From Candidatus Magasanikbacteria bacterium CG1_02_32_51 (lineage in GTDB: Bacteria; Patescibacteriota; Patescibacteriia; Magasanikbacterales; UBA922): a DNA stretch of 62,651 nucleotides. The stretch covers positions 1-62,651 of the forward strand of contig MNVC01000012.1 in NCBI GenBank assembly GCA_001871435.1, given 5' to 3'. How positions within the stretch are numbered: the first letter of the stretch is position 1; every line of letters begins with the position of its first letter. Under the pieces are notes generated by a model. The model was not told the DNA's origin. It saw only the letters and a list, made by a program, of their open reading frames with translations, and searched no databases. A program made the translations under genes and the position numbers. Positions 1 through 62,651 of the stretch are shown one piece after another.

Positions 1-2
1 TC

Positions 3-263
3 AAGAGACTGTGCCAAGAGAATAAGATTGAACAAAGGTTTACTAAGGTTAAACATCCTTATACCAACGGTAAAGCTGAACGTGTTATTAGAACTCTAAT
101 GGAGATGTGGCATAATAAAACTAAGTTTAATAGTAGAGCTCATAGAAAGACAGAACTTATTAGATTTATTAACTGGTATAATACTGTCAAACCTCATAAA
201 GGTCTAAATAATCTCACACCTTTAGAGCAACTTATTAACTATTTTTATCCTAATGAATTATAA
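3..263 (+). mobile_element. 3' fragment of a DDE (rve/integrase-core) transposase gene, IS481/IS3-like, cut by the window edge
   Basis: Frame 3 is open from the window edge to TAA 261-263. It reads ...KHPYTNGKAERVIRTLMEMW...YNTVKPHKGLNNLTPLEQL, the conserved C-terminal end of rve-type transposases. Confidence 0.65.
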
Positions 264-381
264 ACAACGCTTTACTTTCTTACAACTAATGTTATCAATT
301 AAAATATATTTTATCCAGATTTTCTCGGGAAAATAATCTTTTTTACATCTCATTTTTGAGGTGGTTAATTTTACAAAAAAT

Positions 382-759
382 ATGCCAAAAAAAATTCTAA
401 TAGTAGAGGACGAAAAAGCAGAATCAATGGCTTTGGTAGCTCGTTTTAAGATGGAAGGTTTTATTGTTTTAGAAGCTTTTAATGGTGAAGAGGGCTTAAA
501 AATAGCTTTGGAACAGCAACCTGATTTTATTTTGTCAGATATCAAGATGCCAGTGATGGATGGAATCCAAATGATTACCCAGATTCGTCAAAGTGGTGAT
601 TGGGGCAAGACTGTACCTATTTTGATGTTGACAGGAGTAGTAGAGGTAGATAGTATTTCCAAAATTGTTGAACAAGGAGTAAATGATTACATTGTCAAAG
701 GTGCTATGAATTTGGATGATGTCGTTGCTAAAGTAAATGATAAGTTGGCAGGGAAATAA
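382..759 (+). CDS. Stand-alone response regulator receiver (CheY-like) protein
   Basis: KKILIVEDE...DFILSDIKMPVMDG...PILMLTG...DYIVKG receiver motifs. ATG 382 is preferred over the GTG at 361. Confidence 0.85.
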   Translation: MPKKILIVEDEKAESMALVARFKMEGFIVLEAFNGEEGLKIALEQQPDFILSDIKMPVMDGIQMITQIRQSGDWGKTVPILMLTGVVEVDSISKIVEQGVNDYIVKGAMNLDDVVAKVNDKLAGK

Positions 760-778
760 GCAGTTTTTTGTAAATTTA

Positions 779-807
779 GAAAAGTCTAATTTTTTAGGCT
801 TTTTTTA
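779..807 (+). terminator. Rho-independent terminator candidate after the response regulator
   Basis: AAAAGTCTAA / TTAGGCTTTT stem with one G-T pair, followed by a T-run. Confidence 0.45.
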
Positions 808-812
808 AAGAC

Positions 813-840
813 TTGACTTTATTTTCGCATATGTTACTAT
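813..840 (+). promoter_or_regulatory. Sigma70-type promoter candidate of GC-rich cassette 1
   Basis: TTGACT (813-818), 16 nt spacer, TACTAT (835-840). Confidence 0.4.
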
Positions 841-915
841 TCGACTAACCTTTTGTTTGGAGAGTTGCACGTGTGTGTGATGATCTGACCTGGGGAATTC
901 TCAAGTGAAGGAATA

Positions 916-1611
916 GTGATGAAAACGATGAATACGATCTTTTACTGCGCCATCTTCATGTTTGGTTGTTATCAAAGTAGGGACGAGTCTGAGGTTCAGA
1001 CCAAGAACTACTTGATCAACGTCGACATGACGAATAGCGGTGACTTCAGTGCAGTCCTCCCTGATGGCACGTTCTATAACGACATGGAGTCGTTCAATGA
1101 GAACATGGAACCGACCTACGAACAGCTCGCTGACGAAGGCACGGACATCCAGTTCGAGTTCGGCGATAACATCCAGGAGCAGCTCGACATCGATCTGGTC
1201 AACTTCATCCCGTCGCATACTGATGATTCGTCGGACTGTAATAGCAAAGACGGTCTTCAAACGATCGTGAGTCCTTTGTACATCGGAGGCGGGTATAATC
1301 TGACCACATCTTTCGGGTGGAAATATATCGCGGGCTGCATCAAGAGAAACGTCTATCGACTCGCGATTCACCTCAACAAGTACAGCTATCAGGTATTCGA
1401 CTTACATGCCGCCTTCTATAGGGAGAGCGGTAAGGTATGCTTCGGCCTGTACGAAAGCGTCAGTGGGTGGAAGTCATGCAACTGTAACCCTACCTACAGC
1501 CAGATCAAGGGCTGGGTGGTTGAGGTGGCAATCGTCGCGGGCGTCTCGGTGGGAGTGGCCACGATCATCGCCAACATCGTCACGCCACTCATCTTTATGA
1601 TGGCTATCTAG
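916..1611 (+). CDS. Hypothetical lipoprotein with a C-terminal TM anchor, in GC-rich foreign-looking cassette 1
   Basis: Lipobox-like FMFGC near the N-terminus and a hydrophobic C-terminal helix (VAIVAGVSVGVATIIANIVTPLIFMMAI). AAGGA lies 6 nt before ATG 919. G/C-ending codons contrast with the neighbours. No family recognised. Confidence 0.55.
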   Translation: MMKTMNTIFYCAIFMFGCYQSRDESEVQTKNYLINVDMTNSGDFSAVLPDGTFYNDMESFNENMEPTYEQLADEGTDIQFEFGDNIQEQLDIDLVNFIPSHTDDSSDCNSKDGLQTIVSPLYIGGGYNLTTSFGWKYIAGCIKRNVYRLAIHLNKYSYQVFDLHAAFYRESGKVCFGLYESVSGWKSCNCNPTYSQIKGWVVEVAIVAGVSVGVATIIANIVTPLIFMMAI

Positions 1612-1641
1612 TTCAAAACTAGAAAATGTCCGTCGTTTCAG

Positions 1642-1678
1642 TCCTCTTGTCTGTACATTGTATGTATAGACAAGAGGA
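1642..1678 (+). terminator. Hairpin terminator of cassette 1
   Basis: TCCTCTTGTCT ... AGACAAGAGGA, an 11-bp perfect stem. Confidence 0.55.
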
Positions 1679-1712
1679 TCCATCTATTTAATTACTACTA
1701 TGAGTAAGTACT

Positions 1713-2018
1713 ATGTTTTTCAATAAAAAAGCTAAAACTAAAAAAGTCTTCTATATTTTTGAAGGCTGGGTGGATGAGAAAAAAAGACTTGAATTTCACG
1801 GAAGTGTGGATTTTTTGGAACAAGAGGCTGCTGCAAAAAGAATAGTGCCAAATACGCCCGAAGGTCTTATTTTGGTGTGGGGTAAAAGCGGAGAAATTGA
1901 AAATGTCGGAACACCTGCGGGTTCTCGGCTAAAAGTAATTTACCTTCCATACTATACTAATACTGAAGAAATAGAAAAGTTCTTTGCTGATTTAGGACTT
2001 AAAGTTAGACCAGAATAA
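1713..2018 (+). CDS. Hypothetical protein (101 aa)
   Basis: Open reading frame with native AT-rich codon usage. No motif recognised. Confidence 0.45.
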   Translation: MFFNKKAKTKKVFYIFEGWVDEKKRLEFHGSVDFLEQEAAAKRIVPNTPEGLILVWGKSGEIENVGTPAGSRLKVIYLPYYTNTEEIEKFFADLGLKVRPE

Positions 2019-2486
2019 AATTGATTTTTTTAAATTTGTTTACTTCAATACCTAAAAGTATCGTGAGTTACCTTAGTGTGTAAATAGGTATAAAGATATA
2101 TTCTTTCTCCTTTTGCAAAATAGTTCCAACTTCCTCCACGATGGCCTGCAAAATAACAAAAACGTCGTAATGACGTTTTTTTGTATTATAATGATTTAAA
2201 CCAAAAGCAGAAGAGGTTGAAAAATGGTGGAACAGTTTGGTGGAAGCTGATAAGGCTGGTAGATTCCAAATGGAAGTACCATTTTACGTAACTATTGGTA
2301 GGGTATCAAAATAAAATAGGGTTATTTATTTGTATAATTAACTATAATATATATTTATAGTCAATATTTTTAAAGGACCTTTTTTTACTTGATTTTTTTT
2401 GTTTTTTTTGCTATGCTTAGCTTCAAGATATGAGATTATTTTAGTTTATCGTATCTATAGTATCATAGATAAAAAATTAACCTTCT

Positions 2487-4040
2487 GTGATGTTTTATAA
2501 TAAATTTTGTATGTTCAAAAAATCTTTTTTATTCGTTGGTGTTGTACTATCTTTGTTAGTACCTTTTTTGGTTAGAGCTGAAGTTAATAATGATGCTATT
2601 AGCATAAACAATTTTTCAGCAACAATTTTTTCTGATAATTATGTACAGGTTGGCAAAAAAATAATTTTTGATTCTAGTAAGTCTGTTTTACCAAATAATA
2701 TTTCTAATCAAACATATTATTGGAAATTTGGTGACCAAAGTTACGAATATGGTGGGGAAGTTGTTCATAATTATAGTAATATTGGTACTTACAATGTTGA
2801 ATTAGACATTTCTTATACTGATGGAAATGGACAAAGACAAACACTGACTAGTACAAAAGAGATTTTTGTTTATGATACTAGAGCACTGATGATTGTAGAT
2901 GGAAAAAATACAGATGAAATAAATTTGATAGTTGATCAAGCCAAAGAGCAGGGTATTGCTTTGCAAGTATTGTCGCCTGGTACTGAAGAAGAGGTTTTTA
3001 CTTCAGAAGATGTTCTTGTTAAACTTATTGGTGAAAATAATCAGTATGTCAAAAATTCTGATATTATATTATTTTATACTAAGTCTTTGCGTGGTTTACA
3101 AGCCTTTACTCAATACTTTCAGTCTTTGAATGATTTGGATAAAGAATTAGTTCGTAGCAAATTTTTTACAGTAATCACTAGTGGAAATATTTCTGTGGTT
3201 ACTCACGGAGTATATCAAAATTACAAAATTATTAATCCAAGTTATATTTTGTTAACTAGACCAGAGTCCCTCGTGCCAATTTTGAGTATCAAAAAAATAG
3301 ACGACATAGAAACATCGCTTTTTGGTCGTAGTATAGAATTTGTACATGTTGATGGTTCGAGTAGCAAAAACGGTTGGTATGTTTTATCTACTTTGGTCAA
3401 CTACTTTATTGAGAGAGGCGTACCTGCTGACAGTATTTATCTTATTTTAATAATTCCATTTTTGTCTTTTTTAATTATATTTTTTCGTAATGTTGTTGGT
3501 ATTAACACTTTTGGTATATTTACTCCAATTATAGTTACTATTGCTTTTTATATTTTGGGTTTGTCACTAGGATTGTTGACGTTCTTTTTGGCTGTGGTGG
3601 TTAGTCAGATAGTTAAGTATCTTTTTGATAAAGTAGAATTGCTGAACTTATCCAAGGTTGGTTTGAACTTGTCATTTATTTCAATTTCTTTTTTATTTTT
3701 GATTGCTGTTGTCTTAAAATTAAATTTAGCATTATCTTTGACCGCGACAATTTTCCCAATGCTTGTGATGACAACTTTGTCAGAAAAATTTATGGATGCA
3801 AAATTGGAAACTGGTTTTAAGAGTGCTCTTTTTGGAGTCTTAGAAACTTTATTTGTAATTTTATTATCTTATTATTTAATGGTTTGGTCAGCTTTCAACA
3901 ATTTACTTATTTCTTGGCCAGAAATAGTTTTGTTTCCAATTTTCTTTATGTTTTTACTTGGCAAGTTTACAGGTCTTCGTGTTAGTGAATATATTAGATT
4001 TAGAAGTTTATTTTTGAATCATACTGGTGAAGAAGAATAA
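2487..4040 (+). CDS. Signal peptide + PKD domain + C-terminal 7TM module (7TM_transglut/UUP1-like membrane protein)
   Basis: N-terminal hydrophobic signal. PKD-like YYWKFGDQS...VVHNYSNIGTYNVELDISYTDGNG. C-terminal multi-TM block with GINTFGIFTPII, typical of the 7TM partners of RimK-related ligases. The start could be 2490 or 2511. Confidence 0.65.
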   Translation: MMFYNKFCMFKKSFLFVGVVLSLLVPFLVRAEVNNDAISINNFSATIFSDNYVQVGKKIIFDSSKSVLPNNISNQTYYWKFGDQSYEYGGEVVHNYSNIGTYNVELDISYTDGNGQRQTLTSTKEIFVYDTRALMIVDGKNTDEINLIVDQAKEQGIALQVLSPGTEEEVFTSEDVLVKLIGENNQYVKNSDIILFYTKSLRGLQAFTQYFQSLNDLDKELVRSKFFTVITSGNISVVTHGVYQNYKIINPSYILLTRPESLVPILSIKKIDDIETSLFGRSIEFVHVDGSSSKNGWYVLSTLVNYFIERGVPADSIYLILIIPFLSFLIIFFRNVVGINTFGIFTPIIVTIAFYILGLSLGLLTFFLAVVVSQIVKYLFDKVELLNLSKVGLNLSFISISFLFLIAVVLKLNLALSLTATIFPMLVMTTLSEKFMDAKLETGFKSALFGVLETLFVILLSYYLMVWSAFNNLLISWPEIVLFPIFFMFLLGKFTGLRVSEYIRFRSLFLNHTGEEE

Positions 4041-4058
4041 AAATTATTTTTTAAAATT

Positions 4059-6413
4059 ATGAAATTTTTTGAAAGAGCTAATGCTATTTTGGGGATGAAT
4101 GCTCGTAATCTTCATTATGTTGGTCGTTACAATACCAAACAAAGCAAAAAATTTGCTGATGATAAGATTTATACCAAAAATTTTTTGATGACTAGAGGTA
4201 TTGGTGTAGCCAAAATTTATAATGTCCTCAAAATCCATAAGGAGTTAGCTGATATCAACCCAAAAAGTTTACCAGCTACTTTTGTTATCAAACCAAATCA
4301 TGGCTTTGGTGGAGAGGGGATTGTTGTTATCAAAGAACATAAAGGTTTGATTTTTAAAGATGTCACAGGTGTGCAATATCAGTGGCGTGATTTGTACTTG
4401 CATATGGTATCTATTCTTGATGGTAAATATGCTATTTCTGGACTTTCTGATCAAATAATTTTTGAAGAAATGCTTTTTCCTCACAAAGATTTGTATCCAT
4501 TTACAGAAGTTGGTTTGCCAGATATTCGTGTCATTGTTTTTAACTATGTACCAGTCATGGCGATGCTTCGTTTGCCAACTTTTGAATCACATGGCAAAGC
4601 TAATTTACATCTTGGAGGTGTAGGTGTAGGTATCAATATTGCTACAGGCAAAGCCAATTATGCTGTACATCATAATAAATTTATTAGAAAATTACCTAAT
4701 GGTGAAAAAGTTCGTAATATCAAGTTACCAATGTGGGATGAAATTTTAATAACAGCCTCAAAAGCTCAACAGGCTAGTCAAGTTAAATTTTTGGCAGTTG
4801 ACTTGGTTCTTAGTAAAACCGGTATAAAAATTCTTGAGTTGAATGCTCGAGCCGGTTTGGGAATACAAATTGCTAATCAAATTCCTTTGAAACATAGATT
4901 ACAAAAAGTAGAAGATTTGAAAGTTTCTAGTCCTGAAAAAGGTGTAGAAGTAAGTAAAGCCTTGTTTAGTGCTGTTACAAAAAAACCAGAGAAAAAAGCA
5001 AAATCAAAATCTGACAAAAAAATTATTGGACTTTTTGAAGAGATAAATATATTAAATACGCCAAATAGTGCTGTTTTGACTAAGATAGATCCTCATAGTA
5101 ATGAGGTATTGTTTGATGAGTCTTTGGAAGGTCTAGAAAAATTGAAGCGTTATTCTGATGTAGTGATTAGGGGAGAAAGAATAAGATTTCCTTTTAGAAA
5201 AACTGATTTGTCTGCTAGTCCATACAAAGTGGTTATTGGTGGTAAAACACTAAATAATTTTTTGATTGATCCTAAGCTACGAGAAGAGATTGATTCTTCC
5301 AAAACAGTATCTACTACCAAGACAATTTCTGAAAAAATTATTAGAAATATAGATAAAAAACTTTCTATTACTGATAAACAATTAAAAATTTTGTTGCATA
5401 TCAAGCCACTTAATTTACAAGAAGAAAAGAAAAAATTTTTTGCTACCAAAGATTTTTCGCCGCAGTTTATTTATAGAAAACCGGATATTAATTTTACATC
5501 TCTTTTGCGTGAAATAAGTGCTTTACCAAAAAATATCAATCATCCTCTTTATCCTTTATTTGTAAAAAAAATAGATGAAATTATTTCTAAGATTCAATTT
5601 TTGGATGCTGTGGGTACTTCTGATTATACGCATGCCTCACAAGATTTATATGGTATTGTGGACGAGGTACTATTGGAAAAAGCTAAGAAATACATTGTAG
5701 ATAATCCTATTCAAGAGGACAAAAGCAAAATTGTTAGTTCCAAACAAATAATTAAAGATTTTGAATTTGCTTTGCAACAAAATAGACTTAGTAATTGGAA
5801 AATTAAAACTTCTGACAATGTTAGATCTATTTCTGTTGACCCACGTAAAAAAAATATTTTTATCAAAAATACTTCAAAACGTAGTAAAAATCATCTCAAA
5901 GCTCTTTTGGTACACGAAATAGGTACTCATGTTTATCGTTATGAAAATGGTGTTTTGCAAGAATATAAAATCTTTAAACGTGGTACAGCTAATTATTTAG
6001 AGACAGAAGAGGGTTTGGCTATTTATAATCAGAAAAAATTAGGTCTTAGCCTTGGTTTAAAAGATGTTTGGCCAACTTATTTAGTTATTGCTATTTATTA
6101 TGCTCAGAGTATGTCTTTTTTGGAATTATTCAACTTTTTGCAAAAGGAATATAATTTGAGTAATCAAAAGGCTTGGTTGGCTTGTTTTAGAGCTAAAAGG
6201 GGAATGTCTGATACTTCTTTACCGGGTGGATTGACAAGAGATGCTATTTATTTTAGAGGTTATTTGAAAGTAGTTGATTATTTGTCTGAAGATACAGAAA
6301 ATCGTCTAAAAAATCTTTATATGGGAAAAATAAGTATTGTTGATGTAAAATATCTAGAATATTTACCAAATTGGAAAATAAAATATTTGAATTTTGCTAA
6401 GTTAGATTTTTGA
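4059..6413 (+). CDS. Fusion protein: alpha-L-glutamate-ligase-like ATP-grasp (RimK-related) + DUF1704/QEGLA-motif HExxH metallopeptidase-like domain
   Basis: N-terminus GMNARNLHYVGRYN...DDKIYTKNFL...VIKPNHGFGGEGI (ATP-grasp). C-terminus LLVHEIGTHVYRYENG (HExxH) and ETEEGLAIYNQ (QEGLA motif). Confidence 0.75.
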   Translation: MKFFERANAILGMNARNLHYVGRYNTKQSKKFADDKIYTKNFLMTRGIGVAKIYNVLKIHKELADINPKSLPATFVIKPNHGFGGEGIVVIKEHKGLIFKDVTGVQYQWRDLYLHMVSILDGKYAISGLSDQIIFEEMLFPHKDLYPFTEVGLPDIRVIVFNYVPVMAMLRLPTFESHGKANLHLGGVGVGINIATGKANYAVHHNKFIRKLPNGEKVRNIKLPMWDEILITASKAQQASQVKFLAVDLVLSKTGIKILELNARAGLGIQIANQIPLKHRLQKVEDLKVSSPEKGVEVSKALFSAVTKKPEKKAKSKSDKKIIGLFEEINILNTPNSAVLTKIDPHSNEVLFDESLEGLEKLKRYSDVVIRGERIRFPFRKTDLSASPYKVVIGGKTLNNFLIDPKLREEIDSSKTVSTTKTISEKIIRNIDKKLSITDKQLKILLHIKPLNLQEEKKKFFATKDFSPQFIYRKPDINFTSLLREISALPKNINHPLYPLFVKKIDEIISKIQFLDAVGTSDYTHASQDLYGIVDEVLLEKAKKYIVDNPIQEDKSKIVSSKQIIKDFEFALQQNRLSNWKIKTSDNVRSISVDPRKKNIFIKNTSKRSKNHLKALLVHEIGTHVYRYENGVLQEYKIFKRGTANYLETEEGLAIYNQKKLGLSLGLKDVWPTYLVIAIYYAQSMSFLELFNFLQKEYNLSNQKAWLACFRAKRGMSDTSLPGGLTRDAIYFRGYLKVVDYLSEDTENRLKNLYMGKISIVDVKYLEYLPNWKIKYLNFAKLDF

Positions 6414-6492
6414 GAAATACAAATATTGTTTATATTTTACCCATTTTGTAATATATGTTATAATTATCTTTATTAAAGAGATAATTATTTTT

Positions 6493-7869
6493 ATGCCAGA
6501 AAAAGAAATATTTAAAACAGCTTATATTGTTACAGTCGATATGGGTTATGGTCATCAAAGGGCTGTATATCCTTTGCATGATATGGCTCAACAAGTTCCA
6601 GAATTGTCTATGGCAAACCATGGAATTATAAATGCCAATTTGTATGGTGGTATAAATAAAAGTGATCAATTCAAATGGGATACTGGTCGTAGTATTTATG
6701 AAAAAATATCTAGACTAAAGCATTTGCCTGTAGTTGGTAGTTATATCTTTAGTTTTATGGATTATTTGCAACGTATAGAGCCATTTTATCCACAACGTGA
6801 TTTGTCACGTCCTACTTTGCAGGTAAAACAAATTTTTGGCATGATCAAAAATGGTTGGGGAAAAGATTTAATAGACAAACTTAACAAATTAGAACATTTA
6901 CCTTTTGTTACTTCATTTTTTACCACAGCTTTTTTTGCTGAAGAACACAATTATAAAGGTGATATCTATTGTATTTGTACAGATACTGATATTAGTCGAG
7001 CTTGGGCACCATTAGAACCAAAGCTTAGCCGTATCAATTATTTAGTACCTACAAGAAGAGTCAAAGAGAGATTAGAATCTTATGGTATCAAAAAGGACAA
7101 AATATTTATTACTGGTTTTCCTTTGCCAAAAGAAAATATTGGTGGTCCAAAATTAGAAATTTTAAAAAGTAGTTTGGCCAAACGTATTGTCAATTTGGAT
7201 ACAGAAGGTCGTTATCGTTCCAAATACAAATATACTATGACCAAATTTTTGGGCACAAATCTTTGTTCAACAAAATTTAAATCTGACCATCCTTTGACTA
7301 TTACTTTTGCAGTAGGTGGGGCTGGTGCTCAGCGTGAATTGGGAGCTGAAATTGCGGGTAGTCTGAGAGAAGAAATTTCTAAAGGAAAAATATGCTTAAA
7401 TTTAGTTTCTGGCATACGAAATGATGTTTTTCGTTATTATCAAGCAGTATTTCAAGATTTGGGTTTGTCTGACAAAATAAATAAAAATATTTTTCTTATT
7501 TATTCAGCAGAATCAAAATTTGATTATTTTTCAAAATTTAATAGTGTACTTAATACTACAGACATTTTGTGGAGTAAGCCTAGTGAACTATCTTTTTATG
7601 CTGGTTTGGGATTACCAATTATTATTGCTCCAACTATTGGTTCACAAGAAGAATTCAACAAAGATTGGTTGACTTCAATTGGGGCTGGTGTGATGCAAGA
7701 AGATCCAAGATATACTAATGAATGGCTCAAAGATTGGTTGGCTTCTGGTTGGTTGGCTGATGCTGCTATGAATGGTTTTCTCAATGCTCCTCGTAATGGT
7801 ACTTATCATGTAGAAGATATTGTCTTGCGTAACAAGAGAAGTGAAATAGAAGATATGCACTTGTTTTAG
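6493..7869 (+). CDS. GT-B glycosyltransferase, GT28 UgtP/MGDG-synthase-like
   Basis: N-terminal VDMGYGHQRA, central AVGGAGAQRE, C-terminal SKPSELSFYAGLGLPIIIAPTIGSQEEFN. This resembles the UgtP KPGG...PGQEKEN pattern. Confidence 0.55.
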   Translation: MPEKEIFKTAYIVTVDMGYGHQRAVYPLHDMAQQVPELSMANHGIINANLYGGINKSDQFKWDTGRSIYEKISRLKHLPVVGSYIFSFMDYLQRIEPFYPQRDLSRPTLQVKQIFGMIKNGWGKDLIDKLNKLEHLPFVTSFFTTAFFAEEHNYKGDIYCICTDTDISRAWAPLEPKLSRINYLVPTRRVKERLESYGIKKDKIFITGFPLPKENIGGPKLEILKSSLAKRIVNLDTEGRYRSKYKYTMTKFLGTNLCSTKFKSDHPLTITFAVGGAGAQRELGAEIAGSLREEISKGKICLNLVSGIRNDVFRYYQAVFQDLGLSDKINKNIFLIYSAESKFDYFSKFNSVLNTTDILWSKPSELSFYAGLGLPIIIAPTIGSQEEFNKDWLTSIGAGVMQEDPRYTNEWLKDWLASGWLADAAMNGFLNAPRNGTYHVEDIVLRNKRSEIEDMHLF

Positions 7870-7990
7870 GTTTGTTTGTACAGTTATAAAAATGTATTTT
7901 TAATAAATTGTAGACTTTATAATTTAAAAAAGAAAATTCCAAAATCCAAATAACAAATTTCAAATTTTATATTTGTGGTTTGTATATTAT

Positions 7991-8012
7991 TCCTCCCAAG
8001 GCGGACAAGTTG
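7991..8012. repeat. GC-hairpin repeat (family A core), flanked by AT-rich arms
   Basis: TCCTCCCAAGGCGGACAAGTTGG. A 12-bp inverted repeat CAAAATCCAAAT/ATTTGGATTTTG lies on either side. Confidence 0.6.
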
Positions 8013-8046
8013 GAATTTGGATTTTGTTATTTGTTATTTTGATATT

Positions 8047-8961
8047 ATGCTCTGGTTTATAATAGCACTTGTTGGATATGTATGCTTTGCCATAATTTTT
8101 ATTTTGGACAAAATTATTGTTAGTGAAAAATTGAGTGAACCAATAATTTATACATTTTACTCTACTATTTTTATGTTTGGGGCTTTGTTGGCTCTACCTT
8201 TTTTGGGATTTCCAGTGTTAATAGGTATTGATTGGTTATGGGCTTCTATATCTGGTTTGACTTTTGGTTTTGGTCTGTGGACACTTTTTATAGCTTTGAA
8301 AAATAATGAAACTACCCATATTTCGCCTTTTAATGGTGCGTTCGTTACTGTTTTTGTTTATCTTTTTTCTAGTTTATTTTTGGGAGAACAATTGACTGGT
8401 TTAAAACAAGTGGCGGTGATTGTTTTAGTTTGTTCAGCTTTTCTTTTGTCTTTTGAAAAAGTTCGTAATAGTGCCAGTCGTTTCCATAAAGGATTTATTT
8501 GGGCGATTCTTTCAGGTTTGTTTTTCGCTATTTCTCATGTGAGTGCTAAGTATCTTTATAATATTTATCCATTTTGGACTGCTTTCGTTTGGACTAGAGC
8601 TACTACTGGACTAGTAGGAATTTTTACATTGTTTTTCCCTGCTGTTTATCTTAGTTTTAGGAAAACAGAAAAAACAGCAGATATAACCAATAAAAACAAA
8701 AATACTACTATACTTATCATTGTGGACAAATTATTGGCTATTGTGGGTGTAGTGGCTATCCAGTATGCGATTGCGATTGGTAGTGTCACTGTTGTCAATG
8801 CTTTGGTGGGTGTACAATATATCTTAATGTTTTTGTTAGTTTTTTTATTGACAAAATTTGCACCAAAATTATTTAAAGAATATTTTACTAAAAAAGAATT
8901 ATTTGTTGAAATTGTAGCTATTATTTTGGTAGTGTTTGGTACAGCTTTATTTGTTTTTTAA
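8047..8961 (+). CDS. EamA/DMT-family transporter (about 10 TM)
   Basis: Two repeated 5-TM halves, very hydrophobic. ATG 8047 is preferred because the 5' part of ORF 7975 is repeat sequence. Confidence 0.65.
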   Translation: MLWFIIALVGYVCFAIIFILDKIIVSEKLSEPIIYTFYSTIFMFGALLALPFLGFPVLIGIDWLWASISGLTFGFGLWTLFIALKNNETTHISPFNGAFVTVFVYLFSSLFLGEQLTGLKQVAVIVLVCSAFLLSFEKVRNSASRFHKGFIWAILSGLFFAISHVSAKYLYNIYPFWTAFVWTRATTGLVGIFTLFFPAVYLSFRKTEKTADITNKNKNTTILIIVDKLLAIVGVVAIQYAIAIGSVTVVNALVGVQYILMFLLVFLLTKFAPKLFKEYFTKKELFVEIVAIILVVFGTALFVF

Positions 8962-8962
8962 C

Positions 8963-8995
8963 CCCAGCCTTTCGCGAAAGGCAGGACAAGTATCT
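8963..8995. repeat. Family A variant hairpin after the EamA gene
   Basis: CCAGCCTTTCGCGAAAGGCAGGACAAG. It contains the palindrome GCCTTTCGCGAAAGGC and ends in GGACAAG like family A. Confidence 0.45.
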
Positions 8996-9065
8996 TTCAT
9001 TGCAGTTTGATGCAAAGATAATATAATAGATACCTTGTGAGTTTAATGTATTGTAGTTAATTCTT

Positions 9066-10061
9066 ATGAAATTTTTGAAATTTGTGTTAATTTTTCTTTT
9101 AATTATAATTTTTTTAATCTATATTTTTTTGTGGGTTAGTAGCTACAAAAAATATTTAGTTGATTTTGGTGTTTCTTTTAGTAAAGAACATGCCATTTAT
9201 TTGGGTTTAGACTGGAAAAAAGTTTATGAGAGTGTTTTAATGGATCTAAAACCAAAATATATACGTTTATCAGCTCCTTGGAATAACATTGAAAAAAACA
9301 AAGGTAGTTTTGATTTTAGAGATATGGATTATATGATGAATGAAGCAAAAAAAGCTGGAATAAAAGTTACTTTGGTGGTTGGACAAAAAGCACCACGTTG
9401 GCCAGAATGTTATGTACCGAATTGGGCTATCAAACTTTCTGTCAAAGAATATCAAGATAGTCTAAACAATTATTTAACCCAGATTGTAAATAGATACAAA
9501 AATAATTCAGCTCTAGAATTGTGGCAAGTAGAAAATGAACCATTTATAGATTTTAAATTTGGAGAATGTGTTAATTTTAGACCTGACTTAGTAGATGAAG
9601 AAATAAAATTAGTAAGTTTTTTGGACCAACCACATTGGACAATTGTTACAGATAGTGGTGAGTTGGGTTGGTGGAAGAAAGCTTCACAATTGAGTGATTT
9701 ATTTGGTACAACTCTATATAGAGTGGTGCGTAGTCCAAATGGCATGGTGTGGACTTATGATTGGCTACCGCCAACTTTTTATCGTTACAAAGCTATCCTA
9801 AATGGTATACACTTAGAAAGTATGTATGTTTCTGAGCTACAAGCTGAGCCATGGTTTACAGACCTTGGTCCAAATGAAACACCAATACCAGAACAAATGA
9901 AAACTATGAATATTAAAAGACTAAATAAAAATATTGATTTTGTGGAGAGGATTGGTATTGGTCGCGCTTATTTGTGGGGTGTGGAATGGTGGTATTGGCT
10001 GAAAGAAAAAAATAATGATAGTAGTTATTGGAATTTTGTTAAAGAATTAATGATTAAATAA
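9066..10061 (+). CDS. Membrane-anchored TIM-barrel glycoside hydrolase (clan GH-A, GH5/GH42-like)
   Basis: N-terminal TM helix. WQVENEPF (acid/base NEP motif) and SELQAEPW (candidate nucleophile Glu). Confidence 0.5.
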   Translation: MKFLKFVLIFLLIIIFLIYIFLWVSSYKKYLVDFGVSFSKEHAIYLGLDWKKVYESVLMDLKPKYIRLSAPWNNIEKNKGSFDFRDMDYMMNEAKKAGIKVTLVVGQKAPRWPECYVPNWAIKLSVKEYQDSLNNYLTQIVNRYKNNSALELWQVENEPFIDFKFGECVNFRPDLVDEEIKLVSFLDQPHWTIVTDSGELGWWKKASQLSDLFGTTLYRVVRSPNGMVWTYDWLPPTFYRYKAILNGIHLESMYVSELQAEPWFTDLGPNETPIPEQMKTMNIKRLNKNIDFVERIGIGRAYLWGVEWWYWLKEKNNDSSYWNFVKELMIK

Positions 10062-10086
10062 TGATTAACTATTTGGACTAAAATCA

Positions 10087-10240
10087 ATTTTAAATTTCAA
10101 AGCCCAAATGACAAATCAAAACCTAATTTCAAATATCAAATTTTTATCATTTAGTAATTTGTCATTGATTCCACCCACAGCCCAAGGCGTGCACGGCAAG
10201 GCGGACAGGTTGAAATTTGGATTTATTAATTTGAAATTTA
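10087..10240. repeat. Composite palindromic element: AT-rich arms around the long family A core
   Basis: Core 10169-10212 is TTCCACCCACAGCCCAAGGCGTGCACGGCAAGGCGGACAGGTT, with a near-copy at 15767-15806. Arms: CAAATGACAAAT/ATTTGTCATTG and AATTTCAAAT/ATTTGAAATT. Confidence 0.6.
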
Positions 10241-10255
10241 TTATATACGTTTTTT

Positions 10256-11452
10256 ATGTACTTATTTTTCAAAAAAAACCGAGAAGAAAAATTCAATATT
10301 GTCCAGCACAATGGTGTCTTCAAAAGAAAAATAGGATTGTTTGAAGCAGTGGCATTGATTACTACCTCTACTATAGGTGCTGGCATTTTTAGTTTACCAT
10401 ATGCCATTTCCAAATCAGGATTATTTGTTGGTTTAATTTATTTAGTTTTATTTGGTATTTTGATAATGGGATTGAATCTCATGTTAGGTCAGGTTGCTGA
10501 TGAAACTGGTCAAAATATGCAGATGGTTGGTTTGGCTAAGAAATATTTAGGCAAACCAGCTGAATACTTGATGACTTTATTATTCTATTTGATGTCTTTT
10601 GGTGTGCTTGTTATCTATATGATCGGCGAAGGCGAAGCTTTGTCTGCTTTGTTTGGTGGTACAAAATTTATGTGGTCTGTGATTTTTGTAACTTTTTTCT
10701 CTTTATTATTGTTTATTGGTATTAGGGCTATAAAAATTATTGACTTTGTATTGAGTTTGTCTATTTTGTTTATTATATTATTGATCGTTTGGATCAGTGC
10801 TCCTCATGTTGATTATCAAAATTATGTTTATACAGATTTAAAAAACGTCTTTTTCCCTTTTGGTGTGATTTTGTTTGCTTATTCTGGTGTCACATCTATT
10901 CCAGAAGCTCACAGTTTATTAAGAAATAAAAGTAAAGATTTCAAAAAATCTATTGTAATTTCTAGTATTATTGTTATTACTGCCTATATTTTGTTTGTAG
11001 TCGCAGTATTAGGTGTGACAGGAAATAATACTTCTGAACTCGCTACGATTTCTTTGGGTCAAAAAGTCGGTCCATCTGTTTATTTTTTTGGTAATTTGTT
11101 TGCCATATTAGCGATGGGTACTGGATTTTTGATGACCGGTTTAGCTCTTAGAGATTCTTTGGCTTGGGACTACAAATTATCTAATATAAAGTCTTTTCTT
11201 ATTACGGTAGTTGTACCTTTAGTTATATTTTCTTTAGGAGTTAGAAAATTTGTGGCTGTCATTGATATTGTTGGTGGTGTTGTGGTAAGTACCCAAATGC
11301 TTTTGGCTTTACTTATTTATTGGCGTGCCAAAAATTTAGGACATTTGAAAAATGATAAATATCAGTTGCATCATATACTTTTGACCATGATTCCTTTGTT
11401 TTTAATTTTACTATTAGGAACAATTTATAGTGTTGTGAAGTTGTTTTTCTAA
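10256..11452 (+). CDS. Amino acid permease (aromatic amino acid/AAAP-like, about 11 TM)
   Basis: STIGAGIFSLPYA motif and polytopic hydrophobic profile. Confidence 0.65.
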   Translation: MYLFFKKNREEKFNIVQHNGVFKRKIGLFEAVALITTSTIGAGIFSLPYAISKSGLFVGLIYLVLFGILIMGLNLMLGQVADETGQNMQMVGLAKKYLGKPAEYLMTLLFYLMSFGVLVIYMIGEGEALSALFGGTKFMWSVIFVTFFSLLLFIGIRAIKIIDFVLSLSILFIILLIVWISAPHVDYQNYVYTDLKNVFFPFGVILFAYSGVTSIPEAHSLLRNKSKDFKKSIVISSIIVITAYILFVVAVLGVTGNNTSELATISLGQKVGPSVYFFGNLFAILAMGTGFLMTGLALRDSLAWDYKLSNIKSFLITVVVPLVIFSLGVRKFVAVIDIVGGVVVSTQMLLALLIYWRAKNLGHLKNDKYQLHHILLTMIPLFLILLLGTIYSVVKLFF

Positions 11453-11476
11453 CTTTGTTATTAAAGCATTAAAACA

Positions 11477-11508
11477 TTCCGCCCAAGGCGAATCCGCCTT
11501 GGGCGGAA
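11477..11508. terminator. Perfect 14-bp GC palindrome (family A-derived) between convergent genes; likely bidirectional terminator
   Basis: TTCCGCCCAAGGCG aatc CGCCTTGGGCGGAA, followed by AAAA. Confidence 0.6.
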
Positions 11509-11576
11509 AAATATTAAAACAACATGAAGATGTTTTGTTTATAATTTCTGTGAGACAAATAATTATATTTTATATG

Positions 11577-12827
11577 TTATGTGGCAAAAGAAAACAATTG
11601 TTGTTGTGTGTAAATTTGTTCTACATCTTCTTCGGCTATTTCACCTTCTAGCATTTGTATAAGTGTATTCCCAATATGATAACCAAGATTTACAGGTACG
11701 GCATTACCAATTTGTTTGTATTGTTGAGAGATAGAGCCTGAAAATTTCCAATCATCAGGGAATGTTTGAATTCTAGCATATTCACGTACTGTGAGAGGGC
11801 GAGTTTCTTCAGGATGACATCGTTCTGTTTGCTTTTGTGCTGGACTACATGTCAACGTAAGTGAAGGTTCCTCCCAAGAAAGTCTTCTAGCCATACCAGT
11901 TTTTCCACCACCCATGTAAAAGCTTGCCCCCATATATTTTTTTTGTAAATCTTCAGGTAAATTTCTCCAATAACCACCAGGAGGTATAAGATCTAAAATG
12001 TTTTTTTTATGTTCTGGATATTTTTGACCTTCAGATTTTGGACATTTGTGTAAAGCCTCGCGTAGAGGAATTATATAATCCTTTTCTTTAGGAAATGAAA
12101 TTGGTATATTCAAATCGTTTCTTACTCCAATGATAATTAGACGCTCTCTTTTTTGAGATACATCTAAATATTGTGATCTAAGAACTTTATATTTAACCTT
12201 GTATCCCAATTCTTCTAAAACAGAGACCATTGTTTTTAGAGTTCTTCCACCATCGTGATTTAATAATCCCTTTACATTTTCTCCGACTGCAATTTTTGGT
12301 TTTACTTCTTTTACACATCTAGCAAACTCAAAAAATAAAGTTCCTCGTATATCTTCGAATCCCATCTTTTTACCAGCATAGGAAAAAGTTTGACATGGAA
12401 AACCTCCTTGCACAATATCAGCTTGTCCTTCCTCAAATTTTAGATTTCGTACGTCGTCTTCAACTACGTTCCAATCTGGTCTGTTTGTCCTTAATGTTTC
12501 ACAGGCGTGTTTATCATATTCGTTTAATAGGATATGCTCAATACCTGCATTTTCCATTCCTATGGCCGTTCCCCCCGCACCTGCAAATAACTCAATTGCT
12601 GTATATGATGATTTCTTTTTATTTTTTAAAATTTTGAATTTGTTTGTTTTGCTACCAGATTTATTTTGGATTCTTTTAATTTCATCTAGTAAAAACATTC
12701 TGTCATTTCTATCATTTCGAAAAGATTTAATCAAACCGGATTTGTCCCAGCGTCTGATAGTATCAATAGATATGTTTAGTAGGAGGGCAGTCTCGCCAGC
12801 TGTAAAATATTTTTTTGTACTTTTCAT
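11577..12827 (-). CDS. DNA (cytosine-5)-methyltransferase with an N-terminal MerR/excisionase-type HTH
   Basis: Motif I FAGAGG, motif IV GGFPCQTFS, motif VI ENV, motif VIII QKRERLIIIG, motif X GNAVPV. N-terminal FTAGETALLLNISIDTIRRWDKSGLI. Confidence 0.92.
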   Translation of the reverse strand: MKSTKKYFTAGETALLLNISIDTIRRWDKSGLIKSFRNDRNDRMFLLDEIKRIQNKSGSKTNKFKILKNKKKSSYTAIELFAGAGGTAIGMENAGIEHILLNEYDKHACETLRTNRPDWNVVEDDVRNLKFEEGQADIVQGGFPCQTFSYAGKKMGFEDIRGTLFFEFARCVKEVKPKIAVGENVKGLLNHDGGRTLKTMVSVLEELGYKVKYKVLRSQYLDVSQKRERLIIIGVRNDLNIPISFPKEKDYIIPLREALHKCPKSEGQKYPEHKKNILDLIPPGGYWRNLPEDLQKKYMGASFYMGGGKTGMARRLSWEEPSLTLTCSPAQKQTERCHPEETRPLTVREYARIQTFPDDWKFSGSISQQYKQIGNAVPVNLGYHIGNTLIQMLEGEIAEEDVEQIYTQQQLFSFAT

Positions 12828-12890
12828 ATAAAAAATGATAGTGGATTAAGTTATCATTATTATATCATATAACCATTGCCTATGTGAAGG

Positions 12891-13592
12891 TTATTCTGTG
12901 GAAAAAGCCATTTTGAATAATTTGTGATACTCTTTGCTTTCTTGTTTATTCAATTTATAATTGTGTTTGTCAGCAATAACCTGGGGGATAATGTCAAATA
13001 ACTCAAGAAGTGCATTTTTTCTTCCAGTTGTCATTTCATAAAAACTAACGCCATCAATTACTCTTATTTTGTTTTTTGCTGGACGTCTTTTTCCTTTTTC
13101 AGATGGTGTAAATGGTTTATCATATTTTTTTCTTCTTTTTGAGATTACTTCGACATAATAGCCAGTATAACCAGTATATTCATAATTTTTGAGAGTATTT
13201 TTTATGTCGTCATATAACTTTACTAAATGGTTTCCTTTTGTGGTGTTGTATTTATTTTTGACTTCAGCAATTATTTTCATTTTTTTATTTATGACATCTA
13301 AACCACCTCCTGTGCCAAGGTTTTTCCAACCAGAAATTGAACCTAAAATATCTTGGTGAAAATCACCTATAGAATTTTGCATTGTTTTTTGAGTTTGTCT
13401 AGCTTTTTCTTGTTCCATCCAATCTGTATAAGGTATAGATTTTGTAATTCCATGGAACAAAGCAGAAAATGGGTCTATTACATTTTTATGTATGTTGACT
13501 TCTGCATCCTGTTCAGCTTTTTCAATTACATTTATAACTTTACTAACAGCAGAAATTAAATTTTTGTCAGAAATAAATTTTAGGTAAGGCAT
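12891..13592 (-). CDS. Candidate type II restriction endonuclease (PD-(D/E)xK) partner of the m5C methyltransferase
   Basis: Directly upstream and co-oriented with the methyltransferase. GGGLDV...IIAEVKNKYNT fits D...ExK. A resemblance to the Eco47II/Sau96I family is recollection only and unverified. Confidence 0.5.
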   Translation of the reverse strand: MPYLKFISDKNLISAVSKVINVIEKAEQDAEVNIHKNVIDPFSALFHGITKSIPYTDWMEQEKARQTQKTMQNSIGDFHQDILGSISGWKNLGTGGGLDVINKKMKIIAEVKNKYNTTKGNHLVKLYDDIKNTLKNYEYTGYTGYYVEVISKRRKKYDKPFTPSEKGKRRPAKNKIRVIDGVSFYEMTTGRKNALLELFDIIPQVIADKHNYKLNKQESKEYHKLFKMAFSTE

Positions 13593-13719
13593 ATTAATTT
13601 TTAAATTTTAACTTAAACTTAAACTAATAATACCACACAACGCACAATTTGCAAGGTCTTTTGTACCATTTTCTCTCAAAATCTGTTATAATATAAACAC
13701 TTATTTTTTACTTATATTT

Positions 13720-14532
13720 ATGACCATAATCCAATCTATAGTCTTGGGAATTGTCCAGGGTTTGAGTGAATTTTTACCAATTTCTTCTTCTGGACATCTT
13801 ATTTTTTTACCCAGACTCTTTGGTTGGTCTGATCATCCTATCGCTTTCGACGTAATCTTACATTTGGGTACACTACTCGCCGTAGTTTTTTATTTCCGTA
13901 AAAAGTTGTGGCAACTCATTTTGGCTTTTTTCAATTATAAAAAGGATATTAGTGAAGAAGTGAAGTCAGACAAAAAAATAGCTTGGTTGATAGCTTTTAG
14001 TATCATACCTGCTGGAGCTGTTGGGTATTTTTGGGGTGATTGGTTGGAGAATACTTTCAGTTCTTCTACTTTTATTGCTTTTAGTCTTATCTTTTGGGGT
14101 ATTATTTTGTATGTGGCCGATAGATATGCCAAGAGACAGACACAAACAAAAAAATTAGCACAAATTTCTTGGAAAGATAATTTATTTATAGCTATTTCTC
14201 AAGCTCTAGCACTGATACCAGGTACTTCTAGGTCTGGTATTACTATGACAGCTGGATTATTTAGCAAATTAGACAAAAACACAGCGGCAGAATATTCATT
14301 TTTAATGAGTGTACCTATTATTTTGTTAGCAGGACTTAGTAATGTTTTTGATTTGGTAAAAAACGGTTTAGGGAATTTGAATTTGTTAGTTTTGACTACT
14401 GGTTTTGTTTTTTCATCTTTGAGTGGTTTTTTTGCTATTTCTTTTTTCTTAAAAATTATCAAAAAATGGGACTTTACACCTTTTGTTATTTATAGAATAA
14501 TTATTGGTGTTTTGATACTATTTTTATTATAA
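13720..14532 (+). CDS. uppP: Undecaprenyl-diphosphate phosphatase
   Basis: SEFLPISSSGHL and PGTSRSG motifs, 8-TM profile. Confidence 0.92.
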   Translation: MTIIQSIVLGIVQGLSEFLPISSSGHLIFLPRLFGWSDHPIAFDVILHLGTLLAVVFYFRKKLWQLILAFFNYKKDISEEVKSDKKIAWLIAFSIIPAGAVGYFWGDWLENTFSSSTFIAFSLIFWGIILYVADRYAKRQTQTKKLAQISWKDNLFIAISQALALIPGTSRSGITMTAGLFSKLDKNTAAEYSFLMSVPIILLAGLSNVFDLVKNGLGNLNLLVLTTGFVFSSLSGFFAISFFLKIIKKWDFTPFVIYRIIIGVLILFLL

Positions 14533-14546
14533 AAATTTTCTAGAAG

Positions 14547-14638
14547 GGTTCCCTCCTTGAGGAGGGGCAGGGAGGTGTTACCGTTTTGTAAGTAATTACG
14601 GTGGTAACACCCCCTTTATCCCCCTCGAGGGGGAAACC
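14547..14638. repeat. Family B GC-rich multi-hairpin element, copy 1
   Basis: CCCTCC/GGAGGG, GGGAGGTGTTACCG/CGGTGGTAACACCCCC and CCCCCTCGAGGGGG. Related copy at 28653-28767. Confidence 0.65.
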
Positions 14639-14690
14639 AAAAAATTATCTCAATTTATTATAAACTCATAAAAAATAATAGTTTGTCATT

Positions 14691-15707
14691 ATGAAAAAAA
14701 ACAAAAAAGAAAAAAATATTGTAACAGTCCTCGGTGCTGGAAATATGGGGACCGCTATATCTCAAGTTTTGGCTGATAATGGTAATATTGTTAATATTTG
14801 GAATTGGGAAGGGGATATAGAACCTTTGAAACAAATTGAAAAACATCATGAAAACAAAAATTATCTAAAAGGTGTTAAACTGTCAGAAAATATTATAGTT
14901 AAATATAGTATTGAAGAAGCTTTGTTGGATTCTTCTTTTGTTTTTTTGGCTATTCCGAGTGGTGTGCTTGAACATACTATTGCCTTTGCAGCCAGAAATA
15001 TCAAAAATAGGGCAATAGTAATAGATTTATCAAAGGGAATAGACACTAAAAGTTTGCAAATTACTTCTTTTATAATTGCTAAACATTTACGTTCAAATTT
15101 GAAAAAAAATGTAGTAACTATTTCAGGTCCAGCAATTGCCTCACAGATGGTGAACAAAAATTTTACAGCTATGAATATAGCTTCCAAAAATAATAATGCT
15201 ATCAAAAAAGTTAGGTCAATTATGGAAAATGAATATATCAAATTGGTACCAACTCATGATGTAATTGGAGTAGATGTGGGTGGATCATTCAAAAATGTTT
15301 ATAGTATTGCAATTGGTATGTGTGAAGGCCTTGGTTATGGACTAAATACTAAAGCTGCTTTGATTACTTATGCCATCAAAGAAATTGCTGATATTACCAA
15401 AGCTATGGGTGGTAAAAGACGTACTGCTTATGATCTAGCTGGTTTAGGTGATCTTATAGGAACTTCGCTTTGTGAAGATAGTCGTAATCATCGTTTCGGT
15501 AAATATCTAGGTCAAGGAATGCCAGCTCTCAAAGCTAAAGAAAAAGTAGGTCAAACAATAGAAGGTATTGATGCTGTAGAGTGCCTGATTAGATTAGTAA
15601 AAAAATACGATTTGGGTACTCCTTTTGCTAATACTATTTATCATTGTATAGTTAGTAAGCATGATCCTAGAAGAGCTTTTGAAAATCTTTTGAGAAACAT
15701 TTTATAG
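14691..15707 (+). CDS. gpsA: NAD(P)H-dependent glycerol-3-phosphate dehydrogenase
   Basis: VLGAGNMGTA Rossmann motif, SGPAIA, GSFKNVY, and a GpsA-like C-terminal domain. Confidence 0.85.
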   Translation: MKKNKKEKNIVTVLGAGNMGTAISQVLADNGNIVNIWNWEGDIEPLKQIEKHHENKNYLKGVKLSENIIVKYSIEEALLDSSFVFLAIPSGVLEHTIAFAARNIKNRAIVIDLSKGIDTKSLQITSFIIAKHLRSNLKKNVVTISGPAIASQMVNKNFTAMNIASKNNNAIKKVRSIMENEYIKLVPTHDVIGVDVGGSFKNVYSIAIGMCEGLGYGLNTKAALITYAIKEIADITKAMGGKRRTAYDLAGLGDLIGTSLCEDSRNHRFGKYLGQGMPALKAKEKVGQTIEGIDAVECLIRLVKKYDLGTPFANTIYHCIVSKHDPRRAFENLLRNIL

Positions 15708-15766
15708 TAGTTGACAAATTTGTTTAGTATGGTATGATAAATATGATAATTCATATTTATTTATTT

Positions 15767-15806
15767 TTCCACCCACAGCCCCAGGCGTGCTTAGCAAGGC
15801 GGACTA
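15767..15806. repeat. Long family A core, copy 2
   Basis: TTCCACCCACAGCCCCAGGCGTGCTTAGCAAGGCGGACTAG, near-identical to 10169-10212. Confidence 0.65.
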
Positions 15807-15881
15807 GTAATTAATTAACAGAATTTATTTTTTGAAAGTTAATTTCTCAAATTGGTGGTATAAAATTATAATTCATCACTT

Positions 15882-16130
15882 ATGAAAAAAGAAGCCAAGG
15901 AAGAATTTTTTGGCAACATACATGGTACCACCTCTGTTGGTGAAAGAGGACAATTAGTTATACCAAAGAAATTGCGCGAAAAATTAAAAATTAAAAAAGG
16001 TGACAATTTTGTAGTTGTCGAAAAGCATGGTATGGTAATTCTTATGCCAACCAAAGTCATGACTGATTTTATTTCCAAATTGAATCTTCAATTGAACAAT
16101 ATTAATCCGCCCAAGGCGGACAAGGTTTAA
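15882..16130 (+). CDS. AbrB/MazE/SpoVT-family DNA-binding protein (orphan antitoxin-like)
   Basis: GERGQLVIPKKLREKLKIKKGDNFVV swapped-hairpin motif. The last 9 codons and the stop lie inside the family A repeat. Confidence 0.7.
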   Translation: MKKEAKEEFFGNIHGTTSVGERGQLVIPKKLREKLKIKKGDNFVVVEKHGMVILMPTKVMTDFISKLNLQLNNINPPKADKV

Positions 16131-16230
16131 TTCCTCGTAGCTTGCTGCAAAATAATCCAATTGATACCTCGTCAGCTTCAGCCAGAGGACTGATCAGCCT
16201 AGGGCACGATGCTGTGCGAGGTAGTCCATT
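16104..16230. repeat. Family A long-form element, copy 1
   Basis: AATCCGCCCAAGGCGGACAAGGTTTAATTCCTCGTAGCTTGCTGC.AAATAATCCAATTGATACCTCG... matches 33607-33708 nearly base for base over the first ~70 nt. Confidence 0.8.
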
Positions 16231-16242
16231 AAAGAAAATAAT

Positions 16243-18048
16243 ATGTCCGAAGAAAAAAAGAAAAAGAAATGGTACAAAAGAAAAATGTTTTATATTTTTG
16301 TGGTTATTTTAGTTTTGGTTGCTTTTGGTGTTTATGCCAAAATAAAAAATTCCAATAAACCACCAACTTATGAAACTATCAAAGTTGAGAGAGGAACTTT
16401 GTCACAAACAGTTGATGCCACTGGCAATGTAGAATCATCTGGTTCATTAGATTTACGTTTTCAAAAGAGTGCTAATCTGGCCAAAATTTATAAAAAAGTA
16501 AATGATAAAGTCAAAGCAGGGGATATTATAGCTGAGGTGGACGTTAGTAGTGAAAATGCTCAAGTGGCTCAAGCTAGTGCTTCAGTACAACAATCCAAAG
16601 CCAATTTGAACAAAGTTTTAGCAGGTGCTACTGATAGTTATGTTTTGAGTATCAAGTCAAATTATGATAAAGCTCAAGCAAGTCTAAATCAAATAAAATC
16701 CACATCAGCTGATGCTGTTGCTAATGCTGAGGCAACTTTGCAAACTGCAGAAAATAATTTGAAATTATCCGTTGGTGGAGAAAATAGTCAGATAGTTGAT
16801 AATGCTTATCAAGATTTGTTTGTCAATATTCAATCAGTTCAGAATTCTTTAGCCAATGCTTTGACTGATTCTGATAATATTTTGGGTATTGATAATACTT
16901 TAGCCAATGATAATTTTGAAGCTGTCTTGTCAGCTTTGGATAGTAGTAAATTGAACATTGCTAAAACAAAATATAGTGTTGCCAAATCAGCTAAAAATAA
17001 TTTAGATATTGCGAGTAATAATCTTAGTTTGAATTCTGTTCATAATGAAATAGATAATGTCGCCACAATAGCTGAAGAAGGTCTTGTTGCTTCTAGGGAT
17101 TTATTGTTTACAATGTCTCAAATGCTTGATGCTACAGTGCCAATTGGTAATTTGACTCAGACAGATTTGACTACCAAAAAATCTACAATTAATATTGATA
17201 GAACGGATATAAGTAGTAAATATGCAACATTGATTGGTAATGTTCAAGCTGTAGAAACTGCCAAAAATAGTTATATTACCTACAAAATCGCTTATGACAA
17301 AGCCAAAGCTAATTTGGAAAATGCCAAGACAAAGGCTGAGGCTGATATTGCTTCTGCCCAAGCCAGTTTGATTCAAGCTGAAGCTCAGTACAATGATGTC
17401 AAAAACCCAGCTCGCAGTGAAGACGTTTCTTCCGCTCGTGCCCAACTTGCTGGCACTCAAGCTAGTCTATCTCAGGCTGTGGCTACTCGTAATAAAGGTA
17501 GAATAATAGCTCCTGTAGCTGGTACTATTGCCAAGCTCAATGGTAAAGTTGGTGAATTTGTAAATTCAGTAGATGTTTTTGCTCAATTAGTAAATCCACA
17601 TTTATTTGAAATTAATGTAGATATTCCAGAGACAGATATTATCAAAATTTCTATTGGAGATGATACTGACATTACTCTTGATGCTTATGGTGAAGATCAC
17701 CATTTTGTAGGTAAAGTCAGTCAAATAGAAACAGGGGAGACTGTGATTCAAGATGTAGTTTATTACAAAGTTACGATTTCTATGGAAGATAATGATAGTC
17801 AATATCATATTTTGAATGGTATGACAGCTAATATTCTTTTTTATACTGAAAAGAAAGACAATGTTTTGTACATACCACAAAGAACTATCAAAACTGATGA
17901 TAATGGCAAAAAATATGTAATTGTGTTAGATAATGGACAGACAAGTAATGTTTTTATAGAAACAGGGCTTCGTGGTGATAATGGTTTGATTGAAGTTACT
18001 TCTGGATTGCAAGATGGACAAGAGGTTGTGGTTAGACAAAATGCTTAA
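16243..18048 (+). CDS. HlyD/MacA-type periplasmic adaptor (membrane fusion protein) with a long coiled coil
   Basis: N-terminal TM, biotinyl-lipoyl-like GDIIAEVD...IIAPVAGTIAKL halves, long Ala/Gln-rich coiled coil, C-terminal beta-barrel. Confidence 0.75.
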   Translation: MSEEKKKKKWYKRKMFYIFVVILVLVAFGVYAKIKNSNKPPTYETIKVERGTLSQTVDATGNVESSGSLDLRFQKSANLAKIYKKVNDKVKAGDIIAEVDVSSENAQVAQASASVQQSKANLNKVLAGATDSYVLSIKSNYDKAQASLNQIKSTSADAVANAEATLQTAENNLKLSVGGENSQIVDNAYQDLFVNIQSVQNSLANALTDSDNILGIDNTLANDNFEAVLSALDSSKLNIAKTKYSVAKSAKNNLDIASNNLSLNSVHNEIDNVATIAEEGLVASRDLLFTMSQMLDATVPIGNLTQTDLTTKKSTINIDRTDISSKYATLIGNVQAVETAKNSYITYKIAYDKAKANLENAKTKAEADIASAQASLIQAEAQYNDVKNPARSEDVSSARAQLAGTQASLSQAVATRNKGRIIAPVAGTIAKLNGKVGEFVNSVDVFAQLVNPHLFEINVDIPETDIIKISIGDDTDITLDAYGEDHHFVGKVSQIETGETVIQDVVYYKVTISMEDNDSQYHILNGMTANILFYTEKKDNVLYIPQRTIKTDDNGKKYVIVLDNGQTSNVFIETGLRGDNGLIEVTSGLQDGQEVVVRQNA

Positions 18049-18098
18049 AGACGCGGATTTATACGGATTTTAAATGCAGATAAACGCTGATTTTAATT

Positions 18099-19544
18099 AT
18101 GAACATAAAAAAAATATTTTTTACAATTTATCAAGTTTCTAAAAAAGAAAAAATAGAGGTTTACGCTGTTGGTGGCTATGTACGTGATCTTTTGTTGGAC
18201 AGAAAAATTAAAAAGGATATTGATTTTGTTGTTGTTGGCAGCGGTCTAGATTTTGCTAAGAAATTTGAACAAAAATATGATGATGAAGGAACTCTAATTG
18301 AATTCCCTGATTTTGATACTGCTAGATTTGTTTTTACCAAACTTTTGGAAGATGGTAACAAAGAAAAATTATTTGAAATTGAATTTGCTGGTGCTAGAAC
18401 CGAAAAATATGATAGTAATTCTCGCAAACCAAAAGTTGTTGCTACTGATTTGAAAACAGATTTAGAAAGACGTGATTTTACAATCAATGCCATGGCACGA
18501 AAAGTTATCGCCAGTGGTTTGTCCAAAACTATTGAAGACCCTTTTGATGGCCAAAAAGATTTAGCCAAAAAAATACTCAGAACACCACTTGATCCTGACG
18601 TCACATTTTCGGAAGATCCACTTCGTATGTTGCGTGCGACTAGATTTGCTTCTCAACTTGGTTTTGAAATTGAAAAAAAGACTTATCAGGCTCTCACAAA
18701 AAATAAAGAAAGATTGAAGATAATTTCTGCTGAAAGAATCCAAGAGGAATTTTTCAAGTTGCTTGCTACGCCGAAACCCTCTGTTGGTTTGTGGATTTTG
18801 TATGAAACTGGACTTTTGCAAGAATTTTTGCCAGAAGTCTGTGATCTTTGGGGGGTAGACGAGGTGTATGGTCATACTCACAAAAATAATTTGGATCATA
18901 CTTTCAAAGTAGTAGACAATTTGGCTGAACGTTCAGACAATACTTTGTTGCGTTATGCTGCCCTGATGCATGATATTGGCAAACCTGGAACCAAACAATT
19001 TGTAGCAAAACGTGGTTGGGCTTTTGATATGCATGAACATCTTGGTAGAAAGATAGTTCGTCAAATTGGCAAACGTTTACATATGAGTAAAAGTGATACT
19101 GAATATGTTGCCAAATTAGTTCGTTGGCACCAACAACCAATTGCCTTGATGGATGAAGGAATTACCGATAGTCCTGTACGTCGTCTAGTTGTTAATCTTG
19201 GAGAAGAATTAGAAGATCTTCTTACTTTGTGTCGCAGTGATATTACAACTGGAAATCCAAAAAAATTACAAAAGCGTCTCAAGAATTATGATATTTTGGA
19301 AGAGCGTATTGCTGAAGTTTTGGAAAAAGACAAACTTCGGGCTTTCAATTCTCCTGTTCGTGGTGAAGAAATTATGGAATTGTGTAATTTGAAACCCGGT
19401 CCAACTGTGGGTAGAATCAAGAAAGCTTTAGAGGAAGCAATTTTGGATGGAAAAGTAGAAAATGATTATGAAAAGGTAAAAGATTATTTTTTTACAATCA
19501 AAGATGAATATATGCAAAGTGTGCAGGAATGGGAGAAACTGTAA
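18099..19544 (+). CDS. cca: CCA-adding enzyme / poly(A) polymerase family with HD domain
   Basis: GGYVRDLLL, DIDF, RDFTINA, then HD-domain LMHDIGK. Confidence 0.85.
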   Translation: MNIKKIFFTIYQVSKKEKIEVYAVGGYVRDLLLDRKIKKDIDFVVVGSGLDFAKKFEQKYDDEGTLIEFPDFDTARFVFTKLLEDGNKEKLFEIEFAGARTEKYDSNSRKPKVVATDLKTDLERRDFTINAMARKVIASGLSKTIEDPFDGQKDLAKKILRTPLDPDVTFSEDPLRMLRATRFASQLGFEIEKKTYQALTKNKERLKIISAERIQEEFFKLLATPKPSVGLWILYETGLLQEFLPEVCDLWGVDEVYGHTHKNNLDHTFKVVDNLAERSDNTLLRYAALMHDIGKPGTKQFVAKRGWAFDMHEHLGRKIVRQIGKRLHMSKSDTEYVAKLVRWHQQPIALMDEGITDSPVRRLVVNLGEELEDLLTLCRSDITTGNPKKLQKRLKNYDILEERIAEVLEKDKLRAFNSPVRGEEIMELCNLKPGPTVGRIKKALEEAILDGKVENDYEKVKDYFFTIKDEYMQSVQEWEKL

Positions 19545-19680
19545 TTTAGTAATTTTGAATTTCGAATTTTAAAACAATTTTTCAATTATTTAATTTTAAA
19601 TTAATTTTTTTGTAAATTTAAAATTGTTTCCAACCAAGTCGGACAAGTTAAAATTTAAAATTTCTAAATTTAAAATTCGT
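19542..19680. repeat. Family E AT-rich element pair (inverted) around a degenerate family A core
   Basis: Left arm TAATTTAGTAATTTTGAATTTCGAATTTTAAAACAATTT, core TTCCAACCAAGTCGGACAAGTT, right arm AAAATTTAAAATTTCTAAATTTAAAATT. Confidence 0.6.
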
Positions 19681-19686
19681 ATATAT

Positions 19687-20415
19687 ATGAGCAAATTGAT
19701 TGAAGTAAAAGACTTAACAAAACAATATGAAAATGGTGAAGTAGTGACCAAGATATTACATGGTCTGACTTTTGATATTGAAAAAGGAGAATTTGTTTCT
19801 ATCATGGGTCCTTCTGGTTCTGGTAAATCTACATTGATGCATATTTTAGGTTTTCTTGATACTTTAACTTCTGGTACTTTTTTGTTTGAAGGACGTGATG
19901 TTAGTCAACTTAGTGATGATGAGCTAGCAGATATGCGCAGTAATAAAATTGGTTTTGTGTTTCAAGCCTTCAATCTTCTCAATCGTTCTACAACTCTAGA
20001 AAATGTGATGTTGCCACTGCTCTATACTAAAGTTTCAAAGAAGGAAAGAGTGAAAAGAGCTACAGAATTACTCATCCAAGTTGGTCTTGGTCATAGATTG
20101 GATTATTCTCCAAGTAAGCTTTCTGGTGGTGAAAAACAACGTGTGGCTATTGCCAGAGCTTTGGTCAATGATCCTGAAGTTATTTTTGCTGATGAACCTA
20201 CAGGAAATCTTGATTCCAAATCTGGTTTACAAGTTATGAAGATATTACAGGACTTAAATAGAGATAAGGGACATAGTATTATTCTTGTTACTCATGAAAA
20301 ATACACAGCCGAGCATGCAGAGCGTATTATTACTTTGAAAGATGGTCTTATAGAATCAGACAAACCTGTGGAGAAAAGACAAATCGCCGATGAGAATGGG
20401 ACTTTAATTAAGTAA
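19687..20415 (+). CDS. ABC transporter ATP-binding protein, MacB/LolD-like
   Basis: Walker A GPSGSGKST, signature LSGGEKQR, Walker B IFADEPTGNLD. ATG 19687 is preferred because the upstream part of the ORF is repeat. Confidence 0.92.
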   Translation: MSKLIEVKDLTKQYENGEVVTKILHGLTFDIEKGEFVSIMGPSGSGKSTLMHILGFLDTLTSGTFLFEGRDVSQLSDDELADMRSNKIGFVFQAFNLLNRSTTLENVMLPLLYTKVSKKERVKRATELLIQVGLGHRLDYSPSKLSGGEKQRVAIARALVNDPEVIFADEPTGNLDSKSGLQVMKILQDLNRDKGHSIILVTHEKYTAEHAERIITLKDGLIESDKPVEKRQIADENGTLIK

Positions 20416-20455
20416 GTTTTTGTAAGTATTAACACTCCGGATTGTTGTAATTAAT

Positions 20456-21694
20456 ATGGACGTGATAGAGAATATAACAAGTTCTTGGCAGACAATAGCG
20501 CACAGTAAAGCACGTTCTTTTTTGACAATGCTTGGAATTGTAATTGGTGTAATGGCAGTGATTATTGTGTTGTCTGTTGGAGCTGGAGCTCAAAGTCTAA
20601 TAATAAATCAGGTAAAAAGTTTGGGTTCAAATCTTATTGGTGTTTTGCCTGGTAATTCAGAAAAAGATGGACCTCCTGCTTCAGCTTTGGGAATAGTAGT
20701 TACTACTTTGATTTATGATGACGGAAAAGAGATCTTGAAAAATGGTTGCAAATGTATAGAAAATGTGGCTATGTATGTGACTGGTAACGATACTATTATA
20801 GCAGGGGATAATAGTATAACTAGTAATTATACTGGTACTACTGCTAGTTATATTGTTGTAGAAGATACTGATGTTGAATTTGGTCATTTTTTTACAGAGG
20901 AAGAAGAAAAGACTGCTGGAAGAGTTGTCGTTTTGGGATTTGGTGTCAAAGACAAACTTTTTGGTAATGAAAATGCTTTGGAAAAAAGAATTAGAATAGG
21001 AAAAGTAAATTTTTTTGTTGTAGGTGTGATGAAAGAGCGTGGTGTAAGTGGTTTTCAAAATCAAGATGACCAGATATTTATTCCAATTTCTTCAGCTCAA
21101 AAATTATTATTGGGTATAGATTATGTAAACTATATGAGAATAAAAGTCAATACTGCTGAAAATGTTGATCAAGCTGTGGAAAGTGTTGAACAAATTTTGC
21201 GTGATAGACATAATATTGGAACGGGGGAGAGTGATGACTTTTCTGTTAGATCCGCTGCTCAAGGTCTTGATGCCATATCTAATATTACTAATGCTCTAAA
21301 GTTTTTCTTAGTAGCTATTGCTAGTTTGTCTTTGATTGTTGGTGGTTTTGGTATTATGAATATTATGCTTGCCACTGTCCAAGAGCGTACTCAAGAAATT
21401 GGTTTGCGTAAGGCTATTGGTGCCAAATCTAGACAAATTATTTTTCAATTTTTGGTAGAGTCAATGGTAATTACTTTTCTTGGTGGTGCTATTGGAATAA
21501 TTTTTGGTGTTTTGATTTCAGTTGTTGTAGCAAAAACAGCTCAAAATATGGGTTATTCATGGGATTTAGTGATTACATTTGGTTCAATTTTGTTAGCCTG
21601 TGGTGTATCTGTAGGAATTGGTTTGTTAATTGGTATTATACCAGCACGTCGTGCTAGCAAATTGAATGCCATTGAATCATTACGTTATGAATAG
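20456..21694 (+). CDS. ABC transporter permease, MacB/FtsX-like
   Basis: N-terminal TM, large extracytoplasmic domain, C-terminal FtsX module (RTQEIGLRKAIGA). Confidence 0.85.
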   Translation: MDVIENITSSWQTIAHSKARSFLTMLGIVIGVMAVIIVLSVGAGAQSLIINQVKSLGSNLIGVLPGNSEKDGPPASALGIVVTTLIYDDGKEILKNGCKCIENVAMYVTGNDTIIAGDNSITSNYTGTTASYIVVEDTDVEFGHFFTEEEEKTAGRVVVLGFGVKDKLFGNENALEKRIRIGKVNFFVVGVMKERGVSGFQNQDDQIFIPISSAQKLLLGIDYVNYMRIKVNTAENVDQAVESVEQILRDRHNIGTGESDDFSVRSAAQGLDAISNITNALKFFLVAIASLSLIVGGFGIMNIMLATVQERTQEIGLRKAIGAKSRQIIFQFLVESMVITFLGGAIGIIFGVLISVVVAKTAQNMGYSWDLVITFGSILLACGVSVGIGLLIGIIPARRASKLNAIESLRYE

Positions 21695-21851
21695 TAGTGT
21701 TAAAATGTTCTAAATGATGAAGTTGCTATAATTGAAAATCAATTACAACAAATGTAAGTGGTACAACATTTTCAACATAGGTAATTTATAGAGTAATATT
21801 TTTATTTAATTGTATTTTGTCTAATCATAAACTCACTTTTCAAAATTTTGT

Positions 21852-23093
21852 ATGTTTATAAAAGACTTATTTGAAATTTCAGGTACGGCTTTAATTAGAC
21901 AAAAGATGCGTACTATTTTAACTACTATTGCTCTTAGTATTGGTATTGCTTCGGTTGTAATTATTATTTCAGCAGGTAAGGGATTGGAATCTATGGTTTT
22001 GGGTGCTTTGGATATTTTTAGTCCAAACACTCTCAATATTGAAGTGCGTGTACCTGGAAAGGGAAATAGTGGTAGTGCTACAAGTATGGCTACTGGTGTT
22101 TCTATTACAAGTTTAAAAAATACAGATATAGAAGCTATAGTAAAACATCCAAATATTTCTTTGGCTTATGGTTATTTGACTAGTCAACAAGTAATAAAAT
22201 ATCGTGAACAAAATAAAACAGTTACTGTTTTGGCTTATGGTGCGGATTACGCAAAAGCAAATAGTGTAAAAATTGCGCAAGGTAGATTTTATAACTCTGA
22301 TGAAGAAAATGTTTTGGCACAAGTAATTTTTTTAGGTTCAAAAATAAGTGAAGATTTGTTTGGTAATGATACTGCTGTTGGTAAAATTGTTTTTGTAAAA
22401 GGAAAATCTTTTCGTGTAGTGGGTGTACAAGAAAAAGTTGGAGCTAGTTTTGGGTTGGATATGGATAGCGCTGTATATATACCAACTAAAACTATGCAAA
22501 AAAGATTTTTAGGGACAGATTATGTGATGGGTGTGGGAGCTTATGTAGTAGATATGTCTAAATTAGAAACTACCAAAGAAGATATAGAAATGCTACTGCG
22601 TGAAAGACACGATATTACAGATCCTGATAAAGATGATTTTCAAGTAACTAGTATGAAAGAAGCTAGAGCTACTTTGGAAACTGTGTTAGGTGGCATCACA
22701 TTATTACTTATTGCACTTGTTTGTATCTCTCTTCTTGTGGGAGGTGTGGGAATTACCAATATTATGTATGTAACTGTGACTGAACGTACTTTTGAAATAG
22801 GTCTTCGTAAATCTCTTGGAGCCAAATCAAAAGATGTTTTGTGGCAATTTTTAATAGAAGCCATGATGTTGACTTCAGTTGGTGGTATAGTAGGTGTATT
22901 ATTTGGTATTATAATTTCTTATGGTATTTATTTAGGAGCCAATAGTTTTGGAATAAAATGGATGTTTTCCATTCCATTTTATTCTATTATATTAGCTATT
23001 GGATTTTCTACGGCTGTTGGTTTGTTTTTTGGTATTTATCCAGCCAAAAGAGCAGCATCTTTGAGTCCTATTGTAGCGATTAGAAAAGAGTAA
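21852..23093 (+). CDS. Second ABC transporter permease, MacB/FtsX-like
   Basis: Same architecture as the first permease (RTFEIGLRKSLGA). Confidence 0.85.
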   Translation: MFIKDLFEISGTALIRQKMRTILTTIALSIGIASVVIIISAGKGLESMVLGALDIFSPNTLNIEVRVPGKGNSGSATSMATGVSITSLKNTDIEAIVKHPNISLAYGYLTSQQVIKYREQNKTVTVLAYGADYAKANSVKIAQGRFYNSDEENVLAQVIFLGSKISEDLFGNDTAVGKIVFVKGKSFRVVGVQEKVGASFGLDMDSAVYIPTKTMQKRFLGTDYVMGVGAYVVDMSKLETTKEDIEMLLRERHDITDPDKDDFQVTSMKEARATLETVLGGITLLLIALVCISLLVGGVGITNIMYVTVTERTFEIGLRKSLGAKSKDVLWQFLIEAMMLTSVGGIVGVLFGIIISYGIYLGANSFGIKWMFSIPFYSIILAIGFSTAVGLFFGIYPAKRAASLSPIVAIRKE

Positions 23094-23099
23094 TTGAGT

Positions 23100-23195
23100 T
23101 AAAAGTTTTTAAAGTTCATAAAGTTTATAAAGTAATGTTTATTTTAGCATTTTTTGTACTTTTAACTTTCAACTTTACAAACTTTATAAACTAGG
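23100..23195. repeat. Family F element (AAAGTYYATAAAGT word repeats in inverted arrangement)
   Basis: AAGTTCATAAAGTTTATAAAGT ... ACTTTACAAACTTTATAAACT. Confidence 0.55.
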
Positions 23196-23217
23196 TTTAT
23201 TTGCTTTTTTTATCAAA

Positions 23218-23967
23218 ATGAGCTATTATACAAATATAATTAGTTATCAAAATTATACTATGTGGAGCTTTATTTGGAATGATTTGTTATACCAGCCTGT
23301 ATTTAATGTCCTTATTTGGTTGTATAATAATGTTACCAACCAAAATTTAGGTTGGTCAGTAGTCTATTTGACTATTGTTTTGCGTATTTTGCTTTTGCCT
23401 TTGAATATTATTGGCGAGAGAAACAAAGTGCGTGATGAACAAGTACAAGAAGATATCAAAAAAATTGAGAAAGATTATCGTAATGATCCAATGCTTCAAA
23501 AAGAAGAAATTAGAAAACTAGTTAAAAAAAATAAGATAAATCCTTGGGCAAAAGTATTATCTTTGGGTATTCAGTTGCTTGTTTTAGTTTTGCTTTATCA
23601 AGTATTTTTGCAAGGTATTACTGGAGAAAAATTGTTACGTACTCTGTATGATTGGGTAGATTTTCCAGGTAGTATCAATATTTATTTTTTTGGTTTTAAT
23701 CTTGGTAATAGACATGATATATTGTGGCCAGGTTTTGTAGCTATTATTCTTTTGGCAGATATATACATAGATTTAAAGAAGCATAAAGAAAATGTTACTA
23801 AGTCTGATCTTGCATATTTTGTATTGTTTCCAGCATTTTCTTTTTATATTCTTTGGCTTTTGCCAATGGTAAAATCAGTATTTATCTTGACATCAATGTT
23901 TTTTAGTATGTTGTTAGGTTTATTTATTAGAACATTGTTTAGATCACACAAAAAACAAATAAATTAA
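23218..23967 (+). CDS. yidC: YidC/Oxa1-family membrane protein insertase (short form)
   Basis: LGWSVVYLTIVLRILLLPLNI and a 5-TM profile with a basic C-terminal tail. Confidence 0.75.
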   Translation: MSYYTNIISYQNYTMWSFIWNDLLYQPVFNVLIWLYNNVTNQNLGWSVVYLTIVLRILLLPLNIIGERNKVRDEQVQEDIKKIEKDYRNDPMLQKEEIRKLVKKNKINPWAKVLSLGIQLLVLVLLYQVFLQGITGEKLLRTLYDWVDFPGSINIYFFGFNLGNRHDILWPGFVAIILLADIYIDLKKHKENVTKSDLAYFVLFPAFSFYILWLLPMVKSVFILTSMFFSMLLGLFIRTLFRSHKKQIN

Positions 23968-23988
23968 TTTTTATTATAATAAAAATAT

Positions 23989-24597
23989 ATGGCTGGAGAT
24001 TCACTGGACAAATTAATGTATTCATTTGTCATGGAGGATGTACTAAAAGGTTTATTTATAAAAGTTCCACCGGGTCACGTAGCTTGTGTTTATGATCTTG
24101 GTAGAGGAGTACTTAGAAAAGTTTTGACTCCAGGTCTTCATTTAAAAATTCCTTTTTGGCAAAAGGCTAGACTTTTTAATACTCAGACTTTGGAATATGC
24201 TATAACCAGAGAATTCAATCCTCTAAATCCTAGAGCTATGGGAGATGTGCCTATTGGAGCCGTAACTAAAAGTAATAAAAAAATTGCCATAGAAGGTACT
24301 GTTTTGATACGTTTGGATATTCATCAAATTCCAAATATTTGGCAAACTATTGGTGAAGATTTCGTTGAAAAAATTATTCGTCCAACTATGCGTAGTCGTA
24401 TGCGTATGGTTATTAGTCGTTTTAACACTGAAGAAATTATTGGTGCCAAGCGTGATGCTGTAGAAATTGAATTAAAAAATGAATTAGAAAGAATATTTTA
24501 TTCTCGTGGTATTTATGTAGAAAATGTTTTACTTAGTGAAATTTCTAGTATTGCTGAAATTAGAAATGCTGGTAAGAGTGTGGCAGATATTGAATAG
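23989..24597 (+). CDS. SPFH/Band-7 (prohibitin-like) domain protein
   Basis: VPPGHVACVYDLGRGV...GLHLKIPFWQK...IRPTMRSRMR, an SPFH-like pattern. Confidence 0.7.
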   Translation: MAGDSLDKLMYSFVMEDVLKGLFIKVPPGHVACVYDLGRGVLRKVLTPGLHLKIPFWQKARLFNTQTLEYAITREFNPLNPRAMGDVPIGAVTKSNKKIAIEGTVLIRLDIHQIPNIWQTIGEDFVEKIIRPTMRSRMRMVISRFNTEEIIGAKRDAVEIELKNELERIFYSRGIYVENVLLSEISSIAEIRNAGKSVADIE

Positions 24598-24623
24598 TTT
24601 TCATTAAAATATTTGAACATTAA

Positions 24624-24648
24624 AACACTGTAAAAAACAGTGTTTTTT
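24624..24648 (+). terminator. Rho-independent terminator
   Basis: AACACTGT aaaaa ACAGTGTT followed by TTTT. Confidence 0.7.
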
Positions 24649-24716
24649 GTTAAGTAAATGCATAGTTATAAGGACTTTGTAACTTTACAAACTTTATGGA
24701 CTTTATAAATTATGGA

Positions 24717-24777
24717 TTAGCACTTGACAGGTTAGAGTGATAATAGTATAATATCACTGTAATTATAAGAGTGCTAA
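24717..24777 (+). promoter_or_regulatory. Two tandem CIRCE (HrcA operator) inverted repeats
   Basis: TTAGCACTT-N9-GAGTGATAA (24717-24743) and ATATCACTG-N9-GAGTGCTAA (24751-24777), against the consensus TTAGCACTC-N9-GAGTGCTAA. Confidence 0.75.
24724..24752 (+). promoter_or_regulatory. Consensus sigma70 promoter of the hrcA heat-shock operon
   Basis: TTGACA (24724-24729), 17 nt spacer, TATAAT (24747-24752). Overlapped and flanked by the CIRCE sites. Confidence 0.7.
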
Positions 24778-24788
24778 AAAACTCAAAT

Positions 24789-25466
24789 ATGTTGGATGAA
24801 AGAAAATCAAAAATATTAGAATTAATTATTGAAAATTATACAAAGTCGGCTGAGCCTATTGGTTCTAGTTTTTTGGTAGATAATTGTAGTTTAGATCTTA
24901 GTGGAGCTACTATTAGGAATGAAATGCGTGATTTGGAAGAAAACGGTTATTTGACCCATCCTCACACTTCATCTGGTAGAATTCCGACTGAACTTGGTTA
25001 CAAATATTATGTAGAAAATATTATGCAAGTGAAGACTATTAGCAAAAAAATAGCTGATAATCTAAATATTATTTCTGAAGAAAAAGCAGATGACGAATTG
25101 AAAACTATTGCCAAAAATATTTCTGAAAAGACTGGTAATGCTGTCATAATTGCTTTTGGTGCTGGTTCGCTTTATTATACTGGTATCAAAAATCTTTTTT
25201 CTCAGCCAGAATTTCATGATTATTCTTATATGGTAAGTGTATCAGCAATTTTTGATCAGTGTGAAGATACAATAGGAGATATTTACAAAAATATTTTGAA
25301 AGATAAACCAATTATTTTGATAGGTGAAAACAATCCATTTGGTAGTATGTGTGGTTTGATTGGTGTCAAATTGAAAAATAACATTTTGTTTATGGTTTTG
25401 GGTCCAGTACGTATGGACTATTCTACCAATTATACTTTGTTGGATTATTTATTAAAGAAATTTTAA
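24789..25466 (+). CDS. hrcA: Heat-inducible transcription repressor HrcA (short, about 225 aa)
   Basis: MLDERKSKILELIIENY...EPIGS...SGATIRNEMRDLEENGYL.HPHTSSGRIPT is the canonical HrcA N-terminus. CIRCE sites lie upstream. Confidence 0.85.
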   Translation: MLDERKSKILELIIENYTKSAEPIGSSFLVDNCSLDLSGATIRNEMRDLEENGYLTHPHTSSGRIPTELGYKYYVENIMQVKTISKKIADNLNIISEEKADDELKTIAKNISEKTGNAVIIAFGAGSLYYTGIKNLFSQPEFHDYSYMVSVSAIFDQCEDTIGDIYKNILKDKPIILIGENNPFGSMCGLIGVKLKNNILFMVLGPVRMDYSTNYTLLDYLLKKF

Positions 25467-25475
25467 ATAAAAATT

Positions 25476-25991
25476 ATGTCTGAAGATAAAAAAAAGATAA
25501 AAGAAGATAAGAAAATAAATAGTAAAATAGTTGAATTGGAACAACAATTAGAAGAATACAAATCTGGTTGGCAAAGAGCTCAAGCTGATTACCAAAATTT
25601 ACAAAAAGAAATAGATGACAAAAAAAGTGAATGGATAAGAATAAGTGAATTACAAGTTTTGACAGAATTTATGCCAGTGTATGACAATTTTAAAAAAGCA
25701 TTTTTACATCATCCAGAATTGGATGTAGAAAATGAAAAAGATAAAAAAATAAAAAATTGGATAGATGGAGTTGGGTTTATAATGAAACAATTTGGTGTTG
25801 TTCTCAAAAACTTCGATATAGAAGAAATAAAAACTGTTGGTGAAAAGTTCAATCCAGAAATGCATGAGGCTTTGGGAGAAGAAGAATCAGATGAAGAAGA
25901 GGGGATAATCTTGAAAGAAGTTGATGTTGGCTATAAAATGAAAGGAAAAATAATAAAGGTGGCAAAAGTGATAATTGCGAAAGGTCACTAA
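25476..25991 (+). CDS. grpE: Nucleotide exchange factor GrpE
   Basis: RAQADYQN...KFNPEMHEA...GY GrpE motifs; position between hrcA and dnaK. Confidence 0.85.
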   Translation: MSEDKKKIKEDKKINSKIVELEQQLEEYKSGWQRAQADYQNLQKEIDDKKSEWIRISELQVLTEFMPVYDNFKKAFLHHPELDVENEKDKKIKNWIDGVGFIMKQFGVVLKNFDIEEIKTVGEKFNPEMHEALGEEESDEEEGIILKEVDVGYKMKGKIIKVAKVIIAKGH

Positions 25992-26163
25992 TCCCGAAAT
26001 GAAATTCCTGAGGAACGAAGGAATTGAGTAAGGGATCTTTCCTAAATAAAAACGTTTTTATTTAGTTAATTTACTTAGACGTGATTACTAGTTTTCAATA
26101 TATATCTATTAAAATAATTCATTCTTAAGAAAGATCCCTCTCCGTCCTTCGGCGGATCGGGAT
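25991..26163. repeat. Family C composite element, copy 1
   Basis: Outer IR ATCCCGA/TCGGGAT, inner IR AGGGATCTTTC/GAAAGATCCCT. The module GGATCTTTCCTAAATAAAAACGTTTTTATTTAG...TTAGACGTGATTACTAGTTTTCAATATATAT is shared with 33575-33745. Confidence 0.65.
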
Positions 26164-26165
26164 GT

Positions 26166-26606
26166 ATGGAGAAAAATATGTTACCAAGAATATGGGATTC
26201 ATTTTCTGAAATGGAACAAATGGTAAGAAATTTTCCTGCTCTTACCAACAATGGTGATTTCAATCAGAAAACTTTTGTACCGGCCGTTGACATCTACGAA
26301 ACAAAAGAAGACGTCATGGTTGAAACTACTTTGCCTGGAGTGAATCCAGAGCAAATAGAAATAAGTGTAGAAGGTGGTGTACTTACTATTCAAGGTGAAA
26401 GTAAAAGAGAACATGAAATAGATGAAAAAAATTATTATCGTAAAGAAGTTCGTAGTGGCTCATTCTTTCGTCAAGTGGCTTTGCCTGTTTCCGTCCAAGA
26501 AGATAATGTGAGTGCAGAGTTTGAAGATGGGGTACTCAGAATAAAATGTCCAAAGTCTGAAGATAAAAAATCAAAGAAAGTAAATGTAAAAATAATTAAA
26601 AAATAA
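26166..26606 (+). CDS. Hsp20/alpha-crystallin small heat-shock protein
   Basis: PAVDIYETKEDVMVETTLPGV...GVLTIQGE...FFRQVALP...AEFEDGVLRI. The start could instead be ATG 26178, which has GGAG upstream. Confidence 0.9.
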   Translation: MEKNMLPRIWDSFSEMEQMVRNFPALTNNGDFNQKTFVPAVDIYETKEDVMVETTLPGVNPEQIEISVEGGVLTIQGESKREHEIDEKNYYRKEVRSGSFFRQVALPVSVQEDNVSAEFEDGVLRIKCPKSEDKKSKKVNVKIIKK

Positions 26607-26624
26607 TTTAATATACAGAAAAAT

Positions 26625-28598
26625 ATGGGAAAAATATTAGGAATAGATCTAGGAACAACCAACAGTTGTATGGCTATCATCGAAGGTGGTCAGCCAAAAG
26701 TACTAGAAAACAAAGAAGGAAATAGAACTACACCATCGGTAGTAGCAATTTCCAAAACAGGTGAGCGTCTTGTTGGTCAACTTGCCAAGCGTCAAGCTGT
26801 AACCAATCCAAGTAATACTCTTTATTCTATCAAGCGTCTGATTGGGCGTCGTTTTGAGGATAAAGAAGTACAAGATACTATCAAACATTCACCTTATACT
26901 ATTGTCAAAGATGGTGATAAATTGAAAATAAAAATGGGTGACAAAGAATATACTCCACCAGAAATTTCAGCCATGATTTTGCAAAAATTAAAAGCAGATG
27001 CTGAAGAAAAACTTGGTGAAAAAATAACTGAAGCTGTAATTACAGTTCCTGCTTATTTTGATGATTCACAAAGACAAGCTACTATTGCTGCTGGTGAAAT
27101 AGCTGGATTAAAAGTTGCTCGTATTATTAATGAGCCTACAGCAGCTGCTTTTGCTTATGGTTTTGACAAAAAAGGTGATCAACAAATTGTAGTTTATGAT
27201 TTGGGTGGTGGTACTTTTGATGTCTCTGTTTTGGAAATTTCTCATGATGGCGCACAATCTACAGTAGAAGTAAAAGCTACTAACGGTGATACACATCTTG
27301 GTGGTGATGACTTTGATAAAAAAATTATGGAATGGATTCTAGAAGAATTCAAAAAAACAGAAGGCATTAATCTTGGTAATGATCCATTATCATTACAACG
27401 TGTCAGAGACGCTGCTGAAAAAATAAAAATTGAATTATCAAGTACTGTAGATGGCGAAGTCAATGAACCATTTATTACTTCTGGTGTTGAAGGTCCAAAA
27501 CATTTAAGTTTGAAACTTAGTCGTGCTAGATTGGAAGAACTTGTGTCTGATCTTGTTGAAAGAACTATGGTTCCTCTTAGAAAAGCTCTTGAAGATGCTG
27601 GAATCAAAAAAGAAGATATTAATGAAGTAGTGCTAGTTGGTGGTATGACTCGTATGCCACTTGTACAACAAAGTGTTGAAAAATTTTTTGGTAAAAAACC
27701 ACATGTTGGTGTCAATCCAGACGAAGTGGTGGCTGTAGGTGCTGCTATTCAAGCTGGTCAACTTCAAGGTGACTTGGGCAAAGAAATTTTACTTCTTGAT
27801 GTCACTCCACTTTCTCTTGGTCTTGAAACTCTTGGTGGTGTATGTACAAAGCTTATAGATAGAAATACCACTATTCCAACAAGTAAAACTCAAGTATTTT
27901 CTACAGCAGCTGATAGTCAACCAAGCGTAGAAATTCATGTTTTGCAAGGTGAACGTGAAATGGCAGTTGATAACAAAGCATTGGGAACATTTATGCTTGA
28001 TGGAATTCCACCAGCTCCTCGTGGTATACCACAAATTGAAGTAAAATTTGATATTGATGCCAATGGAGTATTGCAAGTATCAGCCAAAGACAAAGGTACT
28101 GGTAAAGAACAATCAATTCGTATTGAAGCTTCCTCTGGACTTTCTGATGCAGATATAGAAAAAATGAAAAAAGACGCTGAAGCTCATGCTGATGAAGACA
28201 AGAAAAAACGTGAAATGATTGATATCAAAAATACAGCTGATACTATGATTTATACTACAGAAAAAATGATGAAAGATATTATTGAAAAGAAAATAGAAGT
28301 TACAGATGAAGAAAAGAAAAAAGTAGAGGAAGGTTTAACAAAATTAAAAGAAGTAAAAGAAAAAGATAATATTGAAGAAATTAAAAAAGTTGCTGATGAA
28401 TTGTCTACTGCAGCTCAAGCTATTGGTATGAAAATGTATCAACAAGAATCAGCCTCCGCTAAGGCTTCGGCTGACAAGCAAGGTGCTGGTACTGAGGAAG
28501 TTAAGACTGAAGAAAAGTCCGCCCAAGGCGGATCCGACTCGGTCGGAAAAGATGAAGGTGAATCTGTAGAAGGTGAAGTGGTTGATGATAAAAAATAA
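26625..28598 (+). CDS. dnaK: Molecular chaperone DnaK (Hsp70)
   Basis: [27 protein letters not shown] and so on. The C-terminal tail carries GC-hairpin repeat sequence. Confidence 0.98.
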
Positions 28599-28652
28599 TT
28601 TGTAAGCAGAATAGGCAAATTAAGCAGAATAGGCAGAATAAGTATAATTGAA

Positions 28653-28767
28653 TTTCCCTCCTCGAGAGCCTGTGCCGTACTTGATACGGTAAGGGATTAA
28701 GGGAGGTGTAACCGTCTTAGTAATATAAACATGGTAACACCATCTTGACCTCTCTCGAGGGAGGAAC
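28653..28767. repeat. Family B GC-rich multi-hairpin element, copy 2
   Basis: TTTCCCTCCTCGAG...GGGAGGTGTAACCGT...GGTAACACC...CTCTCGAGGGAGGAA. Shares termini and inner stem with 14547-14638. Confidence 0.65.
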
Positions 28768-28904
28768 TCACGAAAGTAAATAAACATCTTTGCCCTGTCT
28801 TGATTTTTGAGATGGGACAAATGGTTTGTTTAATTGAATATATTGTAGTAAAATGTAGACATATATTTTAGATGTTAGATATTAGAGAATGATTTTAAGT
28901 CCTG

Positions 28905-29545
28905 GAAGGACATGAAGATTTTAGGCTGGTACTTTAGTACCAGTAAAAAATGTAGTTTATGTAGTCCCAGAGGGACGATTGATGAAAATATGTCAGATAC
29001 TTTTTCAAAATTATTTTTTCATGTTGTTTTCAGTACCAAGGAAAGGATAAAATTTCTTAAACCAGATTTGAGAGTTAGACTCTTTGAATATATGGGTGGA
29101 ATAGCTAAAAATAATAATTTTCAAACAGTATTTACAAATGGTACAGATGACCATTTACACACATTATTATTATTGAAGCCAAATATAGCTGTATCAAAAG
29201 CTGTCCAGCTTTTGAAAGGTGGTTCTTCAAAATGGATACATGATAATTTTTTAGATTTGAAAATGTTTACTTGGTAGAGTGGTTTTGGTGCTTTTTCTGT
29301 TAGTCATTCCCAGGTTGAAAAAGTTATAGAATATATTTCAAAGCAGGAAGAACATCATAAAAAAATGGATTTTAAAGAGGAATACAAAAAACTATTGAAA
29401 ATAAATAATATAGATTATAAAGAACAATATTTATTTTAAACATGTAGTTCATTCGTCCCTCTGGGACTAAATATTATTATAATTTATATACGGGTACTGA
29501 AGTACCCGCCTAAATACTTATTGTCCCTCTGGGACTTGTTTATAG
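28905..29545 (+). mobile_element. IS200/IS605-superfamily Y1 (RAYT-like) unit with REP-like flanking hairpins
   Basis: 5' flank: CTGGTAC-ttta-GTACCAG and GTCCC-aga-GGGAC. 3' flank: GTCCC-tct-GGGAC (twice) and CGGGTAC-tgaa-GTACCCG, in inverted order around the HUH gene. Confidence 0.65.
28990..29439 (+). pseudogene. REP-associated tyrosine transposase (RAYT / IS200-like TnpA), inactivated
   Basis: FFHVVFSTKER, HUH motif DDHLHTLLL, KGGSSKWI. In-frame TAG at 29275-29277 falls where W-Q-x-G-Y-GAFS is expected (reads W-stop-S-G-F-GAFSVS). The frame continues to ...QEEHHKK...TAA 29437-29439. Confidence 0.7.
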
Positions 29546-29560
29546 GAAATGTAAGTATTT

Positions 29561-29603
29561 CAAAATTGTTTTAAAATTTAAAATTACTAAATTTAAAATT
29601 TTT
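29561..29603 (+). repeat. Family E AT-rich element directly upstream of dnaJ
   Basis: CAAAATTGTTTTAAAATTTAAAATTACTAAATTTAAAATTTTT. Near-identical to 44813-44851 and 47504-47545. Confidence 0.7.
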
Positions 29604-29609
29604 ATAATT

Positions 29610-30731
29610 ATGTCCAAAGATTATTACAAAATTCTTGGTGTAGACAAAGGCACTACTAAAGAAGAAATCAAAAAATCTTTTCGAAAATTAGCTCACGAAT
29701 ATCATCCAGACAAAAAGACTGGCAACGAAGATAAATTCAAAGAGATAAATGAAGCTTACCAAGTTTTGGGTGATGATAACAAACGCAAACAATATGATCA
29801 ATATGGAGCTGATTTTGAACAACAAGGTGGCTTTGGCGGTGGTATGAATTGGAATGACTTTATGAATAAAGCAAGGAGTGGTGACTTTGAAAATTTTTCT
29901 TCCCAAGGCGGATCAACTTGGAGCGAAGATGGAATTGATTTGGGAGATATCTTTGGTGACATTTTTGGTTTTGGTGGTGGAAGAAGTAGAGGAAGATCTC
30001 GTACTATGAGAGGAAATGATATTCAAGTTAGTGTGGAGTTGGAATTTCGTGAAGCAATTTTTGGTGTAGAAAAAGAAATAAGATTAACAAAAAATAATGT
30101 TTGTAGTGTCTGTAGTGGTAGTGGTGCTGAATCTGGAGCTGGTACAGAAACTTGTAGTGATTGTCGTGGTCAAGGACAAATAAAGAGAGTTCAACAAACA
30201 ATTCTTGGGGCAATGCAAAGTGTTGTGACTTGTCAGCGTTGTCAGGGTAGTGGTCAAATTCCAAAGAAAGTTTGTAAACATTGTAGTGGTAAAGGTGTAG
30301 TTCATAGTGATTCCAAATATAAAGTAAAGATTCCAGCGGGAATTTCAGATGGTGAAATGATTCGTTTGTCTGAAAAAGGGGAGAGTGCTGGAGTTGGTAG
30401 TAATCCTGGAGATCTCTATGTCCGTGTTCATGTAAAGTCTGAGAATGGTTTTGAAAGACAGGGTTTTGATATATTTACTGCTATTAACATTTCTTATCCA
30501 CAAGCTGTGTTAGGTGATAAAGTAGAGATAAATACGCTAGAAGGTAAAAAAAATTTGATTATACCAGAAGGTACCATCTCAGGACAAAAATTTAAACTAA
30601 AAGGTCTTGGTGTACCAAGACTACAGCGTAGTGGCAAAGGTGATCAATATGTGACAGTGATAATTGATGTCCCAAAGAAAATAAGTAAAAAAGTTAAAAA
30701 GATATTGGAAGAATTAAAAGGGGAATTGTAA
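29610..30731 (+). CDS. dnaJ: Co-chaperone DnaJ
   Basis: J-domain HPD (EYHPDK), G/F region, four CxxCxGxG zinc motifs. Confidence 0.96.
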   Translation: MSKDYYKILGVDKGTTKEEIKKSFRKLAHEYHPDKKTGNEDKFKEINEAYQVLGDDNKRKQYDQYGADFEQQGGFGGGMNWNDFMNKARSGDFENFSSQGGSTWSEDGIDLGDIFGDIFGFGGGRSRGRSRTMRGNDIQVSVELEFREAIFGVEKEIRLTKNNVCSVCSGSGAESGAGTETCSDCRGQGQIKRVQQTILGAMQSVVTCQRCQGSGQIPKKVCKHCSGKGVVHSDSKYKVKIPAGISDGEMIRLSEKGESAGVGSNPGDLYVRVHVKSENGFERQGFDIFTAINISYPQAVLGDKVEINTLEGKKNLIIPEGTISGQKFKLKGLGVPRLQRSGKGDQYVTVIIDVPKKISKKVKKILEELKGEL

Positions 30732-30767
30732 GTGTTAAAATTGCTGTAGATGATTATAAAAGATTTT

Positions 30768-30797
30768 AAAAAACCAGTTTTTATAACTGGTTTTTTT
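30768..30797 (+). terminator. Rho-independent terminator of dnaJ
   Basis: AACCAGTT tttat AACTGGTT followed by TTTTT. Confidence 0.7.
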
Positions 30798-30801
30798 GGT
30801 C

Positions 30802-30830
30802 TTGACAAATTTGGCTTTTTTTTGTAGTCT
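30802..30830 (+). promoter_or_regulatory. Promoter candidate of GC-rich cassette 2
   Basis: TTGACA (30802-30807), 17 nt spacer, TAGTCT (a weak -10). Confidence 0.35.
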
Positions 30831-30864
30831 TATTTTTGGCTCTCAAGAAAAAGGAGAATGAGCC

Positions 30865-31098
30865 ATGCCGAATCAGGAAATAGATGGTGTGATCCTTGAA
30901 ATTTTGCAGACATCACCTACACAAGGTGGTGCTTGCAATGAGATTATGAACTTTTATAGTCAAAAGCTCGACAACAAGATGCGATGGTTGACTAAGCCGA
31001 TGGTTATTTATCACCAAAATGGTGAACGGCGTGCGTTTCTTAGACTAGTAAAAGAGAATGGTCAATCTCTGACCGTCTCAGTAAGGATCCCTGTCTAG
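30865..31098 (+). CDS. Hypothetical 77-aa protein, GC-rich cassette 2
   Basis: AAGGAGA lies 7 nt before the ATG. G/C-ending codon usage is unlike the neighbours. No motif recognised. Confidence 0.5.
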   Translation: MPNQEIDGVILEILQTSPTQGGACNEIMNFYSQKLDNKMRWLTKPMVIYHQNGERRAFLRLVKENGQSLTVSVRIPV

Positions 31099-31124
31099 TA
31101 TTCGCGTTTATAAACTGTGCTGGT

Positions 31125-31154
31125 TTGATCCCCCAAAGGATTTAACCAGCACGG
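31125..31154 (+). terminator. Hairpin after cassette 2
   Basis: CTGTGCTGGTT ... AACCAGCACGG (one G-T pair). No clear T-run. Confidence 0.4.
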
Positions 31155-31200
31155 TTAGTTACTTATTATAAAATAAAAAAATTATCAAAAGCCTTACAGA

Positions 31201-31605
31201 TTATTTTGAATGTATATCCAAAACCTTGTTTACCTCTCTATCAGCTTCTTTGTTTCCTGCTCGTAAAATATGTTTTATTTTAAATTTTTTGAATTGTTGT
31301 AGGGCATTCCAAGCCTGGATGAAGAGTTTTTGAATTGTAGGTTCTTTCACTTTCCAATTTCTGTTTAGTTGCTCACAAACTAGTTTACTATCTACTATAC
31401 AATCTACTTCGTCAGCTCCTAGTTCTTTGGCTTTTTTTAGTCCTGAAATTATGGCCATATATTCGGCAAAGTTATTTGTTTGTACTCCCAAAAATTCACC
31501 ATAACTCGCGACGTTTTGTCCTTCTTCGTTTTTTATTACAATACCTGTGGCTGAAGGTCCTGGGTTACCACGGGAGCCGCCGTCGGTGTAGATAGATAAT
31601 TTCAT
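31201..31605 (-). CDS. rnhA: Ribonuclease HI family protein
   Basis: MKLSIYTDGGSRGNPGPSA...NNFAEYMA...DSKLV...NKEAD (DEDD catalytic pattern). The internal Met is preferred because the ORF 5' end lies in repeat C2. Confidence 0.8.
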   Translation of the reverse strand: MKLSIYTDGGSRGNPGPSATGIVIKNEEGQNVASYGEFLGVQTNNFAEYMAIISGLKKAKELGADEVDCIVDSKLVCEQLNRNWKVKEPTIQKLFIQAWNALQQFKKFKIKHILRAGNKEADREVNKVLDIHSK

Positions 31606-31617
31606 AGGGTAATATAA

Positions 31618-31771
31618 TCTCGAAGCGTAGCGAGAGATCTTTCTCAGCAAACGCCATTTTAATTAACTAACCGTTGGCTGATTCTAAAAGACTTCAGAAT
31701 CAATTAACGTTTTTATTTTTTTAAAAATTTTTATTTAGGAAAGATCCTTCGTCGTATTCTCGACTCAGGAT
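31618..31771. repeat. Family C composite element, copy 2 (opposite orientation to copies 1 and 3)
   Basis: TCTCG-aagcgtag-CGAGA, GAGATCTTTCTC, TGATTCT...AGAATCA, ...AACGTTTTTATTTTTTTAAAAATTTTTATTTAGGAAAGATCCTTCGTCG...CTCAGGAT. Confidence 0.6.
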
Positions 31772-33531
31772 GACTTACGCAAATCAACTATCGTCAATTG
31801 CAATTCTCTATTCCCATTCCACTCATTGACATCAATTTCAAAGACCATATCTATTTTATCACCAATTTTCAAAAGTTTACACCAGTTGATATCACCATTA
31901 GTATCACAAAGACTCCAGCCAATAGTTTTGCGGATTTTACTGTCTTGTTTGACTGTTAGTTTTAGATGTTTTGCTTCCTTACCAACTGTCTTTATATCAA
32001 AAATTTCTAAATCTCTAGTCAAATACTTTGGTCTGTCATTGTGTATGCCAAAAGGTTTGAAATTTTCTAATAAATCAAATAATTCCCAATCTACTTCTGT
32101 CAATTTTATTTCCGCATCAATTTTGATAGTCGGATTCATGTCTTGATCTTTGGTTTTTTCATTGTATTTGCTTATCATGTAAGTTTTGAAATCCTCAAGT
32201 TTTTCTTTATTAGCTAAAGTAAAACCACAAGCCATAGGGTGTCCACCATATTTGAGAAAAAGTTCAGGATTTTCTTGAAATGTTTCTATAATATTGAAAC
32301 CCTCAATACTTCGGCCTGATCCTGTAATTTCTTTTTCACCATCAGACATTGCAAGTGTTGGTTTGTAATATTTTTCTTTTATTTTGCCAGCAATTAGCCC
32401 AACTAGTCCAGTAGGCCAACCACTGCCAATCACAAATAGTACTGGATTGTTCATTTGATTTTTTTCTATTTGTTCAATACTTTTTTTGAAAAGTTCTTCG
32501 GTGAGAGTTTGTCTTTCTTTGTTGTTTTGGTCTAGTTCAAAAGCAAGATCAACTGCGTCAGTACCCTTTTCAGCCATCATAAGATTGTAGGCAACATTGG
32601 CGTGATTGATACGTCCAGCTGCATTTATTCTAGGTGCAATTTGAAAACCTATAGTATAAGTATCCAAATTTCTTTTCATACTGCCGTCTTGTTCAACAAT
32701 TCTTGCTTCTAATAAAAGTTTTTGCAAACCAAGACGTTTTGTTTTGTTGAGAACAAGTAAGCCATATTTGGTCAAAGTGCGTGATTCACCAATGAGTGGA
32801 ACCATATCAGCTACGCTGGAAATTGCCACCATATCCAAAAGCCATTTTTCATGTGATTCATGTTTTTCACCATTGCTTAGAAGTTCATTTTTTTCTTTAT
32901 GTTTGATAAGTAAGGCTTGCATTAGTTTGAAAGCTACACCACCACCAGAAAGCCATTTGTCAGGATAAGGTTCATCTTCAATCTTGGGATGAATTATCGC
33001 AAAAGCTTTTGGTAAAGTAGGTGGAATAGTGTGGTGATCTGTAATAATCACATCAACTTTTTTTTCATTGGCAAAATCAACTTCTTTAGTATTACTAATT
33101 CCACAATCGCAGGTAATGATAAGTTTCGCTCCATCTTTAGCAAGATCTTCCACTGCTCTAGTATTTAGACCATAACCATCTGTTTCGCGATGGGGGAGAA
33201 AGACATCAACATTGTCATAACCCATAGCCCGTAAAGTAGAAACCAAAATTACTGAAGCAGAAACTCCATCAGCATCATAATCACCATAAATAATAATTTT
33301 TTCTTTTTTATCAATTGCTTTGAAGATTCTTTTGACAGCTTTCTTCATGTCTTTGAACAAATAAGGATCGTGAATATCTACAGAATAATCTGGATTCAAA
33401 AATTCGTCTATTTGTCTTTGAGTTTTGATGTTTCTGTGATACAACAAAATAGCTACGGTTTTTGATAGTTCAGGAAATTCTTCAAAAAAAGATTGAGGAG
33501 GTTCTTCTAATATTTTCCAGACTTTTTGCAT
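31765..33531 (-). CDS. recJ: Single-stranded-DNA-specific exonuclease RecJ
   Basis: DHH family motifs (GDYDADG, ITCDCG, ITDHH) and DHHA1 (GGHPMACG). Confidence 0.92.
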   Translation of the reverse strand: MQKVWKILEEPPQSFFEEFPELSKTVAILLYHRNIKTQRQIDEFLNPDYSVDIHDPYLFKDMKKAVKRIFKAIDKKEKIIIYGDYDADGVSASVILVSTLRAMGYDNVDVFLPHRETDGYGLNTRAVEDLAKDGAKLIITCDCGISNTKEVDFANEKKVDVIITDHHTIPPTLPKAFAIIHPKIEDEPYPDKWLSGGGVAFKLMQALLIKHKEKNELLSNGEKHESHEKWLLDMVAISSVADMVPLIGESRTLTKYGLLVLNKTKRLGLQKLLLEARIVEQDGSMKRNLDTYTIGFQIAPRINAAGRINHANVAYNLMMAEKGTDAVDLAFELDQNNKERQTLTEELFKKSIEQIEKNQMNNPVLFVIGSGWPTGLVGLIAGKIKEKYYKPTLAMSDGEKEITGSGRSIEGFNIIETFQENPELFLKYGGHPMACGFTLANKEKLEDFKTYMISKYNEKTKDQDMNPTIKIDAEIKLTEVDWELFDLLENFKPFGIHNDRPKYLTRDLEIFDIKTVGKEAKHLKLTVKQDSKIRKTIGWSLCDTNGDINWCKLLKIGDKIDMVFEIDVNEWNGNRELQLTIVDLRKSS

Positions 33532-33543
33532 AGAATTTAATTT

Positions 33544-33745
33544 ATCCTGAGCCGACGAAGTACGGCGTGAGGATCTTTCTCAAATAAAAACGTTTTTTAT
33601 TTATTTAATCCGCCCAAGGCGGACAAGGTTTAATTCCTCGTAGCTTGCTGCGAAATAATCCAATTGATACCTCGTAGCAAGCTGACGAGGTAGTTCATTT
33701 TTTTAGACGTGGTTATTCGTTTTCAATATATATATCTATTTATGT
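33544..33745. repeat. Family C element, copy 3, with a family A long-form element (33607-33708) nested inside
   Basis: ATCCTGAGCCGACGAAG...GAGGATCTTTCTCAAATAAAAACGTTTTTTATTTATTTAAT, then the A element, then TTTTAGACGTGGTTATTCGTTTTCAATATATATAT. In copy 1 the two halves are contiguous. Confidence 0.7.
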
Positions 33746-33763
33746 AATCTTTTTTAAGTTAAT

Positions 33764-33871
33764 TTATTTGAAAGTGCTAAAGATAGGTAGAATTGTAAAA
33801 AATAGCATTGCAAAAATAGCTATTATTGAAATTATAGTCCAGAGAACTTTTATTTTTTTTGATCCGTACAT
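33764..33871 (-). CDS. Possible 35-aa small membrane protein
   Basis: MYGSKKIKVLWTIISIIAIFAMLFFTILPIFSTFK. Its ATG is preceded by a family I element, exactly as for infB. Below the ORF-track size cutoff. Confidence 0.25.
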   Translation of the reverse strand: MYGSKKIKVLWTIISIIAIFAMLFFTILPIFSTFK

Positions 33872-33925
33872 ATTTATAAAGGCTTAAAATGCCTAAAAAG
33901 CTAGAAAGGCTAAAAAGGCTTTGAT
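33872..33925 (-). repeat. Family I element, copy 1
   Basis: The reverse complement AATCAAAGCCTTTTTAGCCTTTCTAGCTTTTTAGGCATTTTAAGCC matches 51664-51720. Confidence 0.6.
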
Positions 33926-34353
33926 TAATTTTTAAACGATTGTATTAATTCTTCACTTGGAGATTTTGCTTTTTTCCAACGTTCTTTCATATTATGTGTC
34001 CAGAGAGGCATACTAAGTTCGTCACCTTCCCATTTATATCTTGGTATAATCCACATGTGTAACTTTTTTAATTCATTATCAAGTTTGTCCCAATTTAATC
34101 TAACAAAATTTTTATCCTGCAACAATTTACTTTTTATATAAATTAGTGCTTCTCTAAAATCTCTTGCAAAATTAGAATACTCTTCATCTGTCAAATCCGT
34201 TATATCTTCTACTTCTATTTTTGCTCTAAAAATACACATAACAGGAACAATTTGTTTGTCTGCTAACAATAGAAAACCAGAAGGATATTCTTTTATTACA
34301 TATGCTTTTCTTTCGTCTTCAATTTCAGTCAGAGTAATTTTTGAATCTTTCAT
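33925..34353 (-). CDS. Hypothetical protein, possibly HIT-like with a degenerate histidine triad
   Basis: KLHMWIIPRY sits where HIT proteins carry HxHxHxxPR. Weak assignment. Confidence 0.3.
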   Translation of the reverse strand: MKDSKITLTEIEDERKAYVIKEYPSGFLLLADKQIVPVMCIFRAKIEVEDITDLTDEEYSNFARDFREALIYIKSKLLQDKNFVRLNWDKLDNELKKLHMWIIPRYKWEGDELSMPLWTHNMKERWKKAKSPSEELIQSFKN

Positions 34354-34372
34354 ATTATTTGAAAGTTATTTT

Positions 34373-36163
34373 TTATCTCTTTAGAACTGCCAAATAAGCC
34401 TCAGTCGGAATAGTCACTTTTCCTTTATTCATACTCATCATTTTCTTTTTTCCTTTTTTCTGGCGATCAAGTAATTTATTTTTTCGTGTTACATCACCTC
34501 CATACAATTTTGCGGTTACATCTTTTCTGAGGGCTGAAATGCGTTCGCTCGCAATAATTTTTCCTCCAATGGTAGCTTGAATTTTGATTACAAATTGTTC
34601 ACGATCAAGTGTATCTTTTAATATCTCAACAATTTTTTTACCTGCTCGATATGCGTCATCTTGCCAGACTAGGGTCGCAAGCTCTTCTACTACTTCGTCT
34701 GCAATCATAATGTCAAGTTTTATCACATCTGTTTTTTTGTATTCTTTGTATTCATAATTCAAGGATGCATAACCACTAGAAACACTTTTCAGTTTATCAT
34801 AAAAATCAGTAATAAGCGAGGCAAGTGGTGTTTCATAATGGAGTATTGCCCGTTGTCCAGCTCCGGTACTCAAATATTCAGTATTTTTGTAAATACCTTT
34901 GCGTTCGGCTATGAGTCCCATAATGTTTCCAATAAATTCTTGAGGAGTAATAATGTCAACAGTCATCCAAGGTTCTTCTATGTGTTCAATTTTCTGTACT
35001 TCAGGTAAATCTTGTGGACTTTTGATCGTGAGATTTTCTCCATTGGTTTTGAAAACATTATAGGCAACACTGGGGATGGTCGCGATAATGGAAAGTCCAA
35101 ATTCACGCTTTAATCTTTCCTGAAAAATTTCAAGGTGAAGCATACCAAGGAATCCACAACGGAATCCAAAACCAAGTGCTTGTGAGTGTTCTGGTTCATA
35201 ATAGAGTGCTGAGTCACTTAGTTTTAATTTATCTACTGCATCACGAAGATTATTATATTCATCTCCTTCGCGTGGAAAAATGCCGGCAAAGACCATGGGT
35301 TTTACTTCTTTATATCCGGGCAATTGTTCGGTCGCGCCATTTTTGGTCAGGGTAATTGTATCACCCACACGCACTTCACCAAGCACTTTCACTCCACTCG
35401 TCACATAGCCAATTTGTCCATTTTCTAGTATTCCGTCAGAGCTCATTTGTGGAGCAAAGTGACCAATATCAAGTACTTCACCTTTGGCACCTGTTCCCAT
35501 GAATGTCACTAAGTCACCTTTTTTTAGTGCGCCATCTTTCATCCTAATTGCAGCAACAATTCCACAATAATCATTATAGAGAGAATCAAAGATTAATGCA
35601 CGTGGAGGTTTGTCAGAAGTTTCAGCCGGTGGTGGAACTTTTTTAATAACTTCATCTAACAATTCTGGAACACCTTGTCCTGTTTTTCCTGAGCAGGTAA
35701 GAATATCTTCTCGTTTACATCCCAGAAGATGAATAATTTCTGCTGAGACTTTGTCTGGATCAGCATTTGGTAAATCAATTTTGTTCATGACAGGAATAAT
35801 TGTGAGATCTTGATCAATTGCAAGATAAAGATTGGCAATGGTTTGTGCTTGGACACCCTGACTTGCATCAACAAGAAGAATGGCGCCTTCAACAGCAGCA
35901 AGTGAGCGGGATACTTCATAGGTAAAATCCACGTGACCGGGAGTATCAATTAAATTCAGAGTATAGCCTTTGTATTTCATACGCACGGGTTGGAGTTTGA
36001 TCGTGATGCCACGTTCTTGTTCAAGTTCCATTTGGTCAAGCAATTGGGCATGCATGTGACGTTTGTCAACAGTATTGGTAATTTCAAGAAATCGATCCGC
36101 GAGGGTCGATTTGCCATGATCAATATGGGCGATGATACAGAAGTTGCGAGTGTTGTTTAACAT
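34373..36163 (-). CDS. lepA: Translation elongation factor 4 (LepA)
   Basis: NFCIIAHIDHGKSTL, DTPGHVDF, NKIDL, and the LepA C-terminal domain. Confidence 0.96.
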   Translation of the reverse strand: MLNNTRNFCIIAHIDHGKSTLADRFLEITNTVDKRHMHAQLLDQMELEQERGITIKLQPVRMKYKGYTLNLIDTPGHVDFTYEVSRSLAAVEGAILLVDASQGVQAQTIANLYLAIDQDLTIIPVMNKIDLPNADPDKVSAEIIHLLGCKREDILTCSGKTGQGVPELLDEVIKKVPPPAETSDKPPRALIFDSLYNDYCGIVAAIRMKDGALKKGDLVTFMGTGAKGEVLDIGHFAPQMSSDGILENGQIGYVTSGVKVLGEVRVGDTITLTKNGATEQLPGYKEVKPMVFAGIFPREGDEYNNLRDAVDKLKLSDSALYYEPEHSQALGFGFRCGFLGMLHLEIFQERLKREFGLSIIATIPSVAYNVFKTNGENLTIKSPQDLPEVQKIEHIEEPWMTVDIITPQEFIGNIMGLIAERKGIYKNTEYLSTGAGQRAILHYETPLASLITDFYDKLKSVSSGYASLNYEYKEYKKTDVIKLDIMIADEVVEELATLVWQDDAYRAGKKIVEILKDTLDREQFVIKIQATIGGKIIASERISALRKDVTAKLYGGDVTRKNKLLDRQKKGKKKMMSMNKGKVTIPTEAYLAVLKR

Positions 36164-36281
36164 AATTTGTATAATAGTTACTATGCTATTTTAGCAGTTT
36201 TTTTCTACTTTAGCAATCCTTGACAAAGTCTCTATTGCACTGTGCCAGAGGGAATAAAAACAAAAAAAGAGAGGGAAAAAA

Positions 36282-36887
36282 GTGTCAGACAACTATCGTG
36301 AGCAGGCTTTGGCTTTGTTCAAGGAAGGAGATATAGTAACCTTCAATGTTTTGTGCGAAGAACTTGAAGATCAATTACTAAATCTCAGCAAAGGAAAGAT
36401 CACTGTTGAGACCTTCCAGTCCTTCTTCAAGAATCCCAACAAGTTTTTCGAGGAGAATGGTTTTCCAGTCTCGATCAACTATACAATGTTGCTCGAGGAT
36501 ATGATCAAGGTCGGTTGCTATGACTGGTGGGATGAGCACATCACATCCAGGAATTTCCAGTTCATCGGCGAGGGTGTTGTGAATATGAGGCTCCATCTTG
36601 TATGCTTCATGCTCGCGGCCACGACCAAGAGGATCAAGAATCATCTCGATTCTCTCGGTCTCAAGCCAGCGAAGCTCGAGCATCTTCTTGCATTCGGGTC
36701 AAAATACCCGATTAGCCAACGGAACTTCCCAATTATTGCTTTTGGCTCTAGTTGGGTTGACCACGACGGTATTCAGACCTTTCCCTGCCTCGACGAGAAT
36801 AAAGTCAAACGTCGTCTTGTTTTGGGTTACGACTGGCCTGACCGTGAATGGGGTAGCTTCTGTCGGTTCCTCGCGTTCAGCAAGTAG
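36282..36887 (+). CDS. Hypothetical 201-aa protein, GC-rich cassette 3
   Basis: GTG start with GAGGG 6 nt upstream and TTGACA at 36220-36225. G/C-rich codons; long shadow ORFs on both strands. No motif recognised. Confidence 0.5.
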   Translation: MSDNYREQALALFKEGDIVTFNVLCEELEDQLLNLSKGKITVETFQSFFKNPNKFFEENGFPVSINYTMLLEDMIKVGCYDWWDEHITSRNFQFIGEGVVNMRLHLVCFMLAATTKRIKNHLDSLGLKPAKLEHLLAFGSKYPISQRNFPIIAFGSSWVDHDGIQTFPCLDENKVKRRLVLGYDWPDREWGSFCRFLAFSK

Positions 36888-36922
36888 CGCTTGGATCCAT
36901 CAGAGTGATATTACTGACATTA

Positions 36923-36983
36923 GGCCGACACGCACTATGCGTAGTCGGCCAAAACTTAAAAAACACGAACTAATCGTGTTTTT
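36923..36983. terminator. Two hairpins after cassette 3; the second is a bidirectional terminator shared with murJ
   Basis: GGCCGACACGCA cta TGCGTAGTCGGCC, then AACACGA acta aTCGTGTT followed by TTTT. Confidence 0.6.
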
Positions 36984-37000
36984 TAATTTGAAAATATTTT

Positions 37001-38608
37001 TTAAATATTATTATTTATACCTGTATCCACATTGCGCAATTTGAGCCAACGTTTCTTGAAACTTTCATGAAAAAGATGCATTTCTCTTAATTTCAATTGA
37101 TGACAAATAAAGCCATAAATCAGGAGACCTATAGTAGCAGAGATAGATACTTGAAGCAAGACGCCCCAGAATCTATCCATATCCACAATTGAAGATAACA
37201 AAACTTTGAAAGTTTGTATAAAGATAGCCATAATAATAGCCGCTATACTTATTTTTAAGACGGAAATAAATATTTTTTTCTCTTGCAATGTACCAAGTTT
37301 GTTTCTAAGTAACAACCAGAGAAGTCCAAATTGAAAAATCATAGTTATTGAATAAGCAAATATCAAACCCAAAATACCATAATTGGTTGACAGATAGACT
37401 GCTAAAATAATGTTGATAATTGTCGAAATAATACTTATTATGAGTGGGGTCATAGTATCTTGTAAGGCATAAAAAGAACGAGATAATATTGGAATAAGAC
37501 TCTGAGCAAAAAGTGAAATAGCAAAAATACCAAGTGCGTTGAAAGTAAGTCTAGTAGCATCCCAGTCAAATTCTCCAGTACCCAAAATAACACGGACAAT
37601 TTGTGCACGAAGCATTATTAAAATAATTGTTAGAGGAATAATGAGGAAAAATATTTGTTTGATTGTTTCTGAAATGTGTTTGATCATTTTTTTATTTTCT
37701 TTATTGGTTGCCATTTGAGATAGGGCTGGGAAAATAGCAATCGCGAAAGAAATTCCAATAATACTAGTTGGTACCGATTGGATGTTGTCTGCAAAATTGA
37801 AAATAGATAAACTGCCAGATGATAGGGTAGAAGCAATAATAGTGATAGCCAAAAAATTTATTTGCAAAGTGGCCATACCTAGAGTCCTAGGTAACATTAG
37901 TTTGAAAATTTTACGAACGTTTTTGTTTTTCCAGTCAAAGATGGCTTGATATTTGAATCCATGTTGGATAAATGCTGGAATTTGGATTAGTAAGTGAAAT
38001 AAAGCTCCTAGTACCACGCCCATTGCTAGACCTTGGTTTCCAAAAATTGGAACCAAAAATAAAGCACCAATGATGATGCCAAGGTTGTACATGATAGGAG
38101 ATAGAGAATATATAAGAAAAGCCTTGAAAGATTGGAGAACACCACTGACAATACTACTAATGCCAAGTAATATGGGACTGACAAACATTATTCTGCTTAA
38201 CATTACTGTCAACTGAAATTTGTCACCAGAAAAACCAGGTACAAGAAGTTTCAAGAATTGTGGTGTAAAAAAAATCAAAATAGTACAACTAACAATTAGA
38301 AGTATTCCTAAAATATTTATCATGGTATTGGTGACTTTCCAAGCTTCTTTTTTGTCTTTGTTTAGTAGTTCTAAAAAAATAGGTATAAATCCTGCAGATA
38401 GGGCACCAACAATTAACAAATTAAAGACAAGATCTGGAATTTTGAAAGCAGCATAATAAGCATCCATAACATCGCCAGCTCCGAAATAGTGTGCAAAAAT
38501 ACGATCACGAGCTAGAGCAATTATTTTACTTACAAAAGACGCAGTACCAATGACAATAGTTGCACCTGTAATAGTATATGATTTTTTACTAAGAATTTTT
38601 TCAATCAT
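37001..38608 (-). CDS. murJ: Lipid II flippase MurJ (MviN)
   Basis: 14-TM MOP-superfamily profile. N-terminal SRI.G..RD...A..FGAG...DAYY.AF..P pattern. Confidence 0.85.
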   Translation of the reverse strand: MIEKILSKKSYTITGATIVIGTASFVSKIIALARDRIFAHYFGAGDVMDAYYAAFKIPDLVFNLLIVGALSAGFIPIFLELLNKDKKEAWKVTNTMINILGILLIVSCTILIFFTPQFLKLLVPGFSGDKFQLTVMLSRIMFVSPILLGISSIVSGVLQSFKAFLIYSLSPIMYNLGIIIGALFLVPIFGNQGLAMGVVLGALFHLLIQIPAFIQHGFKYQAIFDWKNKNVRKIFKLMLPRTLGMATLQINFLAITIIASTLSSGSLSIFNFADNIQSVPTSIIGISFAIAIFPALSQMATNKENKKMIKHISETIKQIFFLIIPLTIILIMLRAQIVRVILGTGEFDWDATRLTFNALGIFAISLFAQSLIPILSRSFYALQDTMTPLIISIISTIINIILAVYLSTNYGILGLIFAYSITMIFQFGLLWLLLRNKLGTLQEKKIFISVLKISIAAIIMAIFIQTFKVLLSSIVDMDRFWGVLLQVSISATIGLLIYGFICHQLKLREMHLFHESFKKRWLKLRNVDTGINNNI

Positions 38609-38614
38609 GTATTT

Positions 38615-39535
38615 TTATAGTACTTTTCTTTTTTTCATCACAAATATTAATAACAATATAAAACCGGCAATAGCTCCAAAAAGTCCCCAGACAAATGCTG
38701 GATTATGGGCAAAAGGCAAACTTTCAATATTCATACCATAAATACCAGACAATAATGTAAGAGGTAACAAAGAAACTGAGATTATAGTAAGAGAATTGAT
38801 TACTTTGTTGGTTTTTTGATTGATAAGGGATTCTACTGTTATATGAAGGCCGTCCAAAGTTTCTTTGTAAGTATCGACTATGACCCAAAGTTTGTCTAAA
38901 TAATCTTTGATATTATCAAAGTAGATACTCAAAGACTCATCCAAAAATGGTTTTCTTGTATTGGATAAAGAAGCTACTAAAAATCTTTGTGGATCCAAAA
39001 TTCTTTTTAGGTTCAAAACATTTCTTCGATAAATTGCTAGTTCACGTATAATATCACCATCAGGTTTGTCATCAAAAATTTCATTTTCAACATTGGAAAT
39101 TTGTTTACCAAGAGCATCAATCATTATTCTACATTGACTAAATAATTCTTCTAGTATTTTATAAAGTAGATATCCAGGACTTTTGTTTATCCATTCATTT
39201 CTGGTTTTACGATTGTTCATTGATTTATAAAAAAAATCTTTGATATCTTTATTTTTGCCATGTTGGATAGTTACAAGATAGTCTGGTCCAACGAAAATAT
39301 CTATTTCATGTGATATAACTCTTTTGCTTTCGACTTTCCATTGAGGAAAATGAACAACCAAAAAAATATAATCTTTGTAAGTATCTAGTTTTGGGTTTTG
39401 ACTCTCACTTTTGATATCTTCAATGTCAAGCTGATGAAATTTGAAATTTTTTTTCAAAAAATCAATAGATTCTTCATTAACACTACTAATATTTGTCCAA
39501 ATGAGGCAGGCTTGTTTGATTTGTTTTACAGACAT
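38615..39535 (-). CDS. corA: Magnesium/cobalt transporter CorA
   Basis: YGMN motif (GIYGMNIESLPF) before the last TM; two C-terminal TMs. Confidence 0.88.
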   Translation of the reverse strand: MSVKQIKQACLIWTNISSVNEESIDFLKKNFKFHQLDIEDIKSESQNPKLDTYKDYIFLVVHFPQWKVESKRVISHEIDIFVGPDYLVTIQHGKNKDIKDFFYKSMNNRKTRNEWINKSPGYLLYKILEELFSQCRIMIDALGKQISNVENEIFDDKPDGDIIRELAIYRRNVLNLKRILDPQRFLVASLSNTRKPFLDESLSIYFDNIKDYLDKLWVIVDTYKETLDGLHITVESLINQKTNKVINSLTIISVSLLPLTLLSGIYGMNIESLPFAHNPAFVWGLFGAIAGFILLLIFVMKKRKVL

Positions 39536-39565
39536 ATGAATAGTTTAAAAGTTTGTAAAGTCATA

Positions 39566-40243
39566 CTAATCACTTGGTACATTGACAGTCACTGACATAT
39601 AGTCAGTATATTTGGTATCTTGGTTATCCACAGTATAAAGTACTCCAGTTATATTTTCAGCATTTTCTGAAAAAGTGAATTCTTTAATATCTTTGTTGTC
39701 ACTTTCTTGCCCTATTTCAAAACCTTTCTTTTTTAGTTCTGTTTTGTAGTACTCAAGTAAGAAATCTTGGGTAGCATCTAATTCTATCCATTCTATTTTA
39801 TAAATATCTCTTTCATCAGACAAAGGTTTTTGCATAAAGGAAATTAGTTTATCAATATTGGTCATTTTTTCATTTTCTGGTTTTGTCCTAGGAATATATT
39901 TATTATTTTTATCAAAGTAAATTATAAAAGGGGATAAAACTAATTTTGGTAAGAAGGCGGTTCTTTCTATTTTTGTACTTTTTTCTTTACCAGAAGTATG
40001 ACTAATTTTTTCAATATTGTTTACATCGTAAATAGGAATTTTGTTAGTAAAATTTTCTGGTAAATCTTTTAGTTCTTTACTGGTTGGACCAAAAGAAAAC
40101 TTCAATAATAGTATAGAAATAATAAAAAGTATAGTAAAACAACCACAACCAGTAGCACAGCTAGATTTTAGGCAGGATCTTTGTTTGTTTAGCTCTTCTA
40201 TTGGTGGTTCTTTTATTTTGATTTTGTCGATTTCTTGACGCAT
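39566..40243 (-). CDS. Hypothetical membrane-anchored protein
   Basis: Cys-rich segment plus TM (SCATGCGCFTILFIISILLL), then a soluble domain. No family recognised. Confidence 0.45.
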   Translation of the reverse strand: MRQEIDKIKIKEPPIEELNKQRSCLKSSCATGCGCFTILFIISILLLKFSFGPTSKELKDLPENFTNKIPIYDVNNIEKISHTSGKEKSTKIERTAFLPKLVLSPFIIYFDKNNKYIPRTKPENEKMTNIDKLISFMQKPLSDERDIYKIEWIELDATQDFLLEYYKTELKKKGFEIGQESDNKDIKEFTFSENAENITGVLYTVDNQDTKYTDYMSVTVNVPSD

Positions 40244-40269
40244 ATTATAATGAAGATTATAGCAAATAT

Positions 40270-40392
40270 TTAGTCAAAAGTCCATAACGTCAAAAGTTCT
40301 TAAAGTTAAAAGTCTATAAAGTCGTAATCGTAAAAATATTACATTTTTATATAATGACTTTATACTTTATGGACTTTATAGACTTTCGACTA
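40270..40392. repeat. Family F element, large inverted copy
   Basis: TAGTCAAAAGTCCATAA...AAAAGTCTATAAAGTC ... GACTTTATACTTTATGGACTTTATAGACTTTCGACTA. Confidence 0.6.
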
Positions 40393-40464
40393 ATACACTA
40401 ATTTTCGTAGTTCTAAGTATTATGTTATAATAAAAGAACTAATTTTTTAAAAAATATATAACTT

Positions 40465-41820
40465 ATGAAGATACACTTTAGTGGAGCAGATGGTGAAGTT
40501 ACAGGTTCTTGTCATCTTTTGGATACTGGCAAAATGAAAATTCTTATTGATTGTGGAATGTTTCAAGGTGGAGATTTCAATGAAGGACTTAATCATGATG
40601 TCTTTCCTTTTGATCCAAAGGAAATTGATGTACTCTTGGTAACTCATGCTCATTTGGATCATATTGGACGTATTCCAAAACTTGTCAAAGATGGTTTTGG
40701 TGGCAAAATTTATGCTATCAAAGGTACAAAAGACTTGATGCCACTTATTTGGTATGATGCCTACAATATTATGGCTTATGATAATCGTAAATTTGGTTAT
40801 CCTGTGTTATTTGACGAAGTAGATGTGGCTGAAGCTCAAGCTCTTTGTCATGGACTAAATTATCATGAGGAATTGGATCTTGGTAATGGTGTCAAAGCTA
40901 TTTGGAAAGATGCTGGCCATATTTTTGGTTCAGCTTTTATTGAAATTACTGTAGGTGACAAGAAATTTGTTTTTTCCGGAGATATTGGTAATGAAAATGT
41001 TCCAATTTTGAAAAATACTGAAAGTATTAGTCCAGATGTGGACTATGTTATTTGTGAATCTACTTATGGTAATCGTATCCATGAAGGTACTGATGTTAGA
41101 AAGAATATTATATCTAATTTAATAATAAATAGTGTCAAAAGAGGAGGTACAATTATGGTGCCAGCTTTTTCTCTTGAACGTACACAAGAATTTCTTTATG
41201 AATTGAACGAAATCAGTGAATATGATCATAATTTGCCAAATGTGCCTATTTTTCTTGATAGTCCTTTAGCAATTGATGCTACCAAAGTTTACAAAAAATA
41301 TCCAGAATATTATGATGAAGAAGCCCAAAAGTTGCATCTAGATGGTGATGATTTTCTCAATTTTCCTCAGCTTCAAGTGACTTATGGTAAAAGAGATTCA
41401 CAAAAAATAAATCATACTCCAGGTCCAAAAATGGTGATTGCTGGTGCTGGTATGATGAATGGTGGTAGAATATTGCATCATGCTCTAAGATATTTGTCTG
41501 ATCCCAATTCTACTCTTATTATTGTTGGTTACCAGGCTTATGGTACTTTGGGTCGAAAAATTTATGAAGGTCAAAAACATGTCAAAGTAATGGGAGAAGA
41601 TGTTGAGGTTAGGTGTACTATCAAAGCTATTGGTGCTTTGTCTGCTCATGGTGATCAAATTAAATTATTAAAATGGTTGGGTACTGACAAAAAAAGATTA
41701 AAAAAAGTATTTTGTGTACATGGTGAAGATGACGCTCTGACAGTTTTTGCTGGTAAAATAAAAAGCGATTTGAAAATAGAGGCTTATATACCAAAGTATG
41801 GTGAAGTGGTGGAAGTATAA
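40465..41820 (+). CDS. MBL-fold beta-CASP family ribonuclease (RNase J/CPSF-like)
   Basis: HAHLDHIG motif 2, beta-CASP motifs, C-terminal SAHGD and VHGE. Confidence 0.8.
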   Translation: MKIHFSGADGEVTGSCHLLDTGKMKILIDCGMFQGGDFNEGLNHDVFPFDPKEIDVLLVTHAHLDHIGRIPKLVKDGFGGKIYAIKGTKDLMPLIWYDAYNIMAYDNRKFGYPVLFDEVDVAEAQALCHGLNYHEELDLGNGVKAIWKDAGHIFGSAFIEITVGDKKFVFSGDIGNENVPILKNTESISPDVDYVICESTYGNRIHEGTDVRKNIISNLIINSVKRGGTIMVPAFSLERTQEFLYELNEISEYDHNLPNVPIFLDSPLAIDATKVYKKYPEYYDEEAQKLHLDGDDFLNFPQLQVTYGKRDSQKINHTPGPKMVIAGAGMMNGGRILHHALRYLSDPNSTLIIVGYQAYGTLGRKIYEGQKHVKVMGEDVEVRCTIKAIGALSAHGDQIKLLKWLGTDKKRLKKVFCVHGEDDALTVFAGKIKSDLKIEAYIPKYGEVVEV

Positions 41821-41830
41821 TTTTTTTGAA

Positions 41831-44236
41831 ATGGATAAACATAAATTCAAATTAAAATCCAAATATAAACCAGCAGGATCTCAGCCTGAAGCTATAAAAG
41901 GTTTAGTTTTTGGTTTACAAAAAGATTATAAGAATCAAACCTTACTTGGTGTGACTGGCTCAGGTAAGACTTTTACAGTAGCTAATGTAATTGAAAAAGT
42001 TCAAATGCCAACATTAGTGATTGCTCACAATAAGACTCTTGCAGCTCAACTTTGCAATGAGTTTCGGGAATTCTTCCCAGATAATGCTGTGGAATATTTT
42101 GTGTCATATTATGATTACTATCAGCCTGAAGCATATATGCCAGGCAGTGATACTTATATTGAAAAAGAAGCCCAGATAAATGAAGAAATAGATAGGCTCC
42201 GTCATGCTTGTACACAAGCTTTGATTACTCGTAGTGACGTGATTGTAGTAGCTTCTGTTTCGGCAATTTACAATCTTGGTAATCCATTAGATTATGAAAA
42301 AACAGTTTTACATCTTGAAGTCGGACAAAATTTGGATAGACGAGGGATGCTTGAAAAACTTGTTTCTATGCAATTTGATAGAAATAATACAGAGTTGAAG
42401 AGAGGACAATTCCGGATGCGTGGGCAAGTCTTTGAAATAATGCCAGTCAATGAAGAATTGATTTATCGTTTTGAAATTAGTGATAAAATTGATTTGATAG
42501 AAATAGTAGATCCTATTACAAGAAATATTTTGAGTAGTTCAACAAGAGGTTCTTCGACTTCCACTTCGCTTCGCTCAGGGTCGCTCAGGACAAACGTTCT
42601 TTCAGACGTTTGGTTTTTCCCAGCTAAGCATTATGTAATAAATGAAAATGAACAGTTGCAAGCTTTTTCAACTATTGAAAATGAACTAAAAGATAGGTTA
42701 GAATTTTTTAAAAAACATAGTAAGGCTCTAGAATATGAAAGATTGAAAAGAAAAGTAAAATATGATTTGGAAATGATCAAAGAAGTTGGTTATTGTAGTG
42801 GTATAGAAAATTATTCTCGCCATTTTGATGGACGTAAAGAAGGTGAACCGGCTTTTACTTTGATTGATTATTTCAAATATGCTGCCGGGACCTCACCAGC
42901 TTCGTCTGGGTCGGAGTCGACCTCTCCTAATAGGAGAGGTGCTGACGTTGTCAAAAACAAGGGATTTCTTACCATCATAGATGAGTCACACGTTACTTTG
43001 CCACAAATTCGTGGTATGTATTTTGGAGATAAGGCTCGTAAAGAAAATTTGATAGAACATGGCTTTAGATTACCAAGTGCTTTGGATAATCGTCCACTTA
43101 TTTTTGATGAATTTATTAATAGAACCCAAAAAACTATTTTTGTGTCTGCTACTCCCGCAGAATATGAAATTAAAAATAGTGGTCAAGTCGTGGAACAAAT
43201 TGTTCGTCCAACTGGACTAATTGATCCAGAAATTATTATTTGTTCAGTGACTGGTGGCAAAGTTCTCCCCCTAGTAGGGGGAGTTACCCTCCCAAGGCGG
43301 GTCCGCCTAGGGTGGAGAGGGGGTCTGCAAGCAAATGAAAACGTTGTAACTCAAGATGGACCCCTCCCAACCTCCCCTAATAGGGGAGGAGTTTCTAGGT
43401 CACAAGTTGAGGATGTCATGGAGCGTATCCAAGTTAGAGTGAAGCAAGGTGAGCGTACTTTGGTTACAACACTAACAAAACGCATGGCAGAAGATTTGAG
43501 TGACTATCTAAAAGAACAAAAAATAAAAGTTGAATATCTGCATAGTGATATCAAGACAATTGAAAGAATTGAAATTATAACCAAACTTCGCAAAGGTGAA
43601 ATAGATGTAATTGTTGGTGTCAATTTGCTTCGTGAAGGTCTGGACATTCCAGAAGTATCTCTCGTGGCAATTCTTGATGCTGACAAAGAGGGTTTTTTAC
43701 GTAATGAGACAAGTCTAGTCCAGACTATTGGTCGGGCCGCACGTAATGTCAATGGTCAAGTAGTAATGTATGCTGATGAAATGACGAAGTCTATTGATAG
43801 GGCTGTTTTTGAGACCCAGAGACGTCGTGAGATTCAGTTGGCTTATAATAAAAAACATAATATTACTCCAAAAACTATTGAAAAAAATATCCGTAATATT
43901 TTGGAAGAATTTGGTCTCACTAGTACAAGTATCAAAAATACCAAAACAAAAAGTAACAGACGTGATAGGAGTATTTTGAATCTAGATATTATGGGAGATG
44001 CTAGACCTCTCAAAGAAATAATTAAAGAAAAAGAATTCAAGATGCGTGAAGCTGCAACAAAATTGGAATTTGAATTAGCTGCTTTATTGCGTGATGAAGT
44101 TAGAGAATTAAAAGCTAGAGAGAAGACGGGGGATAGTCGGAAGTCTGGGAAGTCCATTCCACCAAAGGTGGACTCGTCTACGCGAGAAAGTCGAAAGTCA
44201 CAAAAGCTAAAAAGTAAAATTGTTAAATATTTATAA
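41831..44236 (+). CDS. uvrB: Excinuclease ABC subunit B, with four GC-rich repeat-derived insertions
   Basis: GVTGSGKTFT, DESHVT.PQ, helicase motifs, UVR domain (AA..LEFE.AA.LRDE). About 130 aa longer than typical UvrB. Confidence 0.96.
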   Translation: MDKHKFKLKSKYKPAGSQPEAIKGLVFGLQKDYKNQTLLGVTGSGKTFTVANVIEKVQMPTLVIAHNKTLAAQLCNEFREFFPDNAVEYFVSYYDYYQPEAYMPGSDTYIEKEAQINEEIDRLRHACTQALITRSDVIVVASVSAIYNLGNPLDYEKTVLHLEVGQNLDRRGMLEKLVSMQFDRNNTELKRGQFRMRGQVFEIMPVNEELIYRFEISDKIDLIEIVDPITRNILSSSTRGSSTSTSLRSGSLRTNVLSDVWFFPAKHYVINENEQLQAFSTIENELKDRLEFFKKHSKALEYERLKRKVKYDLEMIKEVGYCSGIENYSRHFDGRKEGEPAFTLIDYFKYAAGTSPASSGSESTSPNRRGADVVKNKGFLTIIDESHVTLPQIRGMYFGDKARKENLIEHGFRLPSALDNRPLIFDEFINRTQKTIFVSATPAEYEIKNSGQVVEQIVRPTGLIDPEIIICSVTGGKVLPLVGGVTLPRRVRLGWRGGLQANENVVTQDGPLPTSPNRGGVSRSQVEDVMERIQVRVKQGERTLVTTLTKRMAEDLSDYLKEQKIKVEYLHSDIKTIERIEIITKLRKGEIDVIVGVNLLREGLDIPEVSLVAILDADKEGFLRNETSLVQTIGRAARNVNGQVVMYADEMTKSIDRAVFETQRRREIQLAYNKKHNITPKTIEKNIRNILEEFGLTSTSIKNTKTKSNRRDRSILNLDIMGDARPLKEIIKEKEFKMREAATKLEFELAALLRDEVRELKAREKTGDSRKSGKSIPPKVDSSTRESRKSQKLKSKIVKYL

Positions 44237-44237
44237 A

Positions 44238-44320
44238 TCATTGTACCATTGCCCTATTGTCCCATTGTCCCATTGTGGTTTTCAATTTGTCAGTTGGGCA
44301 ATAAAACAATGGAACAATAA
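44238..44320 (+). repeat. Family H element (CCATTGT words), copy 1
   Basis: CCCATTGTCCCATTGTGGTTTTCAATTTGTCAG...ACAATGGAACAATA. The reverse complement of 53795-53868 matches closely. Confidence 0.7.
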
Positions 44321-44347
44321 AAAACCGGTTAAGATAACCGGCTTTTG
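44319..44347. terminator. Bidirectional terminator between uvrB and hup
   Basis: AAAAAA CCGGTT aagat AACCGG cTTTTGTTTT. Confidence 0.65.
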
Positions 44348-44377
44348 TTTTATAATAAATTTTTTTAAAGAAAACAA

Positions 44378-44656
44378 TTATTTCTTCAAAGCATCTTTCA
44401 ATCCTTTTCCAGCTTTAAATTTTGGAACAGTGACTGAAGGGATTTGAATTTTTTGACTTGGTTTCTGTGGGTTTACACCTATGCGTCCAGCACGTACTTT
44501 GGCACTGAAAGCTCCAAAACCTGAGATAGTGACTTCGTCACCACTCTGTAAAGTTTTGATTACAATTTCTACAAAAGAGGCAAGTATATTTTCTGCTTCT
44601 TTTTTGGATATACCAACTTGCTCAGCGATTTTTTGAGCCAATAACGCTTTGTTCAT
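44378..44656 (-). CDS. hup: HU-family DNA-binding protein
   Basis: MNKA.L...IAE....SKKEAE......GFG.F....RAGR.G.NP.....I.IP HU pattern. Confidence 0.92.
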   Translation of the reverse strand: MNKALLAQKIAEQVGISKKEAENILASFVEIVIKTLQSGDEVTISGFGAFSAKVRAGRIGVNPQKPSQKIQIPSVTVPKFKAGKGLKDALKK

Positions 44657-44752
44657 ATTGTTTTTAATTAGTCCCTATTTTTTAGGGTGAATTATTTTAT
44701 GTCTATATTTTATAATAATATGTAAAAAGTGTCAATAGAGCCAAAAGCTTTG

Positions 44753-44851
44753 CTAATTTAGGAATTTTGAATTTTAAAATTTTGAAAAAATAATTTGAAA
44801 TTAAAACATTAAGAAATTGTTTTAAAATTTAAAATTACTAAATTAAAAATT
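44753..44851. repeat. Family E AT-rich element pair (inverted)
   Basis: CTAATTTAGGAATTTTGAATTTTAAAATTTTG ... GAAATTGTTTTAAAATTTAAAATTACTAAATTAAAAATT. Confidence 0.65.
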
Positions 44852-44913
44852 AAAAATAACCCTATATTTCAAGGATTATTTTTTAAAGATAAATTTTCTT
44901 CAACTAAAACATC

Positions 44914-46440
44914 TTATCTTGCGTATTCTACAACTCTCGATTCACGAATGACATTTATTTTTATTTCGCCTGGATATTGATGTTCGTTTTCTATTTTATG
45001 AGCAATATCTTTGGCTAAATTGAAAGCTGCATAATCATCTACTTCTTCTGATTTTACAAATACGCGTATTTCACGTCCAGCTTGAATAGCATAGACTTTT
45101 TCTACGCCATTGAAACTAGAAGCTGTTTTTTCTAGTTCTTCTAATCTTAGAACATATTGTTCGTAAGAATCACGACGAGCACCAATACGTGAACCAGAAA
45201 TTGCATCAGCAGCTTTGACAATTTGAGTAATAATTCTTTCTGGTTTGTCATCATGATGATGTCCAGCAGCAAGTTGAATTTCTTCGTGAAGACCAAATTT
45301 TTTCAAAATTGTTTCACCAATTTCTGGATGTCCTCCTTGAGTTTCTTGATCAACAGATTTGCCAATATCGTGAAAGAATCCAGCTTTACGAGCCATAACA
45401 GGATCTACTCCAAGTTCTTCAGCTATTAGAGCTGATAATTGAGCAACTTCGGTAGAGTGATTGATAATATTTTGTCCATAACTAGTGCGGTATTTTAGAC
45501 GACCAACAATTGATACTAGTTTAGGATCAATACCAGTAATACCAAGTTTGTACAAAACTTCTTCGCCAGCTTTTTTGATATCTAGAGATAATTCTTTTTT
45601 AGCTTCTAGGATGAATTCTTCAATTCTAGCTGGTTGAATACGACCATCTTTGATAAGTTTTTCAAGAGCAATTTGACAAACACGACGACGAATAGGTGAA
45701 AAACCAGAAATAAGAATGACACCAGGAGTATCATCAATAACAAGTTCACAGCCTGTCATTTTTTCAATAGTTTTGATATTTCGGCCATCTTTACCAATAA
45801 TACGCCCTTTCATTTCGTCACTAGGAATGACAACTGCTGTAGAAGTAGTCTCACTGGAGTGATCAGAAGCACAACGTTGAATGGAATCTATAATTATTTC
45901 ACGAGCTTTGTTTTCGTAAGTTTCACTTTTATCATGTTCTACTTTGAGGACTCTACTATACAATTCTTCTGAAGCCTCTGTTTCTATTTTTTTGAATAGT
46001 ATTTCTTTAGCTTCATCAATAGACAATTTAGCTACTTTTTCTAATTTTTCTTGAGTTTGATTTTTTATTCCATCTATTTTTTCTTTGATTTTTTGTACCT
46101 CTTCTATTTTTTCTTGTAAATGAGTTTTTTTGTCTTCAAATTCCATCAATTTTTTGTCAAACATATTTTCGCGTTGTTCCAAACGTCTTTGTGTTTGGGT
46201 GATTTCACCACGTCTATTGTTTTCATCTTTTTTGGCCTCATCAATTATTTTGATGGCTTTTTCTTTGGCTTGAAGAAGAACCTCTTGTTCTTTTTGTTTA
46301 GCTTCAATCATCATTTTTTCAGCTTTAGCCTCAATAGAATTGGCTTTGGCTTGAGCAGTCTGTTTACGAATAGTATAGCCAAGAGCTACACCGATTCCTA
46401 CACCGGCTAGGATGCCGACTATTAATATTATTTCGGACAT
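44914..46440 (-). CDS. rny: Ribonuclease Y
   Basis: N-terminal TM, coiled coil, KH domain (GRIIGKDGRNIK), HD domain (FFHDIGK). Confidence 0.93.
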   Translation of the reverse strand: MSEIILIVGILAGVGIGVALGYTIRKQTAQAKANSIEAKAEKMMIEAKQKEQEVLLQAKEKAIKIIDEAKKDENNRRGEITQTQRRLEQRENMFDKKLMEFEDKKTHLQEKIEEVQKIKEKIDGIKNQTQEKLEKVAKLSIDEAKEILFKKIETEASEELYSRVLKVEHDKSETYENKAREIIIDSIQRCASDHSSETTSTAVVIPSDEMKGRIIGKDGRNIKTIEKMTGCELVIDDTPGVILISGFSPIRRRVCQIALEKLIKDGRIQPARIEEFILEAKKELSLDIKKAGEEVLYKLGITGIDPKLVSIVGRLKYRTSYGQNIINHSTEVAQLSALIAEELGVDPVMARKAGFFHDIGKSVDQETQGGHPEIGETILKKFGLHEEIQLAAGHHHDDKPERIITQIVKAADAISGSRIGARRDSYEQYVLRLEELEKTASSFNGVEKVYAIQAGREIRVFVKSEEVDDYAAFNLAKDIAHKIENEHQYPGEIKINVIRESRVVEYAR

Positions 46441-46783
46441 AAAATTAAATTATATATTATTAAATTAAATTATTTTAGTAATAAAAAAATCTCTCAACTA
46501 CAGAGATTTTTCAAAAATTTTGATAATTTTTTGGCTTAAAATAACTATTTTTTACCTTTTATTTTGTTTTTTTGATTATTTTAAGCTATTGTTTTTACAA
46601 ACAATTTTTTAGAAGAATGAATAGTTTTGGCAGTTTTTGAGACGTTTTCAAACATAATTTGGTAATAATAAGCAAAAAATTTGCTAAACTAACTATAATT
46701 CTAGTATCAACATTTTTGTCAATTTCTATAGTTTTTACTTATAAAATGATATCATAATTGAATATTTTTGTCAATTTTATGTA

Positions 46784-47461
46784 TTAGATTTCCTTCACTT
46801 TTTTTGCATCCTCAACACTGTAGTCACCAATCCTTGTTCTTCTTAATTCCAGACAATAAGCTCCACATTCAAGAGCTTTACCAATATCTTGGGCTAGCTG
46901 TCTGATGTAGGTTCCTGTTGAACAGATTATTTCTATACTTAATTCTGGATATTTGTAATTTAGAAGTTTTATGTTGTATATTTCTATATTGCAAGCTTCT
47001 CTTTCTATTTCTTTTCCTTGTCTTGCTAGCTTATATAATCTTTGTCCTTTTACTTTTTTAGCTGAGTGCATAGGTGGAATTTGTTTTTGTTTGCCTAAGA
47101 AAGTTTTCAAAACAGTATCAACTTGTTCAAAACTAATTTCACTATCAAAATTTGTTTTGGTGATAATTCCTTCGGGATCTTGGGTGTTAGAAATTTCGCC
47201 AAGCTGTAGAGTGGCTTCATAAGTTTTATCTAGGTTTTTGAATTCATCTAATCTTTTGGTGGCATCTTTGCCTACACCAATTATAAGAAGTCCTGTAGCA
47301 AAAGGATCTAGTGTGCCTGCATGTCCCACCTTCACTCTTTTATTTTTCGTTTCGGCGGACAAGCCTATCTTTTTTACTTTTAATTTGCCACGAAGATAAG
47401 CAACTACATCATTGCTTGTCCAGTCAACTTCTTTGTCTATTAACAAAAAATTTTCTTCCAT
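46784..47461 (-). CDS. truB: tRNA pseudouridine(55) synthase TruB, with a 13-aa repeat-derived insertion
   Basis: VGHAGTLDPFATG catalytic motif and the YIR motif (GTYIRQLA). Confidence 0.9.
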   Translation of the reverse strand: MEENFLLIDKEVDWTSNDVVAYLRGKLKVKKIGLSAETKNKRVKVGHAGTLDPFATGLLIIGVGKDATKRLDEFKNLDKTYEATLQLGEISNTQDPEGIITKTNFDSEISFEQVDTVLKTFLGKQKQIPPMHSAKKVKGQRLYKLARQGKEIEREACNIEIYNIKLLNYKYPELSIEIICSTGTYIRQLAQDIGKALECGAYCLELRRTRIGDYSVEDAKKVKEI

Positions 47462-47503
47462 AAATTAACCTTTTATAAGTAATTTTTAAAATTTATCTAT
47501 TCA

Positions 47504-47545
47504 ATAATTGTTTTAAAATTTAAAATTTCTAAATTAAAAATTTTT
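47504..47545 (+). repeat. Family E AT-rich element
   Basis: AATAATTGTTTTAAAATTTAAAATTTCTAAATTAAAAATTTTT. Confidence 0.7.
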
Positions 47546-47599
47546 GCTGAATATGTTGCTATTTCAAATACCACGTTTACTATGGTATAATATTTTGAT

Positions 47600-48526
47600 A
47601 TGAAATACAAATCAAACAATACTTTGGGTTGGGGGGTTGCCAAGGAAAATGGGATAGAGGAATTTTGGGATGCACGTCCTATTTTTTCTGTTAACTCCGA
47701 TTTTAGTTTGGTTGATAGATTGAAATTAGTTTTTTTTCCAAAAAAACTTTTGTTGTATAATTGGATAAATAAGAGTCTAAAAGAAAAGAGAAAGGAAAAT
47801 AAACAAACTGGTAAATTCTCCAAATTACGTATTCTGGATGTTGGTTGTGGAACAGGAGCTAGTATTATTGAAATGAAAAAAATGTGGGGAAAAGAAGTAG
47901 AAGTCTATGGGGTAGATGTTATAGAGATGCAAATAGAATTAGCCAAAAAGCGTGTCAAAGAATATGGAGTCTGGGCCAAGTTTGATTATTATGAAAATAA
48001 TTTAATGCCATTCCAAAATAATTTTTTTGATGTAATTTTTTCTTCTGATGTTTTAGGACATGTAAAAAATGTAGCAAATTGGTTGGAAGAATTACAGCGT
48101 GTACTTGTACCCGGTGGTAGATTGGCCATGTTTAGTGAATCAAAATTGGGTAAACATGCCTATATTAGGAATTATCTATATAAAAGAGGTTGTAATACCG
48201 ACCCTCATACGGAGTTTCATATTTCACTTTATTCCAAAGCTGAATTAAAAGATTTGTTGAATCAAAATAGTTTTGAAGTAAAAAAGATGTATACAGCCTT
48301 TTGGCTTAGTTTCCTTGTGCATCCTGATGAATTTTATGGAACATTGCACAAACAAAAGGGTTTTTTCTTTTTACGAAATATCAATAATGTTTTATACTGG
48401 ATAAAGAAAAAGACTCAGCCCGTCTCTACAGCTTTGGCAGAGCTTTATGGCCTTGTTGAAATGCTTACTTTGGGAAGATTTTTGGAAGTGCAAGGGTATA
48501 TTGTTTTGGCTAAGAAGAAAGATTAA
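47600..48526 (+). CDS. Class I SAM-dependent methyltransferase
   Basis: ILDVGCGTGAS (motif I), FDVIFSSDVLGHV, PGGRL. Confidence 0.7.
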   Translation: MKYKSNNTLGWGVAKENGIEEFWDARPIFSVNSDFSLVDRLKLVFFPKKLLLYNWINKSLKEKRKENKQTGKFSKLRILDVGCGTGASIIEMKKMWGKEVEVYGVDVIEMQIELAKKRVKEYGVWAKFDYYENNLMPFQNNFFDVIFSSDVLGHVKNVANWLEELQRVLVPGGRLAMFSESKLGKHAYIRNYLYKRGCNTDPHTEFHISLYSKAELKDLLNQNSFEVKKMYTAFWLSFLVHPDEFYGTLHKQKGFFFLRNINNVLYWIKKKTQPVSTALAELYGLVEMLTLGRFLEVQGYIVLAKKKD

Positions 48527-48564
48527 AATTTATTTGTTTAGATTGTGTGAAAAAGTTATTTTAA

Positions 48565-48668
48565 TCAAATATACAATAGAGATAAAATTGAGATAATGTA
48601 GAGATGGTTTTTTTTGAGAAAAATTTTATTATCTCCATTGTATCTCTATTTTATCTCTTTATCTTAAG
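48565..48668. repeat. Imperfect inverted repeat built from GAGATAA/TTATCTC words (family G)
   Basis: ATACAATAGAGATAAAATTGAGATAATGTAGAGATGG ... TTATCTCCATTGTATCTCTATTTTATCTCTTTATC. Confidence 0.5.
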
Positions 48669-48708
48669 ATAGTTTTAGTGTAAAATATAAACAAACTTAA
48701 TAAAAAAT

Positions 48709-51030
48709 ATGTCCTATAATTTATTAGACAAAGCTGACTTCGAAAAATTCAAGAAAAATAATCCAAGTAATTTTCAATACGATTTTGAAGGCGGAAGTTA
48801 TTTGAAATTACAAGATTTGGAATTGAATGGTTTGTCAGGAATTGATGAAGAAAAGCTAAATAAAATTGCTACACTCATGCGTGAACTTATTTTTGCCACA
48901 GTAGAAGGTTCTCGTTCGGGTCATCCTGGTGGCTCTAGTGCCAAAGTAGAGCAGTTTTTGGCGATGACTCTTGGTGGAGCAATGGCTTTTGATTTATTAG
49001 ATCCAAAAAATAATTGTCGTGATAGAGTGGTTTGGTCAGCTGGGCATTGTACACCGGGATTGTATAGTGGGTTGGCTTTGTTTTATGAGAGTTTGCAAAA
49101 AAAAGGAATAAAATTTGATGTCAAAAAATTGCATGCAATTTTAGGCAAAGATTTGAGTAAGTTCAGAAAAGGTGGGGGACTTCCAGGTCATGCTGAAAGT
49201 TATACACCTCTTAGTGATATTTCTACAGGTCCTTCTGGACATGGTTTTTCGGCTGCTGGTGGATTAGCTATCACCCATAAGTCGTCTGGTACAGGTAGTA
49301 AAGTTTGGGTTTTTATGGGTGATGCCGAGAGTGAAGAAGGTATGACTTATGAGGCTCGCAATATTTTACATACTGTTGGCGCTGATAATATGATAGTATC
49401 ACTTGATTACAATCATTTTGGGATTGATGGAGATATAGATGAAGTATTGTCAAATAAATATATCAACAATTGGTTAGGTTTGGGCTGGAACGTAATTGAA
49501 ATAAATGGACATAATATTTTGGAATGTGTTTATGCTTATCGTTTGACTTCGGAAAAAGTTTTTGCTAATGGTAATCCGACTGTAGTTATTGCTCATACTT
49601 GGAAAGGAAAGTCTTATGGTAGTCTAGAAAATTCCAATAAATCTCATGGTTCTCAGGTTAAGCACGATGAATATATAGAGATTGAAAATAAATTAAACGC
49701 AAATAATAAAGTATCAATTCCAGGTAAAGAAGGAGATATTTTATCAGATATTGAAAGTATTTTATCTAATCTGGATAATTCTTTGGCAACTTATATTGTA
49801 GGTAGACTAAAGGTGGCTAGCAAAAAAATTCCAAATGAACAAAAAGTTTTGGTACAAATGAAAAAGACTTTGAAATTTGTCAAAGGCGGATCTACGAGAA
49901 AATTTAAGAGTGTTACGGAAATTGAAAGACCAAGTAAATTACCAGCAGAATTAGTTTTTGTACCAGAGCAAAAAGTTGCTACAAGAAAGTCTAGTCAAGT
50001 ATTTTTTGAATGGTTGATGAAAGAAAGTGCGTTTTTTTGGGCTGGGGCTGGGGATTTGTCAGAATCAGTCAAGACTGACAAGGCCGAAAATGTGTATGGT
50101 GTTATAAATAGAAAAAATCCTTATGGGCGTGGGATTCGTTATGGTATTGCTGAACAAAATATGGGGATGATGGGCGCTGGTATGACACTAGATAGATTAC
50201 CTGGGAATTTTGCACCAGTTTCTGTCATAGGAACTTATGCCGCATTTACTTCTATGATGTGCAATGGTATTCGTGTGGCTGTCATAAATAATCATCTTTA
50301 TCCTGAACATAAAGGATTTTTTATAGTACTTGCTAGTCATGATGGTCCAGAAGTTGGAGAAGATGGACCGACTCATCAAGGACTTTATTGGATGAGTATG
50401 TATAGTGCCTATCCGGGTATAAAAGTTTACAAGCCAACTGATGCCAATGAAACAATTGAAATGCTTTTTTATGCCATGAAAATTGGTGAACCAATTATTT
50501 TGTCTGTTTCTCGTCCTGATGTACTAGTACTCAAACGTGGTAAGAATGCTTGTTGTGGACAATTCGTCCCACAAGCAAAAGAAGCTGTACAAGGTGCTTA
50601 TATTTTCAAAGATTACAAAAATAATGGTAATAATAAAATGTGTGTGGCAGTTTCTGGCGCAATTGTTTTGAATAATTTGTTGCAAATATTACCAGACTTA
50701 GAAAAAGAAAAAATAGATATCAAAGTTGTGGTAGTGACTTCACCAGAATTGTTTGCAGAATTCAAAAAGAAAAACAAGAAAAAAGCAGATAGTATTTTTT
50801 CTAAAGAAGATAGAAAAGTAGGAGTAACTCTTCATGCTGGTTGGAAAGGTTTTTTGCGTGATTTTGTTGATAATGATTTTTATTCCGCCAAAGGCGGATC
50901 CGCCTCGGGCGGAGAAGAACGATCTATTGGTCTAGAAACATATTTGGCAAGTGGCAGTGTGGATGAAGTCTATGAAATGGCGAAATTGACATCTTTGGAT
51001 ATTAAGAAGAAAATTTTAGAAATAAAATAG
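48709..51030 (+). CDS. tkt: Transketolase (long form), with a repeat-derived insertion near the C-terminus
   Basis: SGHPGGS, GPSGHG, GDAESEEG (TPP-binding GDG-like), EDGPTHQ. Confidence 0.9.
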   Translation: MSYNLLDKADFEKFKKNNPSNFQYDFEGGSYLKLQDLELNGLSGIDEEKLNKIATLMRELIFATVEGSRSGHPGGSSAKVEQFLAMTLGGAMAFDLLDPKNNCRDRVVWSAGHCTPGLYSGLALFYESLQKKGIKFDVKKLHAILGKDLSKFRKGGGLPGHAESYTPLSDISTGPSGHGFSAAGGLAITHKSSGTGSKVWVFMGDAESEEGMTYEARNILHTVGADNMIVSLDYNHFGIDGDIDEVLSNKYINNWLGLGWNVIEINGHNILECVYAYRLTSEKVFANGNPTVVIAHTWKGKSYGSLENSNKSHGSQVKHDEYIEIENKLNANNKVSIPGKEGDILSDIESILSNLDNSLATYIVGRLKVASKKIPNEQKVLVQMKKTLKFVKGGSTRKFKSVTEIERPSKLPAELVFVPEQKVATRKSSQVFFEWLMKESAFFWAGAGDLSESVKTDKAENVYGVINRKNPYGRGIRYGIAEQNMGMMGAGMTLDRLPGNFAPVSVIGTYAAFTSMMCNGIRVAVINNHLYPEHKGFFIVLASHDGPEVGEDGPTHQGLYWMSMYSAYPGIKVYKPTDANETIEMLFYAMKIGEPIILSVSRPDVLVLKRGKNACCGQFVPQAKEAVQGAYIFKDYKNNGNNKMCVAVSGAIVLNNLLQILPDLEKEKIDIKVVVVTSPELFAEFKKKNKKKADSIFSKEDRKVGVTLHAGWKGFLRDFVDNDFYSAKGGSASGGEERSIGLETYLASGSVDEVYEMAKLTSLDIKKKILEIK

Positions 51031-51083
51031 ATTCGGATATGTAGATAACTACTGTGATTTATTCAGTTAATTTCTTGTTCAAT

Positions 51084-51160
51084 AGGGAATGACAAATTGA
51101 ACGGAGTGAAATTTGTTAATGTATTTAACGAAATTCGCTTTGGCTCATTTCGTCATTCCT
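51084..51160. repeat. Family D element, copy 1
   Basis: AGGGAATGACAAATTG...AACGAAATTCG...CATTTCGTCATTCCT, with terminal IR GGAATGAC.AA / TTCGTCATTCC. Confidence 0.6.
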
Positions 51161-51179
51161 TTTTGGTTATTTTGGACAC

Positions 51180-51208
51180 TTGACAAAAAGCCAAAAAAGT
51201 ACTATACT
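51180..51208 (+). promoter_or_regulatory. Sigma70 promoter candidate of GC-rich cassette 4
   Basis: TTGACA (51180-51185), 17 nt spacer, TATACT (51203-51208). Confidence 0.5.
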
Positions 51209-51321
51209 ACTGTGTCTTACTGTTGTTGATATTTTGATATTAGTCATAATATTTAGATATCAGTGACAGAGGTGCACAAGGGTTTCTTGTGTGCTAAAGT
51301 TGCTATGATAGGAGCTCAGAA

Positions 51322-51522
51322 ATGAGTTTTCTGGAATGGGTTTTGGTGATTTTTCTCTATATCATCGTCACACCTCTCGCCATTGTTTTGAGCCGTAGCT
51401 TGGCTGATCTGGCCATCTACCTTCGTGACAAGAAGGGGTGGGGCAAGATCTTACCAGACGAGGATGACACCTCGCCCGAGAAGGTCAAGGTGGTCAACGA
51501 AGAAGAGGAGGACAGAAAGTAA
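51322..51522 (+). CDS. Hypothetical 66-aa single-TM protein with an acidic tail, GC-rich cassette 4
   Basis: AGGAG lies 7 nt before the ATG. TM segment WVLVIFLYIIVTPLAIVL, C-terminus DEDDTSPEKVKVVNEEEEDRK. G/C-ending codons. Confidence 0.5.
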   Translation: MSFLEWVLVIFLYIIVTPLAIVLSRSLADLAIYLRDKKGWGKILPDEDDTSPEKVKVVNEEEEDRK

Positions 51523-51574
51523 AGAAAAAAGCCCTAAACTTATAAAAGAAGGAAAAAGGAGGGGCAAATAAAAT

Positions 51575-51598
51575 ACATCTCAAATGAGGTGTTTTTTG
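51575..51598 (+). terminator. Rho-independent terminator of cassette 4
   Basis: ACATCTCA aa TGAGGTGT followed by TTTTTT. Confidence 0.55.
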
Positions 51599-51663
51599 TT
51601 TACTAGTAGCTTTAGCTAAATAATTGACTTTTTTCAATATTTCTTATATAATGTCCACAATAA

Positions 51664-51720
51664 ATATCAAAGCCTCTCAGGCCTTTTTGGCCTTTCCAGC
51701 TTTTTAAGCATTTCAAAAAC
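51664..51720 (+). repeat. Family I element, copy 2, abutting the infB start
   Basis: ATATCAAAGCCTCTCAGGCCTTTTTGGCCTTTCCAGCTTTTTAAGCATTTCAAAAAC, then the ATG. Confidence 0.6.
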
Positions 51721-53742
51721 ATGAACGTCACCGAACTAGCTCGTAAACTTAGAATAAATACTGCAGAATTATTGGAAGTCTTACCTCAATATGGTTTTGA
51801 TATTGGTAAGAAAGCTATCAAGATTGATGATGCTACGGCTGAACAAGTGGTGCGTCGTTGGAAATATATCAAACGTGAATTGGAACAAAAAAAGAAAGAA
51901 GAGATGGAAGAAAAAAAATTGAAAGAAAAAGAATTACGCAAAGAACTTGGTCAAGATGTAACTTTGTTTGAAAAAATGACTGTTAGAGGATTTGCTGAAA
52001 GATTGAACATGACAACCACTCAAGTTATTACCGAACTTATGAAAAATGGTATTTTGGCCAATCAAAATCAAAATCTTGATTATGATACTATGGCTATCAT
52101 GGCTGAAGACCTTGGTTTCACTGTGCACAAAGAAGATGGTAATCAAGAGGAAATAAAAAAAGAAGAAGAACGTATTCAAAATCTGGAAGAAGCATTGTCC
52201 AAAGCCAAAAATTTGCAACCACGTGCTCCAGTCGTTGTAGTTATGGGACATGTTGATCATGGTAAGACAAGATTATTGGATACTATTCGTCATACCAATA
52301 TCATTGATACTGAAGCTGGTGGCATTACTCAGCATATTGGTGCTTATCAAACAATTTGGAAAGATCCAAAAAATAAAAAAGAACGTGCTCTTACTTTTAT
52401 TGATACTCCTGGCCATGAAGCATTTGCTATGATGCGTAGTCGTGGTGCCAAAGTAGCCGATATTGCTATTCTGATTGTGGCCGCTGATGATAGTGTCAAA
52501 CCTCAGACTGAAGAAGCTATCAATATTATCAAAGCTGCTAAGTTGCCATTTGTCGTAGCAATCAACAAGATTGATAAAGAAGGTGCTGATATCCAAAAAA
52601 CAAAAACAGACTTGTCAACCAAAGGCGTTTTAGCCGAAGAATGGGGTGGAAATGTACCAATGGTAGAAATTTCAGCCAAACAAAATACTAATATTGATAA
52701 GCTTCTTGATGTTTTGCTTTTGGTAGCTGATATGAACGAAGACAAAATACAAGCTGATCCAGATTTGCAAGCTATTGGTACTGTGATTGAGTCCAATGTT
52801 GACAAAGGCATGGGTTCTGTGGCTACGGTACTTATTCAATCAGGTACTTTGCATCGTGGTGACAAACTTGTCCTCAACAATGAAATTTATGGCAAAGTTC
52901 GAGCCATGAAAAATTATAAAGGTGAATTAATTGATGAAGCTGGTCCTTCGGTTCCTATCCAAATTATTGGTTTTAAAATTGCTCCAGAAGTTGGTGATGT
53001 TTTGGATGTTACTAGACAAGATACAGCTACAGAAATAAATCTAAGAAAGAAAAAATCTGAACAAACAGGTGCTGAACGTACTATCATTGTGGATAACAAT
53101 GAAGATGAAGAAGAAAAGAAAAAAACTTTGAATATTGTTGTCAAAGCTGATGTACTTGGATCACTTGAAGCTATTGTTTCTTCTTTTGAAAAAATTAGAC
53201 ACGCTGAAGTTGGTGTAAAAATTATTGGCAAAGGATTGGGAAATATTACTGAAGATGATGTCAAAAAAGCGACTGCAAGTGGGGCTACTGTGATTGGTTT
53301 CAATGTTAATGCTACACCTTTGGCTGGTAGTATGATGCGTGAAGAAAATATACAATTTTTGCAATATAATATTATTTATGATCTTATAGATTGGGTAAAA
53401 GAAGAATTAGGGAGACTTCTTAGTGATGAAAAGATAATTACTGAGATTGGTATTATGAAAATAGTAGCAATATTTAGAAAAGAAAAAGGTGCCATGATCG
53501 TTGGTGGAAGAATTGAAAAAGGTAAGGTAACAAAAAATGTTTTAGCTAGAGTAAAACATGAAAAATTGGATATGGGTAGTGGTAAAATTACTGAATGTCG
53601 TCTGGGTCAATCTGTTGTGAAAGATGTCCATGAAGGTATGGAATGTGGTGTCAGATTTGAAGGTAAACCTAGAATTGAAATTGATGATGTTTTGGAATTC
53701 TATACTGAAGAGACAAAAGCACGTGAAATACAGTTTCTTTAA
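51721..53742 (+). CDS. infB: Translation initiation factor IF-2
   Basis: [26 protein letters not shown], and the IF-2 C-terminal domains. Confidence 0.96.
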
Positions 53743-53794
53743 AGTATAAAAAACATCTTTAAAAAAGAAAAAATCGAGGTGAAAGTCTCGGTTT

Positions 53795-53868
53795 TTATTG
53801 TCCTATTGTTCCATTGTTGTATTGACAAACTGAAAACCACAATGAAACAATGGGTCAGTGGTGTAGTG
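53795..53868 (-). repeat. Family H element, copy 2 (inverted relative to copy 1)
   Basis: TATTGTCCTATTGTTCCATTGTTGTATTGACAAACTGAAAACCACAATGAAACAATGGGTCAGTGG. Confidence 0.7.
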
Positions 53869-53986
53869 TTCTTTGTTACTTTATAAATTTTACGAACTTT
53901 TGACTATGTTTGTCCACATCTTGTCACTATTGTCAAAAAGTTGTATACTATATTAGTAAAAGTTAATTTTTTTAAAAATAAATAAT

Positions 53987-54310
53987 ATGTCAGAAGTAAT
54001 TTTAACAGATCAAAATTTTGAAACAGAAGTACTTAAATCAGATTTACCTGTTTTTGTAGATTTTTGGGCTCCTTGGTGTGGTCCTTGTCAGATGATGGGT
54101 CCAATAGTTGAACAAATTGCTGAAGAATCAGCTGGAAAAGCTAAAGTTGGAAAATTGAATGTTGATGAAAATAGTGTTACTGCTGGTCATTACAAAGTGA
54201 TGAGTATCCCTACATTTTTGGTTTTCAAAGGTGGAGAAGTAGTTGATCAAATGGTTGGTGGTGTACCAAAAGAAAGATTGAAAGAAATGCTTGAAAAGCA
54301 TATATCATAA
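53987..54310 (+). CDS. trxA: Thioredoxin
   Basis: WAPWCGPC active site; 107 aa. Confidence 0.93.
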   Translation: MSEVILTDQNFETEVLKSDLPVFVDFWAPWCGPCQMMGPIVEQIAEESAGKAKVGKLNVDENSVTAGHYKVMSIPTFLVFKGGEVVDQMVGGVPKERLKEMLEKHIS

Positions 54311-54339
54311 AAACACTAGAATTTATAAAATATAAAAAT

Positions 54340-54366
54340 AATCCTTTGAATAGGATTGTTTTTATT
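54340..54366 (+). terminator. Rho-independent terminator of trxA
   Basis: AATCCT ttgaat AGGATT gTTTTTATTTT. Confidence 0.6.
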
Positions 54367-54417
54367 TTGGAATTGAATTAAACTATAAATAGTTTAATTT
54401 TTTTAAAATAAAATTTT

Positions 54418-54627
54418 ATGGAAGAAAGACCAGCTTACGAAACCTATAAATCAAAAGATGATAGAACTTTTATTAGAGTTGTCAAAGCTTTTGATATTAA
54501 GGGTAATAAGGTTTATGAAACTAGGCCAGCTGAATTAGGATAGATTGATAAGTTACATAAAGATGGTATTGAATATGAAATTGTCACAGTACCAGAAGGT
54601 TTTGAAAGTCTTGACACTGAGGTTTGA
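54418..54627 (+). pseudogene. Small ORF (69 codons) interrupted by one in-frame TAG at 54541-54543
   Basis: ATG 54418 ...RPAELG TAG IDKLHKDGIEYEIVTVPEGFESLDTEV TGA 54625-54627. It could also be one genuine 41-aa ORF. Confidence 0.25.
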
Positions 54628-54725
54628 TTTATAAATATTTTTTTCAATAAAAATTGAAGGCTTGCCTTTTTATCATTTTTTTTGTAAACTACAATGGTAA
54701 ATTACTTATAAATCACTTATATATT

Positions 54726-55364
54726 ATGCTATCCGAAGGAAAATCTGTTGGTGAATTAGATTTAGATAAAGACTCTAACAATAATTTTTCAATTGACGAA
54801 GATTTTGTCAATAAATTACAAACAGGTGATAAAACTACTTCAGAATATCTTGTTAATTATTATCAACCTAAGTTTTTTACTACGTTGAAACATCGTTATG
54901 GCAATCAACTTCAAGATAGTGATTGTGCTGATTTGATTCAGGATACCTTTTTGAAAATATTTGATAATATTAAAGATTATCCACATATTGATAACAGAAG
55001 ATTTTCTTCTTGGTTATATACAATATTAAGAAATACTGCAATAGATTATTTTCGTCATAATAAAAATAAAGGAAATCTTTATGAGTACGATGATAGTAGA
55101 TCTGTTTCTACAGAAGGCACTACAAATAATAAACAAGAACAAGAATTAGAATATTTTATGAAGCTTAGTAAAGTACGTGATTTGATAGAAGGTGATTCTA
55201 AATTATTGAATGATAGTCAAAAATTGGTTTTGAAAATGAAATTTTATGATTGTTTGTCAAATAACGAAATTGCTAATAAATTAGGTGAATCAATTGATAC
55301 AATTAATACTAGAATATTTTATTCACGTAAAAAAATTGTGGACTATTTAGGAACAATAAATTAA
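54726..55364 (+). CDS. Sigma-70 family (ECF-like, regions 2 and 4) RNA polymerase sigma factor
   Basis: Region 2 DLIQDTFLKIFDNI...WLYTILRNTAIDYFR. Region 4 LSNNEIANKLGESIDTINTRIFYSRKKI. Confidence 0.75.
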   Translation: MLSEGKSVGELDLDKDSNNNFSIDEDFVNKLQTGDKTTSEYLVNYYQPKFFTTLKHRYGNQLQDSDCADLIQDTFLKIFDNIKDYPHIDNRRFSSWLYTILRNTAIDYFRHNKNKGNLYEYDDSRSVSTEGTTNNKQEQELEYFMKLSKVRDLIEGDSKLLNDSQKLVLKMKFYDCLSNNEIANKLGESIDTINTRIFYSRKKIVDYLGTIN

Positions 55365-55368
55365 ATTT

Positions 55369-58230
55369 ATGAATAAATACAATCCTCAAGAAATAGAAAA
55401 AAAATGGCAAAAGTATTGGGAAGATAATAAGACTTTCAAAACTCCAGAAGACGCTACTGCTGAAAACAAATATTATATTTTACCACAATTACCATATCCA
55501 TCTGGTAGTGGTTTGCATGTGGGTCATGCTGAAGGCTATACAGCTTGTGATATTTTTGCACGTTATCAGAGAATGACTGGAAAGAAAGTCTTACAAGTAA
55601 TTGGTTGGGATAGTTTTGGTCTGCCAGCTGAAAATTATGCTATAAAAAATAATGTTCATCCTAAAATTAGTACAGACAATGCTATTGATAATTTTCGTAA
55701 ACAGATAAAAGCTTTGGGAATATCAGTTGACTGGGATAGGGAAGTAGGCAGTCACAATTCTGATTATTACAAATTTACTCAATGGTTTTTTTTGTTATTT
55801 TACAAACGTGGTTTGGCTTATCGTAAGATGCAGACTGTCAATTGGTGTGACAGTTGTAAAACAGTTCTTGCCAATGATCAAGTAAAAGAAGGACATTGTG
55901 AACGCTGTGATACGCTTGTCATCCAAAAAGAAATGGAACAGTGGTATATCAAAATTACAGACTATGCTGAAAGATTACTTCAAGATATTGATAAATTGGA
56001 CTGGCCAGAAGAAACCAAAAAAAGACAAAAAGATTGGATTGGTAAATCTAGCGGTGCAGAAGTAAATTTTTCTATCAAAGATAGTAATTTGAAAATTCGT
56101 GTTTTTACTACTCGTCCAGATACTCTTTTTGGTGTGACCTATGTGGTTTTGGCTCCAGAAGGAAAATATATTCAAGATTTTAAAGATAAAATTAGTAATT
56201 GGTCAGAAGTAGAAAAATATATTGAAGCGACAAGTAAAAAAACAGAACTTGAAAGACAAATTCAAAAAGAAAAAACTGGTGTTGATTTGCAAAGTATCAA
56301 AGCTATTAACCCTGTTACCAATGAAGAAATTCCAATTTTTGTGGCTGATTATGTAATTGCTTCTTATGGCACTGGAGCTATTATGGCGGTGCCGGCTCAT
56401 GATGAGAGAGACTGGGAATTTGCGAAGAAATATAGTTTGCCTATAAAGGAAGTTGTCGCTCCTAACTTTGTTTTGACTGGCAAAAATGCACCTCAAGGAG
56501 GTGTAGAGACTTTGAACAGAAGAACTGTTACTTGTATTTTAGAAAATCCAAAGACAAATAAATTTTTAGTTATCAAAGAAAAAGATAATAATGTTTTGGT
56601 TGGTGGTGGGGTTGATGAAGGTGAAACACCTGAAGAAGCAATGATTAGAGAGGTACAGGAAGAAACTGGTTATACCAATGTTGAAATTTATAAAAAATTG
56701 TTTGATCATTTATTTTGTTTTCATTTTAGATTTGGCAAAAACAAAAATCAGATGGTGGATGATGTGGTTTATCATGTTATTTTAAATGATGAAACAAAGA
56801 TACCAAGTGAAGTTGAAATTGGTAAACATGGAATAATGTGGGTGTCTAAAGATGAATTACAAAATACTATAACATCTGAAAATCATAAATTCATGTGTGA
56901 GGTATTTTTGAAAGGTGACAATTGTTTTTCAGATTATGGTGTTGCTATAAATTCTGATTTTTTAAATGGCTTAACAACAGAAGAAGCCAAAGAAAAAATG
57001 ATTGAATATTTAGAAGAAAATAAACTTGGTGAAAGAAAAGTACAATACAAACTTCGTGATTGGTCTGTCTCTCGTCAAAGATTTTGGGGAGCGCCAATTC
57101 CCATGCTTCGTAATGAAGAAACAGGGGAGCTAAAACCAGTAGAATTCAAAGAATTACCTGTCCTTCTTCCAGAAGATGTGGATTTTAAGCCAACCGGACA
57201 ATCTCCACTTATTTATTCCCAAACTTTTCAAGAAGGTGTGGAAGAAAAATATGGTAAGGGATGGAAAAGAGAAGTAGATACACTAGATACCTTTATGTGT
57301 TCATCTTGGTACTATTATCGTTATCTTGATCCAAAAAATGAAAATGAATTTGCTAGTCCAGAAGCTTTGAAAAGATGGATGCCAGTAGATTTTTATCTTG
57401 GTGGTCCAGAGCATGTCAATGGACATTTGCTTTACTCTAGATTTTTTACCAAAGTTTTGTTTGATGAAGGTTTGATTGATTTTGATGAACCTTTCAAAGT
57501 GCACCGTCATCAAGGTCTTATTTTGGGGCCAGACAATCGTAAGATGAGTAAACGCTGGGGAAATGTGATAAATCCGACAGACGTGACAGAAGTTTATGGT
57601 GCAGATACTTTGCGTATGTATGAAATGTTTATGGGACCTCTTGAAGAAGATAAACCTTGGGATGAAAATGGTGTGAAAGGTGTGAGAAGATTTTTGGAAC
57701 GTGTATGGTTATATTCTACAACTGTAATTCATAAAATTACGTATGAATTGGACGAAGATAATATTATCAAAGAACTACATAAAACAATTAAGAAAGTTGG
57801 TGAAGATTTATCATTGTTAAGATTCAATACAGCTATTGCCAAATTGATGGAATTTATTAATTTTGTAGCTAAAGATCCCCGACATTTTTCTAAAAATGAT
57901 TCCGAAGTAAGAAAAGATTTTTTGAAACTCCTTTCCCCATTTGCTCCCCACATGGCCGAAGAACTTTGGGAAAATTTTGGAAATAAAAATAGTATCTCAA
58001 CAGAAAAATGGCCAGAGTATGACGAAGCAAAAATAAAAGAAGATACTATTACTGTTGTTGTGCAAGTAAATGGCAAAGTTCGTGATAGTCTAGAAGTGCC
58101 TGTGGAAATTTCTGAAGAAGATATCAAGGTTCAAGTTTTGGCTTTGGAAAATGTGAAGAAATGGTTGGAAGGCAAAGAACCAAAGAAAGTTATTTATGTG
58201 AAAGGAAGATTGGTTTCTATTGTAGTATAA
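55369..58230 (+). CDS. leuS: Leucine--tRNA ligase with an inserted Nudix hydrolase domain
   Basis: HVGH (HIGH), CP1 editing TTRPDT, AVPAHDERD, KMSKR (KMSKS). A Nudix box lies at 56605-56673. Confidence 0.96.
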   Translation: MNKYNPQEIEKKWQKYWEDNKTFKTPEDATAENKYYILPQLPYPSGSGLHVGHAEGYTACDIFARYQRMTGKKVLQVIGWDSFGLPAENYAIKNNVHPKISTDNAIDNFRKQIKALGISVDWDREVGSHNSDYYKFTQWFFLLFYKRGLAYRKMQTVNWCDSCKTVLANDQVKEGHCERCDTLVIQKEMEQWYIKITDYAERLLQDIDKLDWPEETKKRQKDWIGKSSGAEVNFSIKDSNLKIRVFTTRPDTLFGVTYVVLAPEGKYIQDFKDKISNWSEVEKYIEATSKKTELERQIQKEKTGVDLQSIKAINPVTNEEIPIFVADYVIASYGTGAIMAVPAHDERDWEFAKKYSLPIKEVVAPNFVLTGKNAPQGGVETLNRRTVTCILENPKTNKFLVIKEKDNNVLVGGGVDEGETPEEAMIREVQEETGYTNVEIYKKLFDHLFCFHFRFGKNKNQMVDDVVYHVILNDETKIPSEVEIGKHGIMWVSKDELQNTITSENHKFMCEVFLKGDNCFSDYGVAINSDFLNGLTTEEAKEKMIEYLEENKLGERKVQYKLRDWSVSRQRFWGAPIPMLRNEETGELKPVEFKELPVLLPEDVDFKPTGQSPLIYSQTFQEGVEEKYGKGWKREVDTLDTFMCSSWYYYRYLDPKNENEFASPEALKRWMPVDFYLGGPEHVNGHLLYSRFFTKVLFDEGLIDFDEPFKVHRHQGLILGPDNRKMSKRWGNVINPTDVTEVYGADTLRMYEMFMGPLEEDKPWDENGVKGVRRFLERVWLYSTTVIHKITYELDEDNIIKELHKTIKKVGEDLSLLRFNTAIAKLMEFINFVAKDPRHFSKNDSEVRKDFLKLLSPFAPHMAEELWENFGNKNSISTEKWPEYDEAKIKEDTITVVVQVNGKVRDSLEVPVEISEEDIKVQVLALENVKKWLEGKEPKKVIYVKGRLVSIVV

Positions 58231-58283
58231 CTTGTTTATAGAACTCAGATTTCCATAATATCCAAGATATACCAAGATTTTTT

Positions 58284-58670
58284 ATGAAGGATGTAGAAAT
58301 AAATAATATAACTAGTAAAATAATAAAGTCTTATTATAATGTTTATAATACTTTAGGTTTTGGTTTTTTGGAGAAAATATATGAAAATTCACTAATTTTT
58401 GAATTACAAAAACAAGGTTTACACGGTAGAAGGCAAGTACCTATTGAAGTAAACTATTTTGATAAACATGTAGGGTCTTATTTTGCTGATATAATCGTAG
58501 AAGATTTAGTTATTTTGGAAATAAAAGCAGCTGAATCTTTGTGTGAAGCACATGAAGCTCAGCTCTTGAATTATTTGAGGGCTACTAATATAGAATATGG
58601 TTTGTTATTAAATTTTGGACAAAAGCCGGAAATTCGAAGAAAAACTTGGACAAATGATTATCATGGTTAA
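58284..58670 (+). CDS. GxxExxY protein (PD-(D/E)xK nuclease-fold family)
   Basis: LGFGFLEKIYENSL (GxxExxY), D...EIK core (ADIIVEDLVILEIKA), LLNF. 128 aa. Confidence 0.8.
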   Translation: MKDVEINNITSKIIKSYYNVYNTLGFGFLEKIYENSLIFELQKQGLHGRRQVPIEVNYFDKHVGSYFADIIVEDLVILEIKAAESLCEAHEAQLLNYLRATNIEYGLLLNFGQKPEIRRKTWTNDYHG

Positions 58671-58724
58671 TTTTGGTTATCTTGGAAATCTGTGTTCTAT
58701 CTTCAAAAACATTTTTTTAAAACA

Positions 58725-58752
58725 AAATATCCTTTACACAAGGATATTTTTT
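58725..58752. terminator. Bidirectional terminator
   Basis: AAATATCCTT tacac AAGGATATTT followed by TTT. Confidence 0.7.
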
Positions 58753-58768
58753 GATATAAATTTATTTT

Positions 58769-59296
58769 CTAGATTTTATTTGTAACTGTATTTTCAGATT
58801 GTAAATATCTGATAGACATCTCAGCTACTCCGACAAATATTCCCACATAAAATAAATCACCAAGCAAACTATTACGGAAAAATGGTAGAGCCATATAGTA
58901 ACTTTGCATTAGGCCAGGCAAATTGTGGGTGTACATAGTACCAAAAGTCCAGACAGAGAAATTGGTAGCTAAGAAAAATAAAGCTGAGCCTGCAAAAGTA
59001 GTCAAAATTACATTTCCTAGATTTTTGTGTTTTTTTAGCCAAGTGCCTAGTATAGTTGCCAAGATAAAACTAGCGTAAACACTAAACATAATTGGTAGAG
59101 AGTAAAATCCCAAGAAAATATCACTTATAAGCATGGCTACTACTGGAATGATAACATTGAGCCTCTTTGGTAAATAAAGCCCGGAAAAGAGGGCTAGAGC
59201 CATAATAGGAGCAAAATTAGCAGGATGTGGAAGTAATCTGAGGGTAAATCCGACGATTATTAGAGCTATTATGAGATAGATGTGTTTATTTTTCAT
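58769..59296 (-). CDS. Small polytopic membrane protein (about 5-6 TM), putative transport/S-component-like (DUF6580-like from memory)
   Basis: RLLPHPANFAPIMALALFSG and further TM segments. Met at 59296 is preferred because the upstream part of the ORF is repeat D. Confidence 0.55.
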   Translation of the reverse strand: MKNKHIYLIIALIIVGFTLRLLPHPANFAPIMALALFSGLYLPKRLNVIIPVVAMLISDIFLGFYSLPIMFSVYASFILATILGTWLKKHKNLGNVILTTFAGSALFFLATNFSVWTFGTMYTHNLPGLMQSYYMALPFFRNSLLGDLFYVGIFVGVAEMSIRYLQSENTVTNKI

Positions 59297-59316
59297 AAAG
59301 TTATATGATTTTAAGT

Positions 59317-59427
59317 GGAGTGACGAATTCCTGCCTGCCGGCAGGCAGGGAATGTGTAACAATGAAATTCGTTGGTCACGCGATAACGAAATTTCCCGCC
59401 CACCTGGCGGGTCATTTCGTCATTCCT
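59317..59427. repeat. Family D element, copy 2, with an extra GC palindrome
   Basis: GGAGTGACGAATTCC, CTGCCTGCCGGCAGGCAG, GGGAATGTG...AACGAAATTTCCCGCCCACCTGGCGGG, TCATTTCGTCATTCCT. Confidence 0.6.
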
Positions 59428-59481
59428 CTCCTATAATAGTTAAGGATTTGTTGTGTAAATATTATAGCAGTGTTTATTATA

Positions 59482-62235
59482 TTAGACAAACATTTTAAAA
59501 AGTAGATAAAGTCCATAGAGTAGGGTACCAGCTCCTAGGGCAAGAGCAACTTTTTTGTTGGTTGGGAGTGGTGTTTCTTGTTTTTCATTTGTTTTTTCTA
59601 ATGTTTCGTTAGTTTGAATATTTTGTTTTTCTTCTTCTATGATTTTATCTTTAGGAGTAGTTTCAGTTTTTTCTCCAAGGACTTGTTCCAGATTGTTTTT
59701 TGCAATTAAACTTTGTTTTGTTAGTTTTGTTTCTGCGATTGGTGTATTTGTGGTTTGGATATTTTCTACTGGTAATTCCAAAATTATTGGTAAAATTTCA
59801 ATTTTTTGTTTTTGAGTTGAAGTTGCAATATCATCAATTATTTCAGGAGTTGATGTCACAATTTCTTCGGTAGAGGTTTTTGTTGAGGTGGTGTTTGTTT
59901 CAATTGATCCACCGCCAACATTATTTGTGGGTTGAATAATTGGATCTAAAATTATTGGCCAAGTTTTACCTAGTAGTGAAGGTACTGCGTGTTTCAAACC
60001 AAACCAGTCAACACTGATAGGTTCCCAAGTGGTATTGTAAGAGCCGTCATTTGTTAGATTATTTGCTAGTAATTGCCATGGATTTTTGTGATTGGCATTG
60101 AACCAATCTGTTTGTGTTTGTTGTAGAGCATTGATACCCATCATAACCCAACTGGTTGTAAGAATGTCAGAATTATCAAACCCCCAACCACCATCTGCAA
60201 GTTGTGTATTTTTTAAATAATTTTCAGCAGAATTGTATATGGTTTCATTAACAGGGACACCTTTTTTTTGAGCATATTTAAGGGCACTAATAGAAACACC
60301 TGTGGCGTCTGGGGTCTCACCCCAGCCTATAGAAAATCCACCAGATGTTTGGTTTTGGGAGTTTTTGATATTATTTATTAGATCAATAATAATTTGTTCT
60401 GAAGTATTTGTGTCACTACCTAACAAAGCTAATAAGGCAAAGACATCATCATTTGTTCCAGAACCATATTCTTCTCCAAAAGAACTATTTGTGGGAGAAT
60501 AACATTTGTCTGATTGCATCTCGTCGTTTAGATGATTTATTTTTTCAGATATGTCCGAACCGCTAGCAAGTAAAGCTAGACTATGACGGGCAAAACCTGC
60601 ACAAATATTATTGTCAGTTGTATTTGTGATTTCTTGTTTTTGAGCATAGTCAATCAGAGAAAAAATACCCTTTTTAATATCTTTGGCATATTGTTCATTA
60701 GCACCAAAAGACATAATTATCCAATCGGTCGTATTTGGGTCAGATATTTTACCATCTGCACTTTGTTCATTTTTTAAATAGTTTAAGATCTTATTTACAG
60801 CAATACTTATTTCACTTTGGGTCAGAGGAATATTTTGATTTATCTCATTGTTTGAACTACTTCCACCAGAAGTTGGATTTTCAGTGCTAGTATCTGTGGT
60901 TGTAGTAGTAGAATTTTCTTTATTTTGCCCAGTGGGAGTGATAGTGATAGTTTCACTGGTAATAAAACCATTTTTTTGAGCATAGATTGTGTAAGGTGTG
61001 GTAGTTGTAATATTTAATTCATAAATACCATCTTCATCAAATATTTCTTCATTATTTATGATAAAAGTGGAGCTGGCATTAGGAATCCAAGAATAAACAC
61101 CCCAATCAAATTTTTGATATTCAACCTCTATTGTGGAACTAACTGTGGGATTAGTGTTGTTTATCACCAATTTGCTTGGTTCTATTCCATAAACTAATAA
61201 AATATTTTCTTTTTCTTTATCTACATTTAAAATATAAACATTTACACCACTTTCGCCAGGTATTAAATCACTATACCAACCCCACCACATACCATCAGAA
61301 AAATCATTGCCTTTATAATCATTGATATCATAAGTAACACCAAAATCACCCCAAGTAGAATATAAACTCCAACCTTGTTGCTCAGATAATTGCTCTATAG
61401 CACACCAAATGTTGAAAGTGTTTTCTGTATTATTTTCCTCATTTGGGCATGCTGTAACTGTAAAATCATCATTATATAATTCTTGATCAAAAGTTTGTAT
61501 TTCTAAATGAATAGTTGTGGTGGCTAAAATTTCTGGTTCAATTACAGAAATATTAATTTTTTTACTTGCTAAAGCATTTGTACTATCTACATAAAATTCA
61601 TAAGTACCAGTATTTTCAGGTGTAAAAGTAAAAATACCATTGTTAGTCTCTACGGATTCGCCATTGATATAAAAAGTTATAGCTGTGGTATTAGTTACAA
61701 AAGAATCTGTATTCCAAATTAAAGATTCAATATTGATACTTTCGTTTGCATACATGTATGTTGTAGATGAATAAATATCTAGGATATTTTGAGGCCAAGA
61801 ATCATATATTAAAGTTAGAGTGTCGTTGTCTTCTAAAATTAAGTCAGCAATGCCTACATTAGCATCATTATTATTGTTTTTTAAAATCCAACTTTGTGAC
61901 CAATCACTAGTATTTTCAATATCATTGATAGCGTCAAGACTAAAACCCCAATCCCAATCAGTAACTTTAAAAGAATCGATTTGATTATTTTCTAAAGATT
62001 GTTGTAATGCACAAATTGCTTTGAAACCAGAAAAAGTTGAAGTAGTATTATTGGAGTTTGTTACAATACATGATTCTGGTAAATAAATTTGTTGATCTAA
62101 AATAGTAGTATCAGTGTTTATTATTTTTAGATTTATTGATTTTGTATTTTCTGTAGCATAACTTGTATTAAAAGCTGATAGACTGACAATTGTTACTACT
62201 GTAACAAATAAAAATTTAGAAAGTACTGTTTTCAT
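59482..62235 (-). CDS. Large secreted/anchored surface protein: two DUF4430-like domains + Ig-like domains + prenyltransferase/terpene-cyclase-like alpha/alpha toroid + C-terminal TM
   Basis: Signal peptide. DUF4430-like WSQSWILKNNNNDANVGIADLILEDNDTLTLIY and WWGWYSDLIPGESGVNVYIL. Toroid repeats NEQSADGKI, NSQNQTSGGF, NTQLADGGWGF. C-terminal TM ALALGAGTLLYGLYLLF. Confidence 0.7.
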   Translation of the reverse strand: MKTVLSKFLFVTVVTIVSLSAFNTSYATENTKSINLKIINTDTTILDQQIYLPESCIVTNSNNTTSTFSGFKAICALQQSLENNQIDSFKVTDWDWGFSLDAINDIENTSDWSQSWILKNNNNDANVGIADLILEDNDTLTLIYDSWPQNILDIYSSTTYMYANESINIESLIWNTDSFVTNTTAITFYINGESVETNNGIFTFTPENTGTYEFYVDSTNALASKKINISVIEPEILATTTIHLEIQTFDQELYNDDFTVTACPNEENNTENTFNIWCAIEQLSEQQGWSLYSTWGDFGVTYDINDYKGNDFSDGMWWGWYSDLIPGESGVNVYILNVDKEKENILLVYGIEPSKLVINNTNPTVSSTIEVEYQKFDWGVYSWIPNASSTFIINNEEIFDEDGIYELNITTTTPYTIYAQKNGFITSETITITPTGQNKENSTTTTTDTSTENPTSGGSSSNNEINQNIPLTQSEISIAVNKILNYLKNEQSADGKISDPNTTDWIIMSFGANEQYAKDIKKGIFSLIDYAQKQEITNTTDNNICAGFARHSLALLASGSDISEKINHLNDEMQSDKCYSPTNSSFGEEYGSGTNDDVFALLALLGSDTNTSEQIIIDLINNIKNSQNQTSGGFSIGWGETPDATGVSISALKYAQKKGVPVNETIYNSAENYLKNTQLADGGWGFDNSDILTTSWVMMGINALQQTQTDWFNANHKNPWQLLANNLTNDGSYNTTWEPISVDWFGLKHAVPSLLGKTWPIILDPIIQPTNNVGGGSIETNTTSTKTSTEEIVTSTPEIIDDIATSTQKQKIEILPIILELPVENIQTTNTPIAETKLTKQSLIAKNNLEQVLGEKTETTPKDKIIEEEKQNIQTNETLEKTNEKQETPLPTNKKVALALGAGTLLYGLYLLFKMFV

Positions 62236-62650
62236 ATGACCATTTTATATTATCTCCTGAATTAATTTTTTGGACAGATATTCCAGCTTGAGCGCTTTGT
62301 CCGTTTAGGTAATAAACCCAATATTTACCTTGTTTGTTATCATTTTTGATACCATTTATTTCAGTAATAAAAAATCCCAGACCAGAATAATTTATTCCAG
62401 AAAATGTGAAGTCACTCTCGGTCTGTAATTTGTCCAACAAATCTTTCAAAATTGTTCCTTCTTTTTCAAAATCTACTGTATAATTTTTTTGGTTAACTGT
62501 AATTGTCGCAGAGTAGGGAAGTTGTTTGTGTTCTTCTGATATAGCTTGTATGCTAGTTGTGACTGTCTCTTGTACTAATGTAGAAGTTTGCTGTTCTTTG
62601 TTAGGAATAATTTTATCTTCAGTAGTAGTTACTTTGTTGTTCGTTTCAAT
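62216..62650 (-). CDS. DUF4430-domain protein, 5' end outside the window
   Basis: The frame is open to the window edge. C-terminus FFITEINGIKNDNKQGKYWVYYLNGQSAQAGISVQKINSGDNIKWSY is a typical DUF4430 pattern. Overlaps the next gene by 20 nt. Confidence 0.65.
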   Translation of the reverse strand: METNNKVTTTEDKIIPNKEQQTSTLVQETVTTSIQAISEEHKQLPYSATITVNQKNYTVDFEKEGTILKDLLDKLQTESDFTFSGINYSGLGFFITEINGIKNDNKQGKYWVYYLNGQSAQAGISVQKINSGDNIKWSYENSTF

Positions 62651-62651
62651 A

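Follow-up and report, generated by a model that had tools for sequence, protein, structure and literature searches.

A Conserved GC-Rich, Shine-Dalgarno-Led Lipoprotein Gene in an AT-Rich Patescibacteria-Type Genome May Be a Long-Term Resident Rather than a Recent Import

Introduction

Phage morons are single genes, each with its own promoter and terminator and a deviant base composition, that are inserted between the genes of prophages (Hendrix and colleagues). Cassette 1, the subject of this analysis, lies near the start of a 62,651-nucleotide (nt) stretch of DNA, which as a whole is referred to here as the window. It resembles a moron in being an autonomous promoter-open reading frame (ORF)-terminator unit with a composition unlike that of its neighbors. 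Unlike a moron, it is not located in a prophage and has housekeeping neighbors and no phage relatives, and its relatives keep it at the same locus instead of carrying it variably. In the GC-rich streptomycetes, rare TTA codons together with the bldA tRNA provide a form of codon-gated regulation. The cassette genes likewise stand out through codons that are uncommon in their genome; however, nearly every codon is shifted in cassette 1 rather than a single rare one, and no dedicated tRNA is linked to it.

A third comparison is with the horizontally transferred islands described in Patescibacteria (PMC12455944). Cassette 1 shares with these islands an atypical GC content in a groundwater CPR-type genome. 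Possible signs of mobility are a nearby transposase fragment (rve_3, positions 1 to 263 of the window) and a tRNA gene (tRNA-Trp) upstream in the orthologous locus L001; no flanking repeats were found. In contrast to the islands, it is atypical at synonymous sites only, this state is common to orthologues that are saturated at such sites, and the deviation does not reach into the adjacent, co-inherited AT-rich partner gene. The same study notes that ancient transfers go undetected as GC content and tetranucleotide frequencies adapt to the recipient genome (PMC12455944). A further parallel is found in the Bacteroidia, whose ribosomes are blind to the Shine-Dalgarno (SD) sequence and in which only rpsU carries a strong SD, its mRNA being translated by ribosomes free of bS21 (PMC7797042, PMC9976891, PMC13000453). 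Here, too, SD sequences are almost absent genome-wide and a few genes carry strong ones; in Flavobacterium, this arrangement marks a specially regulated translational class. The phylum and the genes are different, however, and GC-rich codon usage is no part of the Bacteroidia case, which serves as an analogy only.

Unusual GC content and codon usage are commonly taken as signs of recent horizontal transfer. For cassette 1 that reading fails: orthologues show the same deviation, within the gene it affects synonymous sites only, and it ends at a co-inherited AT-rich neighbor. The odd spelling seems to be actively maintained, and this poses a harder problem than a recent transfer would have done.

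Predicted anatomy of cassette 1

The unit and the gene that follows it comprise these features:

813..840, + strand: sigma-70-type promoter from a consensus scan (TTGACT at 813-818, a 16-nt spacer, and TG-extended TACTAT at 835-840)
841..907, + strand: 5' leader of about 67 nt, conserved with L001
908..912, + strand: Shine-Dalgarno sequence AAGGA, 6 nt before ATG 919
919..1611, + strand: coding sequence of 230 amino acids, stop codon at 1609-1611, GC3 about 0.72
1641..1679, + strand: 3' stem-loop of 18 bp (folding z, -4.9) with a weak T tail, a terminator or mRNA-stabilizing hairpin
1713..2018, + strand: partner gene of 101 amino acids, GC3 0.25, no SD (tblastn and motif)

The original prediction had described cassette 1 as a self-contained unit with the elements TTGACT-N16-TACTAT, AAGGA 6 nt before ATG 919, one ORF, and an 11-bp hairpin terminator. 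Consensus scans and conservation support this picture of a single ORF between its own predicted promoter and terminator, with the promoter and SD located as listed above; the hairpin is present, but its stem has 18 pairs and not 11. By itself, the promoter match is no more frequent than chance predicts for DNA this rich in AT (4 matches versus 3.6 expected), and its function is supported because it is 86% identical at the orthologous L001 locus, where the DNA upstream of the -35 box is only about 50% identical. The leader is 82% identical to that of L001, compared with 74% for the coding sequence and 64% for synonymous third positions. No Rfam match to the leader was found even at an E value of ≤1, and its fold was not significantly more stable than those of shuffled sequences (z, -0.6 and -1.6). 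The L001 orthologue carries a different SD (GAGGTG) in the same place, where local identity is merely 21%, and the SD at most loci of the family is AGGAG, GGAG, or AAGGAGG. The 3' stem is kept in L001 via compensatory changes at 56% sequence identity. The transcript as a whole also folds stably (z, -4.8), in part owing to the terminator hairpin.

Substitutions relative to L001 (0.20, 0.17, and 0.41 at the first, second, and third codon positions; dN/dS, 0.19) show that the ORF is protein coding, and on the same grounds a noncoding RNA was rejected for cassette 1. Across the window there were no Rfam matches at the gathering score or at an E value of ≤1, and no tRNA genes were found in its 62,651 nt. 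Genes for tRNA-Glu(CUC), tRNA-Ser(CGA), and tRNA-Lys(CUU) were seen in related loci.

A compositional island at synonymous sites

The switch from AT-rich to balanced composition that had been noted by eye at about positions 845 to 1690 was confirmed. In sliding 200-nt windows, GC content remained at or above 0.42 without a break over 851-1700, with a peak of 0.56, and the island stands at 0.50 to 0.56 against a mean of 0.327 (standard deviation, 0.054) for the whole window; this is both its longest and its strongest GC stretch. The ORF at 919-1611 has a GC content of 0.50 (GC1, 0.44; GC2, 0.35; GC3, about 0.72), compared with GC3 values of 0.16 to 0.34 in the native ORFs, and its CAI-like index, scored against the native codon usage of the window, is 0.28 versus 0.70 ± 0.06 for native genes (minimum, 0.55). 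Codons end mostly in G or C, with both kinds enriched, and the long shadow ORFs reported for both strands are present, two on each (901-1371 and 1474-1683 on the - strand; 1040-1270 and 1406-1600 on the + strand). Translational selection for high expression was rejected as the cause, given this enrichment of both G- and C-ending codons and the GC3 values of 0.16 to 0.21 in dnaK and grpE, dnaK (0.16) being the lowest in the window.

Within the coding sequence only synonymous sites carry the GC excess; the encoded protein is of the AT type, like those of the native genes. Its K/(K+R) ratio (0.69), FYMINK fraction (0.35), and GARP fraction (0.17) compare with native values of 0.72 ± 0.10, 0.34 ± 0.04, and 0.19 ± 0.04, respectively; GC1 and GC2 are also inside the native range, and the nonsynonymous composition of a donor is absent. 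Outside the coding sequence, the 5' and 3' untranslated regions (UTRs) have GC contents of 0.44 and 0.38 versus 0.26 for native intergenic DNA, and the borders of the island coincide roughly with those of the predicted transcript. A local bias in mutation or repair that acts on precisely this unit, with neither the mRNA nor its product under selection, could in principle account for an excess that is synonymous, reaches into the UTRs, and roughly respects the transcript borders; examples are a recombination hotspot with GC-biased gene conversion and a transcription-coupled bias. Such a bias gives no reason, however, for the same small gene to be a hotspot in many genomes and at different loci, and no repeats or recombination signals were found flanking cassette 1. 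We regard this explanation as improbable.

The lipoprotein product

The product of cassette 1 begins with a signal peptide and the lipobox FMFG-C17, in which the residues at -3 and -2 (M and F) are noncanonical. Across 38 family members, Cys17 is conserved in at least 90%, and the residue before it is usually G, A, or S. An AF2 model (pLDDT, 85) places helices at residues 4 to 13 and 211 to 229, the latter within a hydrophobic C-terminal stretch (196 to 230). The protein has an N-domain of the alpha/beta type and a C-domain of five beta strands in which C140, H163, C174, Y178, and C189 are invariant. The lipobox and C-terminal transmembrane helix of the original prediction were thus both recovered, and these features support a predicted lipoprotein that would be extracytoplasmic and anchored in the membrane by an N-terminal lipid and the C-terminal helix. 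Neither Lgt nor LspA was seen among the genes of the 62.6-kb window.

The lipoprotein family comprises 112 clusters and is uncharacterized. Pfam, NCBIfam, PHROGs, and PADLOC contained no family for the four cassette products described here or for the partner protein. For the lipoprotein, a sequence-profile search of the PDB and Foldseek searches against the PDB and BFVD gave nothing significant (best PDB fold match: E value, 0.13; TM score, 0.18), and a two-sequence profile scan of GTDB gave no match.

A conserved gene pair with contrasting composition

The partner gene that follows cassette 1 has native, AT-rich composition, encodes no signal peptide, and carries the motif YIFxGW..R..FHG..DF..QE; its product is presumably cytoplasmic. 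When AF2 was run on the partner sequence alone, the model was too poor to use (pLDDT, 48). With tblastn the partner was located just after the family gene in L001, L015, L016, L017, L024, and L025, making seven loci with the window included, and motif-level relatives lie downstream in L013, L018, and L020. A lipoprotein gene followed by a homologous or motif-similar partner of about 100 amino acids was therefore present in 10 of 10 CPR-like loci examined, and in all 10 the GC3 of the lipoprotein gene exceeded that of the partner. The contrast is strong in the window, L001, L025, and L017 (lipoprotein GC3, about 0.71, 0.80, 0.66, and 0.77; partner GC3, 0.25, 0.31, 0.23, and 0.22) and milder in L015, L016, and L024 (GC3, 0.38 to 0.50). 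This comparison defines the lipoprotein and its small partner as a gene pair in which both members are uncharacterized and the lipoprotein is without a detectable relative of solved structure.

As judged from their sequences, the two genes diverge congruently. Amino acid identities for the lipoprotein and partner are about 0.69 and 0.71 between the window and L001, 0.77 and 0.78 between L025 and L017, and 0.47 to 0.56 and 0.36 to 0.49 in the cross pairs. Synonymous divergence of the lipoprotein versus the partner is 0.36 versus 0.47 between the window and L001 and 0.40 versus 0.30 between L025 and L017.

Persistence at the locus and the question of import

Under the original prediction, cassette 1 was a recent import, possibly from a phage. 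Comparison with L001 contradicts the first part of this proposal: an orthologue with about 68% amino acid identity lies at the syntenic locus, followed in both genomes by the order DUF6938, EamA, glycoside hydrolase, and permease, and it has the same deviant composition (GC3, 0.80 versus about 0.40 in its neighbors), an outcome that the original prediction had itself named as refuting it. The more distant orthologues in L025 and L017 show the same GC contrast and the same downstream partner. Rather than a patchy absence, we found a syntenic orthologue in L001 and the pair also in L015, L016, L017, L024, and L025. The phage source fared no better, as there are no phage genes nearby and no phage or plasmid relatives were found: tblastn searches of 50,697 phage records and of 72,556 plasmids gave no match, scans of IMG/VR with cassettes 1 and 3 gave no locus, PHROGs gave no family, and BFVD gave no fold match. 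The context of the cassettes and of the family is one of housekeeping genes (a response regulator, hrcA-grpE-dnaK-dnaJ, lepA, murJ, and infB). The proposal of a different translational style from that of the native genes was borne out, in both SD and codon usage.

An assembly chimera or contaminating GC-rich DNA would explain the sharp compositional switch and nothing else. Four independent assemblies (ENA ERZ909571, Logan SRR1534154, JGI 3300014060, and ENA ERZ909569) from three sequencing runs or samples show the junctions of cassette 1 with 100% identity, and orthologues with the same neighbors occur in other genomes; the likelihood of an artifact is negligible.

A single ancient import, in which the ancestor of these lineages took the gene from a GC-rich donor that used SD sequences and amelioration is still unfinished, would fit the foreign-looking style of the gene (SD, long leader, and GC-rich codons) and the lower GC3 in the AT-richer host (about 0.71 in the 33% GC window, compared with 0.80 in the 42% GC L001). 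However, amelioration should erase GC3 first and GC1 and GC2 last, so that a GC excess at synonymous sites only, with native GC1, GC2, and amino acid usage, is the opposite of what is expected of a gene that came from a GC-rich donor and is being ameliorated. A neutral two-state model with an equilibrium GC3 of 0.21 predicts a GC3 of 0.24 to 0.36, against the observed value of about 0.71, and the adjacent co-inherited partner is fully AT rich. Between clades, synonymous third positions are 44 to 56% identical, about what codon bias alone gives, and this saturation points toward a stable high GC3 on long branches. We therefore give an ancient import little credence.

A plausible though doubtful alternative is recurrent horizontal replacement, in which a fast-turnover surface gene would be overwritten by homologous recombination with GC-richer CPR alleles, the conserved promoter and leader and the partner gene serving as anchors, so that the gene always looks foreign. 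Several observations agree with it. The family is compositionally native in L020, a CPR-like genome with 51% GC; members in L013 and L018 have GC-type amino acid composition, as true imports would; from the window to L001, the cassette has diverged less at synonymous sites (pS, 0.56) than its native neighbors have (0.69 to 0.81); and the pair has moved within genomes, since in L020 and L013 it lies by the genes for HU, RNase Y, TruB, and IF-2 and in the window it lies elsewhere. Horizontal transfer among Patescibacteria is also reported to be frequent (PMC12455944). That report, the shifting position of the pair, the GC-type proteins (in L013 and L018 and in the cassette 3 homologue of L023), and the mild contrast in L015, L016, and L024 count against a long-resident gene. 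On the other hand, the proteins of cassette 1 and of the L001, L025, and L017 orthologues are fully of the native AT type, the lipoprotein diverges congruently with the adjacent partner and to a similar synonymous extent, and each replacement would need to end inside the 50 to 115 nt that separate the two genes.

Other mobile origins were considered and rejected. An integron cassette does not agree with the gene's own promoter, with dispersed singletons, with the lack of intI, or with 3' hairpins that have no sequence in common; a target of a diversity-generating retroelement was rejected since no second copy of any cassette part occurs in the window, and a repeated mobile element or MITE since the cassettes have no repeats in common.

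A resident gene held in a GC-rich state

The reading that we prefer, and to which we give about an even chance of being correct, is that cassette 1 has long resided in the chromosome as a gene whose GC-rich, SD-led state is held by a gene-specific force, namely, selection on the mRNA or its codons. The lipoprotein gene would be the first of an old, co-inherited two-gene module and yet its own transcription unit. Because its contrast with the AT-rich partner persists at saturated synonymous sites, a gene-specific directional force appears to keep it GC rich. The SD has been kept through sequence turnover, the hairpin through compensatory changes, and the promoter and leader at 82 to 86% identity, all of which supports this reading. 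The evidence for persistence comes from sequence comparison of about ten loci. We think that selection at the level of mRNA or codons is the likeliest explanation, with recurrent replacement from GC-richer relatives as its main rival.

Such selection may be tied to SD-dependent translation. One candidate is a stable mRNA that is poor in AU-rich cleavage sites and spurious initiation sites; another is translation gated via the supply of tRNAs for G/C-ending codons. Selected global mRNA structure was not supported, since minimum-free-energy z-scores versus synonymous permutations were inconsistent (+1.2 to -2.7) and a native control was similar (-1.8). If selection does maintain this state, it would represent codon- or mRNA-level regulation in ultra-small, SD-poor bacteria that have so far been genetically intractable, and GC3-rich, SD-led genes would offer a simple computational handle on the regulated set.

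The other cassettes and their association with SD sequences

Three further units in the window had been predicted to have the same layout as cassette 1:

30802..31156, + strand: cassette 2 (TTGACA at 30802-30807, AAGGAG at 30851-30856, ORF of 77 amino acids at 30865-31098, hairpin at 31113-31156)
36220..36986, + strand: cassette 3 (TTGACA at 36220-36225, GAGAGGG at 36269-36275, ORF at 36282-36887)
51180..51601, + strand: cassette 4 (TTGACA-17-TATACT at 51180-51208, AGGAG at 51310-51314, ORF at 51322-51522)

The shared layout holds for outlying GC3, a TTGACA box, an SD, and a 3' hairpin, and all three CAI-like indices are below the native minimum of 0.55; it does not extend to a good -10 box in cassettes 2 and 3. 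Cassette 2 deviates modestly (GC3, 0.42; CAI-like index, 0.47), with no -10 box passing the scan. Cassette 3 has a GTG start and encodes 201 amino acids (GC3, 0.59; CAI-like index, 0.36), followed by hairpins at 36923-36950 and 36956-36986. Its one homologue, P0114 (43% identity; E value, 3e-31), supports the + strand and is itself a GC-rich island with an SD and a terminator on the SD-poor contig L023. Cassette 4 encodes a 66-amino-acid protein with an N-terminal transmembrane helix and an acidic tail (GC3, 0.66; CAI-like index, 0.35), and its terminator is at 51575-51592 plus a T run. The four units have only this syndrome in common; comparison among them found no shared DNA or repeats and no protein similarity.

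Native genes almost never carry an SD, as had been claimed, and many look leaderless: SD-like cores precede 4 of 4 cassettes but 2 of 47 native genes (Fisher's exact test, P = 6e-5). It is conceivable, though we judge it unlikely, that SD-poor, AT-rich CPR genomes keep a small gene set in a second translational dialect, consisting of a long leader, an SD, and G/C-ending codons, that is selected and gated separately from the mass of leaderless, AU-rich mRNAs. The four cassettes would then form one post-transcriptional regulon and would not be imports. The gate could be the availability of the anti-SD tail, as for rpsU and bS21 in Flavobacteria, or the supply of tRNAs reading G/C-ending codons. 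That the dialect is suited to expression in a GC-richer host cell we consider very improbable. NCBI assembly GCA_002784905.1 contains cassettes 2 and 3 as well, at 99.8% identity, and JGI 3300014060 contains cassette 4, and few single-nucleotide polymorphisms separate the strains from Rifle and Crystal Geyser.

Composition and anatomy of cassette 1

The window has a GC content of 32.7% and carries chromosomal genes for a response regulator, a PKD/7TM protein, an ATP-grasp/MATCAP protein, an Eco47II-type restriction-modification pair, a MacB-type ABC transporter, RNase H, HU, RNase Y, transketolase, thioredoxin, and an ECF sigma factor, together with bacA, gpsA, yidC, hrcA-grpE-hsp20-dnaK-dnaJ, recJ, lepA, murJ, corA, uvrB, truB, infB, and leuS; no tRNA genes or Rfam families were found in it. 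The same DNA is 100% identical in Rifle groundwater assemblies and 99.8% identical in NCBI GCA_002784905.1. TATAAT-like boxes lie 5 to 12 nt 5' of many native starts, which lack a Shine-Dalgarno (SD) sequence (e.g., those of the genes at 39566-40243, 47600-48526, and 34373-36163), a pattern suggesting leaderless or very short-leadered mRNAs for most genes. As originally predicted, native genes are almost devoid of SD sequences: SD-like cores precede 2 of 47 native genes, compared with all four of the GC-rich single-gene units, cassettes 1 to 4 (p = 6e-5). Judged by its source, gene content, and SD-poor genes, the organism is probably Candidate Phyla Radiation (CPR)/Patescibacteria-like.

The compositional switch reported at cassette 1 is real. 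Nowhere else in the window is a GC-rich stretch as long or as strong as at 851-1700 (peak, 0.56). The open reading frame (ORF) there has a GC3 of about 0.71-0.72, against 0.16-0.34 in native genes, and a CAI-like index of 0.28, against 0.70 +/- 0.06 (minimum, 0.55). The GC content of the untranslated regions (UTRs) is 0.38-0.44, compared with 0.26 in native intergenic DNA. The parts of the unit are as follows.

813-840, predicted promoter, TTGACT-16-TG-TACTAT
908-912, SD sequence AAGGA, 6 nt 5' of ATG 919
919-1611, single ORF, 230 amino acids
1641-1679, 3' stem-loop, 18 bp

The promoter, SD sequence, start codon, and single ORF are those originally described, but the hairpin has 18 bp rather than 11. 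Both junctions are identical in four independent assemblies, which excludes a chimeric assembly, and the chance that the feature is an artifact is negligible.

An uncharacterized family of predicted lipoproteins

Word-based searches of 5.8 billion proteins returned only one close relative of the cassette 1 product (68% identity). A profile was then made from the two proteins, and a full HMMER search with it recovered 112 representative clusters (E <= 1e-3), with members mostly of 200-260 amino acids. The signal peptide of the family ends in a cysteine (C17, kept in at least 90% of members), C140, H163, C174, Y178, and C189 are invariant, and the C terminus is hydrophobic and ends in "AP....LAL". 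An AlphaFold2 model built with the family alignment is confident (pLDDT 85, pTM 0.76) and comprises an alpha/beta N-terminal domain, a five-stranded beta C-terminal domain, and two C-terminal helices. No fold match in PDB or BFVD was significant, PDB gave no sequence match, and the product could be placed in none of the families of Pfam, NCBIfam, PHROGs, or PADLOC. The product is best described as an extracytoplasmic protein with a predicted tether at both ends and a conserved Cys/His constellation.

Conservation at a syntenic locus

The syntenic ortholog locus, L001, belongs to a genome of 42% GC. The gene order 3' of the ortholog matches that of the window: first comes the same 101-amino-acid gene (the AT-rich partner gene, at 1713-2018 in the window) and, at a greater distance, genes for DUF6938, EamA, a glycoside hydrolase, and a permease. 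Substitutions per codon position between the two lipoprotein genes are 0.20/0.17/0.41 and dN/dS is 0.19; by this sequence comparison cassette 1 encodes a protein that evolves under purifying selection. Identity is 86% in the promoter, 82% in the 67-nt leader, and 74% in the coding sequence, against 45-55% in flanking DNA. The SD sequence has kept its place while its sequence was replaced (AAGGA in the window, GAGGTG in L001), and the 3' stem is preserved through compensatory changes. The L001 ortholog has an SD sequence whereas its neighbors do not, and an SD sequence is present at most family loci. The cassette 1 leader matched no Rfam family, and its fold stability was not significant.

The original prediction took the unit for a recent import. 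That reading is rejected by its own criterion, as L001 holds an ortholog at the same locus with the same deviant composition. In appearance cassette 1 resembles a phage moron or single-gene horizontal transfer island; it has no prophage context, however, its distribution is not patchy, and its protein composition is not donor-type.

By tblastn, a partner of about 100 amino acids lies directly 3' of the family gene in L001 and in the comparison loci L015, L016, L017, L024, and L025, and in L013, L018, and L020 the family gene is followed by divergent ORFs that resemble the partner and share its motifs. Lipoprotein and partner identities are 0.69 and 0.71 between the window and L001, 0.77 and 0.78 between L025 and L017, and 0.47-0.56 and 0.36-0.49 across clades. 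They run parallel across locus pairs; the two genes were inherited together.

In L020 (5192-11721) and L013 (3809-7153), the pair lies in a neighborhood of HU, RNase Y, TruB, IF-2, and thioredoxin genes. The same neighborhood in the window (44378-54310) holds methyltransferase and transketolase genes and cassette 4, directly 5' of infB, with the pair itself at 813-2018. L013 (CAZMHV010000001.1) is labeled a Gammaproteobacteria MAG, yet its RNase Y, HU, and SD-poor AT-rich genes are like those of CPR-type loci, and it is possibly misclassified; four GC-rich single-gene islands (GC, 0.56-0.59) lie within its 12.7 kb (1-12684). In L001, a GIY-YIG endonuclease gene (9489-9737, within 9402-9812) is enclosed on both sides by a 38-nt duplication (5' half of tRNA-Trp); this unit, beside tRNA-Trp and just 5' of the cassette 1 ortholog, looks like a small mobile insertion. 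A further small GC-rich islet (12119-12565; 114-amino-acid ORF on the minus strand; GC3, 0.67) lies 1.1 kb 3' of the pair and by tblastn showed no relation to cassettes 2 to 4.

Persistence of the synonymous GC contrast

Lipoprotein and partner GC3 values are 0.71 and 0.25 in the window, 0.80 and 0.31 in L001, 0.66 and 0.23 in L025, and 0.77 and 0.22 in L017. The lipoprotein gene has the higher value in all 10 loci. In L015, L016, and L024 the difference is small; in L020, from a genome of 51% GC, the composition of the lipoprotein gene is native. Between the two high-GC3 clades, third positions at identical amino acids are only 44-56% identical. Codon bias by itself would produce about this level, and synonymous sites are therefore saturated between these clades. 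Native neighbors compared between the window and L001 have a pS of 0.69-0.81. Under a neutral two-state model whose equilibrium is the native GC3 of 0.21, a gene that starts at 0.80-0.90 falls to 0.24-0.36 once each lineage has accumulated 0.5-1 native synonymous substitutions per site; the observed GC3 is 0.71. The GC excess is not in the encoded protein: GC1 (0.44), GC2 (0.35), K/(K+R) (0.69), FYMINK (0.35), and GARP (0.17) are native values. In a gene imported from a GC-rich donor, the GC3 excess is expected to fade first and the amino acid bias last, and cassette 1 shows the opposite; an ancient import with slow amelioration is accordingly improbable.

The anomaly itself is real, and these results point to its active maintenance at synonymous sites, on a conserved, uncharacterized gene pair. 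The partner is shaped by AT-biased mutation pressure; for the cassette 1 unit to stay GC-rich under that pressure, a gene-specific directional force must act on it. We give even chances to the proposal that this force is mRNA- or codon-level selection coupled to SD-dependent initiation. Such selection is favored because the GC excess is synonymous, reaches into the UTRs, and accompanies an SD sequence and a conserved leader. Per nucleotide, the fold of the GC-rich coding sequence is about 50% more stable than that of a native gene (-0.33 versus -0.21 kcal/nt); selection on a specific RNA structure is unsupported. A local conversion or repair bias could also raise GC content, and we consider it improbable to the same degree as an ancient import.

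The main rival, unlikely but well ahead of these, is recurrent replacement by alleles of GC-richer CPR relatives. In its favor, horizontal transfer is reported to be frequent in Patescibacteria (PMC12455944), GC-type proteins occur in L013 and L018, and the pair has been relocated between genomes. However, the window clade has a native amino acid composition, lipoprotein and partner divergences are congruent, and each replacement would have to stop within the short spacer 5' of the partner. Codon bias for high expression does not fit, the GC3 of dnaK being 0.16.

Genes for tRNAs reading G-ending codons (Glu-CUC, Ser-CGA, and Lys-CUU) were found in L013 (7192-7264), L017 (3393-3483), and L020 (596-672), the first two AT-rich and L020 of 51% GC. 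These dedicated tRNAs show that the organisms retain decoders for the codons enriched in the GC-rich genes.

Functionally, the nearest analogy is the SD-blind ribosome of Bacteroidia, in which rpsU, a rare gene with a strong SD sequence, is regulated as a class of its own (PMC7797042, PMC9976891, PMC13000453); cassette 1 is not a member of that system. Limited literature searches turned up no account of genes in SD-poor CPR genomes that are SD-led and persistently GC3-rich.

Cassettes 2 to 4 and other features of the window

The layout was said to recur in three more units. Their ORFs are as follows.

30865-31098, cassette 2, 77-amino-acid soluble protein
36282-36887, plus strand, cassette 3, 201-amino-acid ORF
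51322-51522, cassette 4, 66-amino-acid single-TM protein

All three combine a TTGACA box and an SD site with a 3' hairpin, and all are codon-usage outliers (GC3, 0.42, 0.59, and 0.66; CAI-like index, 0.47, 0.36, and 0.35, respectively), but the deviation of cassette 2 is only mild and a convincing -10 box is absent from cassettes 2 and 3. The four units have no sequence in common; what makes them a class is their style rather than a shared origin. Public gene calls replace cassette 3 with a 101-amino-acid antisense ORF (36378-36683, minus strand). The only homolog of cassette 3, P0114 (43% identity, at locus L023), is called on the strand corresponding to the plus strand, and the public annotation is therefore probably wrong. 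P0114 is itself a GC-rich unit (0.59 versus 0.43-0.48) that has an SD sequence and a canonical terminator. It lies among other genes, on a second contig that is SD-poor, so the syndrome moves with the cassette 3 family too; the amino acid composition of P0114 is GC-type.

An rve_3 (integrase-core) transposase ORF, truncated by the window start so that only its 3' end is present (1-263), ends about 100 nt 5' of the response-regulator gene, which lies ahead of cassette 1. Between dnaK and dnaJ there is an IS200-like Y1 transposase gene (28912-29277), and the window differs from the NCBI strain by an 18-bp indel (28603-28620). The Eco47II-type endonuclease and a C5 cytosine methylase that carries a MerR/HTH domain at its N terminus (11577-13592, minus strand) break up a stretch otherwise syntenic with L001, where the permease is followed by BacA. 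UvrB (41798-44236; 812 amino acids) contains a G/R/P/L-rich insertion of about 50 amino acids (GGKVLPLVGGVTLPRRVRLGWRGG...), which forms a local GC peak of 0.54 (43250-43400) with its excess at codon positions 1 and 2, not 3.

What the first reader, a model, noticed from the sequence alone, without database searches (positions are those of the whole stretch)
28449..28548. Repeat-family hairpins translated in frame in the DnaK C-terminal tail
The tail segment encoding [38 protein letters not shown] contains three GC hairpins: CAGCC...GGCTG, TCCGCC-CAA-GGCGGA and TCCGAC-tc-GGTCGGA. The middle one is base-identical to the intergenic family A core. This looks like selfish palindromic DNA that inserted into a coding region and is tolerated in the disordered tail. 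The precedent is the Rickettsia palindromic elements (Ogata et al. 2000, Science).
Basis: partly seen in the sequence, partly recalled or inferred. Interest (0 to 1): 0.7.

Follow-up and report, generated by a model that had tools for sequence, protein, structure and literature searches.

The report
Tiny hairpin DNA inserted in dnaK
A 30-base pair of GC-rich hairpins from a dispersed repeat family sits in frame in the disordered tail of the DnaK chaperone of a Magasanikbacteria (CPR) genome, and near-identical 30-base double hairpins occur in many essential genes of uncultivated bacteria from several phyla, almost always read as Ser-Ala-x-Gly-Gly twice.

Summary

- **The insert.** dnaK (26625..28598) carries a 30-nt double hairpin at 28518-28547, TCCGCC-CAA-GGCGGA + TCCGAC-TCG-GTCGGA, translated as [10 protein letters not shown].
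- **It is not chance.** The 15-mer core has 10 copies in the window against 0.02 expected.
- **It is an indel.** The closest DnaK ortholog (92% identical) lacks exactly these 30 nt. Four separate DnaK clades carry a nearly identical copy at the same site, while the surrounding tail DNA has diverged.
- **Other copies in this window.** The transketolase has a comparable doublet that is absent from all 119 homologs examined. Decayed copies lie in uvrB and dnaJ. Intergenic singlets show reciprocal presence/absence against a relative.
- **Wider distribution.** A scan of one genome per species found at least 120 loci and stopped at its limit. About half are CPR; the rest include Omnitrophota, other PVC phyla and Ignavibacteria. 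Hosts include rpoB, rpoC, dnaG, topA, mfd and uvrB.
- **Frame bias.** In ORFs of 250 aa or more, 52 of 59 doublets are in the one frame that gives SAxGGSAxGG. This argues that they are translated.
- **The first hairpin.** It belongs to a second dispersed family whose stem covaries between copies.
- **What remains inferred.** The insert leaves no target duplication and its absence is precise, which fits a hairpin-dependent single-strand (HUH-type) mechanism. The mobilising enzyme is not identified.
- **Literature.** I found no description of this family in the papers I could search.

The parts
26625..28598 (+). dnaK coding sequence (657 aa), the host gene. The HSP70 Pfam match ends at aa 606, and the inserts lie in the tail beyond it.
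   Evidence: ORF list; Pfam HSP70 4-606, E = 1e-249; closest homologs are Candidatus Magasanikbacteria DnaK.
28518..28532 (+). Unit 1 of the double hairpin, TCCGCC-CAA-GGCGGA (codons S A Q G G). It is identical to the intergenic 'family A' core.
28533..28547 (+). Unit 2 of the double hairpin, TCCGAC-TCG-GTCGGA (codons S D S V G). With unit 1 it forms the 30-nt indel.
   Evidence: The 30 nt are absent from L001 and L006 and present in L002, L003, L004 and L005.
28449..28478 (+). Hairpin-1 element, TCAGCC-[TCCGCTAAGGCTTC]-GGCTGA-CAAG (codons [10 protein letters not shown]). It belongs to a second dispersed family with a conserved 14-nt loop and a covarying outer stem.
   Evidence: copies in an rpoC and another ORF of other Patescibacteria; 94% of cells paired, 3 of 6 pairs compensatory.
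50884..50913 (+). Double hairpin TCCGCC-AAA-GGCGGA + TCCGCC-TCG-GGCGGA, in frame in transketolase (SAKGGSASGG, aa 726-735).
   Evidence: Unique among the window protein's 120-sequence homolog set, which includes one 88% identical.
11478..11507 (.). Intergenic double hairpin between convergent genes. It can also form one 14-bp hairpin.
16106..16124 (+). Singlet (15-nt hairpin + CAAG). It supplies the last codons and the stop of an AbrB/MazE-like ORF, and forms a 71-nt repeat with the copy at 33605.
33609..33627 (+). Singlet (hairpin + CAAG), intergenic.
19629..19647 (+). Singlet variant TCCAACCAAGTCGGA-CAAG, inserted in the AT-rich promoter-like repeat upstream of an ABC transporter gene. The orthologous site in L001 is empty.
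7991..8009 (+). Singlet variant TCCTCCCAAGGCGGA-CAAG, upstream of an EamA transporter gene.
43287..43316 (+). Decayed double hairpin in frame 1 (LPRRVRLGW) inside a 47-aa insertion of uvrB. It is flanked by other in-frame hairpins at 43265-43283 and 43371-43389.
29898..29927 (+). Probable decayed double hairpin in the G/F region of dnaJ (SSQGGSTWSE). It is absent from six orthologs.
28964..29535 (+). IS200-type Y1 (HUH) transposase element between dnaK and dnaJ. The CDS is 28990-29439 with an in-frame TAG at 29275-29277. It is flanked by GTCCC-NNN-GGGAC hairpins. It is a candidate enzyme class only and is not shown to act on the doublets.

Best explanation
The 30 nt at 28518-28547 are a copy of a very small, non-autonomous palindromic repeat. 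The repeat consists of two abutting, mutually inverted 15-nt hairpins with consensus (T)TT-TCCGCC-RRA-GGCGGA-TCCGCC-TYY-GGCGGA-AA(A).

This copy was inserted into the dnaK tail without a target duplication. It is read through by the ribosome as [10 protein letters not shown]. It persists because it lies in the disordered linker between the HSP70 lid and the conserved C-terminal EGEVVDDKK motif, and because it is in the only reading frame that yields a small flexible Ser/Ala/Gly peptide.

Hairpin 1 (28449-28478) is an older copy of a related but distinct hairpin family.

Shown: repeat-family membership, indel status, recurrence in other genes, absence of a target duplication, and the frame bias.

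Inferred: that spread is by hairpin-dependent single-strand cut-and-paste or copy, supplied in trans by an HUH/Y1-type enzyme of the IS200/IS605 kind (or an unknown enzyme), with a preference for T-rich 5' flanks.
For: Family membership:
- The core has 10 copies in the window against 0.02 expected.
- There are 12 perfect GC-rich 6-3-6 hairpins against 0.7 expected.

Indel status:
- The 30 nt are precisely absent from the closest orthologs L001 and L006, and present at the identical site in L002, L003, L004 and L005.
- On a 120-sequence DnaK tree, four carrier clades each have a sister that lacks the insert.

Not ordinary coding sequence:
- Insert third-codon positions are identical at 8-10 of 10 between carriers whose gene-wide synonymous identity is 45-66%. 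L002 and L004 match at 30 of 30 nt.
- P(two perfect hairpins | peptide, codon usage) = 1.5e-7.

Dispersal:
- The same subfamily 30-mer occurs in CysRS, LeuRS and a U32-like ORF.
- The transketolase doublet is unique among 120 homologs.
- Further copies lie in uvrB and dnaJ.
- At least 120 loci carry the pattern in the species-representative genomes.

Translation:
- 52 of 59 doublets in ORFs of 250 aa or more are in frame 0, although all three frames are open.
- The conserved DnaK C-terminal motif stays in frame after the insert.

No target duplication, site preference:
- The empty site reads AAAG|AAAGAT and the filled site AAAG|30 nt|AAAGAT.
- Singlets show reciprocal presence/absence at AAATTGTT^TTAAAATTT in the window and L001.
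- Flank consensus: T at -1 in 101 of 122 copies, A at +32 in 97 of 122.

Candidate enzyme class:
- An IS200-family Y1 transposase with its own 3-nt-loop hairpins sits 390 nt downstream of dnaK, here and in L006.
Against: - No enzyme is linked to the doublets. The neighbouring Y1 gene is flanked by different hairpins (GTCCC-NNN-GGGAC), carries a premature TAG in this window, and no Y1 gene lies in any of the other fetched loci, which include the 120 stretches of up to 8 kb that carry a doublet.
- The flanks are palindromic (TT...AA). They may therefore be part of the element rather than a target.
- The same variant second unit (TCCGAC-TCG-GTCGGA) at the same dnaK site in four clades could instead reflect short-patch recombination between lineages, or an old insert held by structural constraint with several precise losses.
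- Translation is inferred from frame statistics only. No expression data are available.
- The record titles of some non-CPR MAGs may be unreliable.
Confidence: 0.75

Rival explanations
1. The insert is ancestral and functional. The double hairpin is an old part of the dnaK tail, kept nearly invariant by selection on a DNA or RNA structure such as an antisense terminator, an mRNA stabiliser or a protein-binding site, and it was lost precisely in most lineages.
For: - The insert is much more conserved than synonymous sites of the gene.
- On the minus strand, unit 1 followed by CTTTTCTT scores as terminator-like.
- All four clades share the same unusual second unit.
Against: - It needs many independent exact 30-nt deletions across a tree in which only 6 of 120 sequences carry the insert.
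- The flanking direct repeats (AAAG or GAAAAG) are 34 nt apart. Slippage between them would remove 34 nt and shift the frame (read).
- The same 30-mer occurs in unrelated genes.
- A sister doublet is unique to one transketolase among 120.
Confidence: 0.1
2. The hairpins are a signal spread by recombination, for example a DNA-uptake-like or protein-recognition motif. Biased uptake or gene conversion, rather than transposition, would move filled alleles between related lineages.
For: - The same site is occupied in different clades.
- The motif occurs as inverted pairs between convergent genes, as uptake sequences do (my knowledge of Neisseria DUS and Haemophilus USS).
- The singlets sit inside a dispersed AT-rich repeat that could itself support gene conversion.
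Against: - The flanks of each carrier resemble its own non-carrier sister, so any converted tract would be barely longer than the insert.
- The same motif is found across many phyla, whereas uptake sequences are lineage-specific.
- New 30-nt insertions occur in conserved enzyme cores with no homologous filled template known.
Confidence: 0.08
3. The insert is present in the DNA but is not part of the protein. It would be removed from the mRNA or bypassed by the ribosome, as the byp elements in Magnusiomyces mitochondria are.
For: Stable adjacent hairpins could support bypassing or processing. No expression data exist.
Against: - Removal or bypass would impose no reading-frame constraint, yet 88% of copies in long ORFs are in one frame.
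- The length is always 30 nt and the copies contain no stop codons.
Confidence: 0.04
4. The resemblance is chance or protein-level convergence. The tail would simply need a Gly/Ser-rich linker, and the similarity to intergenic repeats would be coincidental. Alternatively, the segment is an assembly artefact.
For: DnaK tails are variable and rich in small residues.
Against: - P = 1.5e-7 for two perfect hairpins given the peptide.
- The exact 15-mer recurs in intergenic DNA.
- An independent metagenome contig (L133) has the identical tail.
- Carriers come from many studies, including contigs of 0.7-1.6 Mb from the MFD-labelled MAGs.
Confidence: 0.02

Closest known systems
Rickettsia palindromic elements (RPE; Ogata et al. 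2000, as summarised in PMC3733652)
   Same: Palindromic repeats inserted in frame into genes that remain functional. They are tolerated as extra peptide segments and are also found in intergenic DNA.
   Different: - RPEs are about 100-150 nt and restricted to Rickettsia. According to PMC3733652 they end in a CGTC tag.
- The elements here are 15, 19 or 30 nt, carry no CGTC or GTAG, have a fixed 6-3-6 geometry, and occur in many phyla.
REP / REPIN elements with RAYT transposases
   Same: Short GC-rich hairpins, often as inverted pairs (the REPIN arrangement). They are thought to move through a Y1 HUH enzyme acting on single-stranded hairpins. REPs inside genes have been reported (PMC3733652).
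   Different: - There is no GTAG tag.
- Most copies are intragenic, at least 58% in ORFs of 150 aa or more.
- The units abut with no spacer.
- The only Y1 gene nearby scores as IS200-family and not as RAYT (71 bits against 25), and it is flanked by other hairpins.
IS200/IS605-derived miniature elements (PATE-like)
   Same: Hairpin ends, no target duplication, precise presence/absence, and insertion next to a short preferred sequence.
   Different: No guide or cleavage-site anatomy has been demonstrated. The two hairpins are inverted relative to each other rather than direct. At 30 nt the element is far below known examples.
Mitochondrial GC clusters and double-hairpin elements (yeast, Allomyces; PMC4478555) and sponge repetitive hairpin elements (PMC2800124)
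   Same: Short GC-rich hairpin repeats that spread in an AT-rich genome. They sometimes lie inside coding regions, and their mobilising mechanism is unknown.
   Different: Those elements live in organelle genomes and have unrelated sequences. The strict single-frame SAxGG read-out and the wide host range across bacteria are specific to the elements here.

Membership tests
REP/REPIN-RAYT | Conserved GTAG (or CGTC) tetranucleotide at one end of the palindrome | tested here: not met
   Neither the consensus of 122 copies nor its flanks contain GTAG, CTAC, CGTC or GACG. The definition is taken from PMC3733652.
REP/REPIN-RAYT | Inverted pairs of hairpin units that can fold into one longer hairpin | tested here: met
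   The loops of units 1 and 2 are roughly complementary (RRA / TYY). The intergenic copy at 11477-11508 forms a 14-bp stem.
REP/REPIN-RAYT | A cognate RAYT gene flanked by the same repeats | tested here: not met
   The only Y1 gene is of IS200 type (NCBIfam 71 bits against a cut-off of 55; the RAYT model scores 25 against 80). It is flanked by GTCCC-NNN-GGGAC. No Y1 gene was found in any of the other fetched loci, which include the 120 doublet loci.
REP/REPIN-RAYT | Predominantly extragenic location | tested here: not met
   92 of 124 doublets lie in ORFs of 100 aa or more, and 72 of 124 in ORFs of 150 aa or more.
Rickettsia palindromic elements | In-frame insertion into genes that stay open | tested here: met
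   dnaK, transketolase, uvrB and dnaJ in the window. Frame 0 in 52 of 59 long ORFs.
Rickettsia palindromic elements | Length of about 100-150 nt and a CGTC end tag | tested here: not met
   The indel is exactly 30 nt and has no CGTC.
MITE | Terminal inverted repeats plus a target-site duplication, 70-300 bp | tested here: not met
   Comparison of filled and empty sites shows no duplication. The size is 19-30 nt.
IS200/IS605-type single-strand transposition (mechanism, not membership) | Hairpin ends, no target duplication, precise excision, insertion 3' of a short specific sequence | tested here: inconclusive
   Hairpins, lack of duplication and precise absence are met. A T-rich 5' flank is seen in 83% of copies. 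However, the flank is mirrored on the 3' side, and no enzyme-element link was found.
DNA uptake sequences | Lineage-specific over-represented motif recognised by the competence machinery | not testable with these tools
   The cross-phylum distribution argues against it. Uptake bias cannot be measured here.

The most novel reading that the evidence does not exclude
The dnaK insert may be one copy of an undescribed class of ultra-short mobile DNA. The class would comprise a 15-nt 6-3-6 hairpin, a 19-nt singlet with a CAAG tail, and a 30-nt inverted doublet. It would insert without a target duplication at preferred sites. It would have colonised the coding sequences of essential genes (rpoB, rpoC, dnaG, topA, mfd, uvrB, dnaK, dnaJ, aminoacyl-tRNA synthetases) across CPR, Omnitrophota, other PVC phyla and further phyla of uncultivated bacteria. 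Selection would keep only the frame that reads SAxGGSAxGG. If so, it would be the smallest transposable unit known and a recurrent source of linker-like peptides in otherwise streamlined genomes.
Probability: 0.45. Interest if true: 0.85.

Novelty: new variant of a known kind. Interest (0 to 1): 0.72.

Why it matters
- **A different size range and host range.** In-frame palindromic repeats are known from Rickettsia and a few other bacteria. Here the unit is only 30 nt. It recurs at the same site in separate lineages and sits in the most conserved genes of the cell. In the genome scan, the only hit in a cultured organism looks like chance; every other hit was in a genome assembled from a metagenome.
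- **Genome evolution.** If the elements are mobile, even very small symbiont-like genomes carry active selfish DNA that reshapes essential proteins.
- **A practical marker.** The peptide SAxGGSAxGG would flag such insertions in protein alignments and in phylogenies built from marker genes.
- **A tractable problem.** How such short hairpins are cut and pasted could be tested with 30-nt oligonucleotides.

Tried and rejected
- **Known RNA genes.** Rfam at gathering scores and ARAGORN found nothing in the window, so no known RNA family explains the hairpins.
- **RNA stability.** The 121-nt tail folded as RNA is no more stable than shuffles. Only the doublet itself stands out.
- **Transketolase structure.** A PDB sequence search with the transketolase C-terminal part found nothing. 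The indel was shown with 120 homologs instead.
- **Nearby transposase.** A tblastn search with the Y1 transposase against all fetched loci found only L006.
- **Tandem arrays.** I looked for arrays of three or more units, as replication slippage would produce. None were found; only singlets and doublets occur.
- **Loss by slippage.** Slippage between flanking direct repeats as the route of loss was rejected, because the repeats are 34 nt apart, not 30.
- **Strain-level polymorphism.** The 90%-identity clusters of the DnaK and transketolase proteins showed no strain-level presence/absence variation.
- **Phage carriage.** The viral contig scan gave only 2 hits, so there is no sign that phages carry the elements.
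- **Literature.** Seven searches, by sequence, by peptide and by keywords, found no description of this family. Absence from that library is not proof of novelty.
- **P0044-type lid insert.** The DNA of the insert PSADSGQ showed no clear hairpin and I did not pursue it.
Full report
**Setting.** The window is 32.7% G+C. Its DnaK is closest to proteins named Candidatus Magasanikbacteria (Patescibacteria/CPR), with relatives from 92% down to 75% identity. dnaK occupies 26625..28598. It lies in the usual hrcA-grpE-hsp20-dnaK-dnaJ neighbourhood, which is syntenic with the related contigs L001-L003, L006 and L127-L129.

**Observation.**
- The two 3' hairpins are adjacent 15-mers with 6-bp stems and 3-nt loops: TCCGCC-CAA-GGCGGA at 28518-28532 and TCCGAC-TCG-GTCGGA at 28533-28547.
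- The first 15-mer is base-identical to intergenic copies at 11493(-), 16106 and 33609.
- With up to two mismatches there are 10 copies in the window, against 0.02 expected.
- Perfect GC-rich 6-3-6 hairpins number 12, against 0.7 expected when 200-nt local composition is preserved.
- As single-stranded DNA the 30-mer folds into two hairpins (z = -3.5).
- The local G+C reaches 56% in a gene that averages about 35%.
- GC3 is 0.70 in the insert and 0.16 in the gene. The chance that synonymous codon choice for [10 protein letters not shown] would give two perfect hairpins is 1.5e-7.

**Indel test.** In a nucleotide alignment of dnaK 3' ends, the 30 nt are precisely absent from the closest relative L001 (92% protein identity) and from L006. 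They are present at the identical position in L002 (80%), L003 (79%), and L004 and L005 (87%).
- The tail DNA upstream of the insert is only 33-43% identical between carriers. The insert itself is 27-30 of 30 identical.
- Its third-codon positions are identical at 8-10 of 10 positions. Gene-wide synonymous positions agree at 45-66%.
- On a neighbour-joining tree of 120 DnaKs, built without the lid C-terminal part and the tail, the insert occurs in four separate clades: P0001; P0005 and P0019; P0039 and P0040; P0020. Each clade has a sister that reads ...EEK-KD... with no gap-filling residues.
- A second doublet, S[AT]QGGSASGG, sits in the helical lid of P0005, P0019 and the unrelated P0114. 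It also follows GAAGAAAAG and precedes AAG.

**Other copies in the window.**
- *Transketolase* (48709..51030) has TCCGCC-AAA-GGCGGA + TCCGCC-TCG-GGCGGA at 50884-50913, read as SAKGGSASGG. It splits the conserved DNDFY|EERSIGLETYL. None of the other 119 homologs has it, including one that is 88% identical.
- *UvrB* (41798..44236) has three insertions relative to solved UvrB structures, at aa 243-262, 361-387 and 487-533. The last two coincide with GC hairpins. One of these is a decayed doublet read in frame 1 (LPRRVRLGW), and two are copies of another hairpin read as TSPNR(R/G)G.
- *DnaJ* has a lineage-specific segment, SSQGGSTWSE, in its G/F region that resembles a decayed doublet.
- *Intergenic copies.* A doublet lies between convergent genes at 11478-11507. 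Singlets followed by CAAG lie at 7991, 16106, 19629 and 33609.
- *Singlet polymorphism.* The 19-nt singlet is reciprocally present or absent at orthologous sites. It is filled upstream of dnaJ in L001 and empty in the window. It is filled upstream of the ABC transporter gene in the window (19629) and empty in L001. The position is always AAATTGTT^TTAAAATTT, inside an AT-rich promoter-like repeat.

**Beyond the window.**
- The exact dnaK-type 30-mer (unit 2 = TCCGAC-TYG-GTCGGA) was found in seven metagenome contigs. Four are dnaK. One is a cysteinyl-tRNA synthetase, one a leucyl-tRNA synthetase and one a U32-like peptidase, judging by the flanking conserved motifs I recognised.
- By record title, about 59 stretches are CPR, 11 Omnitrophota, 13 other PVC phyla, 12 MAGs labelled 'uncultured Gammaproteobacteria', and 4 Ignavibacteria or Bacteroidota. 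The rest are miscellaneous.
- The single cultured isolate, Chitiniphilus (68% G+C), has a non-palindromic match that looks like chance.
- Hosts that I could recognise from the translations include DnaG, topoisomerase I, UvrB, Mfd (two copies), RpoB, RpoC, DnaJ and glutamate synthase. These identifications were made by eye and not by a profile search.

**Anatomy.**
- The consensus of 122 copies is tTt-TCCGCC-(A/G)(A/G)A-GGCGGA-TCCGCC-T(C/T)(C/T)-GGCGGA-aAa. T is at -1 in 101 of 122 copies and A at +32 in 97 of 122.
- The two units are inverted relative to each other. The 30-mer is therefore itself nearly a palindrome, and both strands encode S-A-x-G-G in frame 0.
- The other two frames are also open. 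They give RRRRIRLRRK and PPxADPPxAE.
- Even so, 52 of 59 doublets in ORFs of 250 aa or more are in frame 0 (chi-square p about 5e-18). This is the strongest available argument that the inserts are translated and filtered by selection on the protein.
- Comparison of filled and empty sites shows no target duplication.
- No arrays longer than two units were seen.

**Hairpin 1.** The 30 nt at 28449-28478 are TCAGCC-[TCCGCTAAGGCTTC]-GGCTGA-CAAG, read as [10 protein letters not shown].
- They are shared with the closest relative, so they are not a recent indel.
- The same 14-nt loop and CAAG tail, with a different but complementary outer stem (CCCTCC/GGAGGG), occur in an rpoC and in another ORF of other Patescibacteria. 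Two more dnaK lineages carry it with 5 of 6 stem pairs.
- Over six sequences, 94% of cells pair and three of six pairs show compensatory double changes. One of 500 shuffles reaches the observed covariation score.
- The sample is small. I read this as a second, related hairpin family with the architecture stem - loop - stem - CAAG, like the singlets.

**Mechanism.**
- *Shown:* the segment is a member of a dispersed family, it is an indel, it recurs in unrelated genes, it lacks a target duplication, and it shows a strong reading-frame filter.
- *Inferred:* movement goes through single-stranded hairpin DNA by an HUH/Y1-type enzyme. Such enzymes excise and insert precisely, without duplications, next to short preferred sequences (established knowledge of IS200/IS605 and of REP/RAYT; PMC3733652).
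- *A candidate of that class.* An IS200-family Y1 transposase gene lies 390 nt downstream of dnaK (CDS 28990-29439). It is flanked by GTCCC-NNN-GGGAC hairpins. The same element is at the same place in L006 and is about 95% identical over the transposase coding part of the alignment (86% over the whole 869-nt alignment). The window copy has CAG changed to TAG upstream of the catalytic tyrosine.
- *What is missing.* The hairpins of that element differ from the doublets, and no Y1 gene was found near other doublets. The enzyme therefore remains unidentified.
- *Recurrence at one site.* The same variant at the same dnaK site in four clades fits either a sequence-specific target (GAAGAAAAR^AAR, on the other strand ATCTT^) or very short-patch recombination. 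I cannot separate these two.

**Comparison with known systems.**
- The behaviour matches Rickettsia palindromic elements and intragenic REPs, which are in-frame and tolerated.
- The doublet architecture matches REPINs.
- The setting, GC hairpins in an AT-rich genome, matches mitochondrial GC clusters and double-hairpin elements.
- Membership of the REP/RAYT, RPE and MITE families fails on defining features: no GTAG or CGTC tag, no flanked RAYT, mostly intragenic location, 30 nt in length, and no target duplication.
- Seven literature searches found no description of this element.

**Caveats.**
- All carriers apart from the probable chance hit in Chitiniphilus are metagenome assemblies, and some taxon labels may be wrong.
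- The pattern scan fixed the stems, so the family's true diversity and copy numbers are unknown.
- The gain-versus-loss argument rests on a distance tree.
- Translation is inferred, not observed.

**Verdict.** The element is best described as a new, very small variant of the in-frame palindromic repeat phenomenon, with an unexpectedly wide host range.

Noticed in passing
window 28964-29535 (CDS 28990-29439; TAG at 29275-29277); L006 12331-12777: An IS200-family Y1 transposase element lies between dnaK and dnaJ, flanked by GTCCC-NNN-GGGAC and GGTAC-NNNN-GTACC hairpins. The same element is at the same place in L006; its transposase is 98% identical in protein, while the two DnaK proteins are 87% identical. 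The window copy has CAG changed to TAG before the catalytic Tyr. The DUF3467 gene found here in relatives is missing.
   Followed up: partly
window 55369-58230: The leucyl-tRNA synthetase has a NUDIX domain embedded at aa 383-509. In related contigs, NUDIX is fused to GrpE (L002, L006, L127, L128).
   Followed up: no
window 41798-44236: UvrB carries three in-frame insertions relative to solved structures (aa 243-262, 361-387, 487-533). Two contain copies of another hairpin, (A)CCTCYCCT-AAT-AGGRGAGG(T), read as TSPNR(R/G)G.
   Followed up: partly
window 28655-28765 and 14542-14642: An inverted-repeat element of about 100-110 nt (TTCCCTCCTCGAGAG ... CTCTCGAGGGAGGAA, with an internal GGAGGTGTAACCG ... 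GGTAACACC) lies just downstream of dnaK. A related copy lies at 14542-14642. Neither has an Rfam match.
   Followed up: no
window 19648-19677, 29564-29600, 44815-44851, 47506-47542: A dispersed AT-rich motif, AATTGTT-TTAAAATTTAAAATTNCTAAATTNAAAATT, lies directly upstream of several genes and looks promoter-like. It is the recurrent insertion site of the 19-nt singlets.
   Followed up: partly
window 10169-10206 and 15767-15804: A two-copy 38-nt repeat, TTCCACCCACAGCCC(A/C)AGGCGTGC...GCAAGGCGGAC. It has a TCCACC...GGCGGA outer stem enclosing an inner hairpin, and may be a long-loop relative of the singlets.
   Followed up: no
window 11577-13592 (- strand): A type II restriction-modification pair: a C-5 cytosine methyltransferase with a MerR-like N-terminus, and an Eco47II-family endonuclease.
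   Followed up: no
window 916-1611: An ORF with no Pfam match contains stretches of unusually high G+C (1111-1160, 1499-1592) for this genome. It may be foreign DNA.
   Followed up: no
L005 3058-3095: In this contig the dnaK tail doublet has one extra G (CAAGGGCGGA). This shifts the frame and truncates DnaK (STQGRIRLGRKG*). It is either a sequencing error or a real frameshift inside the hairpin.
   Followed up: no
L012 4579-4775, L012 6400-6596, L065 (reverse) around 7325: In a Kiritimatiellae MAG the doublet is the 5' end of a three-copy repeat of about 195 nt. The repeat also contains a GTCATTCCGAGCG...CGTTCAGGATGAC palindrome.
   Followed up: partly
L001 12038, L004 2622, L005 3184, L006 12002: A hairpin TCCCCT-(A/G)GT-AGGGGA lies just downstream of the dnaK stop codon in four relatives. 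Similar units are in frame inside the window's uvrB (43267, 43373).
   Followed up: no

Follow-up and report, generated by a model that had tools for sequence, protein, structure and literature searches.

In-frame GC-rich palindromic inserts in uvrB of a Candidatus Magasanikbacteria bacterium and their probable origin as repeats

The uvrB gene and its extra segments

The gene studied here, uvrB, lies in a Candidatus Magasanikbacteria window of 33% GC, from an uncultivated bacterium of the Candidate Phyla Radiation (CPR), the window being the whole 62.6-kb stretch of DNA that was analyzed (Table 1). The ATG at 41831 is the likely true start; a mechanical ORF runs from 41798 and overlaps the upstream gene, and the start in relatives falls at the position equivalent to 41840 (M.FKLKS). 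Because the stop codon that closes the tail in relatives (...KSKV.K.KK*, TAA at 44215-44217) is out of frame here, the ORF extends to 44234-44236. Comparison of the ORF with solved UvrBs gave E = 8.6e-226, and the Pfam domains ResIII, UvrB_inter, Helicase_C, UvrB, and UVR were all found in it, with the UvrA-interaction domain 2 (PF17757) at aa 160-236 and the UVR, or UvrC-binding, domain (PF02151) at aa 728-762. Of the superfamily-2 helicase core, Walker A (GSGKT), DESH, motifs III, V, and VI, and the beta-hairpin YYDYYQPEAY were present and invariant when compared with 117 homologs. The predicted core aligned to solved UvrBs with target-normalized TM-scores of 0.82-0.90, core dN/dS was 0.054-0.064, and there were no internal stops. 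Because the motifs are intact and core dN/dS is approximately 0.055, the UvrB with its inserts is evidently functional and under strong purifying selection, as judged from sequence. These results agree with an earlier sequence-only reading of the locus, which had proposed true insertions into an otherwise canonical UvrB.

The alignment to solved UvrBs was broken at query aa ~233-252, 349-376, and 476-522, and ended at aa ~763 of 801. Net extras relative to close relatives were +60 nt (+20 aa) at site 1, +66 nt (+22 aa) at site 2, and +126 nt (+42 aa, including a nested 30 nt) at site 3; two relatives, L001 and L003, have 69 nt at site 2 where the window has 66 nt. All internal length changes were divisible by 3, including independent nested inserts of 30 and 33 nt and a 3-nt indel. 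Insertion 3 is 147 nt long and in frame, with inverted ends of ~31 nt, and its architecture is REPIN- or MITE-like. Insertion 1 resembles a decayed half of a widespread ...CTTCGCTNCGCTCAGGATGACA palindrome ("SLRMT/SLRTNV" peptides). Predicted junction peptides of the inserts are SPNRRGADV and LPLVGGVTLPRR; SAKGGSASGG belongs to a doublet in transketolase. Four in-frame extra segments had been claimed for UvrB, which held for the three internal ones; the fourth, from alignment with relatives, is a variable, frameshifted tail behind an intact UVR domain, its upstream part (REKTGDSRKS...) being in the relatives' frame and its last ~16 codons in another. All four segments were indeed richer in GC than the window as a whole (0.54-0.57 versus 0.327).

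Perfect palindromes were present at three places, one in insertion 2 and two in insertion 3, and these make up 3 of the 5 perfect GC-rich hairpins with a stem of at least 8 bp in 62.6 kb; block shuffles yielded a mean of 0.08 such hairpins and a maximum of 2. A further palindrome of 35 nt, read at 43287-43321, proved imperfect and consists of two decayed 15-nt units. Fold z scores were -0.44, -1.34, and -2.43 for insertions 1, 2, and 3, respectively. The description of the inserts as hairpin-rich therefore applied fully to insertion 3, the only one with clear structure, and in insertion 2 to a single strong hairpin, but not to insertion 1. A search for tRNA and tmRNA genes found none, Rfam at the gathering threshold gave zero matches over the whole window, and a relaxed Rfam search of 42400-44400 gave only chance-level matches far under the cut-offs.

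Mapping onto an AlphaFold2 model, which had been proposed from the sequence, placed the inserts at loops as predicted low-confidence coil, with pLDDT below 50 at aa 241-254 (insertion 1), 357-364 (insertion 2), 482-520 (insertion 3), and 769-788 (tail), compared to a core mostly above 90. Placement of sites 2 and 3 was made from RecA-fold topology and predicted secondary structure; site 2 would precede the N-terminal end of the DESH beta-strand, and site 3 would be the linker between the RecA domains. Two inserts had been described as near catalytic motifs, and this is true of the linear sequence; the predicted fold topology suggests that the closeness does not go beyond it. Length variation was seen at the three sites in 21-45% of the 117 related UvrBs. 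Base lengths were 7, 6, and 6-8 aa, and the loops were extended in 18, 35, and 45 homologs at sites 1, 2, and 3, respectively. The sites thus appear to be natural length-variable loops of the lineage, and the view that this uvrB is exceptional in its tolerance was not upheld; palindromic repeats in frame within DNA-repair genes had also been described already.

Table 1. Positions of uvrB, its inserts, and related repeats in the window
Feature	Position	Strand	Description
uvrB	41831-44236	+	
Insertion 1 (site 1, end of domain 2)	42530-42609	+	NILSSSTRGSSTSTSLRSGSLRTNVLS in place of a 7-aa turn
Insertion 1, content	42564-42579		CTTCGCTTCGCTCAGG, plus a 10-nt duplicate
Insertion 2 (site 2, loop preceding the predicted DESH strand)	42884-42949	+	One perfect hairpin
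Insertion 2, perfect hairpin	42920-42940		ACCTCTCC-TAATA-GGAGAGGT
Insertion 3 (site 3, predicted linker of the two RecA-like domains)	43253-43399	+	49 codons, compared to the usual ~7
Insertion 3, left hairpin	43265-43283		Perfect palindrome
Insertion 3, nested family A doublet	43287-43316	+	CCCTCCCAAGGCGGG and TCCGCCTAGGGTGGA; read as TLPRRVRLGW; degenerate
Insertion 3, long-range arm	43317-43325		GAGGGGGTC; flanks AT-rich spacer
Insertion 3, long-range arm	43358-43367		GGACCCCTCC; flanks AT-rich spacer
Insertion 3, right hairpin	43371-43389		Perfect palindrome
C-terminal tail after UVR domain	44117-44236	+	AAAGTC short-repeat tract
Tail, family A unit	44158-44172		TCCACC-AAA-GGTGGA; compensatory stem change; interrupts AAAGTC tract
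Intergenic family A doublet	11478-11507	.	Perfect stem of 14 bp; neighboring genes convergent
Intergenic single family A unit	16106-16120	+	
Family A copy	33609-33623		Heads the same longer repeat as 16106-16120
DnaK C-terminal tail, family A doublet	28518-28547	+	Second unit with compensatory stem change
Transketolase, family A doublet	50884-50913	+	30 nt, in frame, C-terminal domain; SAKGGSASGG
Y1 transposase gene	28990-29439		IS200-type pseudogene

Gain, loss, and conservation among relatives

The base state at the insert sites was short in the 117 homologs, and the extra segments of uvrB are therefore read as insertions. This polarity was also seen in the ortholog alignment that the sequence-only reading had recommended, in which the closest relative, L005, was without all three internal inserts. 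More distant relatives (L001-L003) have insertion 2 and/or insertion 3 in common with the window. Insertion 1 was absent from P0002-P0007, and LRTN-type inserts occurred in 9 scattered homologs. Besides the window, L001, L003, and L128 carry insertion 2, whereas L002, L005, and L129-L132 do not. The GC-rich ends of insertion 3 were kept in 8 uvrB genes, down to ~64-71% protein identity; across these genes the spacer varied in sequence and length, the stems being fixed and the loops changing, and L132 had only the right half. Minimum numbers of changes on a neighbor-joining tree were 12 at site 1 (18 taxa), 21 at site 2 (35 taxa), and 33 at site 3 (45 taxa). As read from these comparisons, the inserts have been both gained and lost between close relatives.

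Insertion within insertion was also observed. L001 has an empty site for the nested 30-nt doublet (GGGGGAGTTA/GAGGGGG), with no target duplication, and the doublet is for this reason read as a clean 30-nt insertion; L002 carries another insert, of 33 nt, at exactly the same point. At the three sites in other CPR UvrBs, repeat translations of the SAAGGSASGG, SPxRGG, LPLxGG, and VILSEAK/SLRMT types were found. Exchange of alleles through recombination could also be the reason why scattered lineages have one type of element at a shared site and in a shared frame. That insertions 2 and 3 were simply imported by recombination from a donor like L001 was rejected, as flank identity was not raised beside the inserts; very short conversion tracts may lie behind them.

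Within the inserts, dN/dS was ~1.07, and insert dS was 0.11 compared to a core dS of 1.05. In all pairs compared, identity was higher in the inserts than at third-codon positions of the flanks, including L001-L002 (94.7% versus 82.1%, p = 2.7e-4) and L001-L003 (98.5% versus 74.9%, p = 3.7e-7). Because dN/dS is near 1 while silent divergence is about 10-fold under that of the flanking gene, these data show the inserts evolving, at the sequence level, as nucleic acid without codon-level constraint as protein. Recent insertion as the whole cause of the low divergence was rejected, because the excess conservation is also seen in L001-L002 and L001-L003, for which vertical descent is the simplest reading. 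Watson-Crick compensation was found in 21 of 75 two-mismatch units of the repeat termed family A.

Hairpin modules beyond uvrB

The family A unit is 15 nt (TCCGCC-NNN-GGCGGA) and was counted, with 2 mismatches or fewer allowed, 13 times in the window versus 0.25 expected, in both intergenic and intragenic positions; the presence of a family A core in insertion 3 had been correctly noticed from the sequence. A search of solved structures with a C-terminal fragment of transketolase had no match. In the homolog alignment, the transketolase doublet was missing in 9 of 9 aligned relatives, one of them 88% identical, and is clean, without target duplication; neither of two clean filled-versus-empty family A comparisons showed a target-site duplication. 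In other genomes, the doublet was found at more than 120 loci in many phyla with identical stems, mostly read as SAxGGSAxGG. Its hosts include several CPR lineages, Omnitrophota, Kiritimatiellae, Ignavibacteriota, Planctomycetes, and Chloroflexota. Among doublets within ORFs of at least 150 aa in these genomes, 69 of 80 were in the SAxGGSAxGG frame, and because of this frame-0 bias the units are read as translated. Across 128 doublets, T dominated the 5' flank (85% at -2) and A the 3' flank (78% at +2), giving TTT...AAA. The right hairpin of insertion 3, with its flank, recurred in an intergenic Portnoybacteria region and in more than 120 metagenome contigs. When the window and 125 loci were searched for further whole copies of the four inserts, only hairpin modules recurred. 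Taken together, these sequence matches show the extras to be dispersed, repeated modules.

No mobilizing enzyme was identified in the 62.6-kb window. The only Y1 transposase gene in it is an IS200-type pseudogene that scored 68.9 bits with NF033573 (IS200) and 23.5 bits with NF047646 (REP-associated tyrosine transposase, RAYT); because the RAYT score is under the cut-off of 80, the gene is not considered a RAYT. It has an in-frame TAG and, presumably, a Phe in place of the catalytic Tyr that we would expect from related IS200-type proteins, and its flanking hairpins (GTCCC-NNN-GGGAC) are not of family A sequence. A Y1 gene was nearby in only 1 of 120 other loci, and tblastn with this transposase found a single further match among all loci (L071), which is compatible with chance. 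A scan of viral contigs for the 30-nt doublet found only 2 that carried it, and the doublet is therefore not regarded as phage-borne. Literature searches by sequence returned only cloning primers, and those for CPR with palindromic repeats, REP, or RAYT returned nothing specific.

It is possible, though only tentatively suggested, that the 15-nt hairpin TCCGCC-nnA-GGCGGA and its 30-nt inverted doublet are an undescribed and very small mobile or self-propagating element, entering T-rich/A-rich sites at whole-codon length, with no duplication of the target, and accepted by housekeeping proteins mostly as SAxGGSAxGG. Family A and the CCTCCCC/GGGGAGG hairpins change less at orthologous sites than silent positions do and recur at the same loops of scattered lineages, a pattern that would suggest site-directed re-insertion or structure-templated repair by new machinery. 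The doublet shared across phyla is a testable lead, for which no described mobilizing machinery was found in the literature searched.

Origin of the inserts and comparison with known systems

The extra segments are probably short GC-rich palindromic repeats of the REP, REPIN, or Rickettsia palindromic element (RPE) type that were inserted in uvrB and survived where they were harmless. Such repeats would move or be copied as DNA hairpins, and as candidate movers we considered a Y1/HUH-type transposase that works in trans and errors of replication and repair caused by the hairpins. Survivors would be those in the three surface loops or domain linkers and in the tail behind the UVR domain, with lengths that are multiples of three and a reading frame without stops, and they would be transcribed and translated into disordered loops. 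Their slow change would then reflect constraint on, or homogenization of, the hairpin DNA or RNA and not the peptide. Inserts that are conserved as nucleic acid and neutral as protein, with recurrent gain and loss at three loops, would make a tractable case of how hairpin repeats are copied and maintained.

It is unlikely that the hairpins are instead retained for a use to the host as nucleic acid, either as mRNA structure for uvrB stability or translation rate at the boundaries of domains or as a site of DNA uptake, binding, or topology, with the peptide as a by-product. Silent sites in the flanks do change 3 to 10 times as fast as the inserts, which are without codon periodicity, and this could indicate host function instead of selfish persistence; GC-rich stems are kept although the genome has 33% GC and the uvrB proteins share 64-71% identity, while spacers diverge, stem changes are compensatory, the three sites are domain junctions, and doublet stems are identical across phyla. 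However, L005 and most other homologs are without the inserts, presence on the tree is scattered, the same units occur in unrelated genes and intergenic DNA, and Rfam gave no match. A terminator role is contradicted by a T-run upstream and an A-run downstream on both strands, the wrong order for an intrinsic terminator.

Alternatively, the loops could serve the protein itself in this lineage, such as by contacting CPR-specific partners or by tuning the binding of UvrA, UvrC, or DNA, which we consider doubtful. Their locations are domain 2, which binds UvrA, the linker between domains, and the neighborhood of the UvrC-binding UVR domain, and several homologs have peptide motifs such as SPxRGG and LPLxGG at matching sites. 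With an insert dN/dS near 1, predicted disorder, and close relatives that do without the segments, a protein role is not favored, however, and the motifs recur because the DNA hairpins are conserved; these hairpins also occur in intergenic DNA and, within genes, in frames that give other peptides.

It is very improbable that the segments are left out of the mature protein because they act as introns, inteins, or translational bypass elements. CPR rRNA genes carry excised insertions, and GC-rich folded inserts in an AT-rich gene resemble the bypass elements and GC clusters of mitochondria. The internal inserts nevertheless keep the frame and avoid the one frame whose loops read TAA or TAG, family A has its frame-0 bias (69/80), and no intron or ribozyme was matched in Rfam. 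The segments, which are of low complexity and have no in-frame stop, are too small for an intein, since they are 20-49 aa and lack intein blocks. Intein, intron, and bypass were dropped because the segments are small, their frames are open, and translated copies are biased in frame. Finally, that uvrB is an assembly artifact or a decaying pseudogene is hardly credible and was dropped: the source is metagenome-assembled and the tail is frameshifted relative to relatives, but a separate ENA contig of 21 kb encodes a product of 812 aa identical to this one (P0001), insertions 2 and 3 occur in contigs from other samples and studies, and there are no internal stops, with invariant motifs and a dN/dS of ~0.055.

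Known systems offer several parallels to the preferred origin of the inserts as palindromic repeats. Yeast mitochondrial GC clusters and bypass elements are GC-rich hairpins in an AT-rich organelle genome. Repetitive hairpin elements of sponges (PMC2800124) and coding palindromes of Nematomorpha (PMC6649704) have also been described. The organelle elements are alike in being GC-rich or perfect palindromes in AT-rich genomes, in coding regions too, with the frame kept; they differ in being organellar and, for some, bypassed rather than translated, and there is no sign of relatedness.

In-frame fusions of RPEs in Rickettsia genes have been reviewed (PMC10969869; work of Ogata et al., 2000). The uvrB inserts are like RPEs in that they are palindromic repeats in frame in housekeeping genes of a small, AT-rich genome, would be translated as additional loops that the fold can accommodate, and vary in presence between relatives. 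Insertion 3 (~117-147 nt, inverted ends) is RPE-sized and fits a repeat of ~100-150 bp in frame in a functional ORF, and insertions 1 and 2 are shorter (60-66 nt). RPEs are multi-copy; within the 62.6-kb window and the other loci the hairpin modules recur and the full inserts do not. Differences are the CPR host, the modular 15-19-nt GC-rich hairpins, and the several unrelated families in one gene. Homology to RPE families is unlikely because the host clade differs.

Intragenic REPs of the GTAG and CGTC super-families are stem-loops of 20-40 nt, found as single units or inverted dimers in frame (Di Nocera et al., 2013, PMC3733652). They are in excess in replication and repair genes, including uvrA in O. 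terrae and Thioalkalivibrio and uvrC, uvrD, polA, and dnaE2; both uvrA genes of O. terrae have dual inserts, and the R. conorii uvrB homolog RC0550 has two single REPs, at aa 537-545 and 761-769 (PMC3733652). Units in our data are 15-19 nt with 6-8-bp stems, and the family A doublets and the inverted pair of insertion 3 correspond to the dimer form. The peptides VIPTEAKRS, CHSRVGGNP, and SLRMTN at the CPR UvrB hot spots resemble translations of CGTC-1 REPs (VIPAKAGI, SFPRKRES, CHSRESGNP, and ...AGMT; PMC3733652). No GTAG or CGTC tag was found beside the family A stem in the flanks of 128 doublets, and the CTCCCC/GGGGAG hairpins have GTAG within some loops only. Unlike REPs, which are species- or genus-specific, family A stems are identical across phyla, and there is no cognate RAYT in the window.

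REPINs are almost wholly extragenic and are linked to a RAYT gene that is present in one copy and has these repeats on its flanks (Bertels and Rainey, 2011, PMC3116915). They are similar to the inserts in having an inverted hairpin pair around a less conserved spacer, in long persistence, and in singlets as decay products, as in the half of insertion 3 in L132. In contrast, the only Y1 gene here is an IS200-type pseudogene with other hairpins, and the window has no RAYT flanked by the same repeats. Compared with MITEs, insertion 3 has inverted ends, the family A filled and empty pairs are without duplication, and insertion 2 is bordered by an ambiguous GCC...GCC.

In our assessment the CPR uvrB inserts are real and instructive, but Rickettsia-type selfish DNA within genes was already known. 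Intragenic selfish DNA, best known in Rickettsia, would reach the CPR, another group with small AT-rich genomes, and the same class of genes, nucleotide excision repair. Such repeats would inflate or distort CPR protein sequences and may seed spurious "conserved" motifs in databases (SAxGG, SPxRGG, SLRMT...). The inserts also mark permissive UvrB loops that could be useful for protein engineering.

The uvrB gene and its extra segments

The GC content of the window was 32.7%, and the named relatives of its UvrB belonged to Candidatus Magasanikbacteria, in the Candidate Phyla Radiation (CPR, Patescibacteria). The open reading frame (ORF) matched solved UvrB chains (E = 8.6e-226) and contained the Pfam domains ResIII, UvrB_inter, Helicase_C, UvrB and UVR. 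Alignment to the solved UvrBs fell into three blocks, with surplus query residues at approximately aa 233-252, 349-376 and 476-522 and about 38 residues past the UVR domain. The sequence-only reading had described four GC-rich, hairpin-rich, in-frame insertions. The extra segments were confirmed and had a GC content of 0.54-0.57, and perfect GC-rich hairpins with stems of at least 8 bp numbered five in the whole window, three of them within uvrB, against a shuffle mean of 0.08.

Among the 117 closest homologs, sites 1, 2 and 3 usually had 7, 6 and 6-8 residues compared to 27, 30 and 49 in the window. Because the short lengths were commonest, and given the DNA alignment with relatives, the extras are insertions and not deletions elsewhere. 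For a nested 30-nt piece within site 3, L001, a locus with a related uvrB, had the exact empty site. A different 33-nt piece occupied that position in L002. Net additions relative to four close relatives were 60, 66 and 126 nt, each divisible by three, and site 2 held 69 nt, also a multiple of three, in two relatives. Preservation of the frame therefore held for the three internal inserts but not for the fourth segment, the tail past the UVR domain, in which short repeats of the AAAGTC type encode a Lys/Ser tract that varies; the ending and stop of the relatives (TAA, 44215-44217) are out of frame in the window, so the ORF extends to 44236.

In domain 2, the final beta-hairpin has its turn replaced at site 1. 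Site 2 separates a helix from the beginning of the strand that terminates in DESH, and site 3 corresponds to the linker joining the two RecA-like domains. An AlphaFold2 model built on the 117-homolog alignment had a confident core (pLDDT of at least 90 for 358 residues) and target-normalized TM-scores of 0.82-0.90 to solved UvrBs. Five segments had pLDDT below 50, all modeled as coil: four were inserted parts (aa 241-254, 357-364, 482-520 and 769-788), and the fifth (aa 700-710) lay outside them. The model thus agreed with placement of the inserts in loops; from RecA-fold topology, we infer that the three sites are spatially distant from the ATP site.

Positions of uvrB, its inserts and the repeat elements
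Feature	Position	Strand	Remark
uvrB ORF	41798-44236	+	ATG 41831 likely start
Insertion 1	42530-42609		site 1
Insertion 2	42884-42949		site 2
Insertion 3	43253-43399		site 3
UvrB C-terminal tail	44117-44236		fourth segment
Family A doublet, transketolase	50884-50913		in frame, SAKGGSASGG
Family A doublet, DnaK C-terminal tail	28518-28547		in frame
Family A single near-unit	29898-29912		DnaJ G/F region
Doublet examples, genome contigs L006-L125	L037:4624-4653, L014:4756-4785, L034:6021-6050		
Y1 transposase gene, IS200-type	28912-29439	+	between dnaK and dnaJ
Hairpins around Y1 gene	28964-28976, 29455-29467, 29491-29508, 29523-29535		
Longer intergenic repeat, two copies	16103-16231, 33606-33703		family A unit at start
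Two related intergenic elements	14536-14640, 28640-28790		inverted ends TTCCCTCCT.GAG...CTCGAGGG.G.AA
Gene-end tandem repeats	44237-44325, 40304-40391, 23113-23192		
Type II restriction-modification pair	11577-13592	-	
GC islands	901-2018, 36282-37044		
GC-rich hairpin cluster	59310-59435		between two minus-strand genes

Palindromic repeats in the inserts and elsewhere

Family A is a 15-nt hairpin, TCCGCC-NNN-GGCGGA, frequently doubled to 30 nt around GGATCC. With up to 2 mismatches, 13 units were present in the window versus 0.25 expected. Besides intergenic DNA, they occupied the tails of DnaK and UvrB, the G/F region of DnaJ, transketolase and the nested piece of insertion 3. The transketolase doublet was absent in 9 of 9 aligned relatives, which indicates a clean recent 30-nt insertion; comparison with these nine revealed no duplication there.

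Insertion 3 begins with the left hairpin CTCCCCCT-nnn-AGGGGGAG and the arm GGAGGGGGTC, continues with an AT-rich spacer variable in both sequence and length, and ends with the arm GGACCCCNCC and the right hairpin CCTCCCCT-nnn-AGGGGAGG, a build resembling a REPIN or MITE. Its GC-rich ends were conserved in eight uvrB genes, to approximately 64-71% protein identity, and the uvrB of L132 had the right half alone. Insertion 2 contained one hairpin of this kind in the window and a second in L001 and L003. Insertion 1 looks like one half, in decayed form, of the widespread …CTTCGCTNCGCTCAGGATGACA palindrome, and the hairpin ACCTCCCCT-N2-3-AGGGGAGG was likewise common, on metagenome contigs of 32-70% GC. 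Peptides translated from these repeat classes occupied the same sites in other CPR UvrBs (SAAGGSASGG, SPxRGG, LPLxGG, PPLxKGRG, VILSEAK, HPERSEGS and SLRMTN).

The doublet, TCCGCC-nnA-GGCGGATCCGCC-Tnn-GGCGGA, was found with identical stems at more than 120 genome loci among the matches listed, and hosts among these matches included many CPR lineages, Omnitrophota, Kiritimatiellae, Ignavibacteriota, Planctomycetes, Chloroflexota and others. A scan of viral contigs for it yielded only 2 positives. Among the matches listed, the 128 copies were flanked by TTT...AAA (T-rich 5' and A-rich 3'), and only 24 of the 128 were perfect 30-nt palindromes; the loops were nnA, then Tnn. Stem mismatches were Watson-Crick compensatory in 21 of 75 family A units with two of them. 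Short tandem repeats (AAAGTC, AAGATT, ACAGCCT) or inverted repeats of CCCCCT/AGGGGG frequently adjoined the copies.

Turnover, conservation and origin of the inserts

The extended state was present at sites 1, 2 and 3 in 18, 35 and 45 of the 117 homologs, with minimum changes of 12, 21 and 33 on a neighbor-joining tree of core columns. On this sequence evidence, the three sites appear to be hot spots with rapid turnover. The closest relative of the window, L005 (core third-position identity 0.72), lacked all three inserts. Within the more distant clade L001-L003 (0.61-0.64), L001 and L003 shared insertion 2 with the window, and L001 and L002 shared insertion 3. All seven closest relatives lacked insertion 1, the type of which (…SLRTNV…) was found in nine scattered, more distant homologs; the LRTN type at site 1 required 10 changes for 10 taxa. 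The same insert type, loop and frame recurred in UvrB lineages scattered over the tree (the 117 homologs; L001-L003 and L128-L132).

Identity of insertions 2 and 3 to relatives was even across codon positions, their pooled dN/dS was 1.07, and dS was 0.11 in the inserts versus 1.05 in the flanking gene. In every pair, the inserts had diverged less than third positions of the flanking gene, and their conservation exceeded that of flanking silent sites 3- to 10-fold. Insert and core third-position identities were 94.7% and 82.1% for insertion 3 in L001-L002 (p = 2.7e-4), and 98.5% and 74.9% for insertion 2 in L001-L003 (p = 3.7e-7); vertical descent is the simplest reading for these two pairs. 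Identity to relatives was not elevated beside the inserts, so their import by large recombination is unlikely. Taken together, scattered recurrence and slow change are not both explained by simple vertical descent, nor by random insertion.

We consider it probable that the uvrB extras are REP-, REPIN- or RPE-type palindromic repeats. Such repeats would land at many places, would persist only in permissive loops, in benign frames and at lengths divisible by three, and, where retained, would be translated as disordered loops. Slow insert change with a dN/dS near 1 suggests constraint or homogenization acting on nucleic acid and not on protein; a service of the hairpins to the host as RNA or DNA would be compatible with this and is an unlikely, if conceivable, alternative, and function of the inserted loops as protein is quite doubtful. 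Among the matches listed, 80 of 126 doublet copies lay inside ORFs of at least 150 aa, and 69 of these 80 were in the SAxGGSAxGG frame, a bias of which the sole sensible reading is that copies are translated and filtered by peptide-level selection; removal of the segments before or during translation is highly improbable. An artefact or pseudogene can be practically dismissed, as the gene is evidently functional, judging by Walker A, DESH, motifs III, V and VI and the beta-hairpin, invariant in the 117 homologs, and by a dN/dS of 0.054-0.064 for uvrB minus inserts versus four relatives.

The REP/RPE reading makes uvrB a case of a known phenomenon, because both kinds have already been described, repair genes included. 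Rickettsia palindromic elements (RPEs) are the classic in-frame palindromic repeats of housekeeping genes (PMC10969869). The intragenic REPs listed by Di Nocera et al. 2013 (PMC3733652) are overrepresented in replication and repair genes; both uvrA genes of O. terrae have dual inserts, and RC0550, the uvrB homolog of R. conorii, has single REPs at two positions, aa 537-545 and 761-769. Compared to these, the window uvrB represents a new host clade and has more inserts than usual. We found neither the CPR case nor the cross-phylum doublet described in the searchable literature; this is absence of evidence only. The sequence-only reading was largely right in observation and partly right in interpretation. 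Conservation of the inserts at the nucleotide level, their repeated gain and loss at fixed loops and a cross-phylum hairpin doublet of codon length deserve systematic follow-up.

Other elements in the window

The window had a single Y1 transposase gene (PF01797, E = 5.6e-19; NF033573, 68.9 bits), which contained an in-frame TAG at 29275-29277 and read FGAFS in place of the GYGAFS of related IS200-type proteins, with Phe at the expected catalytic Tyr; it is therefore probably a pseudogene. Its flanking hairpins, GTCCC-NNN-GGGAC, differ in sequence from family A. GTAG precedes the upstream one, and the GTAG/CGTC tag of classical REPs was not found on family A in the flanks of 128 doublets.

The longer intergenic repeat, ATCCGCCCAAGGCGGACAAGGTTTAATTCCTCGTAGCTTGCTGC.AAATAATCCAATTGATACCTCGT...CGAGGTAGT.CAT, is a candidate small RNA or mobile repeat. 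Its copies shared approximately 70 nt identical save one base, differed in internal hairpin length and had no Rfam match; the second terminates in a T-run. The two related intergenic elements, with the common core GGGAGGTGT.ACCGT...GGTAACACC, look like MITEs, and one is directly downstream of dnaK, adjoining the IS200 remnant.

Gene ends carried short tandem 8-9-mers as inverted repeats (CATTGTCC x3 ... ACAATGG, TATAAAGTC-type and CATAAAGTT-type), and their AAAGTC repeat also codes the UvrB Lys/Ser tail in the clade. In the restriction-modification pair, a C5 cytosine methylase (PF00145, MerR-like N-terminus) adjoins an Eco47II-family endonuclease (PF09553), with a family A doublet immediately past the methylase 3' end. 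Two islands had a GC content of 43-45% versus 33% for the window and may be foreign DNA; their ORFs (916-1611, 1713-2018 and 36282-36887) had no Pfam match. The hairpin cluster comprised CCTGCCTG-CCGG-CAGGCAGG and CCCGCC-CACCT-GGCGGG, flanked by the inverted repeats GTGACGAAT.../...ATTTCGTCA.
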